Source of the DNA: Fimbriimonadia bacterium
GTDB lineage: Bacteria > Armatimonadota > Fimbriimonadia > Fimbriimonadales > JABRVX01
Direction: 5' to 3'
Length of the DNA: 64,000 nucleotides
Assembly (NCBI GenBank): GCA_041483895.1
Contig: JBGPGO010000004.1
Coordinates: 64,001-128,000 of the forward strand
Below are positions 1-64,000 of this stretch, piece by piece (positions within the stretch are counted from its first letter, which is position 1; each line of letters opens with the position of its first letter). A program made the position numbers and the translations under genes. The notes beneath the pieces are model-generated. The model searched no databases. It was not told where the DNA came from and was given only the letters and a program-made list of their open reading frames with translations.

Positions 1-1009
1 TGTTAGTCTGTCATTGCAGATGCTGCTAAACGGGGCTTCCGGGGAGACCGCTTCGGAACTGCGCGAGGCGCTCGGGATGTCGGGGATGTCGGTGGAGGAG
101 ATCAACGCGGCGTCGGGAGACATGACGCGGTTGCTGGCAAACCTGGATTCCAAAGTGGAACTCTCCATCGCCAACTCCTTATGGGATTACAAGACGCTGA
201 AACTGGATCCCGGCTTTGTGCGGCGATTGAAGGATTCGTACGCATCCGAGGTGCACCAGATATCGGAGAATGACAATGGGCTGAAGGCGATCAACGATTG
301 GGCGTCCGAAAAGACGCATGGACGGATCAAGCAGATCATCAAGCAGTTTCCTTCGACACCGATGGTGCTCTCGCTCCTCAATGCGGTCTATTTTAAGGGG
401 GAGTGGAAGACCAAGTTCGACCCGGCGATGACCCACGACCTTCCGTTCAACACTTGGTCGGGCAGCAAGGACCTTCGGCCGATGATGAACGGCTCTAAGC
501 TGGAGTGCCGGTATGCGGAAACCAAAGAGTACCAGGTTATAGAGTTGCCGTACGGCGAAGGGCGAATGGGCCTTGTAATCGTCTTGCCAAACGAGAAGAT
601 CCGCTTGCCAAAGTTCTTGGCTACCCTCGACGGCAAGAAGTGGACAGATATGATGAAGAGCCTTACTAGTGGGAAGGCTGGGATCACGATCCCACGCTTC
701 AAAACGGAGGGCTTCCGGGCACTGGACAATCTCCTAAAGTCCCTTGGCATTCATCTGGTTTTCGATCCTGGGCAGGCCGATTTCACTGCGTTGGGGCCAA
801 GAGCCCGCGTGTGGGTAGGCGAGACCCGCCAGGCGAGTTGGGTGAGTGTCAACGAAGAAGGAACAGAAGCGGCGGCCGTGACGGAAGTGGATGTCACTAC
901 GAAGGCTGAGGACTTCGAATTCTCGATCTTCTGCGACCGGCCATTCTTCTACGCCATCCGAGACACCCAGACTGGCGTCATTCTGTTCATGGGCGCTTAC
1001 GGCGGGTAA
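1..1009 (+). CDS. Serpin (serine protease inhibitor), 5'-truncated by the window
   Basis: Frame open to window start. Motifs LLNAVYFKGEW, hinge EEGTEAAAVT and C-terminal CDRPFFYAIRD...ILFMG. Confidence 0.93.
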   Translation, partial: VSLSLQMLLNGASGETASELREALGMSGMSVEEINAASGDMTRLLANLDSKVELSIANSLWDYKTLKLDPGFVRRLKDSYASEVHQISENDNGLKAINDWASEKTHGRIKQIIKQFPSTPMVLSLLNAVYFKGEWKTKFDPAMTHDLPFNTWSGSKDLRPMMNGSKLECRYAETKEYQVIELPYGEGRMGLVIVLPNEKIRLPKFLATLDGKKWTDMMKSLTSGKAGITIPRFKTEGFRALDNLLKSLGIHLVFDPGQADFTALGPRARVWVGETRQASWVSVNEEGTEAAAVTEVDVTTKAEDFEFSIFCDRPFFYAIRDTQTGVILFMGAYGG

Positions 1010-1018
1010 GATCGCCGC

Positions 1019-2716
1019 GTGCGAGTTTCCCAAATGTACCTCCCAACCCTGCGCGAGGCGCCGGGCGACGCTGAGCTAATCAGCCACAAGTTGCTGGTCC
1101 GCGCCGGATTTATCCGTCGCCAGGCCGCCGGCATCTACAACTATCTGCCTCTGGGCCTGCGCGTCCTTCGCAAGATTCAGAACATCGTTCGCGAGGAGCT
1201 GACCAGGGTTGGAGCGCAAGAGCTGCTGATGCCTTCGCTGGTGCCGATGGAGCTTCTGGAGCAGACCGGGCGGTCGAAAGTTGATGTGCTGTTTCCCGTT
1301 CGGGACCGGGCGGACCGGCTGTTTTCGCTCGGCTTTACGCACGAGGAAGTGATCACGGATATCTTCCGTCACACGGTACATTCGTATAAGAACTTGCCCC
1401 TAAACTTATACCAAATACAGACAAAATTCCGAGACGAGCCGCGTCCTCGCGCCGGACTGATCCGCGCGCGCGAGTTCATCATGAAGGACGCCTACAGCTT
1501 CCATACGACTCAGGAGTCGCTCGACGAGACCTATGCGCTGATGGGGGAGGCGTACGAGCGGGCCTACACCCGGATGGGATTGGAGACGCTGCGATGCGAG
1601 GCCGACTCCGGCGCCATCGGCGGCAGCGAGAACCACGAGTTTATGGTGGTCACCCCCGGCGGAGAAGACACTGTGCTGGTGAGCGATGTGGGGAAATTTG
1701 CCGCCAACGCCGAGCGGTGCGAACTGCCCGACGCTTTCGAAACGCCGGTGGATGCGGGGGATGCGCCAGCGTGGGAATCCGTCGCCACGCCGGGAGCGCA
1801 TACGGTGGAGCAGGTCGCCGATTTCCTGAAAGTTGGACCGGAACGGATAGTCAAAACACTTTTGTATATGGCGGATGGGAAACCGATTGCGGCCCCCGTT
1901 CGCGGCGATCGGGACCTGAATGAGGTCAAATTGCGGCGATACCTCGAAGCAGTCGAGATGAGGATGATGTCGCCCGAGGAGATCGAACGGGTGACCGGCG
2001 CTCCGGTCGGATTTGCAGGTCCGGTCGGGCTGAATGGGGTGCGGATTGTCGCGGATTTCGAGCTAAAAGCGTTGCGCGATTTTGTGACCGGCGCCAACAA
2101 GGACGAGACGCACAACATCCACGTCTGCCATGGTCGTGATTTCGCCGTGGAAGAATGGGCGGATTTGCGCGTGGCGGTGGCGGGAGATCCGGCTCCGAAT
2201 GGCGGCACATTGTCTACGGTCCGCGGCATAGAAGTTGGACATATCTTTCAGCTCGGCACGAAGTATTCAGAATCCATGGACGCGAAGGTGGTGGATGCCG
2301 ACGGCGAGGAGCGGCCGGTTCTGATGGGCTGCTATGGACTGGGAATTTCGCGCTGCATGGCCGCCGTGGCCGAGGTCTGCGCGGACGACGATGGGCTGAT
2401 CTGGCCCGTCTCGATTTCTCCCTACTCCGTCGTCATCATATCTACTTCTCCCGACGAGGCGGTAGTTCGGGCGGCGGAGAACATCTATGAAGAGCTCCGA
2501 CAGCGGGGGGTGGAGGTAGTTTTCGACGACCGGGATGAGCGGGCCGGGGTGAAGTTTAAGGACGCGGACCTGATCGGCTGGCCGGTGCAAGTGGTTGCCG
2601 GCCGGGGTGTGGCCGAGGGTGTGGTAGAGGTAGGTCTTCGACGCGAAAAGTCCCGTCAATCCACGCCGATCGATGCAGCGACCAGCCGTGTGCTTGCACT
2701 GCTCGAACAAGGATGA
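1019..2716 (+). CDS. proS: Proline--tRNA ligase (bacterial type with editing insertion)
   Basis: MRVSQMYLPTLRE, QTKFRDEPRPRAGLIRAREF, GIEVGHIFQLGTKYS, MGCYGLGISR, DDRDERAGVKFKDADLIG. Confidence 0.98.
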   Translation: MRVSQMYLPTLREAPGDAELISHKLLVRAGFIRRQAAGIYNYLPLGLRVLRKIQNIVREELTRVGAQELLMPSLVPMELLEQTGRSKVDVLFPVRDRADRLFSLGFTHEEVITDIFRHTVHSYKNLPLNLYQIQTKFRDEPRPRAGLIRAREFIMKDAYSFHTTQESLDETYALMGEAYERAYTRMGLETLRCEADSGAIGGSENHEFMVVTPGGEDTVLVSDVGKFAANAERCELPDAFETPVDAGDAPAWESVATPGAHTVEQVADFLKVGPERIVKTLLYMADGKPIAAPVRGDRDLNEVKLRRYLEAVEMRMMSPEEIERVTGAPVGFAGPVGLNGVRIVADFELKALRDFVTGANKDETHNIHVCHGRDFAVEEWADLRVAVAGDPAPNGGTLSTVRGIEVGHIFQLGTKYSESMDAKVVDADGEERPVLMGCYGLGISRCMAAVAEVCADDDGLIWPVSISPYSVVIISTSPDEAVVRAAENIYEELRQRGVEVVFDDRDERAGVKFKDADLIGWPVQVVAGRGVAEGVVEVGLRREKSRQSTPIDAATSRVLALLEQG

Positions 2717-3516
2717 ACGCAATCGGCGGCAAGGCTTCCGCATATTTTCACATCTACTTGACGGAGGTATTCGCCTATCGCGCAGCGGCCTTCCTGTGGA
2801 TCCTGGCGGACAGCATCACCGCGCTCGTCCTTCCGGTAGTGTGGATTGCGGCCGCAGGCGACAAGGGGCATCTCGGTACCATGTCAGTGCCGGACGTGGT
2901 CACCTACTACGTGTTTTCCCTTGTCCTGTCACAGTTTATTATTAGCCACATGATGTGGGATATCGCGTTGGAAATTCGGGAGGGTGCGTTCACTGTTTAT
3001 CTGTTGCGGCCGCTCAGTTACTTTTTCACACAATTCTTACGCAATGTGGCATGGAGGATTGGAAAGGTCGCCCTCTTTTTGCCGGTGCTGGCTCTCATGC
3101 TCGTTGTCTATTGGCCATATCTTGGTCAGTCTCACTTTCATATCGGCCCTCTATTCGTTCTCGCTACTTTTCTTGGGTTCATACTCAGCTTTTGCAACGC
3201 GTTTGCTGTCGGCATTATCGCGCTACGAACCCAAGAATGTTTCGCGATCATTCGGTTGTATTATATGCCGGAGCTCTTTCTATCGGGCAGGATGTTTCCG
3301 CTGGCTCTCATGCCTGGTTGGGTCGCGTTCATTGCCAATATCACCCCATTTCGATTCACGCTGTCCTTCCCTCTGGAACTGGCCCTTGGGCGCCTGGATC
3401 AGTCCGCGGTTCTCACAGGATTCATGATGCAGTCCGGTTGGATCGCTATCATGTCATTGATTGGATGGTATCTGTGGCGGTCGGGATTGAAACACTACAC
3501 GGGCGTGGGGATGTAG
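2713..3516 (+). CDS. ABC-2 family (DUF990-like) membrane permease
   Basis: About 6 hydrophobic segments; EIREGAFTVYLLRP, LSGRMFPL, ends HYTGVGM; ATGA overlap with proS. Confidence 0.85.
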   Translation: MNAIGGKASAYFHIYLTEVFAYRAAAFLWILADSITALVLPVVWIAAAGDKGHLGTMSVPDVVTYYVFSLVLSQFIISHMMWDIALEIREGAFTVYLLRPLSYFFTQFLRNVAWRIGKVALFLPVLALMLVVYWPYLGQSHFHIGPLFVLATFLGFILSFCNAFAVGIIALRTQECFAIIRLYYMPELFLSGRMFPLALMPGWVAFIANITPFRFTLSFPLELALGRLDQSAVLTGFMMQSGWIAIMSLIGWYLWRSGLKHYTGVGM

Positions 3517-4317
3517 ATGTCCACCTGGAGGAAATGGAAGGCGATCTATAACATATACTTCCAAGAAAGCATGGCATATCGCGCGAACGCCATGATTTGG
3601 GCGCTGACAGATACCATACCCGCCGCCATCATGCCGCTGGCGTGGCTCAGCGCGTACGGTGGACGCTCACAGATTGCCGGATTCGATCCGAAGCAGATGG
3701 TCACCTACTACATGATGGTTTTGCTCTTCACAAACTTCATCACCTGCCATTTGATGTGGGAGATGGCTTGGGAGATTAAGGAAGGTATTTGGTCAACATT
3801 ATTGATTAGGCCGGTTTCGGTATTTGAGATGTATTTGGTTCGAAACTTTTCTTGGCGAATCGTGCGAACGATTGTGTTTGTTCCGATGCTCATAATGCTG
3901 CTTCTCGCCTATCATAATATGTTCGACTTTGGCCACCTCTATTTTGGATGGGAACTGTGGGCGTCGGTTATTCTTGGCCATCTCGTAAGCTTCTGCTTCG
4001 TTTTCGCTATGGGATTGCTGGCGCTGTGGTTTCAGGAGACGCACAGTTTATTCGGGCTATACTACATTCCCATGCTGTTCCTGTCTGGCCAGATGTTTCC
4101 GTTGTCGATGTTGCCGAAATGGGCGTTTATTCTCGGCGCGCTATTTCCGTTTCGATACACCACTGCCTTTCCGACGGAGATCGCGATTGGCCGCACAACG
4201 GGCGCCGCGATGTATCAAGGGATGTTGCTGCAGATCGCGTGGATCGTGATTTCGCTCCTTGCGGCGCAGGTCCTATGGCGTCGTGGCATCAAACAATACA
4301 CGGGAGTGGGCATGTGA
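3517..4317 (+). CDS. ABC-2 family (DUF990-like) membrane permease, paralog of previous gene
   Basis: EIKEGIWSTLLIRP, LSGQMFPL, ends QYTGVGM. Confidence 0.85.
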   Translation: MSTWRKWKAIYNIYFQESMAYRANAMIWALTDTIPAAIMPLAWLSAYGGRSQIAGFDPKQMVTYYMMVLLFTNFITCHLMWEMAWEIKEGIWSTLLIRPVSVFEMYLVRNFSWRIVRTIVFVPMLIMLLLAYHNMFDFGHLYFGWELWASVILGHLVSFCFVFAMGLLALWFQETHSLFGLYYIPMLFLSGQMFPLSMLPKWAFILGALFPFRYTTAFPTEIAIGRTTGAAMYQGMLLQIAWIVISLLAAQVLWRRGIKQYTGVGM

Positions 4318-5102
4318 AACGGCATTGGCGACTCTACATGGCGATGGTTAAGGCCAGCCTGCAACGGGAAATTGAATTTCGGGCTAATTTTTGGGCCAAG
4401 GTCGGACAGAACATAGTTTGGCTGGCATTCTTCTTGCTCATTCTAAAGGTGCTTTACAGCCACACGAACAGTATCGCCGGGTGGTCCGAGGGTAAGTCAT
4501 TTTTGTTGCTTGCCACATGCTATATCATGGCGTCGATTGTCGGCGCGGTATTTGGTATGAGCGTGCAAGAGATTCCAACGCTTGTACGTATGGGGACCTT
4601 GGACTATGTGCTGGTAAAGCCCGTGGACAGTCAGTTCTGGGTCAGCGTTCGGTTGTTCAACTTCGATCAACTTGCGCCCATCATAGTCTCTTTTGGATTT
4701 CTGTGGTATGGCATGAGAATGGAGCACTTGTCGTTCAACTTGCTCTACCTCTGCACATATTTGGTGTTGGTAGTATCTGCCATTTTGATCTTTTATTCGC
4801 TGGAACTGATAATGATGACGCTCGGCATCTGGCTGGTGCGCGTCGAGAACCTTTGGGTGCTCGGCGAATCGATGTTCCAGGTTGCCCGATTCCCAATCGA
4901 TATCTTTCCCCCAATCTTGCAAAAGGTGTTCTTTTACGTCATCCCACTGGCATTTATCGCGACGATTCCGACGGAGGCGCTTTGGGGCGGGCTACCGCCA
5001 TTGACCATTGTGTATGGGATTGTTTGGAGCATTGTTTCCGTCATCGTCAGCCGCGCATTCTGGCGCTTCGCCCTGCGCCACTACACGAGCGCGAGCAGTT
5101 AG
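4314..5102 (+). CDS. ABC-2 family (DUF990-like) membrane permease, second subtype
   Basis: GTG start overlapping upstream TGA; REIEFRANF, VRMGTLDYVLVKP, ARFPIDIFP, ends RHYTSASS. Confidence 0.85.
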   Translation: MKRHWRLYMAMVKASLQREIEFRANFWAKVGQNIVWLAFFLLILKVLYSHTNSIAGWSEGKSFLLLATCYIMASIVGAVFGMSVQEIPTLVRMGTLDYVLVKPVDSQFWVSVRLFNFDQLAPIIVSFGFLWYGMRMEHLSFNLLYLCTYLVLVVSAILIFYSLELIMMTLGIWLVRVENLWVLGESMFQVARFPIDIFPPILQKVFFYVIPLAFIATIPTEALWGGLPPLTIVYGIVWSIVSVIVSRAFWRFALRHYTSASS

Positions 5103-5170
5103 CGGATCATTCCGAAAATTCGGCTTGCGCCCAAGTCAATCTGGCTCGAATCGGGCGCAAGGCGATACAT

Positions 5171-7804
5171 CTACCCCTCCCCGCTCAGGCCGAAGTTGAT
5201 GAAGACGATATCGATGTCATGTAAATCGACTGTTCCGCTCCCATCGATATCGTCGTCAGGTGCGGCATCTCCAAAGTTGACCATCATCGAGTTCAAATCG
5301 CGCAGATCAACACGGTTATCTTGCGTGGCGTCACCGTTCACCGAGAGGGTCCAGTCTAAACGCTGTACACTGCCCGTCGGTGCGTTGGAAGCGACCTTTG
5401 AAAGCCAATGAGAACCCTTGAAGATGACATCTTCGCCGGCATCCAAGAAGCCTTGATAGTTGGAGAGAACGTTGATCGACAGCTCGGTCGAGTCGATCAA
5501 CGCTCCGCCTGTCTTACCGGTCAATCTCGCCGGTAAGCCAGAGGGATCACCCACGTAGTCGGCAAGATCGACATGTCCGTAGTATTGGGTTCCGGAAAAG
5601 AAATATCGTTCAGCAAGCATCTTGTAACCGTATTGAGAATTGCATGTGCCGACCACATACAGGTCATGATCCGGCGACGCTGCAACTGAGTACCAAGTAC
5701 ACGAGGAATTTACAGTATCATTTGCGCTGTCCCAGAACAGCAAATTACCATTCGTATCCAATTTCGCGACAAACGCGCCATTACCAGGCCCGTCGCCGGC
5801 AATGTACAGATTCTCGTCCTCATCCAGAATTCCGGTCAAAGCGCATTCATTATTACCAGGCTTTTCGATCTGCTTGAACCAAACCTGGTTTCCGTCCGAA
5901 TCGTATTTGATGACAATGGAATCAATATAATTGCCCGGATCATCGCTCTGCGCATATCCTATCACGTAGATATTGCCGGACTTTCCGATCGCCATATCTG
6001 TAGCCTCGTCCAGCAAGTTGGCGGATCCGTTCTCCAGTACGCTCCAAAGCACATCTCCTGTGGGGCTGAATTTCATCGTCATGACATCGGCGGCTTCTCC
6101 CGGCACCTCCCAAATGGCAGTGACATAGATATTGCCATCCGGATCTATCACCATGGCGGCGCCCTCTCGTATCTCATCCTCCTCATTGAATACTTTGGAC
6201 CAGAGAAGATCGCCGTCTTTGCTATAACAGACGACCGCAAATTGCTCGCTATAATAGTACGGATCCGCTCCGTTGAACGCAACAATGACATTGTCGTCCT
6301 TGCCGACGCGCACAGCAAATGGCGCGTCAGGATATCCGGGAAATGACGGAAAGCTACGTTGCCACAGCTGATGGCCGTCCGCGTCCAGCTTGATGACAGT
6401 GAGGTCTCTGTCCGTCGAACTGTTCTTCACCGCCGTCCATCCAGCGACATAGATGGATCCATCATCGGACCGCGCCAATCTGGAAGCTCCATCGGCTAAC
6501 GGTTTCGGATCGCCGGGCGGGGTACCGTCATAGACGAAATTCCAGACAAGATTTCCGGCAGGATCGTATTCTCTTACAATCATATCCTGATTGGCCGCGC
6601 TGGCTATTCCGCCTCGACAGGCAACGATCGCTTTGCTGTCGGGAGTGACGAGCAGATCGGATGGACCGGAAAAGGTATCTTGGTAGGCGGTAATCGATTG
6701 AGTCCAGATCGGTGCGAGCTTCGTATCGTATTTGACGACAAACAATGTATCGGCCGGAGTCGTATCCATACCACCAATGGCATATAGGGTGCCATCCGGC
6801 GCATACTTAATACGCCTTCCAACTCCCAAAGCATCATTATGATCGAATGGGATGTGATAGGGTCTTTGCGAAACAACCTCAATTCCGGTGAGAGGTGTCG
6901 CGGCCTCATTATCCCAAGCATCGATCACGACAACCTGAATCGTGTGAACACCAAAACCGGGTGTCATTCCGGCGTACTCGTGATCTCCCAATGGGCAATT
7001 GTCGATCTCCTCCTTTCTGTGTACATCAACATAAAGGTCGCAATGAACCGGGAGCCCTTCTGCATCGGAAACGTTGTAATGAACTGAAAAAGGCTGGAAG
7101 AGCATGGCGCCCTGCTGCGGAGCCGATATCGCGACGGTGGGAGGAGAATCGACATAGTCTGCCAGGCGCACATCATCAAAACGCATCACTGCAGAAATCT
7201 GGGCAATTATTGTGGTCTGGCACAATTCCTCCTCGGCTGATGCTCGTCCGGAGAGGAAGATGGTGAGCCTGTCCGTGGTGATGGTTCCCGTACGGACCTG
7301 GGCGCGGACGAAAACTCCAGTCTGTTCTTGGTAGTCGCCCCAAATGACCGTTGGAGCATCTATATCCGTTCCACCTGTCGGATCGCTGCCGACGCGAAAA
7401 CGGAAAGTGCCTCCGGATGCGATGTGTCCGCTGCCATTTGCCCAAGCGCCGAGATTGAAGTCACCGGTCGTGGGAGCTCCCAACTGGATCGTTTGCCGCA
7501 AGACCGATTGAACGAACACATCGTTCGTGACGCAATTGCCATTGGAAGGTTGCTTGACGAAGATCTTCGCCTCAGCATAATAGGCGAGGCTACCGTTGCG
7601 ACCCGCGCTTTGGACGCCGGAAGAGATCGTGGCTGGGGCCTTGCCATGTCCGCCGTAGGACCGGGTCTCCAGCCACGGGCTGAGGGAACCGGACTCAAAG
7701 TTAGAGTTCTGAACTGGGATATCGCCCGCGAAAGCGATGGCGCAGACAAATGGGATGATGATTGCAAAGAAGATTCGTGAACGGATGATCATGACTCGCC
7801 TCAC
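5171..7804 (-). CDS. Secreted multidomain protein: CBM-like N-domain, Ig-like domain, SBBP-type beta-propeller, dockerin/EF-hand-like C-terminus
   Basis: Signal peptide; NSNFESG; repeated DGNIYV...KYDSDGNQVW blades; C-terminal NGDATQDNRVDLRDL...DIDGSGTVDLHD. Confidence 0.75.
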   Translation of the reverse strand: MRRVMIIRSRIFFAIIIPFVCAIAFAGDIPVQNSNFESGSLSPWLETRSYGGHGKAPATISSGVQSAGRNGSLAYYAEAKIFVKQPSNGNCVTNDVFVQSVLRQTIQLGAPTTGDFNLGAWANGSGHIASGGTFRFRVGSDPTGGTDIDAPTVIWGDYQEQTGVFVRAQVRTGTITTDRLTIFLSGRASAEEELCQTTIIAQISAVMRFDDVRLADYVDSPPTVAISAPQQGAMLFQPFSVHYNVSDAEGLPVHCDLYVDVHRKEEIDNCPLGDHEYAGMTPGFGVHTIQVVVIDAWDNEAATPLTGIEVVSQRPYHIPFDHNDALGVGRRIKYAPDGTLYAIGGMDTTPADTLFVVKYDTKLAPIWTQSITAYQDTFSGPSDLLVTPDSKAIVACRGGIASAANQDMIVREYDPAGNLVWNFVYDGTPPGDPKPLADGASRLARSDDGSIYVAGWTAVKNSSTDRDLTVIKLDADGHQLWQRSFPSFPGYPDAPFAVRVGKDDNVIVAFNGADPYYYSEQFAVVCYSKDGDLLWSKVFNEEDEIREGAAMVIDPDGNIYVTAIWEVPGEAADVMTMKFSPTGDVLWSVLENGSANLLDEATDMAIGKSGNIYVIGYAQSDDPGNYIDSIVIKYDSDGNQVWFKQIEKPGNNECALTGILDEDENLYIAGDGPGNGAFVAKLDTNGNLLFWDSANDTVNSSCTWYSVAASPDHDLYVVGTCNSQYGYKMLAERYFFSGTQYYGHVDLADYVGDPSGLPARLTGKTGGALIDSTELSINVLSNYQGFLDAGEDVIFKGSHWLSKVASNAPTGSVQRLDWTLSVNGDATQDNRVDLRDLNSMMVNFGDAAPDDDIDGSGTVDLHDIDIVFINFGLSGEG

Positions 7805-7926
7805 TTATGATAAATCTGATAATAGATGACTCTGATTCTCTCCGATTCTATTGATTTTGCCAAGAAAATTATCCGCCGTAGCGTGTGGACATCTCATTCT
7901 CCAAAATTTTCAGTCGAATCATTATC

Positions 7927-10557
7927 CTATTCCTCACCCGTCAGCCCGAAATTGACAACGATGATGTTTATATCCGGCACGTCGACGGTTCCACTGCCAT
8001 CCATGTCCGAATTGGGATCGTTGAGTGCGAAATTGACAAAAATCTGGTTGAGATCGGGAAGCGCAATGCGATTGTCTCCTGTCGCGTCTCCATTGTACGG
8101 AATCGTCCAGTCCAACCGTGGCCCACTATTCTGATCGACGGGAGTCGCAACCGAGAGCCAATGAGTTGGTTTCAACGTCAACCGTTCGGATAGCCCGTCT
8201 TCGAGCAGGACGGAGTAATTCCCTAACGCACTGAGGGAGGCACTGCGTGATTCCGTCTTCTGGCCGCCTTGCCACGAAGCGAATTCCGCCTCAAGCCCGT
8301 CGAGCGAACCGGTGTATGCCGCCAAGTCGACTTGACCGAACCAATAGCGGGCGGATGCGGGAACGCGGATCGTTTTCATCGTCTCGGTCTGCTGATTACC
8401 TGTGGCAGCGCCGGTCACATATGCATCGCCGTCGGAAAATACCGCCATGGATCTCGCATAGAATTTGTTCCAAATAATTCCGGTTAGAGTCCTTGATTCC
8501 AAGACTTGACCATCAAGCGAACTTTTGAAAACAAGAGCGGGCGAATTATTATCGCTGCCGAGTAAATGTATTTTGCCGCTGCCGTCTTCGAAGATCGCAG
8601 TCGCAGTATCCCATATCTCTGGATTCTTGTCCTGTGCCACCCATTGCTGTTGGCCGTCGTTGTCGTACTTGATTACCACAAGGTCGTAGCCATAACTTGA
8701 ACTTACCCAGTAATTGCCGCCGACGAGAATACCTCCGTCGCTCGCGATTGTAATGCAGCCAGCGGTATCATCCGCATTTCCGATCCCGTTCTGGCTGCGT
8801 GCCCACAAGAGCGACCCTTCGCTGTTGTACTTGAGGGTGTAGATATCGGGGAGACCGTTCTCCCCCGGACAGGATGCGGCAACGTATACATTTCCTTCGC
8901 CGTCAGCTACGATTCCGTTGGTTTCATTTCTGTCAGCCCTGGATGTAAATTCCTGCGTCCAAGCGATCGTTCCGGTCGGGTTAACCGCGGTAAGGCTAAC
9001 TTGCGACCGCTGCGCGTCGGAATTCGAACCGGTCGTTGACGCGAGATAGATCTTTCCGTCTGAACCTATGGAGAACTGGACGGGAGTCAGATGATACCCG
9101 TCGTCCGGCAGAATGAAAGTCCTCCAAACTTCGTTGCCCTGCGCGTCAAGCTTCAACAAGAAATCGCGGATTGTGTACGGCGCCTCGCGGAGCGCTGATT
9201 TGCCAAACAGGTAGATATTTCCGTTGCCATCCCGGGCGAGATTTGTGGGTTGATCGTCTGCGGGGTGAGAAGATCCCTCCGGTGTGCCATCGAAGACAAA
9301 TCGCCATTGTTCCACTCCGTTGGGGCCTATATCAAGCACGTATGCGTCGGCGGATTGCGGATTAATGCTAACGCTGCTGTTGACCGCAACAATCTTACTC
9401 CCATCCGGATGAACGATCATGTCCACAGGTTTGCAAATCTTGCCCGCCAGGTTACAAGTATATCGGTTCTCTTGCAAGGTATTCAGTCTGCGATCAAATC
9501 GAAGGACAGCAAATCGGCCAACACCATTCTCCGAAAAACCGCCCACTCCTATCAGTTGATCTTGACCGAAAGTTTTCAGGAGGTAGCATGACGCATTACC
9601 CGTTGGACCGGTATATAGATTCATTTGAGCTTCGGGCATCGATTCAATATAGACAGGTCCTGAAGTTGACGTGTTGTCCCAGTCGTCGGTCACTGTCAGT
9701 TCATATTGATGAATCCCATAGCCAGCCATAATGTTGGTAAACTGTACGTCCCCACCTGTAGTTGTCACAGGTGACTGATACTTTTCTCCGTCTCGATAAA
9801 GATTGACTGTCATACCTTCAGATTCCGGGTCCGTTACATTGAACGTCAACGAATAAGGCTGAATCATAGGAGCGCCATTTGTGGGATCAGTCAGTACAAT
9901 GACGGGCGGCTGATCGAGAGACGTCGCCATGTGAACTGAATCAACGCGAAGCGTTGCGGTCAGTGTCTGCGGCATGGACGCATTGCATACGCGCATAGAA
10001 ACTTCCGCGTATCCTTGAATGAATACCGTGAATGTGTTGGAGGTCGTAGGAGGAAGGGATAGGATCTGGCGAACCCAGCGTGCATTGGGAATAGCGGTTA
10101 CTTCTGTCCAGACCACCGATAAGCCGTTCTCGTCTTCACTGCCCGTTGGATCGAGCCCGATGCGCGCATGCATTTCGGATGTGTCACCTTGCGATACATT
10201 ACCAACCAACCATATCGCTAGAGCGATTGGGCCCGTGACACTGGCCGCAAGCGAGAATGACTGATGCATGGATAGGCTGAGATGGATGTTGTTATCCGTG
10301 CATTGGCCGGGTTTCGGTGGCTGTGCGGCCATCGATGCTCTCGCACGATAGCCGTAGATACCGGAATAGCTGTCGCTCGTCACGCCGGCTTCCAATGTCG
10401 GACTGCCGCCGCCTTGGCCGACGACGCTGGCATTTGCGACCCAAGGATCAAGATTGCCTGTCTCAAAATCACCGTTCGGAACGGTTATGGTGGACGCGAG
10501 GCACCGCGCTGCCAAAGCTCCCATTCCAAGCGCGAGGATCGGACTTCGTATTTCCAT
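7927..10557 (-). CDS. Secreted multidomain beta-propeller protein, full-length paralog of 5171-7804
   Basis: Same architecture and length (876 vs 877 aa); NGDFETG, KYNSEGSLLW, NGDATGDNRIALPDL...DMDGSGTVDVPD. Confidence 0.75.
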   Translation of the reverse strand: MEIRSPILALGMGALAARCLASTITVPNGDFETGNLDPWVANASVVGQGGGSPTLEAGVTSDSYSGIYGYRARASMAAQPPKPGQCTDNNIHLSLSMHQSFSLAASVTGPIALAIWLVGNVSQGDTSEMHARIGLDPTGSEDENGLSVVWTEVTAIPNARWVRQILSLPPTTSNTFTVFIQGYAEVSMRVCNASMPQTLTATLRVDSVHMATSLDQPPVIVLTDPTNGAPMIQPYSLTFNVTDPESEGMTVNLYRDGEKYQSPVTTTGGDVQFTNIMAGYGIHQYELTVTDDWDNTSTSGPVYIESMPEAQMNLYTGPTGNASCYLLKTFGQDQLIGVGGFSENGVGRFAVLRFDRRLNTLQENRYTCNLAGKICKPVDMIVHPDGSKIVAVNSSVSINPQSADAYVLDIGPNGVEQWRFVFDGTPEGSSHPADDQPTNLARDGNGNIYLFGKSALREAPYTIRDFLLKLDAQGNEVWRTFILPDDGYHLTPVQFSIGSDGKIYLASTTGSNSDAQRSQVSLTAVNPTGTIAWTQEFTSRADRNETNGIVADGEGNVYVAASCPGENGLPDIYTLKYNSEGSLLWARSQNGIGNADDTAGCITIASDGGILVGGNYWVSSSYGYDLVVIKYDNDGQQQWVAQDKNPEIWDTATAIFEDGSGKIHLLGSDNNSPALVFKSSLDGQVLESRTLTGIIWNKFYARSMAVFSDGDAYVTGAATGNQQTETMKTIRVPASARYWFGQVDLAAYTGSLDGLEAEFASWQGGQKTESRSASLSALGNYSVLLEDGLSERLTLKPTHWLSVATPVDQNSGPRLDWTIPYNGDATGDNRIALPDLNQIFVNFALNDPNSDMDGSGTVDVPDINIIVVNFGLTGEE

Positions 10558-10634
10558 GCCACACCCCCAAATTTGCTGCGTTCAAATACTAAAGACTGAT
10601 TTCGCCGTCAAATCTATCCATCGACACCGAAAAA

Positions 10635-11810
10635 TTACCCGCCATATCGGGGCGAAGGATCACCTTTCGTCTCAGATAGCGTCCGATCGAGCGTGGCGGA
10701 GATGGGGGCGCTGGAAGCCGAAGCGAGGGGGGAGTGGAGTTCCAGGAGCAGTTTCCGGTCCGGTTCCAGGCCAAGCCCTGGGCCTTCCGGGACGATGAGC
10801 TGCGAATTATCGTATCGAACGCGGGGATCGCACACGTCGTCGGCATAGAGGCATGGACCGGTGCAGTCGGAGACATGCTCCAGATTGGGGACGGCGGCAC
10901 CGATCTGGGCCTGCGCCGCCGTACCGAGCGAAAGTTCTTGCGTTGTGCCGATCAGGCAGGCGATGTCGGCCGATTGCGCCATCCGAAACATCCCCAGCGC
11001 CGCCTCAAAACCGCCGATGAAGGTGAGTGCGATGTTGAAGATGTCCACCGAGCGGTTTTGCAACAATTGGATGGCGTAATGGCGGCTGATCACGTGCTCG
11101 CTGACCGGAATGGGGCATTTTTCACGGAATGTCGCCAGGCCCTCAAAATCGTACCGTAGCGTGGGGCTTTCTACAAGAGTCGGGTTGTACGGCAGCAGTC
11201 GCTCGGTGACGCACCACGCCTCTTTCCAATCGAGAATGTTGCTGAAGTCGATGGATTTTAGATTTGCACCTTTGGGGAGCTGTTTGCAGAATGCCTCGTC
11301 CATTTCCGGACGCCTGCCAACATAGAGCCGAAAATGAGTGAAGCCTTCTGACTGGCGCTCCTTCACCGTTTGCAGATTCTTTTCGACGTCTTCTTCAGAT
11401 GTGATGCGGAAGATGGGGTAGCAGACGGGAAAGCTATCCCGCGTCTGACCGCCCAACAGTTGATTGATAGGAACGCCAAGCTGCCGTGCGACCGCGTCAT
11501 GCAGTGCCATGTCAATGCCGCATCGAATCACGGCGCCCATGTCATATACATACATCTGTTCCGGAAACGCCTGCAGCATTTTTGCGTTGAGCGCCGCAAT
11601 CCGCCGCGCATCTTGGCCCACTAGCAGTGTGTTAAGAGCTTTCTCCAAATCCGTGAGGTCCGGCACATACATGGGAAGATGCCCCAGATCCGACACCTCT
11701 CCCCAGCCGATACCACTATCAGTTGTCAGCTCAATGATGACGTGATGGGAGATCAGGCCCGTGTGGCGCTTTGTTGCGACTGGATGAAGTTTGATCTGGA
11801 AAATCTTCAT
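10635..11810 (-). CDS. Enolase-superfamily enzyme, likely galactarate dehydratase (D-threo-forming, Oceanobacillus GalrD-II type)
   Basis: R-x-Y (FRLYVG) replaces the KxK motif; RHTG, SDLGHLP, VCYPIFR, KSIDFS, ESP, SEHV, GTTQELSLGTAA match my recollection of that subfamily. Confidence 0.8.
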   Translation of the reverse strand: MKIFQIKLHPVATKRHTGLISHHVIIELTTDSGIGWGEVSDLGHLPMYVPDLTDLEKALNTLLVGQDARRIAALNAKMLQAFPEQMYVYDMGAVIRCGIDMALHDAVARQLGVPINQLLGGQTRDSFPVCYPIFRITSEEDVEKNLQTVKERQSEGFTHFRLYVGRRPEMDEAFCKQLPKGANLKSIDFSNILDWKEAWCVTERLLPYNPTLVESPTLRYDFEGLATFREKCPIPVSEHVISRHYAIQLLQNRSVDIFNIALTFIGGFEAALGMFRMAQSADIACLIGTTQELSLGTAAQAQIGAAVPNLEHVSDCTGPCLYADDVCDPRVRYDNSQLIVPEGPGLGLEPDRKLLLELHSPLASASSAPISATLDRTLSETKGDPSPRYGG

Positions 11811-11814
11811 GGTA

Positions 11815-11901
11815 TTAGTTCAAAACTTGCCAAATGGAATATCGAAGAATCCTGTTGCATGATTTCAAAATATCTTCTAGCCAAAGCTTTAGCTTACGCA
11901 A
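11815..11901 (-). pseudogene. Truncated HEPN/DUF86 toxin remnant (28 codons)
   Basis: TTG start overlaps the MNT stop. Reads MRKLKLWLEDILKSCNRILRYSIWQVLN*, resembling a DUF86 N-terminus, then stops. Confidence 0.6.
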
Positions 11902-12184
11902 CGCGGATTGCCTCATCCAACACGGATGTTCGTATCGATGGCCGTAGCGCCGCCTCCGTCACTAAATCGACATGGAGTCCTAACAACTCCTCCAAGAAAA
12001 ACAGCAGATCAAAGTATCCATCAAAAGTTGTCTTGCCTTTGAATTGAACAAGAATGTCTAGGCCACTGGCTTCATTATTTTCAGCGCGGGCAAACGAACC
12101 AAACAGTGGAAGCGACTCAACATCAAATTCACTCAGCCGGTCCTTATTGGCCCTGATTTTCTCAATAATTGTATCTCGATCCAT
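11894..12184 (-). CDS. Minimal nucleotidyltransferase (MNT) antitoxin, possibly degenerate
   Basis: LFGSFARAE...SGLDILVQF...LEELLGLHVDLVTEAALRP; the usual SDxD reads SGLD. Confidence 0.85.
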   Translation of the reverse strand: MDRDTIIEKIRANKDRLSEFDVESLPLFGSFARAENNEASGLDILVQFKGKTTFDGYFDLLFFLEELLGLHVDLVTEAALRPSIRTSVLDEAIRVA

Positions 12185-12226
12185 AATAAGATTGTAACCG
12201 ATCCCAAGATAAAATTGCAGACTCGA

Positions 12227-14077
12227 CTATAAAGCATTCTTGTCGCCACCCACCGCCTTCCGCATCAACGGCAAATCCCCAACCTCCAATATCCGGTGCG
12301 GCATGGCATAGCCGGGAAGGTCCTCCCGATCGAACACGTCCAGGTAGCTGCGAAGGGTCTTCTGCCCGAACGCCCTCTTGATCCGGGAATCCATAATCGC
12401 GGCGAGATAGGCCACCTGCCCGCCGCCGGGACCATACCCCCACACCTCGATTTCACCCATCTCCACATCGTCGCGCGAGGCCAAATAGTCCACCGCGCGG
12501 CTGACGTCCCACGCCCACATGATCACGTCCGGCCGCCCGACGTAGGTGGCGAGCCGCTGGTCCAAACCCGGTATGTTCCCAAATCCGCGCCCCGTGATCG
12601 TCATATCGATGTGCGGCCCGCCCTCTGCCGGCAGCGCCCCGTCCTCATACCCGCGCTCCGCCAAAATGATCCGCGCCGGCAGCTTGCCTCCGGGCCGGCG
12701 TGACAACACAAACGGAATCCGCAGACCCGGTTCCGAAACGTAGCTCCCCGTAATCTGTTCCAGCGTCTGTCCCGCGGTCTGTGTCACTTTTCCATCGACG
12801 GGGACGCGCGCCGGCTCCGGATAGATCTTCTTCATCCGCTGTGCCAAGTACCCCCGCAAATCCCCTTTCGCATCCGCTACCGCCTTGGCCGCCAATGCCG
12901 CGCCTTTCTCCCGTGCCAGCGCCAACATTGTGCGGGCGTCCGCGTACGGCTTGCCATCAGGAAAACACTGAGACGCGGGCGCCTTCCAATCCTCCACATT
13001 CATCGGCGGGTCGCTACCCCGGTCGGCCAGTTCCCGCAATTCCTTTGCCGGACCGCCATCGCCAATACCCATCAAATGCTTCAACACAAACCCATACATC
13101 CGCTCGCGCATCGGCTTGCGATAGTCATGCCCACCTTGCGCAATCAGCACTTGGCAATCGTCCGGTTTTCCATACGCTTCATATAGCTTGAGCAGCTTTG
13201 CGTGCGTCCGCAGCGTTCCCTCTTTTGGGAACTCGGCATCCGTCTCCGCGCCGATCACCAGAACCGGTTTCGGCGCGGCAATCGCTAGTACGTCCGACCG
13301 ATCGCCTAACAGAAACGCACCCGGAACATGGTTACAATAACACCCATTGCCATAGTTGTCTTCGTAGCTGCTGGGATAGCAGACGGGTATCGCCATGCTG
13401 ATACGCGGTTCGACGGCAAACGCATACATAGATGTCAGTCCACCGCCGGACGCCCCCGTCACCGCCATTCGCTTCGTATCAAATTCCGGCCTCGTTTCGA
13501 GATAGTCGATCCCGCGCACAACATCCCATACCATCACGCCCTCAGGCGGAAGCGACGCCATATGCAAGCGCCAATCGGAATGCGGTCCGGGAAAATCGCG
13601 CTCGTCGTCGTTGTGCCCAACCTGGCCGGGCATATCGATGCACAAAACCGCAAACCCATACAGCGCGAGGCCGATGCACCGGGCCTGCACCACCGGTTCC
13701 AGCTTTTTGTGCGCCCAGTGCCCTACCGGCGCCAGCACCACCGGATATGGCGCGGTTCCCTTTTTCGGAATATATAGATAAGCCGTGCAATAGAACTTGG
13801 GATAGGTTTCGTATATCAGCTTCTCGATCACATATCCGTCGCGATCCAATTTGCCGGTGATCTTCGGATTGAGCGGCGTTTTTTCCGGCATCGGATCGAG
13901 GCCGAGCATTCCCAGCGCCTCATGCCGCATCTTCGCCTTCGTCTCTTCCTTCATCATCTCGGAGGGCGGGTGGCCGACGATCATTTTTCGGATCATCGCG
14001 TCCATGTATGCGGGGACCATTTTCGTGTCGGGTTGTTGTTGTGCGGTTGTCATAATCAGCGCCATTAGTGCGAGCAT
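12227..14077 (-). CDS. Secreted alpha/beta hydrolase (acetylxylan esterase-like, duplicated fold)
   Basis: GYVIEKL, PVGHW, WDVVRGIDYLETRPE, nucleophile TGASGGG, CYCNH, GGHDY; second WDVSRAVDYL domain lacks the Ser (GYGPGG). Confidence 0.8.
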   Translation of the reverse strand: MLALMALIMTTAQQQPDTKMVPAYMDAMIRKMIVGHPPSEMMKEETKAKMRHEALGMLGLDPMPEKTPLNPKITGKLDRDGYVIEKLIYETYPKFYCTAYLYIPKKGTAPYPVVLAPVGHWAHKKLEPVVQARCIGLALYGFAVLCIDMPGQVGHNDDERDFPGPHSDWRLHMASLPPEGVMVWDVVRGIDYLETRPEFDTKRMAVTGASGGGLTSMYAFAVEPRISMAIPVCYPSSYEDNYGNGCYCNHVPGAFLLGDRSDVLAIAAPKPVLVIGAETDAEFPKEGTLRTHAKLLKLYEAYGKPDDCQVLIAQGGHDYRKPMRERMYGFVLKHLMGIGDGGPAKELRELADRGSDPPMNVEDWKAPASQCFPDGKPYADARTMLALAREKGAALAAKAVADAKGDLRGYLAQRMKKIYPEPARVPVDGKVTQTAGQTLEQITGSYVSEPGLRIPFVLSRRPGGKLPARIILAERGYEDGALPAEGGPHIDMTITGRGFGNIPGLDQRLATYVGRPDVIMWAWDVSRAVDYLASRDDVEMGEIEVWGYGPGGGQVAYLAAIMDSRIKRAFGQKTLRSYLDVFDREDLPGYAMPHRILEVGDLPLMRKAVGGDKNAL

Positions 14078-15064
14078 CTATTTCCTCGGTTTTATTTCTG
14101 GATTGACTTGAAACGGGAGCGGTTCGCCGCGCAGGCCGGCGACCAAATTCTCGGCGGCGCGGACCGCCATCGCTGTGCGCGTTTGGATGCTGGCCGAGCC
14201 GATGTGCGGCAGCAGCACCACGTTTTCGAGTTGAAGTAGCGGGTCGTCCATCGGCAGCGGCTCGGCTTGGAAAACATCCAGTCCCGCAGCCGCAATTTCA
14301 CCGCTTCGCAGCGCATCGGCGAGCGCCTTTTGATCGACCAGCGCGCCGCGGGAGGTGTTGACAAAAACGGTGGTTTTCTTCATCGCGCGGAACTGCTCGA
14401 CGCCGAACAGATTCTTGGTCTCCGGTGTGGAGGGGGCATGGACAGTGACGATGTCGCTCTCGGCCAGCAATTCATCAAAGGATACAAATCGCGCGCCCGT
14501 CTCCCGCTCCGCCTCTTCGTCGCGCGATCGATTGTGATAGATGACGCGCATGCCGAACCCGCGAGCCCGCCGCGCGACCGCCGTCCCGATGCGGCCCATC
14601 CCCACGATGCCGAGCGTCGCGCCGTGCACGTCCTGGCCAACCATGTACATCAGGTGCCAGTTGCCCCACTTGCCGCCGCGCACGATGCGCTCGCCCTCGC
14701 CCAGCCGCCGCGCCGCCGCCATGATCAGCGCCCAGGCCAGGTCGGCGGTGGTCTCGGTCAGCACGCCCGGCGTGTTGCCAACCATCACGCCGCGCTTGGA
14801 GCAGGCGGGCACATCAATGTTGTCGTACCCGACGGCGCAGTTGCTGACCACGCGCAGATTCGGCCCTGCGTCCAGCACCTCGTCGTCAATCCGATCGGTG
14901 AGGAACGACAGCAGCCCATCGGCCTCCCGGACTTCCCGCAACAGCACATCCCGCGGCACAGGCTCCGCATCCGGCTGCCATTGCCGCACGACGGCATGCG
15001 GCCGGATAACGGCCATCGCCTCTTCCGGGATCCACCGGCAGATGTAGGCTACGGGTTGGGACAT
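14078..15064 (-). CDS. D-2-hydroxyacid dehydrogenase (D-glycerate dehydrogenase/glyoxylate reductase)
   Basis: AVGYDNID, NTPGVLTETTADL, GMGRIG, NTSRG, AGLDVF, LPHIGSA; start at MSQPVAY. Confidence 0.93.
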   Translation of the reverse strand: MSQPVAYICRWIPEEAMAVIRPHAVVRQWQPDAEPVPRDVLLREVREADGLLSFLTDRIDDEVLDAGPNLRVVSNCAVGYDNIDVPACSKRGVMVGNTPGVLTETTADLAWALIMAAARRLGEGERIVRGGKWGNWHLMYMVGQDVHGATLGIVGMGRIGTAVARRARGFGMRVIYHNRSRDEEAERETGARFVSFDELLAESDIVTVHAPSTPETKNLFGVEQFRAMKKTTVFVNTSRGALVDQKALADALRSGEIAAAGLDVFQAEPLPMDDPLLQLENVVLLPHIGSASIQTRTAMAVRAAENLVAGLRGEPLPFQVNPEIKPRK

Positions 15065-15271
15065 GTTGCCCAATTCGGTACTTGGGGTCGCGATCCCTCC
15101 ATTGCGGCACCTGGACGCACTAATCCCACCCAACCCGCCGCAACACCAACCTGATCCTTGCACCGAATAGTCCCGACAATCGGACCTTTCGAAAATCACC
15201 ATTCATAAATGTCAATGAGGTCGTGTAATTGTACACCGGAGAGGTTCAGGCATCGCAAGACCAATTCGGTC

Positions 15272-15712
15272 CTACTTACTGCCAGCTACCCTTTGACGAA
15301 TCATCTCCTGAATCGCTGGTGTTGCAAAGGTACGAGCAAAATCCAATGCCGTTGCTCCAGCACTCGTTTGAATATCGACTCGCGCGCCTGCGTCAAGGAG
15401 AATTCGTACTACATCCTGCCGCCGGTACATTACCGCCTCATGCAAGGGGGTGAATCCGTCCTTAGACGGCAAGTTGATATCCGCCGCTTTCTTTATGAGA
15501 TACCGCACGGCATCCGCCTTCCCCTCGGAGGCTGCGACTTGAACAGCAGTCCAGCCGGAGAACTTGTCTTGCTCGTTGATGTTTGAGCCGGACTTCAGAA
15601 ATCGCTCGATCCCGGAGATGTCGCCGTGCCTGGCCGCCTCATGGAGCGATCGGGAAGTCGAACAGCCGGCCAGCGCTAGTAGGGAAAGGAGCAACAGCCA
15701 GCGCTGCCGCAC
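15272..15712 (-). CDS. Ankyrin-repeat lipoprotein (start uncertain)
   Basis: Lipobox LAGC; ankyrin motifs GWTAVQVAA, GFTPLHEAV, GATALDFA. Confidence 0.85.
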   Translation of the reverse strand: MRQRWLLLLSLLALAGCSTSRSLHEAARHGDISGIERFLKSGSNINEQDKFSGWTAVQVAASEGKADAVRYLIKKAADINLPSKDGFTPLHEAVMYRRQDVVRILLDAGARVDIQTSAGATALDFARTFATPAIQEMIRQRVAGSK

Positions 15713-15841
15713 AACCGTCGATCCACGTTTGTTGGTACGCCTCATCCGCGTCTGCCTCCAAGGCTTGTTCACCGTCAATCGTAGTTTACACCACGGCAGG
15801 AAAAACAGTGTGCTGGGACAATGGCGGGAACTGCGCGCCTA

Positions 15842-16009
15842 GAAACCAAGCCCATGAAACGTGTTCCCGCAATCCTCCTCCTCCGATGCGACCGGTCTCC
15901 CGACCGAGTCGCAGGTCTTCCACAGGTCTCCCGACCGATCCCGGACAGGAAATGCCAACAATGCCTCGAAACCATCCCCATGAAACGTGTTCTCGCCATC
16001 CTCCTCATC
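15842..16009 (+). repeat. Duplicated gene-start segment (15842-15883 vs 15968-16009) flanking two GGTCTCCCGACCGA copies (15894-15907, 15925-15938)
   Basis: gaaaccaagcccATGaaacgtgttcccgcaatcctcctcctc vs gaaaccatccccATGaaacgtgttctcgccatcctcctcatc. Confidence 0.8.
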
Positions 16010-17779
16010 CTCCTCGCCTGCCTGACCCAAGCCCAGGTCAACGGCGACAACTACACCAAGCAGCTCATCATGATCCCCATGCGCGACGGCGTCAAGCTGG
16101 CCACCGTCGTCTATGTCCCAAAAGACACCAGCGAAAAACACCCGATCCTGATGGAGCGCACCCCCTACGGCGCCGGACCCTATGACACCGGCTTCCGCAA
16201 CCCATACGGCTCGCGGAAGTTCAGCGACAATCACTACATCTTCGCCTACCAGGACGTGCGCGGCAAGGGCCGATCGGAAGGCGAGTTCGAGAATATCCGC
16301 CCCATCCGAACCAAGTACAACGGCCCGAAGGACACCGACGAGAGCACAGATACCTACGACATGGTCGAATACTTGGTCAAAAACATCCCCAACAACAACG
16401 GGCGCGTCGGCGTGCGCGGCATCTCCTATCCGGGCTTCTACGCCGGCGCCGCCGCGATAAACACGCATCCCGCGCTCAAGGCCGCCTCGCCCCAGGCGCC
16501 CGTCTCCAACTGGTGGATTGGCGACGATTTTCACCACAATGGCGTGCTGTTCCTCATGGACGGGTTCAACTTCCTATCCGGTTTTGGCCGCCCGCCCAAC
16601 CCGACCGTCCAGATGCCCTCGATCGACCGCGGCAGCGACGCGTATCAGTTCTTCCTCGATCTCGGCCCGCTGGCAAACGCCAATGACAAATATCTGAAGA
16701 ACCAGATCGCCTTTTGGAACGACATGGCGGCGCACGAGAGCTACGACGACTTTTGGAGGGCCCGCGCGCTCACCGATCACGCAAAGAACGTCCACTGCGC
16801 CGTGATGACCGTCGGCGGCTGGTTCGACGCCGAGGACCTCTGGGGCGCGCTCAACCTCTACAAGCATATCGAAAAGCAGAACAAGGGGATCCACAACACA
16901 CTGGTGATGGGACCATGGCCGCACGGAGGATGGGCCGGCCGACCCGGAGACAAATTCGGCGACATTCCGTTCGGCATGCCAGCCTCCACATATTATCAGG
17001 AGAACATCGAATGGCCGTTCTTCGACGCCTACCTGCGCGGCGACGGCAACCCGAGCACGCAGGAGGCACAGGTGTTCGAGACCGGCGCGAACCAATGGCA
17101 CACCTTCGACAAGTGGCCGCCAAAGGGGACGAAGGAGCAGTCGTTCTATCTCAGCGCCGGCAAAACGATCTCAACCAAGCAGGCAGGTAGCGGCCAGGAT
17201 GAATATGTGAGCGACCCCGCCAATCCGGTTCCCTATGTTGGAAAGACGGGCCGGAATCGGAACAGCACATATATGGACGGCGACCAGCGCTTTGCCGAAA
17301 AAAGGGCGGACGTGTTGACCTTTAAGACCGAGCCGATGACGGAAGATCTAACCATCGTTGGACCGGTCTGGGCGGACCTTTTCGTGACCTCAACGAGCAC
17401 GGACGCTGATTTCGTGGTCAAAGTCATCGACGTATTCCCAGACGATGCGTCGGATAACCTTGGTGGCTATGAGATGCTGGTGCGCGGCGAAATCATGCGG
17501 GCCAAGTTCCGGAATAATCCGACAAAGCCCTCGCCGCTGACTCCCGGCAAAATAGAAAAGGTCTCGTACGCGCTGCCGGACGTGTTCCACACCTTTAAGA
17601 AGGGTCACCGGATGATGGTGCAGGTTCAGAGCAGCTGGTTCCCGCTCGGGGATCGGAATCCGCAGAAGTTCATGGACATTTGGAAGGCCAAGGCGGAGGA
17701 CTTTACGAAAGCTACGATTCAATTGCACCACTCATCAAAGTCGGCTTCCCGCATCCGCGTCGGCGTCCTCCACCCGTAA
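15980..17779 (+). CDS. CocE/NonD family hydrolase (alpha-amino acid ester hydrolase/glutaryl-7-ACA acylase-like), secreted
   Basis: Signal peptide; IPMRDGVKL, ERTPY, QDVRG, GISYPGF, WFDAED, MGPWPHG, VQVQSSWFP. Confidence 0.93.
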   Translation: MKRVLAILLILLACLTQAQVNGDNYTKQLIMIPMRDGVKLATVVYVPKDTSEKHPILMERTPYGAGPYDTGFRNPYGSRKFSDNHYIFAYQDVRGKGRSEGEFENIRPIRTKYNGPKDTDESTDTYDMVEYLVKNIPNNNGRVGVRGISYPGFYAGAAAINTHPALKAASPQAPVSNWWIGDDFHHNGVLFLMDGFNFLSGFGRPPNPTVQMPSIDRGSDAYQFFLDLGPLANANDKYLKNQIAFWNDMAAHESYDDFWRARALTDHAKNVHCAVMTVGGWFDAEDLWGALNLYKHIEKQNKGIHNTLVMGPWPHGGWAGRPGDKFGDIPFGMPASTYYQENIEWPFFDAYLRGDGNPSTQEAQVFETGANQWHTFDKWPPKGTKEQSFYLSAGKTISTKQAGSGQDEYVSDPANPVPYVGKTGRNRNSTYMDGDQRFAEKRADVLTFKTEPMTEDLTIVGPVWADLFVTSTSTDADFVVKVIDVFPDDASDNLGGYEMLVRGEIMRAKFRNNPTKPSPLTPGKIEKVSYALPDVFHTFKKGHRMMVQVQSSWFPLGDRNPQKFMDIWKAKAEDFTKATIQLHHSSKSASRIRVGVLHP

Positions 17780-17934
17780 CGCTGCCTTCCAGGCGGCAAA
17801 GATGAATTTGTAACGCTGGCATCCTGCCGGCTCAAATTTCCCGTAGCGCTGCCTTCCAGGCGGCAAAAACGATCGTGCCGGCATCCTGACGGCTCTCCCC
17901 AAAGGTCGCAATGCCACCTAGAAGGCAGCGTTAC
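17776..17934. repeat. Cluster of REP-like palindromes (GTAR-CGCTGCCTTCCAGGCGGCA family, BIME-like)
   Basis: Copies at 17776-17798, 17810-17831 (variant), 17843-17865, a partial near 17876-17894, and an inverted copy at 17912-17934. Confidence 0.8.
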
Positions 17935-17951
17935 AAGACGGACATTGACGT

Positions 17952-17985
17952 AAAAAAAAGGAAGGCAGAATAGCTTCGGCCCTCC
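17952..17985 (-). terminator. Rho-independent terminator
   Basis: GGAGGGC-C-GAA-gcua-UUC-U-GCCUUCC followed by U8. Confidence 0.8.
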
Positions 17986-18012
17986 TAAGGCATACGCCCC
18001 AACCTGGATGGT
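17952..18012 (-). ncRNA. Candidate ~60-nt small RNA
   Basis: Lies between a near-consensus promoter and an intrinsic terminator; no credible ORF inside. Confidence 0.55.
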
Positions 18013-18018
18013 AAATAG

Positions 18019-18047
18019 ATCATATCGTATATTGACGGTTCTGTCAA
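18019..18047 (-). promoter_or_regulatory. Sigma70-type promoter with an overlapping palindromic operator
   Basis: TTGACA (18047-18042), 17 bp, TATGAT (18024-18019); TTGAC-N6-GTCAA palindrome at 18032-18047. Confidence 0.7.
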
Positions 18048-18139
18048 GCGGAATCTGAAGAAAAGCTCGAACTTTTTCGAATGTGACGCCGTTACTGACC
18101 ACTTGAGGTTCTGCCCGCTCGGTGGCCTGCAATCATATT

Positions 18140-18961
18140 TCATGGATTATCCTCGGTCGATGTGATGTTCCATAACCGCATTCTCCGCTCAGATTCCTCT
18201 AGCCCGATGCGCTTCAATTCGTCATGCTTCGCCTCAATCCGGACTAAGAATTCCTTTCCTTCGGGAGAGGTCACCTGCGCCTTGAGCACGGCCATTCGAT
18301 CGTCGAGATTCGATTGCATTTTCCCCAGTGCATCTTTCATGCGCCCCATCATCTGCCTAACATTGGCCGACATTTGCTCAAGCGCTTCTTCCTTGGTTAT
18401 CTCGCCGGACAAACGCCGTTCAAGAATCGATTCGGACGTATTGTGGCTCTCATCGCCAGTTGCCAAGATGGTCTCGATATGCTCTCGCTGCTCAGGCAAA
18501 GCATGATCGAGCAGGTCCTGATGTTCTTGGTCCAAGACCGGTCGGCACGTTCCAAGCCGTTCCAAGATTTCTTCTCGGCTGGCCGATTTGGCCCATTCTA
18601 GGAGCTCTTGCACATGAGAACGAGTGGTTTTCGCTTCTTGTCGGGCCGCTTTCCGCTGTTCCGGACTCAGCCCGCGAGCATCCACCCACTCCTTGCCGCC
18701 GGCTGCAACAAAGGATTCATAAAACGCGATGGAGTGTGCTTCCGAGAGCTGGCGCATCTCGTCGGACGGCCTGCCAAACGTCCAGTCCCGGTAACATTCC
18801 CCGAGGACGATTTCGATTGCCACCTCCTCCGTCTTGTCCAGGTCGGCAGCCAGGCATGGCAGCTCGATGTCCATCTTCGAGCAATACCAGTCGATCATCC
18901 ACCGCACGCGGATGCCGAGATCGGGCGGCTGAGGTCCAGATTCAGGCTTCGGTTCTTCCAT
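18140..18961 (-). CDS. Hypothetical helical protein, paralog of 19081-19995
   Basis: Long charged ORF; MIDWYC...E-x-x-LG...DW...P block shared with neighbour. Confidence 0.7.
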   Translation of the reverse strand: MEEPKPESGPQPPDLGIRVRWMIDWYCSKMDIELPCLAADLDKTEEVAIEIVLGECYRDWTFGRPSDEMRQLSEAHSIAFYESFVAAGGKEWVDARGLSPEQRKAARQEAKTTRSHVQELLEWAKSASREEILERLGTCRPVLDQEHQDLLDHALPEQREHIETILATGDESHNTSESILERRLSGEITKEEALEQMSANVRQMMGRMKDALGKMQSNLDDRMAVLKAQVTSPEGKEFLVRIEAKHDELKRIGLEESERRMRLWNITSTEDNP

Positions 18962-19080
18962 CACTAACCAATGTACGCCAAAATTCGTCTTGAGATGCAA
19001 GTTTCGAGCATTGGCGGCGATATTGCCTGCCCGACGCGGTACCCGCCTTCGCAGTGCTATTGCGAAGGGATTAGGGACGG

Positions 19081-19995
19081 TTACTTCTCACGGCGGCGAG
19101 GACGCAAGCCCCAGCGGCTGCGGAATTCTGACCAGAAGGAGGTTTGCTCTCGCTCGCCACAAAGCGTCCGTATCCATTCCGATTCGATCTGGGTCGTCTC
19201 CTGCGCGAGGCGATCGACCTCATCCAGCATAGGCTGCAGAGCCACTTGGAACTGGCCCATAAACTCCTCGCCCGCGGCAGCGGGCACACAGTTTACGTCA
19301 ACCTGCCGTCCCTTCATCACCCAAGCCGTCGGGCCATAAATCGACACGTGCTGCCGCATTTCCCATGCGCGGCGTTCAATTTGCCGAATGACATCTTCTT
19401 GCTCCCGATTGGCGGGATGATGCCGCTTGAATTCCGCCCCTTCCCGGCGCAACTCTCGACCCCTTTCCTCAATCCGCCGAAAGAGGGCACGGCCAGCATC
19501 GGAGCGGATTCGGGATCGCAGTCGATCCCTGTTCACAATCTTCTGCCGCTTCACTTCGGCCAATTCGTTCATGTATCGCTTCGCAGCCCAGGCCGCCTTC
19601 CGTTGCAACTCCTCGTTCTCAGAAAGGTCGCCCGTTGACAGTTTCTCTTCCATCTCGCTGAGCACCAAGAGGTAGTCGTCCGCCGCATCGAAATACCCCT
19701 CAAATTGCGGCCGCATGCTGCCCGGGATCGATCGATAAACATCGGTCATATCAATCTCAGGTGGCTCCGTCGGCTCCGGACGGGTCCTTCTCTCCCGGCC
19801 CTCTTTGCCCGCGACCTCCTTGGCAAGCCAGCGCAGTTCCGAAATCGGCTGCAGTAGCAGCCAGTCCTCGAAAAGCCCTCCGAGCATCAATTCCAGTGCC
19901 GCTCCCTCCCGGCCACCGTAGGCGCTCTCGTGCCACCGTAGCTTGATGCCAAACCGCCGGCAATACCAGCCGATCATATTCTCGTGTTCCGCCAT
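19081..19995 (-). CDS. Hypothetical helical protein, paralog of 18140-18961
   Basis: MIGWYC...ELMLGGLFEDWLLLQP; start uncertain. Confidence 0.65.
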   Translation of the reverse strand: MAEHENMIGWYCRRFGIKLRWHESAYGGREGAALELMLGGLFEDWLLLQPISELRWLAKEVAGKEGRERRTRPEPTEPPEIDMTDVYRSIPGSMRPQFEGYFDAADDYLLVLSEMEEKLSTGDLSENEELQRKAAWAAKRYMNELAEVKRQKIVNRDRLRSRIRSDAGRALFRRIEERGRELRREGAEFKRHHPANREQEDVIRQIERRAWEMRQHVSIYGPTAWVMKGRQVDVNCVPAAAGEEFMGQFQVALQPMLDEVDRLAQETTQIESEWIRTLCGEREQTSFWSEFRSRWGLRPRRREK

Positions 19996-20110
19996 ACCGA
20001 TAAGAATACGTCCGGGAGTATTCTTGGATGCGTTTCGGCTCACTTCGCGTACTAATAATCACACCGAGCATCGAAAGGGATGGATAATTAGGGATGAGTT
20101 CAATGGCCCT

Positions 20111-21301
20111 ATGGCAATAACCGCCGAAAAATCCGTGGCAAAGAAGCGGCCGCGCGCCCGGTCCGCCTTCAACCCGCTGTCGCCGGTCATGTTCCTTTGG
20201 CGCAACCCCGGCCAAACCATCCCCCTTTGCGGAGTGATCGTCATGGCGGTGCTGCTCATCGGCGGCATCGTGGCCATGCTGGATTCCATCCCCCACGCCA
20301 TCCGCACCGTCTACGGCTACAACAAAGAGTTCTGCATCGTCTGGCCTCGCGCGGACACGGAAAATACCCAAAAGATGGCCGACATGCTGCATGACGCGCC
20401 CCAATTGGGCCGCATGCTCCGCGTCCGCACCGCCATGATGCGCGTCAAGACCATCGTCGGCCAGTGGCCGTTCATCGTCTACGGCCTCTCGCAGCGCGAT
20501 TACCAGCCGATGATGGACCGCCTCGGGTTCACCATCACCGAGGGCCGGCTGCCGAGACCCGGCGAGCCCGAGATGGTTGTCTCCCGGCAGGTGGCGCGGA
20601 ACAAGAACCTGCATATCGGCAGCGTGGCGATGGGGCCGGACCTGACGGACGAGTACGCTACGGTGCCGGTCAAAGTGGTCGGCATCATGGACGGCAAGCA
20701 CTGGTTCGCTTTCACATCCGGGCGTTTCATCCGCGAACAGCCGCTGCTGCGAAGCGTGAGCCTTGTGCTGATGGCGGACGAATCGAAGAATCAACAGGCG
20801 CTCGACATATGGACCACCAAACGGATGAAAGGTACGCAGGCAAGGGTGTTCAGCTATGAGGAGCTCAACACGCAGACGGAAAAGGACCTGTCCACGCTCT
20901 ACCTGCTGCTGAACATCGTCATCGGCGCCCTGGTTGTCGTTATGGCCACCATGATGGGTCTGCTCGCCAACATCCACTTTTCCCAACGGATGGTGGAGTT
21001 CGGACTGCTGCAGGCCATCGGCTACACGCGGTCTAAGCTGCTGCGCCGCGTGGTCGGCGAAACTCTGCTGGTGGTCATCGGGGCCTGGATCATCGGTCTC
21101 GGCCTCACCCATTTAGGCCTCGAGATCGTCCGCACACAAGTGATGGACCCAAAGGGCTACCCGATGGTGATGGCGGGATGGGAGATCTATCGCTATACCC
21201 TGGCTGTCCCGGTCGCCATTGGGATGTTCGCCGTTCTGACTGTGTGGCTGAGGTTCCGGCGATTCGATCCAGTGGCCATCGTCGAGCGGAGGCTCGTGTG
21301 A
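20111..21301 (+). CDS. FtsX/MacB-type ABC permease
   Basis: N-terminal TM, EGRLPRPGEPEMVVS, SQRMVEFGLLQAIGY, ends RFDPVAIVERR. Confidence 0.88.
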   Translation: MAITAEKSVAKKRPRARSAFNPLSPVMFLWRNPGQTIPLCGVIVMAVLLIGGIVAMLDSIPHAIRTVYGYNKEFCIVWPRADTENTQKMADMLHDAPQLGRMLRVRTAMMRVKTIVGQWPFIVYGLSQRDYQPMMDRLGFTITEGRLPRPGEPEMVVSRQVARNKNLHIGSVAMGPDLTDEYATVPVKVVGIMDGKHWFAFTSGRFIREQPLLRSVSLVLMADESKNQQALDIWTTKRMKGTQARVFSYEELNTQTEKDLSTLYLLLNIVIGALVVVMATMMGLLANIHFSQRMVEFGLLQAIGYTRSKLLRRVVGETLLVVIGAWIIGLGLTHLGLEIVRTQVMDPKGYPMVMAGWEIYRYTLAVPVAIGMFAVLTVWLRFRRFDPVAIVERRLV

Positions 21302-21966
21302 TTCGAATCGAAGACGCCTCCCTGATCTATCGAGATTCGACCGGTCCGGTGCATGCCTGCCGAAGAATCAATCTGCAAGTGGAGACGGGCGAGTTTCTCG
21401 GTATCTTGGGCCCGAGCGGGTCGGGGAAAAGCTCTCTGCTCTATCTGATGAGCGGACTGAAGACACCGACGCACGGCCGCGTGCTGTATCAGGACCGGGA
21501 CTATCAGGAGCTAAAGGCAAGCGAGCGGGACCGGCTCCGGCTGGCGCGATTCGGCATGCTGTTCCAATACCCGTATCTTCTTGGTTATCTAACGGCATTG
21601 GAAAACGTGCTGGTCGGCGGGAACGGGCCGGTCCGGACGGCGCGCGCTGTGGAGCTGCTCGATCGCCTGGGGGTAGGCGACAAGCTGCATCGCCGGCCGC
21701 GAGCGCTTTCCGGCGGGGAGAAGCAGCGGGTCTGCGTGGCGCGGGCATTGCTCAACGAGCCGGAGGCTATCTTCGCCGACGAACCGACGGCGTCACTGGA
21801 CCATTCGACGGGAAAAGCTGTGGTGGAGACCCTGATCGAGCATCGGGGCGAAGGGACCATAATCCTGGTCACCCACGACCCGACGATGCTAGAGTCGGCG
21901 GACCGCGTGATCCGGCTAGAAGACGGGGAGATCGTGGGTGCCAATCCCTCGGAAGGCATGGTATAA
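21298..21966 (+). CDS. ABC transporter ATP-binding protein (LolD/MacB-like)
   Basis: [28 protein letters not shown] start overlaps the permease stop. Confidence 0.93.
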   Translation: MIRIEDASLIYRDSTGPVHACRRINLQVETGEFLGILGPSGSGKSSLLYLMSGLKTPTHGRVLYQDRDYQELKASERDRLRLARFGMLFQYPYLLGYLTALENVLVGGNGPVRTARAVELLDRLGVGDKLHRRPRALSGGEKQRVCVARALLNEPEAIFADEPTASLDHSTGKAVVETLIEHRGEGTIILVTHDPTMLESADRVIRLEDGEIVGANPSEGMV

Positions 21967-21974
21967 AGTAAGGG

Positions 21975-22217
21975 ATGTTGACAAAGTACATTCAGACGGC
22001 TATGAGCCTAGCCAAATACGAAGTTATTGAGGACGATAACACCTACTTTGGGTCTATTCCTGGATTCCAGGGATTGTGGGCCAACGCAGACACCCTCGAG
22101 GCATGCCGCGATGAGCTTATGGAGACACTGGAGGACTGGATCCTGGTTGGTGTTCGGCGCCAAATGCCGCTTCCCGTCATCGGCGGCATTGATTTGAATG
22201 TGCGCGCAGGGGTTTAG
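21975..22217 (+). CDS. hicB: HicB-family antitoxin (short form)
   Basis: YFGSIPGFQGLWANADTLEACRDELMETLEDWI. Confidence 0.85.
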   Translation: MLTKYIQTAMSLAKYEVIEDDNTYFGSIPGFQGLWANADTLEACRDELMETLEDWILVGVRRQMPLPVIGGIDLNVRAGV

Positions 22218-22435
22218 TGCCAAAACTAGGGCCAATCAATCGTCGTGACTTCATAAAGTTCCTGCGTAAGTGCGGATTCGATGGCCCATTCGCTGGAGCG
22301 AAGCATCAACTTATGACGAAGGGCGAAATTCAGATTCCTATCCCCAATCCACATCGCTCCGATATCGGACGCGGACTTCTCACAAGAATCCTGCGTGACG
22401 CAGATATTTCTCGCGAAGAGTGGGAGGCCCTTTGA
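22217..22435 (+). CDS. hicA: HicA-family mRNase toxin
   Basis: FLRKCGFDGPFAGAKHQLM...IPNPH...LLTRILRDADISREEW. Confidence 0.88.
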   Translation: MPKLGPINRRDFIKFLRKCGFDGPFAGAKHQLMTKGEIQIPIPNPHRSDIGRGLLTRILRDADISREEWEAL

Positions 22436-22617
22436 GGCTCGATTCCTACACCCAATTTGGCGGGCATCGCCGGGAAAGCAGGCCGTGTACGAATTGCGTG
22501 GCCTGCCCCCTGTGGCCGTGGATCCGCACGCCGATATCCATTCGCGGTTGACCACAAGAAGCCCTCAGCGGCGGGATCATGAAACTGCCTGTATAATATG
22601 AGGTAGAGGAGAGCCCA

Positions 22618-23502
22618 ATGAACGCACGCACTGGATTGGTTATAGGTAGCGCATTGTTCGCACTGATCGGATATGCTCATCCGATCTCGCAGGTCGTCTC
22701 TTTTGGCGACAGCCTGTCGGACAACGGCAACCTGTTCGCCCTCACGGGATATCCCGGCGCCCCCTACTGGCAGGGACGATTTTCCAACGGCCCCGTCTGG
22801 GTTGAATATCTTTCGAGCGATCTGGGTAAGACGTTAAACGACTACGCCTACGGCGGCGCGGACACGGACACCGTCAACACCCTTGCGCCCGGCACTGGAA
22901 TCCGATGGCAGGTGGACAGCTATCTGGCGGCGCATCCCTCCGTTGATTCCGACGCGCTCTATGTGTTGAACGGCGGCACTAACGACTACATCGATGGGGC
23001 GAGCGACCCAACGGTGCCGGTCAACAACTTTCTGGGTGAGATCCACGACCTTGCACAACATGGCGGCGGGCTGTTTCTGATCATGTCTCTTCCGGACCTC
23101 GGCATCACGCCGGCGCTCTACGGGACGGCGCTCCAGGACCTCGCGACGCAGCTCTCCATTCAGCACAATGCATTGATTCAATCCGGCCTCGCCGATATGG
23201 GCAGCCAGTTTCCTACGGTCCACTTCATCTATTTCGATGTGTTCGCGATTCAACACCAGATTTTCGACGACCCTGGAGCGTATGGGTTCACGAACGTGAC
23301 GGACAGCTATCTGGACAAAGGCTCGGGCGATCCGTACAACTATGCCTATTGGGACATCGGCCATCCGACGACGCACGCCCACCACATCATCGGCGACGCG
23401 GCGTACACCCTGGTGCCGGAGCCCTGCATAGCCGTTTCTTTCGCGGCACTAGTCGCCGCGGCTGTCCGGCGTCGGCAGCGACAGGGTCTACGGAGAGCGT
23501 GA
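22618..23502 (+). CDS. SGNH/GDSL esterase with PEP-CTERM sorting signal
   Basis: FGDSLSDNG, GRFSNG, GGTND, WDIGHPT; C-terminal VPEP, hydrophobic stretch, RRRQR. Confidence 0.92.
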   Translation: MNARTGLVIGSALFALIGYAHPISQVVSFGDSLSDNGNLFALTGYPGAPYWQGRFSNGPVWVEYLSSDLGKTLNDYAYGGADTDTVNTLAPGTGIRWQVDSYLAAHPSVDSDALYVLNGGTNDYIDGASDPTVPVNNFLGEIHDLAQHGGGLFLIMSLPDLGITPALYGTALQDLATQLSIQHNALIQSGLADMGSQFPTVHFIYFDVFAIQHQIFDDPGAYGFTNVTDSYLDKGSGDPYNYAYWDIGHPTTHAHHIIGDAAYTLVPEPCIAVSFAALVAAAVRRRQRQGLRRA

Positions 23503-24594
23503 GTGCACATTCGGAAAATGGATGTCCACAATATCCCTGACTGCATCGTAATGATAGGTCCCGCCGGCGGCAATCACGACGTCGCGAATGTATACGAACT
23601 TGACCTTCATAAGTGCATCGAATTCGCGCACGTTCTTGAGACGCGGTTTTCGCTTTAGCTTCGCAAGGAAATCGTGCGAGAATGATGGGCCCGTATCGGG
23701 ATCAACCTCCAGTACAATCTTATCTCGGAACAATCCCGACGACGGGTTCTTCCAGTTGCCGTCAAGATAGTACGCGTCCGTCAAGAGCTCCAGCGCCGAT
23801 CGAATGGGAACAAGCAAATCCCTAGGGTCGCCCTTGGGAAGGGCGCTACTGTACGGGTACAGGGCCGACGGTGGCACCGACTCGCCGTTGATCCTAAACC
23901 GCCAAAATGCGGGAATCTGCCAGATCCAAATGTCGAAGTCCGGTATAAAGCCTTTGAACTCCACCCATGCAAACTGCCGACCTAGCGGTCGCGGCACTAA
24001 GACCTCGTCGTAGCCTTTGCAGACAATGGGTTGCTGAAATTTTGTGACATTTGACCAGTCGATGATGAACCGCGCCGAGGAAATTTTGCCCAGCCAGGTC
24101 GCTCCAGTCGTGAGCTCATAGAATGCTCCACGCACCTTCTCGCCGGACTGCCATTGAATCGATTCATATTCCACACGAACCCGCCGTCTCTGGCCTTTGG
24201 CAAAGGCCACCTTCTTTATCCAAGCTCCCTCATGGCGGCGTTCCTCGTCGTCCGGATCGGGCTGCTCGAGGTATTTGAAGGAAACTCGCACCCGATTGCC
24301 GTCCACCCAAGACTTGAACCACCGGATACACCTGCGGTTCATCGTGTGGTCGCCCTCGTCAGGGAAGCCCATCGTGACCGTCGTCTTTCCGCCCGTGTTT
24401 TGAAAGACGAAGTCGGCTATCGCAATGAAAAACGTGTTATGCAGATAGATTCGGACGGTCTCGTTCACCATCCGAATCTGCTTGTTCTTGGAGAAGTTGT
24501 ATGCGCCGCCCACCTCGGCGGTGCTGCCATCGTCGGCATGGCAGGCGAGGATCGTGATGGTCGAGAAAAGGACGCTGATCAAAAACCGCCGCAT
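23488..24594 (-). CDS. Secreted DUF4424-like protein with copper-amine-oxidase N-terminal-like C-domain
   Basis: Signal peptide; IRMVNETVRI, FVFQNTG...MGFP, YELTTGATWLGKI; ends YIRDVVIAAGGTYHYD. Confidence 0.65.
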   Translation of the reverse strand: MRRFLISVLFSTITILACHADDGSTAEVGGAYNFSKNKQIRMVNETVRIYLHNTFFIAIADFVFQNTGGKTTVTMGFPDEGDHTMNRRCIRWFKSWVDGNRVRVSFKYLEQPDPDDEERRHEGAWIKKVAFAKGQRRRVRVEYESIQWQSGEKVRGAFYELTTGATWLGKISSARFIIDWSNVTKFQQPIVCKGYDEVLVPRPLGRQFAWVEFKGFIPDFDIWIWQIPAFWRFRINGESVPPSALYPYSSALPKGDPRDLLVPIRSALELLTDAYYLDGNWKNPSSGLFRDKIVLEVDPDTGPSFSHDFLAKLKRKPRLKNVREFDALMKVKFVYIRDVVIAAGGTYHYDAVRDIVDIHFPNVHSRSP

Positions 24595-24672
24595 GATGGC
24601 ACCCGCCTTACATTCTGCCGTTGATTATGTCACGGATGATACGTTCGTTGCGATGAAGTTAGCCTCCCGACG

Positions 24673-25764
24673 CTACCTAGGGAACTTTATGTTCACCCGA
24701 TCCTCGACGGGATCGTATTTGTACGATCCACCCGCCGCCTCGATCACATCCTTCAAGTAAACGTACGCTTCCGGCGCTTCGTCAGCCTCCGCCCGCTTCC
24801 AAACGACCGGACGGTGTAGCTTCACGGTCCTTCTGCCACCCAGCAAAGCGGTACCATCGTCGTTGATCTCGATTTCACCACCGAACCACTTGCAGGCAGG
24901 ATTCGTCCAGGGCACGCATCCGCCTGGACCGAAACCAGCGAACAGGTCGCCTAGTTGGCCAGTGTGAATCAGCAAATCTCTTGAATCGCCGCTTGGGAAT
25001 GGAAGCACGTACTCAAGGCAAGGGGCTGAGTTGATTACATCATTTACCATGAACCTCCAGAATCCCTTACACATCGTCACGTCTAAATCAAAATCAGGGA
25101 CATAGTGTCCGAATTCAATTGTTCTCGAAGTCATTCCGGTCCTTTTCCAAGGCTTTACATATTCGTGTCCCGAGGATGCTCTTGTGAACGTCAGTGTCGG
25201 GTGCTGGAACTCCCTAATATGTGACCAGTTGACGGTGATTCGTGTCGACGAGATCTTGCCGTGCCATGTGGCTCCGGTTGTAAGAATGTATGTTGCGCCC
25301 GAAATCGTGCCGCCCGTATACCAGTTCACTGCTTCGTAATCGACTCGCACGCGTCTAGTCTGTTTTGCTCCGAACTGCACCCACTTTGTCCACAATCCTT
25401 CGTGAGTTTCTTCCGGGTTCGTGTCTTTCGGTTGGGTGAGCTTCTTGTACTGGACCTTAACCGGTTTCCCATCGACCCAAGATTTGAACCGAATGATGCT
25501 ATGGGCTGCGCTGATGTTGCCACCTCGGTCGGGAAATCCCATCATGACGGCGGTTTTTGCACCGGTGTTTTTGAACGTGAAATCTACCGTTACATGATGT
25601 TGATCGTCATACATGTAAATGCGAACATTCTCGCTGACCATCCTGATCTGTTTGTTTTTGGAAAAGTTAACTGCCGACCCAACCTCAACGCTGCTTCCAT
25701 CGTTGGCACGGACGGCCAACGGTGCACCAACCGTGATTAGGAGAGCGAGAAACCATCGGCTCAT
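24673..25764 (-). CDS. Secreted DUF4424-like protein, paralog of 23488-24594
   Basis: NFSKNKQIRMV identical in both; YILTTGATWHGKI; YLKDVIEAAGGSYKYD. Confidence 0.65.
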   Translation of the reverse strand: MSRWFLALLITVGAPLAVRANDGSSVEVGSAVNFSKNKQIRMVSENVRIYMYDDQHHVTVDFTFKNTGAKTAVMMGFPDRGGNISAAHSIIRFKSWVDGKPVKVQYKKLTQPKDTNPEETHEGLWTKWVQFGAKQTRRVRVDYEAVNWYTGGTISGATYILTTGATWHGKISSTRITVNWSHIREFQHPTLTFTRASSGHEYVKPWKRTGMTSRTIEFGHYVPDFDLDVTMCKGFWRFMVNDVINSAPCLEYVLPFPSGDSRDLLIHTGQLGDLFAGFGPGGCVPWTNPACKWFGGEIEINDDGTALLGGRRTVKLHRPVVWKRAEADEAPEAYVYLKDVIEAAGGSYKYDPVEDRVNIKFPR

Positions 25765-25874
25765 GACCCATTATGTCATGGTTCGTACGTTTCTTCTTAC
25801 TATTCCAATCAATCTGAAACTTCTTGCCCGTGGGAAGCATCTAAGAGTTGATCCGTGTAGGCAAGGAGATGCAG

Positions 25875-26363
25875 ATGATAAGTTTGATTTGGGCGCTCGT
25901 CGTCGCCTGTTCGATATTGCCTCAGCACCAGGCGGCGCATCATCCGGTCGGGGGAATGCTTACCGGCGTCGTCGTCGCCGCCAAGGGCAAACCCATGCAG
26001 ACCTCCCTAGACATCGTCATGCCCCAGTATTTTGGCCAGGCACCAAACGGAGTGCGGTGGATGGAGAAGGATTCCACCGGGCATGAGGTTGAGCGCGTGG
26101 CGGAAGACGGCGGGCCGTTCCCAGCCGGAGAAGAGGTCAACCGCATATTGGACATCGACCTCAAAACCTTCAAGACGCAAGGCGCCCAGTTCTCCCGGTC
26201 GGTCAAGACCGACAAGCTCGGCCGGTTCACGCTGACCAAATTGAAGGCCGGACTTTACGTCATCACTCCCAAAAGTGGGAACGCCATCTTGGAGGTGGCG
26301 CGTATCTCGGCGGATCGGGGCCGCGAGGTCACGATCACGATGGGGCCACGGGTTGTGAAGTGA
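25875..26363 (+). CDS. Secreted protein with carboxypeptidase-regulatory-like (beta-sandwich) domain
   Basis: Signal peptide; TGVVVAAKGKP...KTDKLGRFTLTKLKAGLY; AAGGAG RBS. Confidence 0.6.
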   Translation: MISLIWALVVACSILPQHQAAHHPVGGMLTGVVVAAKGKPMQTSLDIVMPQYFGQAPNGVRWMEKDSTGHEVERVAEDGGPFPAGEEVNRILDIDLKTFKTQGAQFSRSVKTDKLGRFTLTKLKAGLYVITPKSGNAILEVARISADRGREVTITMGPRVVK

Positions 26364-26386
26364 TTTCCACCGTCGTGAGATAGGGA

Positions 26387-27064
26387 ATGAGGAGGGCTGA
26401 ATTGGCACGAACTCGTTGGATAATCGCGCTGTGCGCCTTCGCTTCAATCGCAATGGCGCACGATGTGTCGCTGTCGGGCAAGATAACAGACGAAACCGGT
26501 CGGCCTCTCTGGGGCGTCAAGGTCAGCCTGTTCGGCAACATGGACGGCCCGGCGACGCAGGAGGCGGTCACTGATGTACACGGCGAGTACCGCTTTGACC
26601 CCGTAAAGGCGCAGCTGGTGAAGGGGCATTACTACCCGATGCTGATGCTCCAGCACCCAACCCATGTCAGTGAGGACGGCAACTCGCACTGGAACCTCGA
26701 CATCCCCGACGAACTGGGCACAGCGGTTCAAAAGGATTTCCGGTTTGTGCAGGGCGGTGTTGTCTGGGGCGTGCTTCGGCACGTTATGGGCAAGCCGATC
26801 CAGATGGAGCTTCGCTTCGCCCTGTTGATGGATAATGAAACGGACGCGGCAAAGGTCCAGGCCACCATCAACACAGGCGGCATCCTCAGGAACTCATACT
26901 CCGCCAACACGGACCGGAAGGGGCAGTTCCTCGTCACCGGGCTCCCCGCCGGACATTACGCTATCCAGGCGATGCCGGACGGCGAGGTTCTTGGGTTTGT
27001 CGATGTCGCTGCGAAACAGTGTATTGGGGAGCTGGACCTGAGACGGCCACGTGTCAAGCTGTAG
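26387..27064 (+). CDS. Secreted protein with two carboxypeptidase-regulatory-like domains
   Basis: SGKITDETGRPLWGVKV...TDVHGEYRF; TDRKGQFLVTGLPAGHY. Confidence 0.7.
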   Translation: MRRAELARTRWIIALCAFASIAMAHDVSLSGKITDETGRPLWGVKVSLFGNMDGPATQEAVTDVHGEYRFDPVKAQLVKGHYYPMLMLQHPTHVSEDGNSHWNLDIPDELGTAVQKDFRFVQGGVVWGVLRHVMGKPIQMELRFALLMDNETDAAKVQATINTGGILRNSYSANTDRKGQFLVTGLPAGHYAIQAMPDGEVLGFVDVAAKQCIGELDLRRPRVKL

Positions 27065-27066
27065 CG

Positions 27067-27462
27067 TCAGATGGCTTCCAGAACCCTCCGGAGCGCTCCA
27101 GCAACCTCTGCGGCAAGTGGGGCGAGGGCGCCCCGCTTCTCCTCATCGACGAGGCTGAACAGCGCGGCGGCGTCCACAATGCCGACCTCGATCTGATCGC
27201 CGACCTGACGGAGAGTGACATTGCAGGGCAAGAGCAGTCCGACCGCTCGCTCCTCAGTGAGGGCAAGGTTGGCGAACTTCGGATTGCAGGCGCCAAGGAT
27301 CAGATACGGTTCGTAATCCGCGTCGATCTTCTCCTTCATCGTCTTCGCAACGTCGATCTCCGTCAACACGCCGAACCCCTCGCCCCTAAGCGCCGCTTCC
27401 ACCCGCTCCCGGACGCTCTCCATGCTGCCGCCTATCGCTTTGAACATGCCATATCTAGCCAT
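27067..27462 (-). CDS. DUF302 family protein
   Basis: EGFGVLTEIDV, YLILGACNP, VGLLLPCNV. Confidence 0.9.
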   Translation of the reverse strand: MARYGMFKAIGGSMESVRERVEAALRGEGFGVLTEIDVAKTMKEKIDADYEPYLILGACNPKFANLALTEERAVGLLLPCNVTLRQVGDQIEVGIVDAAALFSLVDEEKRGALAPLAAEVAGALRRVLEAI

Positions 27463-27510
27463 GAACCAATGGTACTCGTGAAGGGACGAATGCTTCTGTC
27501 GTGGAAATGA

Positions 27511-28818
27511 ATGACAATGAAACGGGTACTCACAATTCTCCTGCTGGCGGCGTGCGTCCACACCTGCCATGCCGGCGACGGGTTCAAGCCACTCTTCAAC
27601 GGCAAAGACCTAAAGGGCTGGAAAACCGTCAACTGCGCGCCCTCAACCTTCACGGTGAGAAACGGCATGATCTTCTGCACGGGCAAGCCGACCGGAGTGA
27701 TGCGCACCGAAAAGATGTACGAGAACTTTGTGCTTCAGGCTGATTGGCGGCACCTGGACAAAGAGGGCAATTCCGGCATCTTCATTTGGAGCGACGCGAC
27801 CACCGCGAAGGGCCAACCCTTCACGCGCGCCATCGAAGTCCAGGTGATGGTTGGTTCGGAGGCCGATTGGTACACCAGCGACGGGGACGTGTTTCCCATC
27901 CACGGCGCGGTGATGAAGCCGGAGAACCCCAGACCCAAAGGTGGCGATCGCGCTTATCCCACGGAAAAGCGCATGAGGCCCGGCGGCGAATGGAACCATT
28001 ACGAGATTACTTGCAAGGACGGCAGCATTTCGCTGGCGGTAAACGGCAAGATGGTAACGCGCGGCCACGATGTTAATCCGCGCAGAGGCTACATCTGCCT
28101 CGAATCCGAAGGCTCGCCCATCGAATTCAAGAACATTCGGATTAAAGAGATGCCGCCCGCAAAGCCGCCGCTGACCATCGTCCAAATCGCGCGGAAGGAC
28201 GACGGATTTCTGCCGATGTACACCGGCGTCGACTTCTCTGGGTGGAGGTTTGAGAAGGTCCATGAGGGCCATTTCAAGGCGGATGACTGGATGATTACAT
28301 TCGACGGCGGCGGGGACGATCTGTGGACGCAAAAGTCCTACAAAGATTTTGTCATGGTCTGCGACTGGCGATGGACGGCGAAGCCGGAGACCCATGAGCT
28401 GCCGGTGCTGCTGCCCAACGGCGACTACCGGCTCACAAACGACGGCACGCAGATGTCCGTGCCCATGGAGGACGCCGGAGACAGCGGCATCTATCTGCGC
28501 GGCAACAGCAAGAGCCAGGTGAATATCTGGTGCTGGTCGTGCGGATCCAGCGAGGTGCATGGCTACGTTACGGACGAGAAGCTGCCGCGCGAGGTCCGCG
28601 CCGGCGGAGTGCCCAAGGAGCGCGCCGACGCCGCGATCGGGCAGTGGAACCGGTTCGTGATCACAATGAAGGGGGATCGGCTTACCGTGGTCCTCAACAA
28701 CAAGACCGTCATCGACAACGCCCAGCTCCTTGGGGTCCCGAGCGAGGGCCCGATTGCGCTGCAGCACCACGGCGGGGCAATTCAGTTCGCCAACCTCTTC
28801 ATCAAGGAGATGAAATGA
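27511..28818 (+). CDS. Secreted tandem DUF1080 (3-keto-disaccharide hydrolase-like) protein
   Basis: LFNGKDLKGW, GNSGIF, GEWNHYEI, GDSGIYLRG, GQWNRFVI, GPIALQHHG. Confidence 0.9.
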   Translation: MTMKRVLTILLLAACVHTCHAGDGFKPLFNGKDLKGWKTVNCAPSTFTVRNGMIFCTGKPTGVMRTEKMYENFVLQADWRHLDKEGNSGIFIWSDATTAKGQPFTRAIEVQVMVGSEADWYTSDGDVFPIHGAVMKPENPRPKGGDRAYPTEKRMRPGGEWNHYEITCKDGSISLAVNGKMVTRGHDVNPRRGYICLESEGSPIEFKNIRIKEMPPAKPPLTIVQIARKDDGFLPMYTGVDFSGWRFEKVHEGHFKADDWMITFDGGGDDLWTQKSYKDFVMVCDWRWTAKPETHELPVLLPNGDYRLTNDGTQMSVPMEDAGDSGIYLRGNSKSQVNIWCWSCGSSEVHGYVTDEKLPREVRAGGVPKERADAAIGQWNRFVITMKGDRLTVVLNNKTVIDNAQLLGVPSEGPIALQHHGGAIQFANLFIKEMK

Positions 28819-28876
28819 GGCCGAAGTGACAAGTTGGATGAAGCGCGCGTATGAGATGGATGAATAGGGGGAAATC

Positions 28877-29413
28877 ATGGCGGAACGGATGAGCGATAAG
28901 GCTGTGCACTCGAAAACCGGGAAGACCTGGCCCGAATGGTTTGCGGTGTTGGACAAGGACGACGGCAAGAAGATGAGCCATAAGGAAATTGTCGCGGTCC
29001 TTGGCATAAAGCACGGCCTCGGGCCGTGGTGGCAGCAGATGGTGACCGTTGAGTATGAGCGGGATCGCGGCCTGCGACAAAAGTATGAGATGCCGGACGG
29101 TTTTCGAATCGCGAAGAGCCTAACCGTGCCGGTGCCGGTTGAGATGCTGTATGCCGCTTGGAAAGACGGTCGGCAGCGCAAGAAGTGGCTGGACGAGGCA
29201 ATCTCCATTCGTACGCCAATCGAAAACCGATCGCTTCGCGCCGATTGGTCCGATGGGAAATCGCTTCTGGTTGTGAACTTCATTGGCAAAAGCGACGTCA
29301 AATCGCAAGTGGTCTTGGAACATGGCAAGCTGCCGGATGCGAAAACCGCCGAACGCATGAAGCGGTACTGGACGGAGCGTTTCGCGGCGCTCAGAAGCGC
29401 ATTGGGTAGGTAG
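28877..29413 (+). CDS. Conserved hypothetical protein (DUF4287-like N-terminus plus SRPBCC-like region)
   Basis: KTGKTWPEWFAVLD...HGLGPWWQQMVTVEYE; LEHGKLPDA...YW. Confidence 0.7.
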   Translation: MAERMSDKAVHSKTGKTWPEWFAVLDKDDGKKMSHKEIVAVLGIKHGLGPWWQQMVTVEYERDRGLRQKYEMPDGFRIAKSLTVPVPVEMLYAAWKDGRQRKKWLDEAISIRTPIENRSLRADWSDGKSLLVVNFIGKSDVKSQVVLEHGKLPDAKTAERMKRYWTERFAALRSALGR

Positions 29414-29480
29414 GCCAAACGTCCTATGCTCGGCGGGGCCAAATCCGTCTCAGTGATGCCCCAGTGAGTAACGGACGCAA

Positions 29481-29503
29481 TGCCGCCTGGAAGGCAGCGT
29501 TAC
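29481..29503 (-). repeat. Solo REP-like element
   Basis: Exact reverse complement of 17776-17798. Confidence 0.8.
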
Positions 29504-29586
29504 GATCAGATCGGCAACGCAACGCCCATTCGGTTGCGTAGGTAGACTATAGGAACTCCAAAGGATCGGAAAAGGAGAACTCGTAC

Positions 29587-30864
29587 ATGCGTTTGGCATC
29601 TTGCATTTTGGCGTTGCTTGCCTCGATCTTCATCGCAACCGGCCAAGACCAGCCCCTCAGCCTTGACGAAATCATCCGATTGTCCCTTGCCCGCAATGGC
29701 GCCGTGGCAGCTGCACGATTGGATCGCATCGGTGCATCCGAGCGGCTCACCCAGGTGAACGCCGCCTTTTTCCCCACCATCACTCCGGAATACAACTACA
29801 CGGACAACTTAACGGAGTTCGGTGCGTCCAACCGATTCTCCAGTCGGCAGACCTCCGCGGGCATCGTCGCGGATTGGCTGCTCTGGGACTCCGGCGGTCG
29901 CTATACCAATCTGCGCACATCGCAGGCCGGTGTGCGAAGCAGTCGGTACGATGAGCGCCAGCAGCGGCGTTCGATCATATTCGAGGCCACGGATCGATAC
30001 TACAGCACTCTTCTGGCCCGCGAACTGGTCCGAGTGGCCCAGGCGACGGTGGATCGGAACAAGACCACGCTAGAGATCACCCAGGCAGAAGCCGATGCTG
30101 GGGCAGTCGCTCGCAAAGAGGTCCTACAGGCGCAGGCCGATTTGAAGAATTCCGAGGTAAGCCTCATCCAGGCGCAGCAAAATGCCCGTGTTGCCGAGGC
30201 TGATCTCCGCGAGACGCTGGGCTGGGAACCGAATCGTCCGCTCCCAGAATTAGTCCCCGTGCCGAAACCGACTCCACCGGCCAAAATCGACCCGCTCACA
30301 GCGTACGAGGAGAAGGCAATCGCCGAGCGTCCGGACCTGAAAAGCACGTCCGAGTCCATCCGTGCCTTCAACTACTCCATCCGCCAGGCGGAATACAATT
30401 CGCGCGTCAGCTATCAGCTTCATGGCAGCTACGTTCGAAATTTCCAAGAGGAGAGCTCTTCGGACCGCTCCATCAGTTTCTTCGCCTCGATCCCCTTGTT
30501 CGATGCTGGGCGCTCTCGATCGATCGTGCGAGAAACCAAAGCGAGCCGCGACGCCGCGCAGGCGCGCTTCGAGCAGACCGAGCGCAGAGTTCGATCCGAC
30601 GTCGAATCCGCGTACCTGTCCTACTCGCTCAACATCCAAGCGCTGACAGCCGCATCGTTGGCGCTTGAGGCGGCGCAGCTGAACTACGAAGCGGCGACGG
30701 AAGGCCGGAAAGAGGGCGCCGGGAGTCTCACCGACGTAATCAACGCGCAGCTCGCCCTGGTCCAGGCCGAGACCAACAACGTGAACGCCGTCTACAACTT
30801 TTACATCGCCAACGCCCAATTGCAGTTCGTCTCCGGCGCGCCGATGGCAGGAGAGTTGCCGTAG
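29587..30864 (+). CDS. TolC family outer-membrane efflux protein
   Basis: Signal peptide; [24 protein letters not shown], heptad helices. Confidence 0.9.
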
Positions 30865-31592
30865 TGGCTCTGCTGCGGACAGTCAAACTGAACAAAGATT
30901 ATCACATGGGCGATAACGTCGTTCGGGCGTTGCGGGGCGTGGATTGCGAAATCGATGAGGGGGATTTCGTCGCGATCATGGGGCCGTCAGGGTCAGGCAA
31001 ATCCACGTTCATGAACATCATCGGCTGCCTGGATCGGCCCACATCAGGCGAATACTATTTGGATGGCGAGCTGGTTTCGGAACTTGGGGACAACCGCCTG
31101 GCGGAGGTTCGAAATCAGATGATCGGCTTCGTCTTTCAGACCTTCAATCTGTTGCCGCGAACGAATGCGCTGCGCAACGTCGAGCTGCCGCTGGTCTACT
31201 CCGGGGAAAAACGCCGGTCGGAAAAGGCGACGGTCGCGTTGGATCGCGTGGGATTGAAAGATCGAATGGGGCATCGGCCCAACGAGCTCTCCGGCGGGCA
31301 GCAACAACGCGTTGCAATCGCGCGTGCGATCGTCAACGATCCAAAGATCATTTTGGCGGACGAGCCGACCGGGAACCTGGACAGCCGCACGGGAGCGGAG
31401 ATCATGGTGATCTTTCAAGACCTGCATCGGCAAGGCAAGACCATCATCGTCGTCACCCATGAACCGGACATCGCAAAGCACTGCAACCGCATCATCCGTT
31501 TTCGTGACGGTATGATCGTCGGTGATGAGAACGTGCCGACTCCGATCGATGCAGGCGATGCTCTGGCCGCGATGGGTCCTGAGCTGGACTAG
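30864..31592 (+). CDS. MacB/LolD-like ABC ATP-binding protein
   Basis: [43 protein letters not shown]. Confidence 0.95.
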
Positions 31593-32886
31593 CCTCACTC
31601 TTTTCCTGCCCTGTTTTGCCGGACTTTCCGCTGGGGTTGGCCGCGCGACCATCACGCCCGACGTGAAGTCGCAAAAGGTTCCGCTTGGGGGCTATACGGC
31701 CCGTGGCAGCAAAACGGCTACTGGCGTGAGAGACCCGGTCTATGCGCGAGCCATCGTCCTTCGTTCCGAATCCGATCGCATTGGCATCGTTTCGTGCGAC
31801 ATGCTCACGCTGCCGCGATCGTTGAAGCGTGCCGTGTTGGAGCGGCTTCCCGGTTGGCAGGAGGATCACTTAATCCTAGCGGCGACCCACACGCATTGCG
31901 CCCCCGACAGCCAGCGACTCAATCAGAAGATGACCTTTCCCGTTCCCGGCATCGCGACGTTTCAAGAAAAGGCGCTGGATTGGACCGCCGACCAAATCGC
32001 GCAGGCGGTTCGCGACGCCGAGCGAAACATGCAGCCTGTCTCTTTGCGGTTGGGGATGCAGCAGGCCGGCCTCAGCCGACTGCGGCGATGGCAGAATTTG
32101 ACGCGAGAGCCGCAACCGTTGCAACGATCGGGACCGCTGGGTTGGGATTGGGTGAAACGGCCGGCGCCGGAAATTCCGGAAGAGGATCTGCTTCGAATCG
32201 CGGAATTTGTGCGGTCGGATGGGCAACCGTTGGCGGTCGTCGTCAACTATGCTGCGCATCCAACGATCTTCAGCGAGAAGATGCTGGAAGTTTCTGCCGA
32301 GTACCCTGGAGAGCTGGCGCGGCGATGGGAGGGCAAACATCCCGGCGGCATGCTGCTGTTTATCAATGGAGCGCAGGGGGATCGGTCCCCAATTGCAGAC
32401 GACGGCGTAACGGAAGAAGAGAAAATGCAGCGGTATGCCGGCCGCGTGCTTGGCATCGTCGAGAGGGCCGAGAAGGAAGCTATCATCTATCCCTTCGACG
32501 GCATCAAAGTTCGGTCCGCCGAGATTCAGCTTCCCCCAGTGCAACCCCATCCACAGCTTGTTGAGCAGGTCGCGAAGCAGGGAATCAGCAAAGAATTGTT
32601 GCAGAGAGTCGCCGAAGGGTTTATGCCAAAGACGACGATTTGCGTTTGGGGAAAAGTCGGCGCGTGGGAGTTTATTGCGGTTCCGGGGGAGCCAACGACC
32701 ACTGTCGGGCGGGAACTGAGGCGAGGCTTTCCGCAAACAACCCACCTATTTGGCCTTGCCAATGATTGGATTGGATATATCCCCACCCCGGACCAATACA
32801 GAGTCGGCGGGTATGAGGCGACCGTCTCGTTCAACGGGCCGGGCCTCGCGGCGGCAATTGTCAGAGCGTTCCGTTCCCTGCTGTGA
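31558..32886 (+). CDS. Neutral/alkaline ceramidase-family hydrolase (start uncertain)
   Basis: [59 protein letters not shown]. Confidence 0.8.
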
Positions 32887-32910
32887 GAAGACGCCGATTT
32901 TTGCCGCGCC

Positions 32911-32941
32911 AAAAGACCCCGGCGCTCGAATGGCCGGGATC
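32911..32941 (-). terminator. Intrinsic terminator of the DUF5679 gene
   Basis: GAUCCCGGC/GCCGGGGUC stem followed by UUUU. Confidence 0.65.
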
Positions 32942-32962
32942 TCGGGCGGACAAATCCAACTC

Positions 32963-33109
32963 CTACTTCGCCGCGCCAATGCGGAAGATCTTGCCTCCGC
33001 AGGTAGGACAAAGACCCTTGACGGCCGGCTTGCCGTTTTTCAGCGTCGTGGTCTCCGGATCTTTGATTTCTTTATGGGCCTTACACTTCAAGCAGTAACC
33101 TTGGGCCAT
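32963..33109 (-). CDS. DUF5679-like small zinc-ribbon protein (48 aa)
   Basis: YCLKCK...KNGKPAVKGLCPTCGGKIFRIG; GGAGG RBS. Confidence 0.85.
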   Translation of the reverse strand: MAQGYCLKCKAHKEIKDPETTTLKNGKPAVKGLCPTCGGKIFRIGAAK

Positions 33110-33271
33110 ATCGTTCCTCCATTTGTACTGTGGGAGCCCGTGAGAGCATCGCAGTTGCGTTCGCGTGTACACCCTAACTCAGTAGGCTCTCGAATCAGCG
33201 GACCAGTGCGAATCGCACCAGTCATGGTAGGGAGTTTGCCGTACTGTGGGCCTATCCTGCAATCGGAACGA

Positions 33272-34093
33272 TTATTTTTGGAGGGAGATTTCCATGCCGT
33301 CGTAGCCGGGAACGACGCCTTGCGGCTCCAGAAGCTCGGTGAGACGTTCGTGGGTTGCGCCGCCGCGATGATCGTGGTGGGTCGTTACAACCATTGAATC
33401 CGGGCGCAGAGCGCCGATTTTGACCAACTTGTCCCGGGCCTGCAAAACCTCTTCGACATCAAGATGACCGGGGTATTCGTTCTTCACCATACCGTGACTG
33501 CAATCGATCACGAGCAGATCGATCGGCGCGGCCATCGCGGAGAGGAATTTCCATGTCGCTTCCGGCCACCAGCCCGTGTCCGTGGCATAGAGGAACCGCG
33601 ATTTGCCGTCATCGACGATCAGATTGAGTGCGTCTTCTCGCTCGAGATGGCCTGCTCGGATTCCCGTCAAGTCATACGAGCCGACGCGCGAAGTGTCGAA
33701 GGAGCTGAGGCAAAAGGTGCGAAGCAATTCGCTTTGCGCCAATTCGCTCGCAATGCGATGAAGAACGACATCGTTGCCACCCAACGCGAACTTTGGGCCA
33801 TGCCCGTTTAGGAACGGCGGCAACAGATACTGCAGCTCGCGAATGGCAAAGTGATCGTCGTCCGAATGGGTAAAAACCACGTTGTCCCACGCTGTTGCAT
33901 TCAGGCGGTCCCGGTGGATTTGGCAGAGAGTATCGGGTCCCAAATCGATCTTTAGCGCGCCGTCCACAAGGGCGCTGGATCGGCTCCGAATCTCCTTGCC
34001 TCCAACTTCCCGTGCGTGATTGCACACGTCGCAGCAGCAGAACAGTGCCGGAATTCCCTCGCATGCCGACGTCCCAAGCAGCCTTACTTTCAT
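33272..34093 (-). CDS. Metallo-beta-lactamase-fold hydrolase, PhnP-like
   Basis: LGTSACEGIPALFCCCDVC, THSDDDH, ATDTG, TTHHDH. Confidence 0.85.
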   Translation of the reverse strand: MKVRLLGTSACEGIPALFCCCDVCNHAREVGGKEIRSRSSALVDGALKIDLGPDTLCQIHRDRLNATAWDNVVFTHSDDDHFAIRELQYLLPPFLNGHGPKFALGGNDVVLHRIASELAQSELLRTFCLSSFDTSRVGSYDLTGIRAGHLEREDALNLIVDDGKSRFLYATDTGWWPEATWKFLSAMAAPIDLLVIDCSHGMVKNEYPGHLDVEEVLQARDKLVKIGALRPDSMVVTTHHDHRGGATHERLTELLEPQGVVPGYDGMEISLQK

Positions 34094-34671
34094 CGTCGCG
34101 CCCCCATCAAGTTTTCTACCCACGGCCAAAACAGTAGGCCGGCGGGCGGGTCGCGAAATTCGCGCCCAATGATCCAGACGGGAATATGTATGCCATGTTC
34201 GGCATGGTCCCGGCAGATCAGGTGGAAAGCCCCAAGTAGGTCCGATCCTGATCGAACGGTCATCTCTCCCTCGATGACCACGCTGATTGACGGGGTTACG
34301 GCGGGCAGTTCATCGGTTTCCAAAATCGGCAGTTCAAACAGCATCCCGGTCGCTTCGATCAGGGCCTTCGCCTCGCGTATCTCCTCGGGGGTCGAAGTCG
34401 AAGTGGGCAGTTGGTCGAGAGATGCGAGACCGGCAATCGCCCCAGGATGAGTGTACAGCCGATCGGTTTGGTCCTCGACGATAACGCCTTCCCTTCGCCA
34501 GCCGGCAATCAAATTGGCCGTCCGCATGGGGGCGACGAATCGGCTTCGATCGGCGGGTCGCCGGTCGTGCGCCAGCAGCATCGGAGCCTCGTGGGCCAAG
34601 AAATCTTCCATTGTGTGTTGCGGAGTGGCGGCAAATCGATAGGCCCGGAATGGCAGCAGCGTCAGTGGCAT
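34090..34671 (-). CDS. Hypothetical protein, weakly resembling a shortened DUF1015 protein
   Basis: LLPFRAYRF and WRREGVIVED resemble DUF1015 N-terminal blocks; coupled to both neighbours. Confidence 0.5.
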   Translation of the reverse strand: MPLTLLPFRAYRFAATPQHTMEDFLAHEAPMLLAHDRRPADRSRFVAPMRTANLIAGWRREGVIVEDQTDRLYTHPGAIAGLASLDQLPTSTSTPEEIREAKALIEATGMLFELPILETDELPAVTPSISVVIEGEMTVRSGSDLLGAFHLICRDHAEHGIHIPVWIIGREFRDPPAGLLFWPWVENLMGARR

Positions 34672-34674
34672 CGC

Positions 34675-34908
34675 TTAGAATCGTTTGCGGTTGCGGGGCT
34701 CGAAATGGTAGCCCAGCAACCCTCCTCGGATTTCTTTGTCATACATACGCTGAATGATCGGCTCTCGGAATTCGTTGAACACGCAGATCACCCTCACCCC
34801 GAGCATTTGGGCCACTTGGGTGGCATCCTCCTTGCTTCGCGGGTTCAGTTTCTGCGAGCGGCAGGTTTCGGTGTCGGCATTGTATAGCGAGCAGTCACGA
34901 CAATCCAT
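34675..34908 (-). CDS. Small Cys-rich hypothetical protein
   Basis: MDCRDC...TC...IC; GAGGTG RBS upstream. Confidence 0.65.
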   Translation of the reverse strand: MDCRDCSLYNADTETCRSQKLNPRSKEDATQVAQMLGVRVICVFNEFREPIIQRMYDKEIRGGLLGYHFEPRNRKRF

Positions 34909-35055
34909 GAATCACCTCGCTCCGTAGCCTTCTCTCCCTAGTAATCATGTCCGCAAAAGTTCCCGGCAACCAGGTTTCTATCGCAAATCGGGACATAAGA
35001 CCCTCCCATCCCTTCACAGTCTGACTGTGAAGGGATGGGACGACAACCCCCGCGT

Positions 35056-35168
35056 TGTGTCGGGGTCCTCGCCTGACGACCACCTTACAATTACCGCGAC
35101 CTAAGCTGTGTCGGGGTCCTCGCCTGACGACCACCTTACGATTACCGCGACCTAAGACCCCGACACAG
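35056..35168. repeat. Near-perfect 51-bp tandem duplication within an inverted-repeat-bounded element
   Basis: Units start at 35056 and 35107 (one internal mismatch); CTGTGTCGGGGTC (35106-35118) is inverted at 35156-35168. Confidence 0.85.
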
Positions 35169-35199
35169 CGTTTCGGCAATGGCGTTGGGAAGCCGTCCC

Positions 35200-35745
35200 T
35201 TATCCATTGCCCGTCAGGGCCTCGGACTTCAGCACGCCGATGTAGGGCAGGTTGCGGTACTTTTGCCGCCAATCGAGACCATAGCCGACCACAAACAGGT
35301 CCGGGATATCGAAACCGCGGTACTGGATCGGCACGTCCGCAATCCGGCGGCGAGGGCGATCCAGCAGGACGGCCACGCGAAGCGTTTTCGGACCCCTGCG
35401 CTCGATATTTTTATAGATGTATGCGAGAGTAAGGCCGGTGTCCACAATGTCTTCGACGATCACCACGTTGCGGCCCTGAATGCTTTCATCCAGGTCCTTC
35501 GTGATGCGGACCTCGCCGCTCTCCACAGCCGTACCGTAGCTGCTGATTGCCATAAAATCGAAGGAGTTGGGTACGGTGAGATGGCGGACAAGGTCGGTCA
35601 GAAAGAACACGCCGCCCTTAAGCACGGTCACGAGATGCACCCCATCGGGATAGTCTTCCGAAATCTCCGCGGCAATCTTCTTGATTCTCGCCCGCAGCCG
35701 CGCTTCGGAGATCAGGACTTCCTCGGCATCCGGATGAACCTGCAT
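35200..35745 (-). CDS. hpt: Hypoxanthine phosphoribosyltransferase
   Basis: VLKGG, ISSYG, VIVEDIVDTGLTL, FVVGYGLD...YRNLPYI. Confidence 0.97.
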   Translation of the reverse strand: MQVHPDAEEVLISEARLRARIKKIAAEISEDYPDGVHLVTVLKGGVFFLTDLVRHLTVPNSFDFMAISSYGTAVESGEVRITKDLDESIQGRNVVIVEDIVDTGLTLAYIYKNIERRGPKTLRVAVLLDRPRRRIADVPIQYRGFDIPDLFVVGYGLDWRQKYRNLPYIGVLKSEALTGNG

Positions 35746-35755
35746 GCCCTACAGG

Positions 35756-36877
35756 TTACCCCGCCAGTATCTCGACGTTCGCCCTGGGAACCCTGACTTC
35801 TTCTCCAGACTGCAGCTTCGCGTACAGAATTCGCACTTCAGCCCCGGATTCAATCTCGACAAGCTCATGCGGCAGTTGGGTCACCGTGGCCAGCGACCCA
35901 AAGTACGGCTCTCGAATCACTCGAATCGGCGTGCCGATGTCCAGCGTCTGATCTGTTTCCTCCGCAGGCTTCTCAGTCATCTTCTCCGTCAGAGGCACGA
36001 CGATCTCAGGACGGATTACGCCCGCTCGGATCTGCGTCGCTCCATTGATCGACGCATGCTTTCCATCCAACGATTTCAGCAGATAAAATGTTCGCTCGGC
36101 CATCGCGAGCATCCCAAACCCTTCTGTCAGGATAATGCTCAGCGGGATGTCTTCTTGGCCAGTAATCGCGACGCCGATGTCGAAGCCGAGGAATTGGACA
36201 AGGTCGGAATCTTTAATCCCTCCGCAAACGATCCCAACCGCTCCGGCCTGGACCGCGGAACGTATTCCCGCGGCGGTCACGCCGGCCCCGCCGACAACGA
36301 TTTTGCCCTTGTGCTCCGGCTTGAAATGCCCGGAATCCAGAATCTCGTCCGGTCCGCTGACGACCGTGATGATCTCCCCGCTTCGCTCCCCACCGACGCC
36401 AAAAATTCCTTGGATGAGCGCCCCTTCGGCCTCGATCTCCGCACCGCGCCCGTCCTGCACGGCGACCACCGTGCCGTTGATGTAGGCGGTCTTATCGATC
36501 GGGATCGGCGGCTCGCGCAGCGCCATGTGCCCGGATATTGGAAAGAGCGCCTCGAAGGTTCCGTCGACCGGCGCCGCGACGGAAGTCTTGAACAGACCCA
36601 AGAATCCCTTCGTCTCGCCGAGCAGCTGACCCTTCGTGATCGGATCGCCCTCTTTGACGAGAAGGAAATTGCGTACCTCTTTCGGCTCGACACCCAACAG
36701 TTCCGTGAACTTCACGGTCTGAATCATGCCGGGCAATTCGGCTCGAGCGATGATTGTATTGGGCTCAACCGTGTCGCCGGTCTTTACAAGCACCTGCCCA
36801 TTGATCGGCAACTGCCTGCTCTTTCGGATTTTTGTATAGCCGCTGACGGTGAGTCCGGGAGTATAGGCGCTACCCAA
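35756..36877 (-). CDS. Conserved hypothetical protein (hybrid-motif and KOW-like segments)
   Basis: TTG start after GGAGGA; AYTPGL, IQGIFGVGGE, IGVAITGQE, LTEGFG, GATQIRAGVIRPE. Confidence 0.8.
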   Translation of the reverse strand: MGSAYTPGLTVSGYTKIRKSRQLPINGQVLVKTGDTVEPNTIIARAELPGMIQTVKFTELLGVEPKEVRNFLLVKEGDPITKGQLLGETKGFLGLFKTSVAAPVDGTFEALFPISGHMALREPPIPIDKTAYINGTVVAVQDGRGAEIEAEGALIQGIFGVGGERSGEIITVVSGPDEILDSGHFKPEHKGKIVVGGAGVTAAGIRSAVQAGAVGIVCGGIKDSDLVQFLGFDIGVAITGQEDIPLSIILTEGFGMLAMAERTFYLLKSLDGKHASINGATQIRAGVIRPEIVVPLTEKMTEKPAEETDQTLDIGTPIRVIREPYFGSLATVTQLPHELVEIESGAEVRILYAKLQSGEEVRVPRANVEILAG

Positions 36878-37165
36878 GTTTCCTCCTGCCTGCAATGTTG
36901 CTAAATATCCCAAGCCCGATCAGTAGGATTGCCGGGCGGAGGACGATGAGACAAAGACACTCGTGAGAATTAGGATACCGAGTGTAGCATGGGTCCGGAA
37001 GCTGAAGTCAAACGCGTGTTATAATTGAACCGGCGAACGGAGATGCAACAACTCGGCGGCTATGTTTGTCGGTCCTTGCTGTCCGTAGTGTCTCCAGGAA
37101 CCAAAAATAGGAGTGGAAACCTATGTCGCCCGCTCTGTCGACAAAAACGGCAGGCGGGCGATGTC

Positions 37166-38533
37166 TTATGCCTCTCCGTCGTCGCCAACCGGCTGCGTGT
37201 TCTTGGCGCCCGCCGGGGCGGGACCGTGCGCGACGATCCGGGTGTTGGGAATGTAATGACTACCCCCCAACGCTTCCTTCCGAATCAACTTTTCGCCTTT
37301 GTACACATACCGCCACGATCGGCAGCTCCAACCACGCCCGCCCTTTTCCACAACTTTCCTAGATCCGGGACGCAGCGTCGGATCGACGGTGTCCTTCACT
37401 TCAAAGCCGAATGCCCTCTTATCGGTAACGATGATCTTGTAGGAAGGCTGGTTCTCATCTTTTGTGCCGAGAATTCGGATGGTGATCCGTCCGGGCCTGT
37501 ACTCAGTAACCACGGCAACCGGCCCCTTCGTGGTATTGCGGAATCGAAGGTCCTTGCTTCCGAAGTTAACTGTGGCATCTCTGCCCAATGGGACGTAATC
37601 GATCGCCATCTGGTGATTGTGCCGCTCGAGAATCTTCATGCCGGACAAGAGCGCCGAATTGTAGAGCGTCGAGGACACCTGGCAGACGCCGCCGCCGACG
37701 CCGGGAACATGCTTGCCGTTTTTCAGCGTCGGCGCAATCAGGAAACCGCGCGCTGTGGACCGCAAGCCAACTGTCTTGTTGTAGGAGAACTCCTCGCCGG
37801 GCAACACAATGTGGCCGTTCAGAAGACCCGTCGCCAGTTTGATGTTATGCGCTCGCGTTCCTTGGGATGAGCGGAAGCTGGTGGTCCAACCGCCCAACTC
37901 GCACGTGATCTTCTTGAGCGTTTCTTCCGTCGCGCTGCCGTATGCCTGGGCGAACTCAACTTCAGCGTGCAACCCCGGCTGGACAAAGGCCTTTTCGATG
38001 TTCACCAGCGTGGCGTCGGGATCCAGCTCCCATCCCGGTTTTCCTCTCTGAATTTGGATGTTGCCTGCTGCGTATGTGAATTTGGCGTTTTCCGCCGGCA
38101 CGTTGAATCGGGTCAGTTTGATCGCCCACTTTTCGTAGGCCGCTCGATCCACGTTCCATTTCGCGGTTGCAGATGGCGGCAGGGCAACGGCGACGCGCCG
38201 ATTCGGCAGGCGGGACAATGGCGCATATTTCATCGCCTCCGCAACAGACCTCTTGGCATCGAGCTGAATGCCTGCGGTTGCGGGATCCACGATTTCGGAC
38301 TTCTGGCGGCGGATGAGATGCGACGCGAGTTCGACGGCATTATGCCGGCGCGGTTCCCACAATGCAGCGACCGATCGTTCCGCTTCCTCCACCGTCAACC
38401 CGGAAATATCTATTCCCGCAGCGGTCGCTCCTGTTGGAAAGCGGGGCTGGAAGATCGACAGAAATGCCGCCGCGCCGCCCCCTATCAGGGCAGCGCTAAT
38501 AAGACCACCGGCAACCCACCTGTTCAACCTCAC
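37166..38533 (-). CDS. VanW family protein with N-terminal anchor and C-terminal G5-like domain
   Basis: RAHNIKLA, PGEEFSYN, GGGVCQVSSTLYN, ERHNH, YVPLGRDATV, DLRFRN. Confidence 0.92.
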   Translation of the reverse strand: MRLNRWVAGGLISAALIGGGAAAFLSIFQPRFPTGATAAGIDISGLTVEEAERSVAALWEPRRHNAVELASHLIRRQKSEIVDPATAGIQLDAKRSVAEAMKYAPLSRLPNRRVAVALPPSATAKWNVDRAAYEKWAIKLTRFNVPAENAKFTYAAGNIQIQRGKPGWELDPDATLVNIEKAFVQPGLHAEVEFAQAYGSATEETLKKITCELGGWTTSFRSSQGTRAHNIKLATGLLNGHIVLPGEEFSYNKTVGLRSTARGFLIAPTLKNGKHVPGVGGGVCQVSSTLYNSALLSGMKILERHNHQMAIDYVPLGRDATVNFGSKDLRFRNTTKGPVAVVTEYRPGRITIRILGTKDENQPSYKIIVTDKRAFGFEVKDTVDPTLRPGSRKVVEKGGRGWSCRSWRYVYKGEKLIRKEALGGSHYIPNTRIVAHGPAPAGAKNTQPVGDDGEA

Positions 38534-38537
38534 GTCC

Positions 38538-39940
<1,403 letters not shown>

Positions 39941-39953
<13 letters not shown>

Positions 39954-40618
39954 TTTTGCGAGCCCTTGTCCTTGGGCTCGGCCCTCTCTTCAAATCTGGA
40001 TTCTAGCTGTCGCAGCCTTTCCGCCAATTCGTTGATCGCCGATTGTTCCGGATCCAAAAGGTTCAACTTGTCATCCATCACTGGCTCTAGCTGCCGTACC
40101 CCGGCCTGAATGATGATTCGACCCGGAACGCCGACCACCGTGCAGTTTGCGGGCACATCTTGATTAACGACGGCATTCGCTCCGATTTTACAATGGTCCC
40201 CTACCGTAATGGGACCTATTATTTTCGCGCCCATGCCAATGAGGACGCTATTTCCAATAGTCGGGTGCCGTTTCTTCTTTTCCAAGGACGATCCGCCCAA
40301 TGTGACTCCGTGATAGATCAGGCAGTCGTCTCCCACTTCCGCTGTCTCTCCGATGACGACGCCCATCCCATGATCGATAAAAAGCCTTCTTCCAACCCGC
40401 GCTCCGGGATGGATTTCAATGCCGGTTAGGAATCGTGACATGTGCGAACAGAGGCGGGACGGCGCGCGCAGCTTCATTTTCCAGAAAACGTGGGCGAATC
40501 GATGGTTCCAAACCGCCCAAAGGCCGGGATAGAAGATAACTTCGAATAGTGATCGCGCGGCAGGGTCTTTTCGGAAAACGGTCCGGATATCTTCCGCCAT
40601 GCGTCCGAAAAGGTTCAT
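39941..40618 (-). CDS. cysE: Serine O-acetyltransferase
   Basis: [40 protein letters not shown]. Confidence 0.97.
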
Positions 40619-40954
40619 TATTGGGGCTGCGCTCCGTAAGAAGTATACCCGCGGCGCGGTAGCGAAAATAGCCCGCATCGCGGATATTCCACGAGACAGG
40701 CACAGTTCACCCTTAGGATCACTCGACGTTCTTTTCGAGCGGACCCGATACTATTCCGCGTCCTAACGCGGGGGTCGCGAACGACGAGAACAGCCTGCAG
40801 ACACTCCATTCCCTTGCGGATATAAATGATTGCGAACGGGCAAGGACATGGATCGGCTCGTTCTACACCCCTGACGCGGCCTAGGAACAGTATAAGTTCG
40901 AATAAATGTATTGTTTTCCCGGCCGGCCGGAAGCACGCTATTTGGTTTTCTCAG

Positions 40955-41018
40955 ACGACTAGTTCTCGGAGAACGTGTTGGAATCCCTTTCGGAATTCCT
41001 CGTCTAAACACTAGTCGT
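40955..41018 (-). ncRNA. Candidate structured RNA element (three-way junction with GAAA tetraloop)
   Basis: ACGACUA/UAGUCGU, GUGUU/AACAC, GGAAUUCC-GAAA-GGGAUUCC, GUUCU-CCG-AGAAC. Confidence 0.45.
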
Positions 41019-41071
41019 GATCAACTGTCCCAAAAGTTCACCTTTGCCCATTTTTTTTGTGAAATTCAGTG

Positions 41072-41788
41072 TTATTGGCCGCCGAAGAAGACCGAAGAGA
41101 CCTGCGGCAGGCTCGAAAGCTCCTCCACAGCCTTCGCGATGGCTCGGTGAGAAGCGGCGCCGACCTTGATGATCAAATCGTAGGTCCCGCTTTCATTTTG
41201 AGATCGCTCGAAACCGGCCATATCGAGGCCGGCCGATGCGAGCGCGCCGAATACCGGTGTAGCCGCTCCATCGGTCGTTAGGGTCAAGTGCAGCTCATGC
41301 AGCTCTTTGTAGCCCAAAATTCGAGAAGTGAAAGCCTCGACGACGACTAATGTGATGATGGTGAGGACGGTTGCCACCACCGCGACCGCATAGAATTGGC
41401 CCCCAAGCCCCACCGCCATCCCTATGGCAGCCGCGATCCAGATGCTGGCGGCGGAGGTCAGGCCCTTGACTTCCCCGCCCCTTCGCAGAATGGTTCCCGC
41501 GCCCAGAAACCCGACCCCGGAGACGATCTGGGCCGCAATCCGGGAGGGATCGGCGCCGTGCCCGAAATTGATGGAGATGTCGGTCATCAGGGTGCTGCCG
41601 ACAACAATCAGCATGTGAGTGCGGACCCCGGCCGGCCGCCCCGCGCGCTCCCTTTCCCAACCGACGATTCCGCCCAAAAGCGCTGCCAAGCCGAGTTTTA
41701 AGGCAGTTTCCAAGAAGAGGCCCGGGTTCGTGATGCCAAACGCGTCCACGGGGTTCGGTTCGCCGTATTCGCTCCTCGTCCTTCGCAA
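41072..41788 (-). CDS. MgtC/SapB family membrane protein (start uncertain)
   Basis: GWERE, PAGVRTH, DPSRIAAQIVSGVGFLGAG, GLTSAASIW. Confidence 0.93.
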   Translation of the reverse strand: MRRTRSEYGEPNPVDAFGITNPGLFLETALKLGLAALLGGIVGWERERAGRPAGVRTHMLIVVGSTLMTDISINFGHGADPSRIAAQIVSGVGFLGAGTILRRGGEVKGLTSAASIWIAAAIGMAVGLGGQFYAVAVVATVLTIITLVVVEAFTSRILGYKELHELHLTLTTDGAATPVFGALASAGLDMAGFERSQNESGTYDLIIKVGAASHRAIAKAVEELSSLPQVSSVFFGGQ

Positions 41789-41826
41789 TCGAAATCAAAC
41801 CTTTTGCTAACCCTAGCCTGAGGGTA

Positions 41827-41856
41827 TTGACAGGCTCTATTTCCATTGACTACACT
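41827..41856 (+). promoter_or_regulatory. Putative sigma70-type promoter for sigH
   Basis: TTGACA, 18 bp, TACACT. Confidence 0.5.
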
Positions 41857-41921
41857 TCGTGACGAGCAGGCACTGCATTGAATTACCGTTTGAATTCCTA
41901 GGAAGAGTGTGGAGGGCGAAC

Positions 41922-42560
41922 TTGATCGCTCCTGGTATTTCCGATACGCCGGGGTTGTGTTTTGGGAGAATGCAGGATGAGGACGTCGTCCGTATCGCCA
42001 AGCGGGGAGACTTCCGCGCGACCGAATATCTGATCGGACGCTACCGAACTCTTGTCGAAAGCAAAGCCCGGGCCTATTTCTTGATTGGCGCAGACCACGA
42101 AGACGTCATTCAGGAAGGCATGATCGGCCTCTGCAAGGCGATCCGTGACTTCCGTAGCGATCGGCTTTCCAAATTTCGACCTTTTGCGGAGCTATGCGTC
42201 ACCCGGCAGATCATCACTGCCGTCAAGACCGCTACCAGGCAAAAACACGGGCCTCTGAACGCCTATGTCTCCCTCAACCGGCCGGTTTCCCCGGATGACA
42301 TGGATGGTTCCCTGATGGATGTCATTCCTGACCGGAACAGCGCCGACCCCGAGGCTCTCCTCATGGTCCGGAAGCTGCCCGTCAACCTCCACGCGGCGGT
42401 CGAACCCGTTCTCAGCGACCTGGAAGGCAGGGTTTTGAAGTGCTACTTAGACGGCAAATCTTACCGGGAAATGTCCGTCGAGCTGGAATGCCACACCAAG
42501 TCTATCGACAATGCCCTTCAGCGTGTGAAACGCAAGATCGGGCAGCTTTTTAAGGACTAA
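41922..42560 (+). CDS. sigH: RNA polymerase sigma factor SigH family
   Basis: YFLIGADHEDVIQEGMIGL, FAELCVTRQIITAVKTATRQKHGPLN, KSIDNALQRVKRK; TTG start after GGAGG. Confidence 0.92.
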   Translation: MIAPGISDTPGLCFGRMQDEDVVRIAKRGDFRATEYLIGRYRTLVESKARAYFLIGADHEDVIQEGMIGLCKAIRDFRSDRLSKFRPFAELCVTRQIITAVKTATRQKHGPLNAYVSLNRPVSPDDMDGSLMDVIPDRNSADPEALLMVRKLPVNLHAAVEPVLSDLEGRVLKCYLDGKSYREMSVELECHTKSIDNALQRVKRKIGQLFKD

Positions 42561-42671
42561 ACCCGCCTCAACATCCTGCCGACACTGTTGAATGTGAGCA
42601 GTGCCTGTGCAAGCGACTGTGCGTTCTTGCTCTTCTGAGGAGGTTGCTTCATGTTTGGATGGTTTTCGCCT

Positions 42672-43877
42672 ATGAGGGGATATTCGTACCGAATTGCCGG
42701 TCTGGCCGTCGGTCTGGCGACAGTCGGTTGGATGGCAGGCTGCGGCGGCGGCGGCAGCAACAACGACCCCAACACCGCTTTCAACGGCGGCATTTTTAGT
42801 AACGGCGCTTCCCGCGGCAGGGCCGCCCAGCCGATCGCGGGCGCGAATGTCGCCATTTCTGTCTACACGACCGGAGAAAACCTCGGCAGCGCCACCTCCG
42901 ATGCCAATGGGAGCTTTAGCGCCAGCATCCGCACCCTGCCCCCCGGCACGGTGCTGCTGCTTGTCGGAACAGGCTCGACGGCAGGCGGAGCGGTCACCGT
43001 CAAGGGACTGATTGGCATGCCGAGTGCGGGCGCCGTCATCCGCGTCGATCCGGAGACTACAATTGCCGCCAATGGGCTGGCTCGCGTGGTCACCGCCGGG
43101 GCATCGAAGAACGTGATTACGGCGGACGTGGCCGCGCAGGCGCTTAACGCTGTCCGGGCGGCTACCGCAGCCGGTTCCGTCGACCTGGATACCGTCGATT
43201 TCCGCAGCCAAGCCTCCGTCGACGCGGCAACAACGGCGGCGGTCGGCAACGTGGCCCTCGTGACCTCAAACACCACTGCCCGGGTTTTCGTCGACAACGT
43301 GGACACCGGCAAGAACGCCCCGCACCTGGAAGTTGCATTGGCCGCCGGGGCCCACACGTTCCGGGTCCAGACCAGCACCCAGACTTCTGAGAACTCGGTG
43401 AACGTGCCGGCGGACGGCGCGGCATGGGTCGATCTGAACCTGGTCTCCGGCGGCGGGTCGGTTCCGAGTTCCGGAACTTTTGGCGGCTCGATGACATTCA
43501 ACGTCAACGACGAGACAATCGCCAGTCCGGCATCCGCAGTGAGCATCCAGCAGGTGGACGGCTTCCCGAACAAGCGATTGGTTACCATTAGCCTGCACGG
43601 CGTGAACGGCCTACCCCTGGACCGGGCGATCCACCTTCAGGGAACGGCCGATGCAACGGCGGGGGATAAGCTGTCTGGATCAGCCGGTTCGGCGAGCGGA
43701 TCGACGATTCGGGCCGATTTCGTGAGCGGCACGAGCACGGTCACGCAATTCCAGGAGATTGTGGAGAGTTCCACATTCAATCTCACGTTCAACGCGGACG
43801 GGACCGTGAGCTTCACTTTGAGCGCGAACTCGGCGCTGCTGTCGGGGAGCGCTTCCGGGACCTTGCCCGGACTCTAG
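42672..43877 (+). CDS. Lipoprotein with PEGA-like domain
   Basis: Lipobox MAGC followed by GGGGS; ARVFVDNVDTGKNAP...AAGAHTFRV. Confidence 0.75.
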   Translation: MRGYSYRIAGLAVGLATVGWMAGCGGGGSNNDPNTAFNGGIFSNGASRGRAAQPIAGANVAISVYTTGENLGSATSDANGSFSASIRTLPPGTVLLLVGTGSTAGGAVTVKGLIGMPSAGAVIRVDPETTIAANGLARVVTAGASKNVITADVAAQALNAVRAATAAGSVDLDTVDFRSQASVDAATTAAVGNVALVTSNTTARVFVDNVDTGKNAPHLEVALAAGAHTFRVQTSTQTSENSVNVPADGAAWVDLNLVSGGGSVPSSGTFGGSMTFNVNDETIASPASAVSIQQVDGFPNKRLVTISLHGVNGLPLDRAIHLQGTADATAGDKLSGSAGSASGSTIRADFVSGTSTVTQFQEIVESSTFNLTFNADGTVSFTLSANSALLSGSASGTLPGL

Positions 43878-44058
43878 CAATCAGCGGTCTTTGACCAAGC
43901 TGCCGGTGGGTCGTCAGTCGGGGGTATGGCGACCCTTCGGCGTTTAAGGCCAAACTCCCTGGAATACCGAGAAAAACCGGGTTTTCCCGTTTCATGCCGG
44001 CCAATTGAGTCGTCATATAGATTGCGGTTCAAATCTGCCGGGAAGGAAGCAAACGCGC

Positions 44059-44895
44059 ATGCCATACCTGATTGTGATCGCCTCTCTCATCGCGTCTGCG
44101 AATGTCGGCCCCCACGATCGTGGCGCCGTCGCGAATAATTGGGCAATCAACATTTATGCCGGAGAGGCCAAGCGCCGGCCCTACGATCAACATGTGCGGC
44201 AATATAGCTGGATGAATCAGATTGCGCGACCGCAATTGGGCTCGAACAGCAGCTCGTGGGAGGCGGCGGCAAAAAGCAACGGCGACGTGGGAGCTTTGTA
44301 TCCGCAGTGGTTTCCGCCTTCAGGCAACTACACGGAAGAGACCCCGCGATCCCCGTACACGGGAGGACCGAAGCAGCGCTGCAGCATCCTAAGAATGTCT
44401 CCCAATTGGGCCACGCTCATGTTTCGCGCGATTTCTGAACAAGGTTGGAGCGAGAAGCGGCTCCTGTTGGATACGGCGTTCGGCCGTTCGATGAATGCGC
44501 AGGAAGTTCGGCAGGTCGTCGAGCTGGGCGGGTATCTCGGAACGTCACGGTGTCCGTCCTACATTGTCAACGTCTGGGCCGGCGTGGACGATATGAAGGC
44601 AATGGCCGCTGCCGGTTGGATCGTGATGAAAGAGACGCCGCGGTTCGACCAGCCGCCGGAGAACATTCAATTCGGGATGGACCAAGTAAAGCGTCTTTGC
44701 CGGGAAATGCCGCCTGGGAAGCTTATCCTATTCCCGCGCGTCACAAAGGATTGGCGAACCGATCCCCGTGGATTTCGCGAGCAGGTGGGGGCAATTGTAT
44801 CCGAGGTCAAGAAATATGGGCAGATGATCTGCGCCCGGCTCCCAGATGATACGGAATGCCCCGCGGAAGAGATGGAGAAGCTGTTTCCCGACTGA
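44059..44895 (+). CDS. Hypothetical secreted protein
   Basis: Hydrophobic N-terminus after GAAGGA RBS; long ORF; no family recognised. Confidence 0.65.
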   Translation: MPYLIVIASLIASANVGPHDRGAVANNWAINIYAGEAKRRPYDQHVRQYSWMNQIARPQLGSNSSSWEAAAKSNGDVGALYPQWFPPSGNYTEETPRSPYTGGPKQRCSILRMSPNWATLMFRAISEQGWSEKRLLLDTAFGRSMNAQEVRQVVELGGYLGTSRCPSYIVNVWAGVDDMKAMAAAGWIVMKETPRFDQPPENIQFGMDQVKRLCREMPPGKLILFPRVTKDWRTDPRGFREQVGAIVSEVKKYGQMICARLPDDTECPAEEMEKLFPD

Positions 44896-44903
44896 TCCCA
44901 CAG

Positions 44904-44926
44904 CGCAAGCTAAAGCGTGCGGCTAC
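44904..44926 (-). repeat. REP-like element (GTAGCCGCA family) overlapping the deacetylase 3' end
   Basis: GTAGCCGCACGCTTTAGCTTGCG, similar to 62677-62699. Confidence 0.55.
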
Positions 44927-45773
44927 CGGCGTGCGGCACCCCGCGCGGCAACTTGCGCGAAGCCAATTTGGCCGTCTTGCGATGGAGACCTTTGGCAAGC
45001 TCGGATATCGTGACGAACTGATACCCCTCTTTGCGCAGCGTCTCGATAATGTCAGGCAGTGCGGCCATCGTCTCCGGAATCCCGTCATGAAACAGAATGA
45101 TGCCTCCGGGCCGGATTTTCCCCAACACCCGCTCTCGGATTGTCGCCGAAGTCGGATATCTGAAGTCTTTGGGGGCAACCGTCCAGAATACCGGCGTCAA
45201 TCCGCAGACGTGGGCGGCTTCCAGCACGAGATTGTTGTATTCCCCTCCCGGCGGGCGGCAGAACTTGGGCTCCACACCAATCACGCTCTTGATGGCCTCG
45301 TTACACGCCTCCCACTCGTGTACGATCTGCGCCGTATCCAACGTCGGGAGCTTGGGATGGCTGAAGGTGTGGTTTTCGATGTCATGCCCAGCCTCGTTTT
45401 CCGCCTTCACGAGATCGGGATGGAGCTCCACCATTCGGCCGACCACGAAGAAGGTGGCCTTGACGTTTTCCTTCTTGAGGATTTCTAAGAGTGTCGGGGT
45501 GAATTTGGGATGGGGGCCGTCATCGAAGGTCAGGGCCACCTCTTTGACATGGGCATTGCCCTGATAGATGCGCGGAAAGCGTTTCCAGCCCGCGACCTCC
45601 GCATTGAGCTTTTTCTCCAGCTCCGTCCCCGAGGCGTACGATTCGTGCTGGCCGACGCCGTAGCCAGGCGCGGAGGGCTCCAGGGACTGAACCGAAACTC
45701 GGCGCTCGGACGACTGTTGACATCCGAACAGACAAAGCAGGCTCGCAGCCAAGAGAAATGAAGGGAGTTTCAT
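44910..45773 (-). CDS. Polysaccharide deacetylase (NodB/CE4) lipoprotein
   Basis: Lipobox LFGC; ALTFDDGP, NHTFSH, RPPGG, ILFHDG. Confidence 0.93.
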   Translation of the reverse strand: MKLPSFLLAASLLCLFGCQQSSERRVSVQSLEPSAPGYGVGQHESYASGTELEKKLNAEVAGWKRFPRIYQGNAHVKEVALTFDDGPHPKFTPTLLEILKKENVKATFFVVGRMVELHPDLVKAENEAGHDIENHTFSHPKLPTLDTAQIVHEWEACNEAIKSVIGVEPKFCRPPGGEYNNLVLEAAHVCGLTPVFWTVAPKDFRYPTSATIRERVLGKIRPGGIILFHDGIPETMAALPDIIETLRKEGYQFVTISELAKGLHRKTAKLASRKLPRGVPHAGSRTL

Positions 45774-45828
45774 TCGCCTGATCAGTATGATTGCCAATTC
45801 CCCGGAAAGTATAGAGGTCGTTTGCAGA

Positions 45829-45903
45829 TGGTGGGCGGTACTGGATTTGAACCAGTGACCTCCTCGGTGTGAACGAGGCGCTCTACCCCTGAGCCAACCG
45901 CCC
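45829..45903 (-). tRNA. tRNA-Val (anticodon CAC)
   Basis: GGGCGGTTGGCTCAGGGGTAGAGCG-CCTCG-TTCACAC-CGAGG-AGGTCACTGGTTCAAATCCAGTACCGCCCACCA; cloverleaf with encoded CCA. Confidence 0.97.
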
Positions 45904-45958
45904 GCAAGCGGCATTTTAGCACGTCCCGAACGGGGGGTTTCCAGGTATCGTTCCCTCC

Positions 45959-46345
45959 GTGACAGAGGAGCATAGACAACAGGGTGACGAGCGCGCGGAG
46001 GAGGTAGCGGAAAGAGAGCGCGAGCTTCTCGACCAGGTGCATTCGGCCGGTTCGGCGGAACTGCCCGACGTACCGGAATTGCGATACGAACGGCCCAAGG
46101 CGTCGCCTGAATCCCAAGCGCTTGGCGGGACAATGGGCACCAACCGAGCCGCCGCTTTGGCAATGACCGTCCTTTACGCGATGGTGGGCCCGCCCGTCGT
46201 TGGTCTGCTGCTCGGGATGTGGATCGACAATAAGTACCATACCGCACCGTTTTGGACCTCAGTCTGCTTCATGATCGGCGCCGGAGGCGGGCTGGCGCTG
46301 ATGATCCGCTTGCTTTTGAAGCTCAGCCGCGATGAGGACCGGTAA
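45959..46345 (+). CDS. AtpZ/AtpI (ATPase gene 1)-like membrane protein
   Basis: VGLLLGMWIDNKYHTAPFWTSVCFMIGAGGG, two TM helices. Confidence 0.7.
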   Translation: MTEEHRQQGDERAEEVAERERELLDQVHSAGSAELPDVPELRYERPKASPESQALGGTMGTNRAAALAMTVLYAMVGPPVVGLLLGMWIDNKYHTAPFWTSVCFMIGAGGGLALMIRLLLKLSRDEDR

Positions 46346-46562
46346 ATTGCGTCGGGAATGAGTCTCTGGCCCTGTGAACCGCGGCGAATCTTAGACCTGA
46401 TACCCCGAGGAACGGCCTGTGAATCGGGTAAAATTTGAGCCGCAGCGGGGGATAACGTCCGACGTAGATACCGGTCATCCAATAATTGACGTAGAACGGA
46501 GCGGAGCCGCCCGTCCGAATGCGGCACGCCGTCTGGGCGTCAACCAGCCAGGAAACGGAACC

Positions 46563-49352
46563 ATGAAACAGTCGAAGCAGTTGCCAAGCAGCGAGAGTCT
46601 CGGGTTCATCGAAGAGATTTACAGTCAATACGTCAAAGACCCCTCCTCGATCGGCAAGGATTGGCGGCAGTACTTTGAGGGACTGCTGAATGGGGACGTA
46701 TTGTCGCGTGGCTTCCGAACGGAACCTTCGTTCCTGCCCTCCAGCATTTTCCATACGAACGGCGGGGTAGCCGCGCCCAGCCCATCGGGCCAGACGTCGG
46801 AGGCCGAGCTTCAGCAGCGGGTCGGCATGCTGGTACGGAACTATCGCGTCCGGGGGCACAAAGTGTCGGATGTAAATCCGTTGCCTGTTCCGAAACCATC
46901 GCTGGTGGAGTTGGACCCTGGCTACTTTGGGATTACGGAAGCGGACATGGACCGCGTGGTGGCGGCGGATACATTGGTCGGTGTCGGCCCAATCAAGGTC
47001 CGAGAGGTTATCCAGCGGCTGCAAAACACGTATTGCCGGTTCATCGGCGTGCAGTTCATGCACATTGACGACCTAAATGTCCGAGAATGGCTGCAGCGAC
47101 GCATGGAGATGACGGAGAACCGGCTCGCCATGTCCCGCGAAGAGCAGCTTCGCATCCTGACTCGACTTACCGATGCCGCGATGTTCGAGGACTTCATACT
47201 CAAGAAGTTCATTGGCGCAAAGAGCTTTTCGCTGAAAGGGTCGGAGAGCCTGATCCCGCTGCTCGAATTGGCGATCGAGAAGGCCGGCAAGCAGGGAATT
47301 CTGGAGATTGAGCTGGCAATGGCTCATCGTGGGCGGCTCAACGTGTTGGTAAACATCCTCAACAAGAGCCCACAGGACATTTTTCGGCTATTCGAAGACG
47401 CGGACGCTGAATACTACAAGGGCAGGGGCGACGTCAAATATCACCTTGGCTTCAGCAGCACCTGGACGACGCAGGAAGGCAAGGAGATCCACCTTTCGCT
47501 GTGCTTCAACCCCAGCCACCTGCAATACGTGAATACCGTGGCGCTGGGCCGGATGCGGGCGAAGCAGGACCGTGCGGGCGACACAGGCCGCGAGAAAGGT
47601 ATGGCACTTCTGATCCACGGCGACGCCGCGTTCGCCGGCCAGGGAATCAACCAGGAAACGCTCAACTTGAGCGAGTTGAAGAACTATTCGACAGGCGGGA
47701 CGCTGCACGTCATCACGAACAACCAGCTCGGGTTCACGACCCCGCCGGAAGAGGGACGCTCGACTCAGTATGCGAGCGATATCGCGAAGATGCTCCAAAG
47801 CCCGATCTTCCACGTGAACGGCGAGGACCCGGAGGCGGTCGCACAGGTGGTTTCGATGGCGATGGACTTCCGCCACGAGTTCAAGCGAGACGTTGTGATC
47901 GACATGTACGGTTTTCGACGCTACGGGCACAACGAGACCGACGAGCCGTCCTTCACTCAACCCAAGATGTACGAAATGATCGCAAAACGCAGGTCGGTGT
48001 ATGAAGGTTATCTGGAGCACATGCTTGCGCTGGGTGGGATCTCGCGCGACGAGGCGGATTCGATCGCTTCACGGCAGCGCGAGTACTTCGAGCAGGAGCT
48101 TTCCAAGGCGAGGAGCCATGACTACGAAGTGCGTGGTGAAAAGCTGAAGGGCATTTGGGCGCCGTATATCGGCGGTTCCGCGGCGCATGCGGATTGGCCG
48201 GAGACGAAGCTGCCAAAGACGCGATTGACCGCCATTCTAGAGGCCCAAACCAAGCTTCCGGACGGGTTCCATCTCCATCCGAAGCTGGACCGGATGATGA
48301 CGCAGAAATTGGACATGGCGGCCGGGAAGAAGCCTCTCGACTGGGCCGGTGCGGAGTCCCTTGCGTTTGGCAGCCTGGCGATGGAAGGGTATCGGGTTCG
48401 GCTGTCCGGTCAAGATTCGGGACGAGGGACGTTCAGTCAACGGCATGCCATCTTGCACGACTATGAGACCGGCGATCGGTACGTGCCCTTGCAGCATTTG
48501 GCGCCCGACCAGGCGCCTTTGGAGATATTGAACAGCCCGCTGTCGGAGTTGGGTGTGCTTGGTTTTGAGTACGGATACAGTCTTGACTATCCCGACGCGC
48601 TGGTTCTCTGGGAAGCGCAGTTTGGTGACTTCGTCAATGCGGCGCAAGTTATCGTGGACCAGTTTGTCACGAGTTCCGAGATCAAGTGGAATCGCTTGAC
48701 TGGGTTGGTGATGCTTCTGCCGCACGGTTTGGAAGGACAGGGGGCCGAGCATTCCAGTTGCCGCATTGAGCGTTTCCTCGAGTTGGCCGAAGACGACAAC
48801 ATTCAGATCATGAACCTGACAACGCCTGCGCAGTACTTCCACGGATTGCGCCTGCAAGCGATTCGGAAATGGCGCAAGCCGCTGATCATTGCTACCCCCA
48901 AGAGCCTCCTTCGCCATCCGGAAGCGATTTCGAGCTTGGACGACCTTGCAAAGGGAGGCTTCCAAACGGTGATCGCCGATGAAGAGGTCAAGACCGCGAA
49001 GGCGGTTCTGCTCTGCACGGGCAAAGTCTATTACGATCTGTTGCATGCTCGAAAAGATCGTGGGCGGCGCGACGTTGCGATTGTTCGGTTGGAGCAGATC
49101 TATCCGTTCCCAGAGGAGGTCCTTTCCGGTGTGTTGGCACGGTACGGAAAGACGACACCTGTCGTCTGGGTGCAGGAGGAACCGGGCAACATGGCGGTTT
49201 ATCCCTGCCTCCGACAAAAGTATTGTGAAAATCTGCTTGGCCACCCGCTCTCGCTGGTCTCTCGCCCCAATTCGCCGAGCCCGGCGACGGGCCATGCAAG
49301 CAGCCACAAGTTGGAGCAGCAAATTCTGGTTGATGAAGCGCTGAGCATATAG
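46563..49352 (+). CDS. sucA: 2-oxoglutarate dehydrogenase E1
   Basis: MAHRGRLN, GDVKYHLG, HGDAAFAGQG, RLSGQDSGRGTFSQRH, WEAQFGDF, TPKSLLRH. Confidence 0.95.
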   Translation: MKQSKQLPSSESLGFIEEIYSQYVKDPSSIGKDWRQYFEGLLNGDVLSRGFRTEPSFLPSSIFHTNGGVAAPSPSGQTSEAELQQRVGMLVRNYRVRGHKVSDVNPLPVPKPSLVELDPGYFGITEADMDRVVAADTLVGVGPIKVREVIQRLQNTYCRFIGVQFMHIDDLNVREWLQRRMEMTENRLAMSREEQLRILTRLTDAAMFEDFILKKFIGAKSFSLKGSESLIPLLELAIEKAGKQGILEIELAMAHRGRLNVLVNILNKSPQDIFRLFEDADAEYYKGRGDVKYHLGFSSTWTTQEGKEIHLSLCFNPSHLQYVNTVALGRMRAKQDRAGDTGREKGMALLIHGDAAFAGQGINQETLNLSELKNYSTGGTLHVITNNQLGFTTPPEEGRSTQYASDIAKMLQSPIFHVNGEDPEAVAQVVSMAMDFRHEFKRDVVIDMYGFRRYGHNETDEPSFTQPKMYEMIAKRRSVYEGYLEHMLALGGISRDEADSIASRQREYFEQELSKARSHDYEVRGEKLKGIWAPYIGGSAAHADWPETKLPKTRLTAILEAQTKLPDGFHLHPKLDRMMTQKLDMAAGKKPLDWAGAESLAFGSLAMEGYRVRLSGQDSGRGTFSQRHAILHDYETGDRYVPLQHLAPDQAPLEILNSPLSELGVLGFEYGYSLDYPDALVLWEAQFGDFVNAAQVIVDQFVTSSEIKWNRLTGLVMLLPHGLEGQGAEHSSCRIERFLELAEDDNIQIMNLTTPAQYFHGLRLQAIRKWRKPLIIATPKSLLRHPEAISSLDDLAKGGFQTVIADEEVKTAKAVLLCTGKVYYDLLHARKDRGRRDVAIVRLEQIYPFPEEVLSGVLARYGKTTPVVWVQEEPGNMAVYPCLRQKYCENLLGHPLSLVSRPNSPSPATGHASSHKLEQQILVDEALSI

Positions 49353-49362
49353 GAGTCTTGAC

Positions 49363-50499
49363 ATGGCAGTCGAGTTGAAAGTCCCGTCGGTCGGTGAATC
49401 GATCACAGAGGTCCAGATCGCGCAATGGCTCAAAGGCGAAGGCGAGCAGGTGCAAAAGGACGAGAACATCGTGGAACTGGAGACGGATAAGGCCACGCTG
49501 GAGCTGCCCGCTCCCGTTTCCGGCATCCTAAAAGGCATCGTCAAGAAGGTCGGTGACATGGCCAATGTCGGTGACATCATCGGCTACATGGAAGAGGGCG
49601 CCGTGGCGACGGCTGGACCTCCGCCGCCAGCTCAGGCGAAGAAATCGGTTCCGGAAGCCCGCGTCATGCCCGCTGCCGCGCGAGCGTTGGCGGAAAAGGG
49701 ATTGAAGCCGGAGGATGTTGCGGCGACGGGTCCGGGGGGCCGGCTATTGAAAGAGGACGTTGTGCGACACGAGACCAAGGCGGTTCCAGCCGTCAACGGC
49801 CGCCACGAGGATGTAGTTCCGATGAGCCCGCTCCGAAAACGAGTGGCCGCGCGGTTAGTAGAGTCGCAGCAGACGACGGCCCACCTGACAACATTCAACG
49901 AGATCGACATGTCAAACGTGATGGCTTTGCGCAAGCAGTATCAGGAGGAGTTCCAAGCCAAGAACGGGATCAAGCTGGGAATCATGTCGTTTTTCGTCAA
50001 GGCGGCCATCGACGGACTGAAAATGATCCCGCAGCTCAATGCAGAGATCCGCGGTACGGACATCGTGTACAAGAACTACTACGATATCGGCGTAGCTGTC
50101 CAGAGCGCGAAGGGGCTGGTTGTTCCGGTGATTCGATCGGCGGAACAGATGAGCTTTGCCGAACTGGAAAAGGTGATTAGCGATTTCGCCGTGCGGGCCA
50201 GGGATAACAAGATCGCGATCGAGGAACTGGAAGGCGGAACGTTTACAATCAGCAACGGCGGCGTGTTCGGATCTCTGATGGCGACACCGATTATCAATCC
50301 TCCGCAGAGCGGCGTGCTGGGAATGCACGCGATTAAGGATCGGCCCGTCGTGGTGGATGGCGCGATTGTGATCCGGCCAATGATGTATGTGGCCCTCACG
50401 TACGATCATCGCATTGTGGACGGCCGCGAATCCGTCACCTTCCTAAAGCGCATCAAAGAGTGCGTTGAGAATCCGACAAGGATGTTGTTGGAAATCTAG
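49363..50499 (+). CDS. sucB: Dihydrolipoamide succinyltransferase E2
   Basis: Lipoyl motif ETDKA, LTTFNEIDM, GGTFTISNGG, TYDHRIVDG. Confidence 0.96.
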   Translation: MAVELKVPSVGESITEVQIAQWLKGEGEQVQKDENIVELETDKATLELPAPVSGILKGIVKKVGDMANVGDIIGYMEEGAVATAGPPPPAQAKKSVPEARVMPAAARALAEKGLKPEDVAATGPGGRLLKEDVVRHETKAVPAVNGRHEDVVPMSPLRKRVAARLVESQQTTAHLTTFNEIDMSNVMALRKQYQEEFQAKNGIKLGIMSFFVKAAIDGLKMIPQLNAEIRGTDIVYKNYYDIGVAVQSAKGLVVPVIRSAEQMSFAELEKVISDFAVRARDNKIAIEELEGGTFTISNGGVFGSLMATPIINPPQSGVLGMHAIKDRPVVVDGAIVIRPMMYVALTYDHRIVDGRESVTFLKRIKECVENPTRMLLEI

Positions 50500-51873
50500 G
50501 TGGCAATGCACGATCTGATTGTCATCGGGTCCGGTCCCGGTGGTTACGTTGCCGCGATTCGTGCCGCCCAGCTTGGCCTCAACGTCGCCTGCATTGAAAA
50601 AGAGCCCGCGCTCGGCGGGACCTGTCTTCGCATCGGCTGCATCCCATCCAAGGCGATCTTGGAATCCAGCGAGAAATTCTACGAATCACGAAGGGGTCTC
50701 GGCGCACATGGCGTCATCTTGGGAGACGTGAAGCTGGATCTGTGCGCCATGATGAAGCGCAAGACGGAGATCGTGGAATCTCTGACGAACGGCGTCGCGT
50801 TTTTGTTCAAGAAAAACAAGATCACGCGCTATGAGGGACATGGGCGAATCGAAGGGCCTGGACGCGTTTCTGTTGGCAGCGAGACGCTGGAAGCCAAGCA
50901 TATCGTCATCGCGACGGGCTCCAATGTCGCGCAGTTGAAAGGTGTGGAGTTTGACGGCGACCGAATCGGCGGAAGCACCGAGGCGCTGTCCTATCCCGCT
51001 GTTCCGGGAACGCTCGTCGTGATCGGGGCTGGGTATATCGGTCTGGAATTGGGATCCGTATGGAACCGGCTGGGATCGAAGGTGATAGTGCTCGAATTTC
51101 TTGATCGCATATTGCCGGGAATGGACGCGGAGATCGCGGCCGAGGCAAGAAAGCAGTTTGAAAAGCAGGGGATGGAGTTTCGTTTGGGCGCCAAGGTCAC
51201 GTCGGCGAAGGCGGGCAAAAAGGGCTGCGTGGTCGAGGTGGAGGGGTCGGATCCCATCTCTTGCGATCGGGTTCTTTGCTCCGTCGGTCGGGTGCCGAAT
51301 ACGGACGGGTTGAGGCTGGAAAATATCGGCTTGCAGCTTGACGAACGAGGCCGTGTGCCGATCAACGAGCGCTTCGAGACTACCGTTCCTGGGTTTTATG
51401 CCATCGGTGACGTGGTGCGCGGTCCGATGCTTGCTCACAAGGCGCAGGATGAGGGCATCGCCTGCGTGGAGGGCATCGCCACGGGGTACGGCCATGTCAA
51501 CACCAATGCCATCCCGGGCGTGGTATACACCGAGCCGGAGATCGCCTCGGTCGGCAAGACCGAGGAGGAGCTGAAGCAGGCCGGAATTGAATACCGGAAA
51601 GGCTCCTTTCCGTTCATGGCGAATGGGAGGGCCAAGGCGCTGGGGCACACCGCGGGGAAGGTCAAAGTGTTGGCAGATGCGGCGACCGATCGCGTGCTGG
51701 GGGTTCATATCATCGGTCCACGGGCCGGCGACCTGATCGCGGAAGCGGCGGTTGCCATCGAGTTCGGCGCGTCTTCGGAAGACATCGGACGCGCTTCCCA
51801 CGCCCATCCGACCCTTGCGGAAGCGGTGAAGGAAGCCGCCCTGGCCGTCGAAGGCCGGGCCATTCATGTTTAA
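50500..51873 (+). CDS. lpdA: Dihydrolipoamide dehydrogenase E3
   Basis: GSGPGGY, GGTCLRIGCIPSK, MLAHKA, HAHPTLAE. Confidence 0.97.
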   Translation: MAMHDLIVIGSGPGGYVAAIRAAQLGLNVACIEKEPALGGTCLRIGCIPSKAILESSEKFYESRRGLGAHGVILGDVKLDLCAMMKRKTEIVESLTNGVAFLFKKNKITRYEGHGRIEGPGRVSVGSETLEAKHIVIATGSNVAQLKGVEFDGDRIGGSTEALSYPAVPGTLVVIGAGYIGLELGSVWNRLGSKVIVLEFLDRILPGMDAEIAAEARKQFEKQGMEFRLGAKVTSAKAGKKGCVVEVEGSDPISCDRVLCSVGRVPNTDGLRLENIGLQLDERGRVPINERFETTVPGFYAIGDVVRGPMLAHKAQDEGIACVEGIATGYGHVNTNAIPGVVYTEPEIASVGKTEEELKQAGIEYRKGSFPFMANGRAKALGHTAGKVKVLADAATDRVLGVHIIGPRAGDLIAEAAVAIEFGASSEDIGRASHAHPTLAEAVKEAALAVEGRAIHV

Positions 51874-51958
51874 TACCTGTGAGCGGGACTCTTGACTCGA
51901 TTGTAGAAATACGGTTAACTAGGCGCGAAAACGCTATTGACGTGGAAGAGGCTAGGCC

Positions 51959-52351
51959 ATGGAGGATGTCTACGTCCTAGGACTAACAACGTCCAGGGAC
52001 GGCACGGCGGCGGAAGATCTTTTGATCCGAATGAAGGTAGCCAACCTGACGGACTACCGCGCGAACTATTGCGTCAAGGTCGGGCTTCCGTGGACGCCTG
52101 AAATTGCGCGGGACGGCGAGATCACGATTTCAAAGAGCCGCCTGAAAAACAATCTGCGAATCATCCTCGAATGGAACCTGACGCGCGTCATGACAACAAA
52201 AGCGGAGCCGGCGATCGCCCACGGGACGGCCTCGTTCGAATACGGCCGCAATCGACCTAGCTTGTTGGTCAAGGGATTTAAGAAGTATCGCATCAATGAG
52301 GCTTTTGATGGGACCATGCTGCAGGTTGATATGATGATCCGGCTGCTCTGA
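51959..52351 (+). CDS. Hypothetical protein
   Basis: ORF of 130 aa with GAGG upstream; no family recognised. Confidence 0.5.
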   Translation: MEDVYVLGLTTSRDGTAAEDLLIRMKVANLTDYRANYCVKVGLPWTPEIARDGEITISKSRLKNNLRIILEWNLTRVMTTKAEPAIAHGTASFEYGRNRPSLLVKGFKKYRINEAFDGTMLQVDMMIRLL

Positions 52352-52416
52352 TACCCTCCGCGATTCCATGCTCGAGACGCGCAACTTTTGCAGCGGATTC
52401 CGTATGATAGGAGATT

Positions 52417-52451
52417 GCAATCGCCTTCCCTATTTTGGGGAAGGCGATTGC
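52417..52451. terminator. Hairpin between convergent genes, probable end of the paralog operon
   Basis: Perfect 14-bp stem GCAATCGCCTTCCC / GGGAAGGCGATTGC. Confidence 0.7.
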
Positions 52452-52458
52452 CAAACGT

Positions 52459-53808
52459 TTAGTCGCCCGGGCTGGAGTTGATGCCGAGCCGCGATCCAAT
52501 CGTAACGATGTCCGCTTCGTCCGGCTTCGCCGGATTGAGTCCCCCTTTGACACCCGCGCGGACGCTCGCATAGTATTCGTCGATGAGCTTAATGAGGTTC
52601 GCCGTTAGAGCGCCTTCGATGGCATCTTTGAATGCCTGGGGCGTCGCGGCGGTGAACGACGTGAAGTAGTCCACAAGCGCGAACGGTAGATATTTGGTTT
52701 GACCCGTCGCCGTGGCGGACAGGGTTTCGACCAAATTGGCCATCGGCAGCGTCGAGACGCGATAGTTGGTCAGGTTGGCGCCCGCCAACGCGCCCATCGT
52801 CGTTCGATATCCTACGCTCTTCGCATAGCAATGAAGGATCAGGGCGACAAGCAGCTCGTCATGCATCCGGAACTTTGCCGGCACGTCGAACAAGTGCCAA
52901 ACGCCGTACACATTGCCCGTTCCGACGTTCGTGTATGGTTGGACGCCTGCGGCGACGATGTCTTGATACAAGGTGCCGAACTGCGAGTTTTTCTCGACAC
53001 GAAGGTCGCCGTTGGTCATAAACCACTTGATGGTCTTCGACACGTCGAGAGCGCCGGCGTTCGATGCAAAGGTGGTGAAGCGAAACGCGGAAAAGTTTGC
53101 GATCCCTTCCAGATAGGCTGCCTGGTAGTTAGGAATGGCGACATGGAAGGAGTGGCCGCCCTGTGTACCGCCATAGATATTTTGGAGCCCCGGCATGTGA
53201 GTCCGCCAATCAGCCAGATCTTCCGTGTGGGTCAGCTCGTGGCAGAATGTCGCGCAAATCTCGTCGGCATTCGGATGGCCGTTGCGCAGAAACTGGCCGT
53301 TTTGAGTCAGATGCCAGTTGCCCATCGTGAACGAGCCGCCGAAGAACGAGGCCTCGCGCGTTCCGGTCGCATCAAAGGACTGAGCTCCAAACGACTTGCC
53401 CGCCGGCCACGTGTAGCCGCCGGAAAGATTGATCCCCCACCGATTTCTAGACGGCCCATCGGTAGGCTGCTGATTTCGATCGTTGACAAGATAGATCGCG
53501 ATCGGCTTGCCCGTAAGATGCAGAAGCTGATCCACGACCCCCTGCAGCGCCAATGCCTGCGAGCTGTTGGACGCGGGCCCGAACAGCCAATCGAGCAGCA
53601 TGCGAAACGGTTCGTTCTCGGCCAGGTTTTTCATATCCGCGTTAGCGGTCCCGGCAAGATATTCGACGGGTGTGATGACTACTTCCCCGGTGGCAACATT
53701 TGGATTGGGTACGTAGAACACACGGAGTTTGGTCCGAATGTACGCCTGGTCGGCTGACGCCGCAACCGCCAAGGCGAGGGCTAAGAGAATGGTAATTTGT
53801 CTTTTCAT
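52459..53808 (-). CDS. Secreted zinc metallopeptidase-like protein (gluzincin-type motif), last gene of the operon
   Basis: Signal peptide (AVAASA|DQ); HELTH followed by AYLEGIANF; AGGAGG RBS 12 bp after the upstream stop. Confidence 0.7.
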   Translation of the reverse strand: MKRQITILLALALAVAASADQAYIRTKLRVFYVPNPNVATGEVVITPVEYLAGTANADMKNLAENEPFRMLLDWLFGPASNSSQALALQGVVDQLLHLTGKPIAIYLVNDRNQQPTDGPSRNRWGINLSGGYTWPAGKSFGAQSFDATGTREASFFGGSFTMGNWHLTQNGQFLRNGHPNADEICATFCHELTHTEDLADWRTHMPGLQNIYGGTQGGHSFHVAIPNYQAAYLEGIANFSAFRFTTFASNAGALDVSKTIKWFMTNGDLRVEKNSQFGTLYQDIVAAGVQPYTNVGTGNVYGVWHLFDVPAKFRMHDELLVALILHCYAKSVGYRTTMGALAGANLTNYRVSTLPMANLVETLSATATGQTKYLPFALVDYFTSFTAATPQAFKDAIEGALTANLIKLIDEYYASVRAGVKGGLNPAKPDEADIVTIGSRLGINSSPGD

Positions 53809-53820
53809 ATCATTCCTCCT

Positions 53821-55785
53821 CTACTGCGGCAGCTCGTCTGCAAAGATGACGTCCTCACTGCCCTTCTTGGGGCCGGAGGTCTTGGTTGTGCCGTCCTTCA
53901 TGCGCCAGCTGATTTCATAGGTGTAGTCGTTGTCGCCCGGCGAGTGGATGTATTCGATCGCCGTGCTGGGGGGAGCATCCTGCGCCACGCGAATCGTCGC
54001 CTGCAGGTTCTGAACGGTATCGTTCAGCTTTGCCGTGAACTTGATGGTCGCAAGCCGCACGCCAAGCTCTGTCAACCGGCTCGGGTCGGCCTCGATCGAT
54101 ATCGATCGGCGGGAATAGGTCGGCGTGACGCTGAGAGCGACGTTTGTCGTCGGCTTCCAGCCCTCTTCCACAGTTTTGCCGCCGAAGAAACTCCAGACGG
54201 TGTTGTACTCATACTCCAGCCATTTGCTGCGGTCCGTATCGCCTTTCCAGCCATATGGGGTAAAGCGGAACAACCCGCCGCTGGTGCTGAAGTTTGTGCG
54301 GTCAATCCGGATCTCGTCCTGCGTCATGCTTCGATCGCCGTGCTTCTTTCGCATTTGGACCGTCACAAAATTGACGTACTTGGAGAAATCCGCCGAGTTC
54401 TGCCCGTCCAACATCACGACGACTTCCCTCTGCTTGTACAGGTCGTCATCGAGGTTGACGGATCGGAACACCATCGGATCTTTGACCCATTTCGTGAGAT
54501 TGCCGATGTTTTCCGAGAAGGTCGGATTCAGCTTATCCAATGTGGATCGGCTGAGTTGGATATTGATCGTGCCGCTGTTGTGCACCTTCTTCATCTCGTA
54601 GCTGGCGAGCAGAGAGAATGCGGGTGGCGACGAGTACGATGGCTTGGGCGGCGGCTGGCTTGCCGCGGCGGCCTGCTGCGGAGCGGGATCTTTCTTGGTT
54701 TCCACCGCGGCCTGCGCGCCAATCGTAGCATCGCCGGCCGGATGCGCTCCTGCCGCCGCCGGCGCGGGCGTAACAGCCGGCGTCGTTTCCGCTCGCCGCG
54801 CTGCCTCGCGCGCTTTTACCGCGTCGTATTGGCGGTCGATCTCTTGGTTTTCGGTACGGGTTTCCTGCTGCTGCGTCTGCATGTATTTAAGCGCCTTGTC
54901 CAACATGCCTCCGCTGGCATCGGGAGAGCCAAGCGCAAGTCCACCTCCGCCGGCGTCCTGCCGGTCGAACATGGCTTCCATGATCTTCGCTTCCGCAGAG
55001 TTCACGACGCCATCCAGCTTCTCATCCGTACCCTTGATGGTCACTTTGAGGGTGTCGGTGCGGACCATTTCGTCCAGCACATCCTTTATTTCCGCCCCGC
55101 CGAATTTTGTGGCGATGCCGGCGGCAAATGCGCGGTGCTTGTATACGCTGTCCCACTGACCTGTAACGGTCGCCTCATATCCATTGCGATAGCCCGCAAT
55201 CTCCATCTCAAACGTGAACGAGACATCGGGGGTCGAGGTCTGGAACGAATTCCAAAGCAGGGTCGCTCCCATCTTTGTGAGCTGCATAGAAACAGCTGCT
55301 TTGTCGCCTTCCAGAATCGGCGCGTTGCCAAGTCCCAATACGCGCGTGGTCAGCTCCCCATTCTCTTGCTTGAACGAAGAGACCAGGCCAAACTTACCGG
55401 AACGATAAATGATCGGGCCGGCAATGGTCGCACCGGGGACTATCTTGCTCAGCTCGCGCTTGGCCTCGTCCAGCATCTCCGGCGGAACGCTGAGGGCGAC
55501 GAGACAGTGAACGATGCCGCCGCCTTCCCCCTCTTTTGCCGCGTCCGTTCCCGCCGCCCCGGCGACGTTGCGAACATAGCGAAGGAAGCTGAATTTGGGC
55601 TTCCCGTCCGCGTCCACGGCGAGTCCGGCCTTGTTCGGCAGGTAGTAGTACACCTTCGGGTCCTTGAAGTCCTGGAACAGCTGCAACTGTCCAGCCCGGA
55701 CCGTTTTGTCCAGATTGATCTCTTGGGCGGTTGCGGCGACGATCGTCGCGATCACGGCCACAAACGCCAGTAAAAACCTTTTCAT
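53821..55785 (-). CDS. Secreted uncharacterised paralog-family protein, long form (654 aa)
   Basis: Signal peptide MKRFLLAF..ATA|QE; YYYLP, GKPKFSFLRY, GNAPILEG, FRSVNLDDD; GAAGGAGG RBS (an in-frame GTG at 55869 is an alternative start). Confidence 0.85.
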   Translation of the reverse strand: MKRFLLAFVAVIATIVAATAQEINLDKTVRAGQLQLFQDFKDPKVYYYLPNKAGLAVDADGKPKFSFLRYVRNVAGAAGTDAAKEGEGGGIVHCLVALSVPPEMLDEAKRELSKIVPGATIAGPIIYRSGKFGLVSSFKQENGELTTRVLGLGNAPILEGDKAAVSMQLTKMGATLLWNSFQTSTPDVSFTFEMEIAGYRNGYEATVTGQWDSVYKHRAFAAGIATKFGGAEIKDVLDEMVRTDTLKVTIKGTDEKLDGVVNSAEAKIMEAMFDRQDAGGGGLALGSPDASGGMLDKALKYMQTQQQETRTENQEIDRQYDAVKAREAARRAETTPAVTPAPAAAGAHPAGDATIGAQAAVETKKDPAPQQAAAASQPPPKPSYSSPPAFSLLASYEMKKVHNSGTINIQLSRSTLDKLNPTFSENIGNLTKWVKDPMVFRSVNLDDDLYKQREVVVMLDGQNSADFSKYVNFVTVQMRKKHGDRSMTQDEIRIDRTNFSTSGGLFRFTPYGWKGDTDRSKWLEYEYNTVWSFFGGKTVEEGWKPTTNVALSVTPTYSRRSISIEADPSRLTELGVRLATIKFTAKLNDTVQNLQATIRVAQDAPPSTAIEYIHSPGDNDYTYEISWRMKDGTTKTSGPKKGSEDVIFADELPQ

Positions 55786-55869
55786 TTTGTTTCCTCCTTC
55801 CGTACTCGGCGGGCATTGGCGTGTCGGTTCATACAACGATATCGGCATTCGAACCCGTGGCCACAGCAC

Positions 55870-57849
55870 TTAATTGCCTCCAAGCGCGCCTCCCAATTTG
55901 TCCAGGACCTTCTCCAACAGGCCGCTGGCGAGATTCGCGGCGCGATCTTTGAACGCTTGCTCCGTCAACAGGTTTTCCGGAATCGCCGCGAAGATATAGC
56001 CGTCCGACTGATCCTTCACCCATGGACCCACCAATTTCCCAGCGGTCTTGTGGTTGAAAACCAACCGATAGGCGTACTTCGGCATGTCTCGATCCGTAAA
56101 CATCTTCTTATTGATGAGCGCGACAGCGCCGCCAACCGGAAGCTGGATCAGCTCCGAATCTTCCTTCCCGAACTGCGAAATGTGGACCTCGGCGGTAACG
56201 CGCGTGATGTCCTTAGCCTTCAGCGCATCCAGATCGCCTTCCAACTCGACGATGAGTGGCCGGACCGGCGGAGCGAGCGTGACGCCTTCCCACGAGCCTG
56301 TATTCCAGGACGGACTTTCCGGAAACACGTTGCCGCCCTTGAGGCTCCACTGGACCTGGTACTGATAGACCTCCGGGTTCTTGTCTTCGCCGCGCGCGTA
56401 CGTGACCATCGCCGCAACACCCTTATCCTTCAGATACTTGGCGTCGATCGTGCGATGATCCTCAAAGGGCCGGCCGCTGCTGCGGTTCTTCTTTATGTTT
56501 ATCGTGACGTAGTTGATAGTGTCCTCGAAGATCTCTTTCGCGTCGAGGTCGAGGATGAAGTTGATGTCCCGATGCGTGAAGAACGGGTCGTTGAGGTTGA
56601 CCGATGCGACACACTTTGGGTTATCCCGGACTCCGTTGTACCAAGACATCAAGTTGCCGGTCATCGGATAGGGATATGTCATCGGGATGGAATAGTTGAA
56701 ATTCCAGGACTTGTTCTCCGTGAAGGTGCTGCTCTTGGCCCGGTAAATGTTGGACTTAAAATGGTTCCCTTGCTGCGCTGGGCCATCGTCCGGCTTGGGT
56801 TGCTCCTTGGAGCTCTCCATCATCTGTTCCGGCGAAGCTTTGTCTTCTTGGAAGAATGAGTTCATGAATAGTTGCAAGACGGCATCCCGGATCTTGTCGA
56901 CGCGGGCGTCCTGCTCCAATTCGATGAATTTGATGTCCACAACTTTGTACTTTTGTAGGATCTCCGTTAGCTCACGGCGCTCCTTGTACGTCATGGTGTC
57001 TTCGCCGGATGTTTCCCAGAGGAAGCCGAGGAATCGTCCCGTGGTTTCGTGGGTACTCTCCCACTCCTTCTTAATCTTCTCTTTGCTCTGCTGGAAAGTG
57101 GTCGAGCTATAGGTGGCGGTGCCCTTTATTGCAGGGCTGACAACCTGATAGGCCAAGTTGAACGTGATCGAGCAGTCGGCGATGCTGCTGGTCTTGTCCA
57201 GCGTCGCGGCCATAAGCTGAGCGCCGTTTGAAGTCAATCTCGCCGCGGCGGCAACCTTCTGACCGGGGAGCAACGGAGCTTTGCCCGATGTGACCAAGCT
57301 CTTGGTCATCGTTTCATCTTTCAATGTGGCAGATGTGATGAGAAACGTACCGCTGTCGCCATCCGGTTTCATCTGCATTGCGCCGAGAAGCGTGTCGCCC
57401 GTTGCCGCCAGCTTTTGCTTCAGTTCATTTTCCTGTTGCACCGTCAGGCCATACTCCATCAGAAAATGCATCAACGCGCCCTGCACGCCGCCTTCCGATT
57501 CCCTTTTCTCCGACGTGAACTTCAGAAATAGGAACTCCGGTACGCCGTCGGGCCGTTGGGAAAGCCGCAGGTTGGTCGGCAAATAGTAAAACTGGTGTCC
57601 GCCGCCTCGGCCCGCCAACGTCATCAAGTACCTGTGCGTAAGCTTAGACCCGATTGGCGCGCCACTGGCCTTCGATTCGCTGTCCATGATCAGGTTGACC
57701 ACGGTGCCGTCATTCAGGGTGATGGTCTTGCGGCCTTCCGAAACCGGGTAGGCGAAGACCGACGCGGCCAACGCGCCCGTCAATCCAAGAATGGCGAGCC
57801 GCCGGAACCAACCGCTGCGCCGACGCCCCCAATGCTGTTTCGTATTCAT
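55870..57849 (-). CDS. Secreted uncharacterised paralog-family protein, long form (659 aa)
   Basis: Arg-rich signal peptide; FYYLP, GVPEFLFLKF, GKAPLLPG, SVNLNDPFF. Confidence 0.85.
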   Translation of the reverse strand: MNTKQHWGRRRSGWFRRLAILGLTGALAASVFAYPVSEGRKTITLNDGTVVNLIMDSESKASGAPIGSKLTHRYLMTLAGRGGGHQFYYLPTNLRLSQRPDGVPEFLFLKFTSEKRESEGGVQGALMHFLMEYGLTVQQENELKQKLAATGDTLLGAMQMKPDGDSGTFLITSATLKDETMTKSLVTSGKAPLLPGQKVAAAARLTSNGAQLMAATLDKTSSIADCSITFNLAYQVVSPAIKGTATYSSTTFQQSKEKIKKEWESTHETTGRFLGFLWETSGEDTMTYKERRELTEILQKYKVVDIKFIELEQDARVDKIRDAVLQLFMNSFFQEDKASPEQMMESSKEQPKPDDGPAQQGNHFKSNIYRAKSSTFTENKSWNFNYSIPMTYPYPMTGNLMSWYNGVRDNPKCVASVNLNDPFFTHRDINFILDLDAKEIFEDTINYVTINIKKNRSSGRPFEDHRTIDAKYLKDKGVAAMVTYARGEDKNPEVYQYQVQWSLKGGNVFPESPSWNTGSWEGVTLAPPVRPLIVELEGDLDALKAKDITRVTAEVHISQFGKEDSELIQLPVGGAVALINKKMFTDRDMPKYAYRLVFNHKTAGKLVGPWVKDQSDGYIFAAIPENLLTEQAFKDRAANLASGLLEKVLDKLGGALGGN

Positions 57850-57851
57850 TA

Positions 57852-59645
57852 CTATCCTCCGTTTGGTTGGTTGGCTCCGGCGGGCACTTCGTCAAGAAGC
57901 ACGATGCCGGAGGAATCGTCTCGTGAAATCGTAATGTCTTTGCCGTCTTCGGTGTGCCAGGTGATATTGAGTCCGACCGTGAATTGGTTGATCGGCAGGG
58001 TGACATCGAGGGTTGTGTCGATCGGCTCGGTCCCGACTCGGCAGTTGACCTGCTTGGTTTTTGGGCTGCCAAAAAACGGATAGCTGACCCGGACGACCGC
58101 ATATACAATCTTCTTTTCCTTCAGTGCCTTTTGGTCGCCGAGAATTTGCACCGTTCGATGCTCGTAGGGCGGAAAAACGTTGATCATCGGCCCTTCCGTC
58201 GCGGTCCATGGCGTCTCGTAGGTTGCCCCGCCTTGAAAATTCCATCGGGTTCGGTATTCGTATTTCAGCCACAGGTCCCTGTCATCGTCACCGGAATACC
58301 CGTATTCGAATCCAAGATTTCCGGCAGCCGCATCTGTGACGGCCTCTGCGGCCCCGGCCTTGTCGATCACCTTTTCGCCCAGCGTCACGTTGCCGTCTTG
58401 ATGCGTCTTTCGCAAAGCGATCGTGACCGAGTTGACAAACTTGCCGAACTCCGGCAAAACCGTCCCATCAAGCGTCACATATACTTTTCGCTTCTGATAG
58501 ACCGGGTCGGCCATGATGTTGACGGCGCGAAAATACCGCGAGTCGTTGCCGTATTTGGAAAACAGCTCGCCGATGTTCGCCGTGAGGAGAGTATGCCGCT
58601 GAACCCCGGACTGATGGTTCAGCGAAATCGTGGTGTGGCCGCTGGTTTTAAGGTCCTTCATCTGATACGATCCGTACAAACTGAGGCCAAATCCTCCGCT
58701 GCCGCCGGACGCCCCGAGTCCGAGCGACGACATCAAGGTGTCAAGGAAATTTCCGCCCTCCGCCTTCGGCGCGGCCTGTTGAATGACGGGCTGAAAGAGC
58801 AGGTCGACGATCTTCGAGTAGGCGGTGTTCAGCATGCCGTCCATCGTGCCGTTTTCACCACGCGACGTCACTTTGATCGCCCCATTCTTCTTGAGATCTG
58901 CCACCGCGATGCCGACATCCGCGCCAAACCACAGCACCTTCGCGCCGGCGGAAAACTTCTCATCTTTTTGAACCTCGGACCAATTGACTTCGATCGTCGC
59001 ATCGTAGGGATCGGAGAGGCCGGAGAACTCCATGTCAAACGATATGGAGACGTCCGGCACGCGCATCTTAAAGGATTGCATAAGCAGCGACGCCTGGGTC
59101 TTGTCCAAATCGAACGAGAGCGCGACGCGGTCGCCCTCCAGAACCGGCGCGGCGCCGGTATCGAGTATATGCTTCACCACGGCGTCCGAATCCGGCTTGT
59201 CCGGGTTCTTGAGCAGCGAGGAAATGACCGCATATGTTCCGCGACTGAAGATGACCGGGCCGGTGAGCTTCAGGTCGTTGTCCTGCGTGATGTCTTGCAG
59301 CTCCGATTCGGCTTTCTTGACCGCCTTCGGATCGGTGTCGTAGAGAACCAGCATGTGGAGCACGCCGCCGCCATCGGCTTCCGTGATCGTGTTGGCGCTC
59401 GGGTCCGTCGCGGGCTTGTCCTTGCTGCCTTTTACATAGCGGATGAAGGAGAACTCCGGCTTGCCTTCCGCATCGGTTGCCAGGTGGGCTTTTTGCGGCA
59501 GATAGATCCATTCGTGCTGGCGATCGACGAGCGGGAAGCACCAGAGGCCGGCGGCCCGCTTGCCGCGATCCAGTTGGATGGACTGGCCGAACCCGATGCA
59601 CATCAGCCAGACGCAACATGCGAATGCAATCCAAAGGCGTTTCAC
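57852..59645 (-). CDS. Secreted uncharacterised paralog-family protein, long form (597 aa)
   Basis: Signal peptide; WIYLP, GKPEFSFIRY, GAAPVLEG, FRAVNIMADP. Confidence 0.85.
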   Translation of the reverse strand: MKRLWIAFACCVWLMCIGFGQSIQLDRGKRAAGLWCFPLVDRQHEWIYLPQKAHLATDAEGKPEFSFIRYVKGSKDKPATDPSANTITEADGGGVLHMLVLYDTDPKAVKKAESELQDITQDNDLKLTGPVIFSRGTYAVISSLLKNPDKPDSDAVVKHILDTGAAPVLEGDRVALSFDLDKTQASLLMQSFKMRVPDVSISFDMEFSGLSDPYDATIEVNWSEVQKDEKFSAGAKVLWFGADVGIAVADLKKNGAIKVTSRGENGTMDGMLNTAYSKIVDLLFQPVIQQAAPKAEGGNFLDTLMSSLGLGASGGSGGFGLSLYGSYQMKDLKTSGHTTISLNHQSGVQRHTLLTANIGELFSKYGNDSRYFRAVNIMADPVYQKRKVYVTLDGTVLPEFGKFVNSVTIALRKTHQDGNVTLGEKVIDKAGAAEAVTDAAAGNLGFEYGYSGDDDRDLWLKYEYRTRWNFQGGATYETPWTATEGPMINVFPPYEHRTVQILGDQKALKEKKIVYAVVRVSYPFFGSPKTKQVNCRVGTEPIDTTLDVTLPINQFTVGLNITWHTEDGKDITISRDDSSGIVLLDEVPAGANQPNGG

Positions 59646-61447
59646 CTAGTGGCCCCCTCCCGGCACGACGACGGGAGCGTCCGGCGGGACGAGATTGAAG
59701 TAGGTCTGATCCAGGTCTACCCAATCGCTCTTGACCGACAAGCCGCTCTTGTAGAACCAGGTCGTCCGGTACTGCGTCTTTGCCCCTGTCCGGTCGCGAT
59801 ACAAGGATGCCTTTGTCGTTGATTCCGTGTCGCCTGGCGAAGTGTGGCTCTGCGGGCAGTCTGCGACTTGCCCACCAACGGGTACTTGAATTCCACTACG
59901 CAGGTCTGCGCGCTCTTGTCCTTAAAATTCTGCCGATCCGCATCTATTTCTATCTGCACTTTTTCAAAAGGTGGAACCAGCGACACGGCCGGGTCCTGGG
60001 TTGAGGTCCAAGCCTCGCCGGCGGGCACTTTGATCGAGGGCCGATCATGAATGCTCCAGACGACCTGATACTCATAATCCATCATATCCTTCCCCGATTC
60101 GGCAAGGCGCGGATAGGTGATGCCCTGCACGGTCGTTCCCTTTTTCACCGTGTCCGGATCGAAACGAATGGCAGCCGTAACGTCTGACTGCCCCGACTTA
60201 TATTTCTTTCGCAAATTCACCGCGACGAAGTTGATCGTGTCCGCAAAAGAATCCACAAAGTCGCCGTCCACTTGAAAATGGATCGTCCTCGTTTGGAACG
60301 CCGGATCGTCCATATTCACGATGCGGAAATAGCGCGGGTCGTCCTTGAGCGCATCATACAGGCCATGGATATTTCCGGCGGTGCTGACCGGCACCTTCAC
60401 CGTCCCGTTCTTGCTCAGATTGATCGTAAACAGATTGTGCTTGATGTCCTTGCGATCTTTAATGACCCACTGGTCGTCGGTGTAGTACTTGGTGTCGTCG
60501 GTGCCGCCGAAAGTCCGCGAGAGCCAAGACCGCTCCTTCCTGCCTAAGAGCTGCCCCTGCTCGACTGCGGCTTCCCTTTCCGGATCGGCCGCGAAGCCGG
60601 TCTTGGTGTCGAACATCAGTTCCGTCAGCTTGGACGTGATCAAATCGAGCAGCTTGGCCATATCGTCGGTCTTAATTCCGAGGCCGGCGCCGCGATCCAG
60701 CGATTCAACTTTGAGGTCCCCCGTCCGTTGAAGATCGTCGGTAATCTGCCGAATCTGGCGCTTGGTGTAATCATGCTGGCTGTTGTAAATCGATGAGAAA
60801 TGCTTATAGACGGTGGAAACATCACAGGTCACACGCGCGTTGAAAGCTGTCACGACGGCCTCGTAGTACGCGTTGATCGAGATGGAAACGTCGGAGGTCG
60901 GACCGGAAAGCGAGTTCCACAGCAGCGTCGCGCCGTTCGGATTCAGGATGGCGGCGACGGCGGCCTTCGAACCCGGAGTGAGCGGGGCGGAGCCGGAAGT
61001 GATGACGGTCCGGGTCATCCCGCCCGGGGCCTTGTCGTTGAGCACCGCCGATACAACTTCAAACGATCCCGGCTGGTCTTCGGCCTCCTTCTTGGCCGGC
61101 AAAAGTGCCACGGGGCCGACGATACGGGCGCCCTGATGTTTCTTCTGCAGCTCTTTCTCCAGCAGTAGAACCGTTTCCGGCGGAAGAGTGAATTCGACGA
61201 GGCAATGGAACAGGCCCCCGGATGCCTGGCCCTTCGGATCGACATACTTGAGGCAGAGGAATTCCAATGTGCCGTCCTCATTTGTGGCCAGCCTCGGGTA
61301 TTTCGGCAGGTAGTAGAAGGCGCTGTCGTCCTGATAGTCCTGCAGCAGTTGCACACCCATGATCTCGTACCGGCCGCTGTCGAACTTCACCTGCCCAAAG
61401 GCGATGCTGCCAAAAATCAGGCCGGCGGCTATCAACATCCGTCGCAT
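59646..61447 (-). CDS. Secreted uncharacterised paralog-family protein, long form, with a 1-bp frameshift near 59836
   Basis: FYYLP, GSAPLTPG, FRIVNMDDP. The shifted frame continues PGDTEST...QYRTTWFYKSG...GGGH to a TAG abutting the next GTG start. Confidence 0.8.
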
Positions 61448-62599
61448 TTAGTCTCCTCCTCCTTCGTCGTCCGCGGGTTTCGGCTTGGCCGGCGGCGGGC
61501 TGGTAATATCCAGCAGCTTGGCCCAACCCGGTCCCTCTTTCCAATCGCCCACCTGGCGGTCCCCTTCGACTGTGACCGAAATGATTCGGTAAGAAAACGG
61601 CTTATCCATCCGCACGGCGAACGGGAACTTTAGGCTTGCCGAGGCGATATCCGGCGTGGCGGCTTTGAACGTCACGGTGCGGGTGACGGGCGTTCCCCCA
61701 ACCCCCATCGCTTTAATCTCCACAGTCTTGAGGGCCAGCGTCGGGGTCAGCGAATTGTTGAAATCGTAGCACCGGATATCGAGCGCCGGATATCCTGGCG
61801 GCACGGACTGATTGAGATCGATCCGCTTGAATCGGTCCGGCCACTTGTCGGCATCCGCCCGGACTGTGACGACGTTCGCCAGGATCGGCACAACCTTCTT
61901 CTCCCCTTCGGCCTTAAGCATCTCCTGAAGCTCTTTTGGAATCGCTTCCGGATTGCCCTTTGCAACCGAGTACCCCTCCGTATCGCCTTCCGCAAAGTAC
62001 ACGTACGAGACGGAGATCAGAACCTGCCCCTTATGAAACGCTTCCCATAACGCTTGGGACGAATAGGGGTCCGGATTGACGGTGTAGATGCGCTCGGACC
62101 AAAGGGCCGTGTCGTATGTCGGCGTCGCCGTCGCCGCATCCGACTCTTCCAGCCGTCCGTCCCTCACCTCTGTCGCCTTGTCCGCCACCGGAGCGTCGTC
62201 AACGATGGGCGTGTAAACGAGCCGCGTTTCCATGTGTTTGATGGGCAGGGGCAGCAGCCTCGCGCCAACGCCAAGAGCCGCCTTTGCGTTCTTGAGCGCA
62301 TCGCTGTTCACCTTGTCCATGACGATCTTAAACGAAAGCACCGAGCGGGCAACGAAATCTCCCGGATCGCCCGTGACTTCCGAACCGGTGTATATGATTT
62401 GCAGGAATCTGAGATCGGGCCCGCCGGACGGATCGGTCGCGATTTGAATCTCGCCCGGCGCGTAATAAAACAGCCGCGTATCCTTGGTGTCCAGGTACAC
62501 GGTCATGCCCGCGGCGACTCGCGTTTTGCCGAGCGCGGGCTCGCCATGCGCCGCCATCGTGACCAGACCGATTGTCATTGCGACGAAAATTGTCCTCAT
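61448..62599 (-). CDS. Secreted uncharacterised paralog-family protein, short form (~383 aa)
   Basis: Signal peptide MRTIFVAM..AHG|EP; LFYYAP, GGPDLRFL, ALWEAF, FKRIDLN, FSYRII. Confidence 0.75.
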   Translation of the reverse strand: MRTIFVAMTIGLVTMAAHGEPALGKTRVAAGMTVYLDTKDTRLFYYAPGEIQIATDPSGGPDLRFLQIIYTGSEVTGDPGDFVARSVLSFKIVMDKVNSDALKNAKAALGVGARLLPLPIKHMETRLVYTPIVDDAPVADKATEVRDGRLEESDAATATPTYDTALWSERIYTVNPDPYSSQALWEAFHKGQVLISVSYVYFAEGDTEGYSVAKGNPEAIPKELQEMLKAEGEKKVVPILANVVTVRADADKWPDRFKRIDLNQSVPPGYPALDIRCYDFNNSLTPTLALKTVEIKAMGVGGTPVTRTVTFKAATPDIASASLKFPFAVRMDKPFSYRIISVTVEGDRQVGDWKEGPGWAKLLDITSPPPAKPKPADDEGGGD

Positions 62600-62676
62600 T
62601 CTTCCCACATTCCTCTGGTCCCCTACCAACCATGCGAGGGTCGGCCGGGGGTCGCGTGCATCAAACCCCGTCAATG

Positions 62677-62699
62677 CGCAGGCTTAAGCCTGCGGCTAC
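62677..62699 (-). repeat. REP-like palindrome inside the operon
   Basis: GTAG-C-CGCAGGC-TTAA-GCCTGCG perfect hairpin. Confidence 0.65.
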
Positions 62700-62711
62700 C
62701 GTTTACCGGCG

Positions 62712-64000
62712 CTACCCACCCAGCAAGGACTTCAATTGCGCCTTTCCCAGGAACAGCTCCATCCGGTCTCCATCGGTCCATGGCGTCGGCCCAAGCGCCG
62801 TCCCATCGGCCTTGATAATGGTGTACCGATACGAGAACAGCGGGTCGCCGGGTTTCGCCACTTCGTCGGCACGGCGATCCACTAGGTAGACTGGTCCGAT
62901 CTCGATCGTCTGGTTGTCGGCGCTGATCGATCCGCTCTTGATTTGTTCAGCGCGATTCTTCGAATCGAAGTACTTGGATTTAACATCCACCATGATGCGC
63001 GCGATTCCGCCCGGATCGGTGAAGGGCGTCAGCGTGACGATCTGCACTTTCGCCGTCGTCATGTTCGCGACGCCGCCCGTCCATTGAGATTTCGCGGCAT
63101 CGACTCCTTCCGGATAGTTTTCGACAACGCCGTAATCCGCCCAGGACTTCAGCGACTTGCCATCCAACCAGCCCTGGATTGCCGCATCGGCGATGCGGGC
63201 CTTGGACTTCGGCGGCAGCTCCGTGTTCTTCAGATCGTACGAGTAGATCGTCGGCGTGCCGTCCGAGCCGATGGTCAAGAAGTGCAGATACTTCAGCTTG
63301 ATTGGGAACGGCGCTGTGTTCTGCATCAGGTCGGCGCGATGCCAATAGCGCGTTCCAAACGTGTGCGGATCGGTGATCTTGATCTGCACCGGAATCAGCA
63401 CGCTGAACCCATCGCCTTCGCCGGCAGAAGTATACGTGGCCGTACCCGTCAGGCCAAGCCCTTGAGTCAACGTCGCTTCGATATTTTCCTTCGTGACAAC
63501 ATCGGTCGTGAAGGAAAGGTCCACCTCCCCGGCAATATCGGAAATGGCCGAGACCGAGATTTTGTCCGCGGCGATGTTGAATCGCTTCAGATCGTCCTTC
63601 ATGGAGAATCCGGGGGAGCCGTTGAACGGGAAAGGCCGCAGCTCCTTGAACTTGCCGGCTGGCAGACCCTTTTGCAAAAGACCCCGCACGAAACTGATCT
63701 CCGCCGGATCGATCGCGGAAGTCAGCCGGGCGGTAATCGATACGTCGTTCGACCCGTCGGGCCGCGCCGCGCCGTAGATCATTCGCAGCGCGTAGCCATT
63801 GTCCACGTCCCAGAACAGCACGTAGCGAGCGGGCAGATAGTAGAAAATTCCCGAGGCCGGATTGGCATCCATATACACGTCCGCGTTGATTGTGGTGATC
63901 TTCTCGGCGGTCAGCCCGGTGCCAGGCGCGGCATTCAGAAGGTCGAACAGACGATACTTGGTGCTGGACGGCCCTTTGCCGCCCTTATCCGCCACATCCT
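62712..64000 (-). CDS. Uncharacterised paralog-family protein with N-terminal extension, 5'-truncated by the window
   Basis: Frame open to window end; VYMDANPASGIFYYLP, ELRPFP, C-terminal FSYRYTII...GPTPW. Confidence 0.75.
   Translation of the reverse strand, partial: DVADKGGKGPSSTKYRLFDLLNAAPGTGLTAEKITTINADVYMDANPASGIFYYLPARYVLFWDVDNGYALRMIYGAARPDGSNDVSITARLTSAIDPAEISFVRGLLQKGLPAGKFKELRPFPFNGSPGFSMKDDLKRFNIAADKISVSAISDIAGEVDLSFTTDVVTKENIEATLTQGLGLTGTATYTSAGEGDGFSVLIPVQIKITDPHTFGTRYWHRADLMQNTAPFPIKLKYLHFLTIGSDGTPTIYSYDLKNTELPPKSKARIADAAIQGWLDGKSLKSWADYGVVENYPEGVDAAKSQWTGGVANMTTAKVQIVTLTPFTDPGGIARIMVDVKSKYFDSKNRAEQIKSGSISADNQTIEIGPVYLVDRRADEVAKPGDPLFSYRYTIIKADGTALGPTPWTDGDRMELFLGKAQLKSLLGG

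Follow-up and report, generated by a model that had tools for sequence, protein, structure and literature searches.

No bacterial β-pore former known to us has more than three kinds of subunit, and some have only one; animal complement, by comparison, is assembled in order from many different paralogs. Type V pili (Fim/Mfa) of the Bacteroidia are specified by operons in which several paralogous secreted β-proteins, with lipoprotein precursor pilins, are encoded in fixed order and a protease is involved. The CDC-like two-component toxins (CDCLs) require proteolytic activation (PMC11169675), and 43 of 50 bacterial gasdermins lie beside proteases (10.1101/2021.06.07.447441). The operon described here, from an uncultured sediment bacterium, encodes six paralogs, g1–g6, and a peptidase-like protein, g7. 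With a confidence that falls a little short of even, we read g1–g6 as a hetero-oligomeric β-pore of an undescribed family that would dock and deliver enzymes, probably against bacteria.

The window that was analysed is a stretch of 64,000 nucleotides; the operon lies on its minus strand and starts at 64829, 829 bp past the window edge. As the sequence-only reading had proposed, seven co-oriented genes, most with purine-rich GGAGG-type sites before their start codons, run to a terminal hairpin. The gaps from g1 to g7 are 112, 0, 0, 2, 84, and 12 bp. The RNA hairpin that ends the operon 3′ of g7 (52417–52451, minus strand) lies between convergent genes and has a 14-bp stem (z −3.4, with equal stability in 0 of 200 shuffles) and no U-tract on the operon strand. 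An upstream gene of 334 aa, separated from the operon by 368 bp and a terminator-like hairpin, was excluded from it. The signal peptides claimed for the five paralogs with visible starts could be extended to all seven proteins, with sequence beyond the window retrieved for g1; they are Sec-type and have no lipobox. All 7 window proteins and 298 of 367 orthologs have signal-like N-termini.

The paralogs, all on the minus strand, differ in architecture. In g1 (62712–64000 in the window, continuing to 64829; 705 aa) the signal peptide is followed by an N-terminal extension of about 320 residues and a linker, a core without insert, and C-terminal β domains. The product of g2 (61448–62599; 383 aa) has a signal peptide, a core with only a short insert, and one C-terminal β-sandwich. 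An insert of 130–200 residues is confined to g3–g6, and g1 and g2, which lack most or all of it, form a structurally different class; g1 may be a cap or initiator subunit, and g2 an adaptor or cap. The inserts of g3 (59646–61447; about 600 aa) and g5 (55870–57849; 659 aa) are polar, and those of g4 (57852–59645; 597 aa) and g6 (53821–55785; 654 aa) amphipathic. In g4 the insert accompanies an Ig-like core and two C-terminal β-sandwiches. A hypervariable loop in g6 (54622–54963, minus strand), here a charged helix and a Pro/Ala linker, reaches about 500 residues in homologs, where it holds TPR or other domains. As assembled, the g3 reading frame is shifted near 59836; since at this point the contigs of four of four other runs depart from the assembly by a single base, it is most likely that the shift is an assembly error and that g3 truly abuts g4. 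The frameshift is absent from all four of those runs, and g3 as a pseudogene was rejected.

That g1–g6 are true paralogs is established far beyond chance. Mutual BLAST matches among g3–g6 have E values from 1e-13 to 1e-52 at 21–34% identity, and profile–profile comparison gives 100% among g3–g6, 97–99% for g2 against these four, and 92.8% (E 4e-7) for g1 against g2; g1 against g3–g6 alone falls below significance. The motifs listed from the sequence (GGxxHxL, GxAPxxxGxK/R, D(V/C)S(I/F), VNxxDP, and YxYxxxW) are present. The YYLP-type block, described as N-terminal in all six, is likewise present, and only its position in g1 needs correction, where it is internal, near residue 330. In a quick tree of 52 rows, g3, g4, g5, and g6 each occupy one side of a branch (support 95–100), and the split (g4,g6)|(g3,g5) has support of 99.

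The sequence-only reading had recognised no named family, and the libraries searched gave none either. Pfam gave nothing above noise for g2–g7 and the in-window part of g1; nor did NCBIfam for g1–g7, among whose models no T9SS sorting domain matched. PADLOC anti-phage models returned 0 families for g1–g7 at E up to 0.1, PHROGs nothing above noise with g7 as query, and PDB sequences nothing above noise with g4 and g7 profiles. The ESM Atlas yielded only unnamed clusters. When whole g4 and the g4 core were used in fold searches, MACPF, CDC domains 1–3, gasdermin, and aerolysin were absent from the best 50 matches listed, although one of these folds may still be shared. The best fold matches of g4 are generic Ig-like sandwiches and Kir cytoplasmic domains (Z up to 7.8 among 48,161 chains); CDC domain 4 matches its last β-sandwich only (Z about 6). 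Foldseek matches to complement C3/C4/C5 and α-2-macroglobulin were dismissed (TM about 0.1, rmsd above 20). A literature search that covered the main text of mostly openly accessible papers found no description of such a system, and the accessible part of Kaur et al. 2020 (PMC7159879) does not describe it.

Gene order is widely conserved. The genes are colinear at 155 of 160 loci, and all six occur together at 53 of 63 testable loci (43 of 52 without near-duplicates) from about ten phyla; because the loci were chosen as best matches to g3 and g4 profiles, these counts are biased toward intact operons. There are exceptions, in that contig C12 carries a g2-like gene as an orphan and locus L090 has only a partial cluster, and g2 is located elsewhere in the genome in five of five genomes checked that lack g1–g2 upstream. 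The profile matched 1130 clusters at 50% identity. Named cultured carriers are Flavivirga jejuensis KACC 14158, Muriicola sp. Z0-33, and Spongiimicrobium salis. Two other genomes of the bacterium's own family gave no match, the viral contigs searched held no homolog, and a single-protein genome scan gave no result. The sequence-only reading had named three outcomes as refuting, and none arose: there was no full-length match to a known family, homologs were not mostly singletons, and the paralogs could be aligned.

The insert of g4 is helical in the AlphaFold model, whereas coevolution describes an in-register β-hairpin in both g4 and g6. Segment A of g4 (residues 222–255; 58881–58982, minus strand), largely helical in the AlphaFold monomer, carries the ladder together with a hydrophobic face at residues 231–248, and is a candidate membrane-inserting hairpin. 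Its counterpart in g6, hairpin A, comprises residues 213–242 (55060–55149). For the helical stretch 222–233 of g4, the register i+j=477, that of the modelled β pair, has a mean Z of 1.72 and ranks 16 of 1711 antidiagonals, at a modest depth of 120–290 effective sequences and by a mean-field method; all antidiagonals ranked above it belong to the same register. Near 477 the odd registers are raised and the even ones flat (parity +1.14), and the peak recurs in 11 of 12 half-samples. Neighbour-swap nulls gave −0.3 to −0.7, and a helix–helix control peaked at 0.77 without parity. Taken separately, the hairpin signal is 1.40 in g4 and 1.28 in g6; it is weak in g3, and g5 displays no clear ladder. 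An amphipathic strand at residues 319–329 of g4 (58659–58691, minus strand) covaries with segment A (E229–Y327, V237–G320, W239–F319). Hydrophobic alternation is conserved at 231–248 and 319–329 in g4 and at 220–233 and 390–398 in g6. A second segment is partly variable, and the hydrophobic strands are short, at 7–9 residues.

Such a ladder is as expected for a helical insert that refolds into a β-barrel, and the pore-forming role proposed earlier gains support from the amphipathic hairpin and the predicted helix-to-β switch. The ladder itself is evidence of an extended hairpin and not of a membrane pore. β-Complementation also yields a β ladder, and the hairpins might instead be inter-subunit strands of a pilus, fibre, tube, or lattice; g1 and g2 would then form the tip or base, and the peptidase would serve as maturase. 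The Ig-like domains throughout, the g6 loop as a variable display element, and a weak Foldseek match to the Bacteroides putative adhesin 5cag (E 2e-4, TM 0.30, rmsd 8.6) are in keeping with this non-lytic polymer, and type V pili resemble the present operon as ordered sets of genes for paralogous secreted β-proteins with a protease. Unlike those pilins, however, the proteins here have an amphipathic insert, no lipoprotein signal, and no family match, and occur far outside Bacteroidota; a rough lipobox pattern picks out 18 of 367 orthologs and none of the 7 window proteins. Four insert-bearing subunits of similar size, one copy each, also leave no obvious major subunit, and the lysins and phospholipase D near related loci would go unexplained. 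We consider a polymer very improbable.

Complex prediction for g3 and g4 scored 0.49 against 0.00 for the best control, with at least 77% of contacts shared between runs and partner pLDDT of at least 68. This is weak support: of 157 solved pairs 116 passed the mark, as did 2 of 215 mismatched ones, counts that are only rough for these alignments, and those that passed at 0.60 or below comprise 18 of the 157 solved pairs and both mismatched ones. Together with the fixed order across phyla and the single clade for each position of g3–g6, the prediction favors the suggestion that the paralogs are non-redundant subunits of one hetero-oligomer.

The last gene, g7 (52459–53808, minus strand; 449 aa), occupies a polymorphic slot. 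Its secreted product has the sequence H190-E191-x-x-H194 with E234 downstream, and by the HExxH motif and the downstream Glu it is classed as gluzincin-type metallopeptidase-like; its clan is not named by any match in the family libraries or among PDB sequences. These four residues are invariant in 46 aligned HExxH-type sequences. HExxH is kept in 52 of 75 g7-family proteins and lost in 23, and E(G/A) follows it by 37–46 residues in 49. The g7 family fills the slot at 52 of 71 loci with room for it, with other proteases at several of the remainder. A locus may hold up to three tandem copies with differing C-termini, one of which is an Amidase_2 domain (E 1e-14), the sole library-confirmed amidase of the signal-bearing family. 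For three other C-termini, motifs suggested SLT-like, GH25-like, and caspase-like domains, but these assignments had no library support. The N-terminal part of g7 (residues 20–185; 53254–53751, minus strand) is conserved and in 10 of 10 genomes was found nowhere but at the operon, with differing C-terminal fusions in homologs. It could be a docking module, or perhaps no more than the opening half of a zincin fold.

Proteases near the loci include the HExxH g7, subtilase S8, astacin with C70, M43 with C70, C70, caspases C14, and trypsin-like enzymes. As the commonest neighbours, replacing one another without orthology, they recall the gasdermin pattern and the proteolytic activation of CDCLs cited above, and the sequence-only reading had proposed a toxin activated by the co-encoded protease. 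In such a lytic pore, complement-, CDCL-, or gasdermin-like, the enzyme would cut an inhibitory loop, for example the flexible and exposed one in g6, and nothing would be translocated. That the slot is mostly filled by proteases fits activation too. Yet the loss of HExxH in 23 of 75 proteins and the fusion of the N-terminal part to other domains, such as the amidase, mean that cargo fits better than activator, and the claim of activation is weakened. HExxH is absent from every g7 copy at six Flavobacteriaceae loci (L053, L057, L064, L070, L083, and L088); at six Eisenbacteria loci the slot holds a helical protein in which no protease motif was seen. Five unrelated protease clans for one cleavage site would also be less economical than interchangeable cargo, and we regard a lytic pore as unlikely.

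A sister family shares the layout of several paralogs and, in its consensus, the hairpin pattern, with a signal peptide in only 1 of 91 proteins. Its partners are phospholipase D (PLD), caspases, or endolysins, among them a GH19 endolysin (E 6e-55) and a GH25-like lysin (E 2e-6), both of which adjoin a single divergent locus (L194). It occurs in Actinomycetota, for example Kribbella and Cellulomonas, and a cultured carrier is Paracoccus sp. SMMA_5. This family bears on a further possibility, that the barrel inserts from the periplasmic side into the outer membrane of the producer itself, where it would export or display the slot enzymes, with the N-terminal part of g7 as export signal. The Sec-type signals on all seven proteins, with neither lipobox nor T9SS sorting domain, are compatible with such a channel, which would also account for the exit of cargo and for the lack of an evident immunity gene. 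The same architecture nevertheless exists in signal-less form in Actinomycetota, which have no outer membrane, and the neighbourhood clusters show no conserved ATPase, inner-membrane component, or lipoprotein anchor. We judge an export channel distinctly unlikely. Three secretin genes lie elsewhere in the genome, unlinked to the operon.

If g1–g6 are instead a delivery pore, as we prefer, all seven proteins would be exported via Sec. The products of g3–g6 would stand side by side, probably with g3/g5-type alternating with g4/g6-type subunits, and the insert-less g1 and g2 could cap or nucleate the assembly. At the target membrane the helical inserts would become β-hairpins with strands of about 25 residues, to which g4 and g6 would contribute hydrophobic tips and g3 and g5 polar strands. 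The slot protein would dock by its conserved N-terminal part and then pass through the pore or be retained there; the cargo is probably a zinc peptidase here, and elsewhere would be an amidase, other proteases, or helical proteins. Bacteria would be the usual target, because peptidoglycan hydrolases recur. Against this reading, neither an obvious immunity gene nor a dedicated export route was seen, and a Sec-exported amidase would encounter the producer's own wall.

In its widest form, the proposal is of a new, phylum-spanning delivery machine, sequence-unrelated to MACPF, CDC, gasdermin, aerolysin, and binary toxins, in which a six-paralog pore of fixed stoichiometry converts to a β-barrel and interchangeable enzymes (peptidases, peptidoglycan hydrolases, phospholipase D) use a shared docking module, in secreted and signal-less forms. 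This broader version is possible, and we hold it more tentatively. If the pore reading holds, a bacterial set of six, ordered alike in about ten phyla and without a match in the families searched, would be a pore-forming family new to science, and enzymes would probably travel between cells by a new route. Should that reading fail, the six-paralog assembly, with its wide distribution, its predicted change of conformation, and its polymorphic slot for a partner, still appears undescribed.

Comparison with described systems helps to place the operon. The MACPF signature, (Y/W)G(T/S)H(F/Y)x6GG, is absent from the operon proteins, and g2–g7 and the in-window part of g1 have no Pfam MACPF match and, at E up to 1, no Thiol_cytolysin match. 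The YGR motif of CDCs and CDCLs is likewise absent from g1–g7, and CDCLs carry an SpII lipoprotein signal, unlike nearly all proteins here by the lipobox pattern (PMC11169675). For the complement membrane attack complex and the CDCLs of Bacteroidota, the same source describes adjacent paralogous genes, differing subunit roles, a link to proteases, and helices that refold into β-hairpins, all of which resemble what is seen or predicted here, as would the antibacterial use of CDCLs (PMC11169675). There are six paralogs here rather than two or three; coevolution suggests one hairpin and one flanking strand rather than two hairpins; and a polymorphic enzyme slot is co-encoded. Bacterial gasdermins are also predicted pore formers beside interchangeable proteases, caspases included, with a patchy distribution over many phyla, but are single, cytoplasmic, and lipid-modified, whereas six secreted paralogs without PADLOC or Pfam match occur here (10.1101/2021.06.07.447441).

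For anthrax protective antigen (PA) and the binary toxins there is no PA14 or Binary_toxB sequence match, and the fold of PA domain 2 is only a middling match (6psn, Z 5.1, rmsd 4.7, 116 residues aligned, rank 49). The PA insert lies elsewhere in its domain than the insert here. PA is a homo-oligomer directed against animal cells; it nonetheless shares with the present proteins a long polar stem, a short hydrophobic tip, and an Ig-like core, as predicted here (PMC3496994). Its enzymes share a homologous N-terminal region, which in the PA system binds the pore, and include an HExxH..E zinc peptidase (H686, H690, and E735 of LF, against H190, H194, and E234 of g7) (PMC3496994). In polymorphic toxin systems, as here, tandem cassettes join a conserved N-terminal module to C-terminal enzyme domains that can be exchanged (PMC3482391); here no known trafficking domain was matched and no immunity gene was evident. 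By analogy, the overall action would be that of an A–B binary toxin, carried out by a complement-like set of different subunits.

The operon consists of seven genes read from the reverse strand, the paralogs g1 (62712–64829; 705 aa, with its start beyond the window), g2 (61448–62599), g3 (59646–61447), g4 (57852–59645), g5 (55870–57849), and g6 (53821–55785), followed by a peptidase-like gene, g7 (52459–53808). The gaps between them are 112, 0, 0, 2, 84, and 12 bp in reading order, and a 14-bp hairpin (z −3.4) lies downstream of g7. All seven products have a signal-peptide-like N-terminus; a rough lipobox pattern matched none of them. The frame of g3 shifts near 59836 in the assembly, and because at that point contigs from all four sediment metagenome runs compared, each from a separate study, carry a one-base difference, the frameshift is most likely an assembly error. 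An ordinary 2-oxoglutarate dehydrogenase operon (46419–51873; E1, E2, and E3 by sequence reading) converges toward the g7 end. On the same contig, ParB-like and DNA-methyltransferase genes at contig positions of about 134000–138300, with a kdp operon and an integrase-like gene beyond them, suggest from sequence reading a putative mobile island 5–25 kb upstream of g1.

Aligned with one another, g3–g6 are 21–34% identical. Profile comparisons of ortholog alignments relate them mutually at 100%, to g2 at 97–99%, and g2 to g1 at 92.8% (E 4e-7); between g1 and g3–g6 the comparison is not significant. Searches of Pfam, NCBIfam, and PADLOC, and of PDB sequences with the g4 and g7 profiles, returned no match, and the source annotations of the homologs examined are all "hypothetical" or "uncharacterized". 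The homologs of g4 (41–61% identical among the best 120 of 188) are nearer to it than are its operon neighbors. A quick tree built from 52 cores puts g3, g4, g5, and g6 each on one side of a branch with support of 95–100, the groups having been set by best match and agreeing with operon position; the same tree splits (g4, g6) from (g3, g5) with support of 99.

Homologs found with the core profile fall into 1130 clusters at 50% identity. Loci were drawn from the best 80 matches in each of two sets, 257 from genomes and 218 from metagenomes, a choice that biases the sample toward intact operons. Named carriers among these 160 include Bacteroidota, Acidobacteriota, Eisenbacteria, Armatimonadota, Gemmatimonadota, Myxococcota, Pseudomonadota, Verrucomicrobiota, Spirochaetales, and Dormiibacterota. 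Colinearity holds in 155 of the 160 best-match loci, and the full g1–g6 set occurs in 53 of 63 loci of testable length (43 of 52 once near-duplicates are removed). Among the nine of these 52 loci without it, all five searched genome-wide hold g2 elsewhere, and two have g1 and g2 in divergent orientation within the locus. The system is rare and patchy: it was found in 7 of 401 genomes of the host phylum, the host counted, in neither of two relatives from the host family, and in 4 of 401 Bacteroidota genomes, the sample center counted. Exceptions to the fixed layout are a partial cluster (L090:3653–11660) of g1, g1, g2, and g5, a stretch from which g3, g4, and g6 are absent, and an orphan g2-like gene on another host contig (L008:9226–10236; 336 aa, with a signal peptide and 26% identity to g2), which sits amid glycosidase-like genes on a contig where other paralogs were not found. 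In six Flavobacteriaceae loci (L053, L057, L064, L070, L083, and L088) the N-terminal extension of g1 appears as a gene of its own (187 aa), close to genes of ECF-sigma-like and TPR-like kind.

The AlphaFold model of g4 (pLDDT 86, pTM 0.62) places an insert of ~130 residues between the last two strands of the Ig-like core, followed by two C-terminal β-sandwiches. The insert is missing from g1 and short in g2. About 20 Bacteroidota loci hold an additional short core-only paralog; in L011 (11774–13149) and similar loci it accompanies a 235-aa protein between g4 and g5. This protein, found there in 24 Bacteroidota loci, carries His and Cys motifs that look papain-like; Pfam gave no match. Fold searches with g4 gave only middling matches, which assign it to no family: an Ig-like adhesin domain (Z 7.8), CDC domain 4 against the last β-sandwich (Z about 6), and anthrax PA residues 258–478 (Z 5.1, rank 49). 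The single viral structure matched by the g4 core is that of A0A7S7YF07, a protein of Medusavirus stheno that is itself uncharacterised (E 3.7e-7, 296 columns, TM 0.30); it is a possible giant-virus or amoebal relative.

Residues 222–232 and 241–253 of g4 are modeled as helices. Mean-field coevolution reproduces the modeled strand pairs D204–H351 and I218–V259 (i+j=477), and register 477 runs on through the segments that are helical in the model. In the pooled g4 and g6 alignment (499 sequences, about 290 effective), pairs 222–233 have a mean Z of 1.72, ranking 16 of 1711 antidiagonals, and every one above it is an overlapping window of that same register. Values are elevated at 475 and 479 and flat at the even registers, which is the pattern of an antiparallel hairpin. 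Register 477 is the peak in 11 of 12 half-samples; neighbor-swap nulls fall between −0.3 and −0.7, and no comparable ladder is seen in a helix–helix control. Taken separately, g4 (1.40) and g6 (1.28) retain the ladder, g3 does so weakly, and g5 has no clear one. Hydrophobic and polar residues alternate in the hairpin tip and flanking strand of g4 and g6; the equivalents in g3 and g5 are polar. In g6, the loop that follows the hairpin differs in length among homologs, reaching ~500 aa and often enclosing TPRs, and is therefore not a membrane segment.

Pores of the MACPF, CDC, and gasdermin types are characterized by helices that refold into hairpins, and for this reason we infer that the predicted switch of the insert would lead to a β-barrel in the g1–g6 complex. 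A soluble β-complemented polymer would yield a similar coevolution signal; we regard a polymer as very unlikely. Complex prediction gave 0.49 for g3 with g4 and 0.00 for the best control (contacts agreeing to 77% or more, partner pLDDT of 68 or more). Of 157 solved pairs, 116 attained the mark used for such predictions, as did 2 of 215 mismatched pairs, counts only roughly valid for our own alignments; with scores of 0.60 or below it was attained by only 18 of the 157 solved pairs, but by both mismatches. The prediction points weakly to a g3–g4 association.

The reading that we prefer, at a little under an even chance, is that the paralogs would assemble into a hetero-oligomeric β-pore on which the enzyme encoded after g6 would dock for delivery, most often against bacteria. 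In 52 of the 71 loci with room (near-duplicates included), a g7-family gene comes after g6. The HExxH motif of g7 and a Glu 40 residues downstream are invariant across the aligned HExxH-type set; 52 of 75 family members keep HExxH. Some of the others are full-length with the motif lost; the rest keep only the first 150–180 residues, joined to different C-termini and up to three in tandem. One C-terminus is an Amidase_2 domain (E 1e-14), and one family protein bears ricin-type lectins; judged by motif, further C-termini may be akin to lytic transglycosylases, GH25 enzymes, and caspase-like domains, readings for which the family libraries gave no support. The N-terminal part is confined to the operon in all 10 genomes searched, and among 401 Bacteroidota it occurs solely in the two genomes that have the full operon; it could represent the first half of a zincin fold that has been recruited for docking. 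Where the g7 family is absent, the position after g6 or the next gene encodes a subtilase (S8), astacin with C70, M43 with C70, or C70, or, in six Eisenbacteria loci, a 450-aa helical protein; four loci have no candidate. A peptidase at this position would also suit a protease-activated lytic pore, which we consider unlikely. An export channel of the producer itself seems less likely again. No immunity gene is evident for the operon. The β-barrel is common to the delivery pore, the lytic pore, and the export channel; an explanation of some other kind is the least probable of all.

Distant homologs form a sister family with operons of five to seven paralogs and a signal peptide in 1 of 91 proteins; source names include Deinococcus, Kribbella, Cellulomonas, Synechococcus, and Bryobacterales. 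The same gene order is found in locus L089 and a Paracoccus plasmid (L174): four long paralogs, then phospholipase D, a short core-only gene, another long paralog, a g1-like gene, and a terpene-cyclase-like gene (L089:3–1370; L174:27707–29803) whose product has a long C-terminal extension and is kept at the operon end. On the plasmid, the operon directly adjoins trypsin-like, EAD1, and ATPase genes on its upstream side (L174:6414–11301) and tyrosinase and trypsin-like genes on its downstream side, neighbors that may connect it with intracellular conflict systems. Another sister operon (L195) ends in two caspases. In L194 two long paralogs precede two C70 peptidases, a GH25-like lysin, and a GH19 lysin. 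Three downstream genes (2036–6851), for a C70 peptidase, the GH25-like lysin, and one further protein, have an N-terminal leader in common and, after it, a Ser/Asp/Asn-rich tract, an arrangement that looks like a putative second kind of loading signal.

Literature searches, subscription papers and supplements aside, found no description of such a system, nor do the available passages of PMC7159879 cover it; we consider g1–g7 a new system, for which the mechanism given here is a proposal. Sequence tests for CDCL/complement, binary toxins, and gasdermins were negative for the operon proteins. The likenesses to these systems are of arrangement: CDCL/complement (PMC11169675) uses different subunits and binary toxins (PMC3496994) have enzymes with a common N-terminal module, both as in the proposed mode of the operon, and gasdermins (10.1101/2021.06.07.447441) have protease neighbors, as here.
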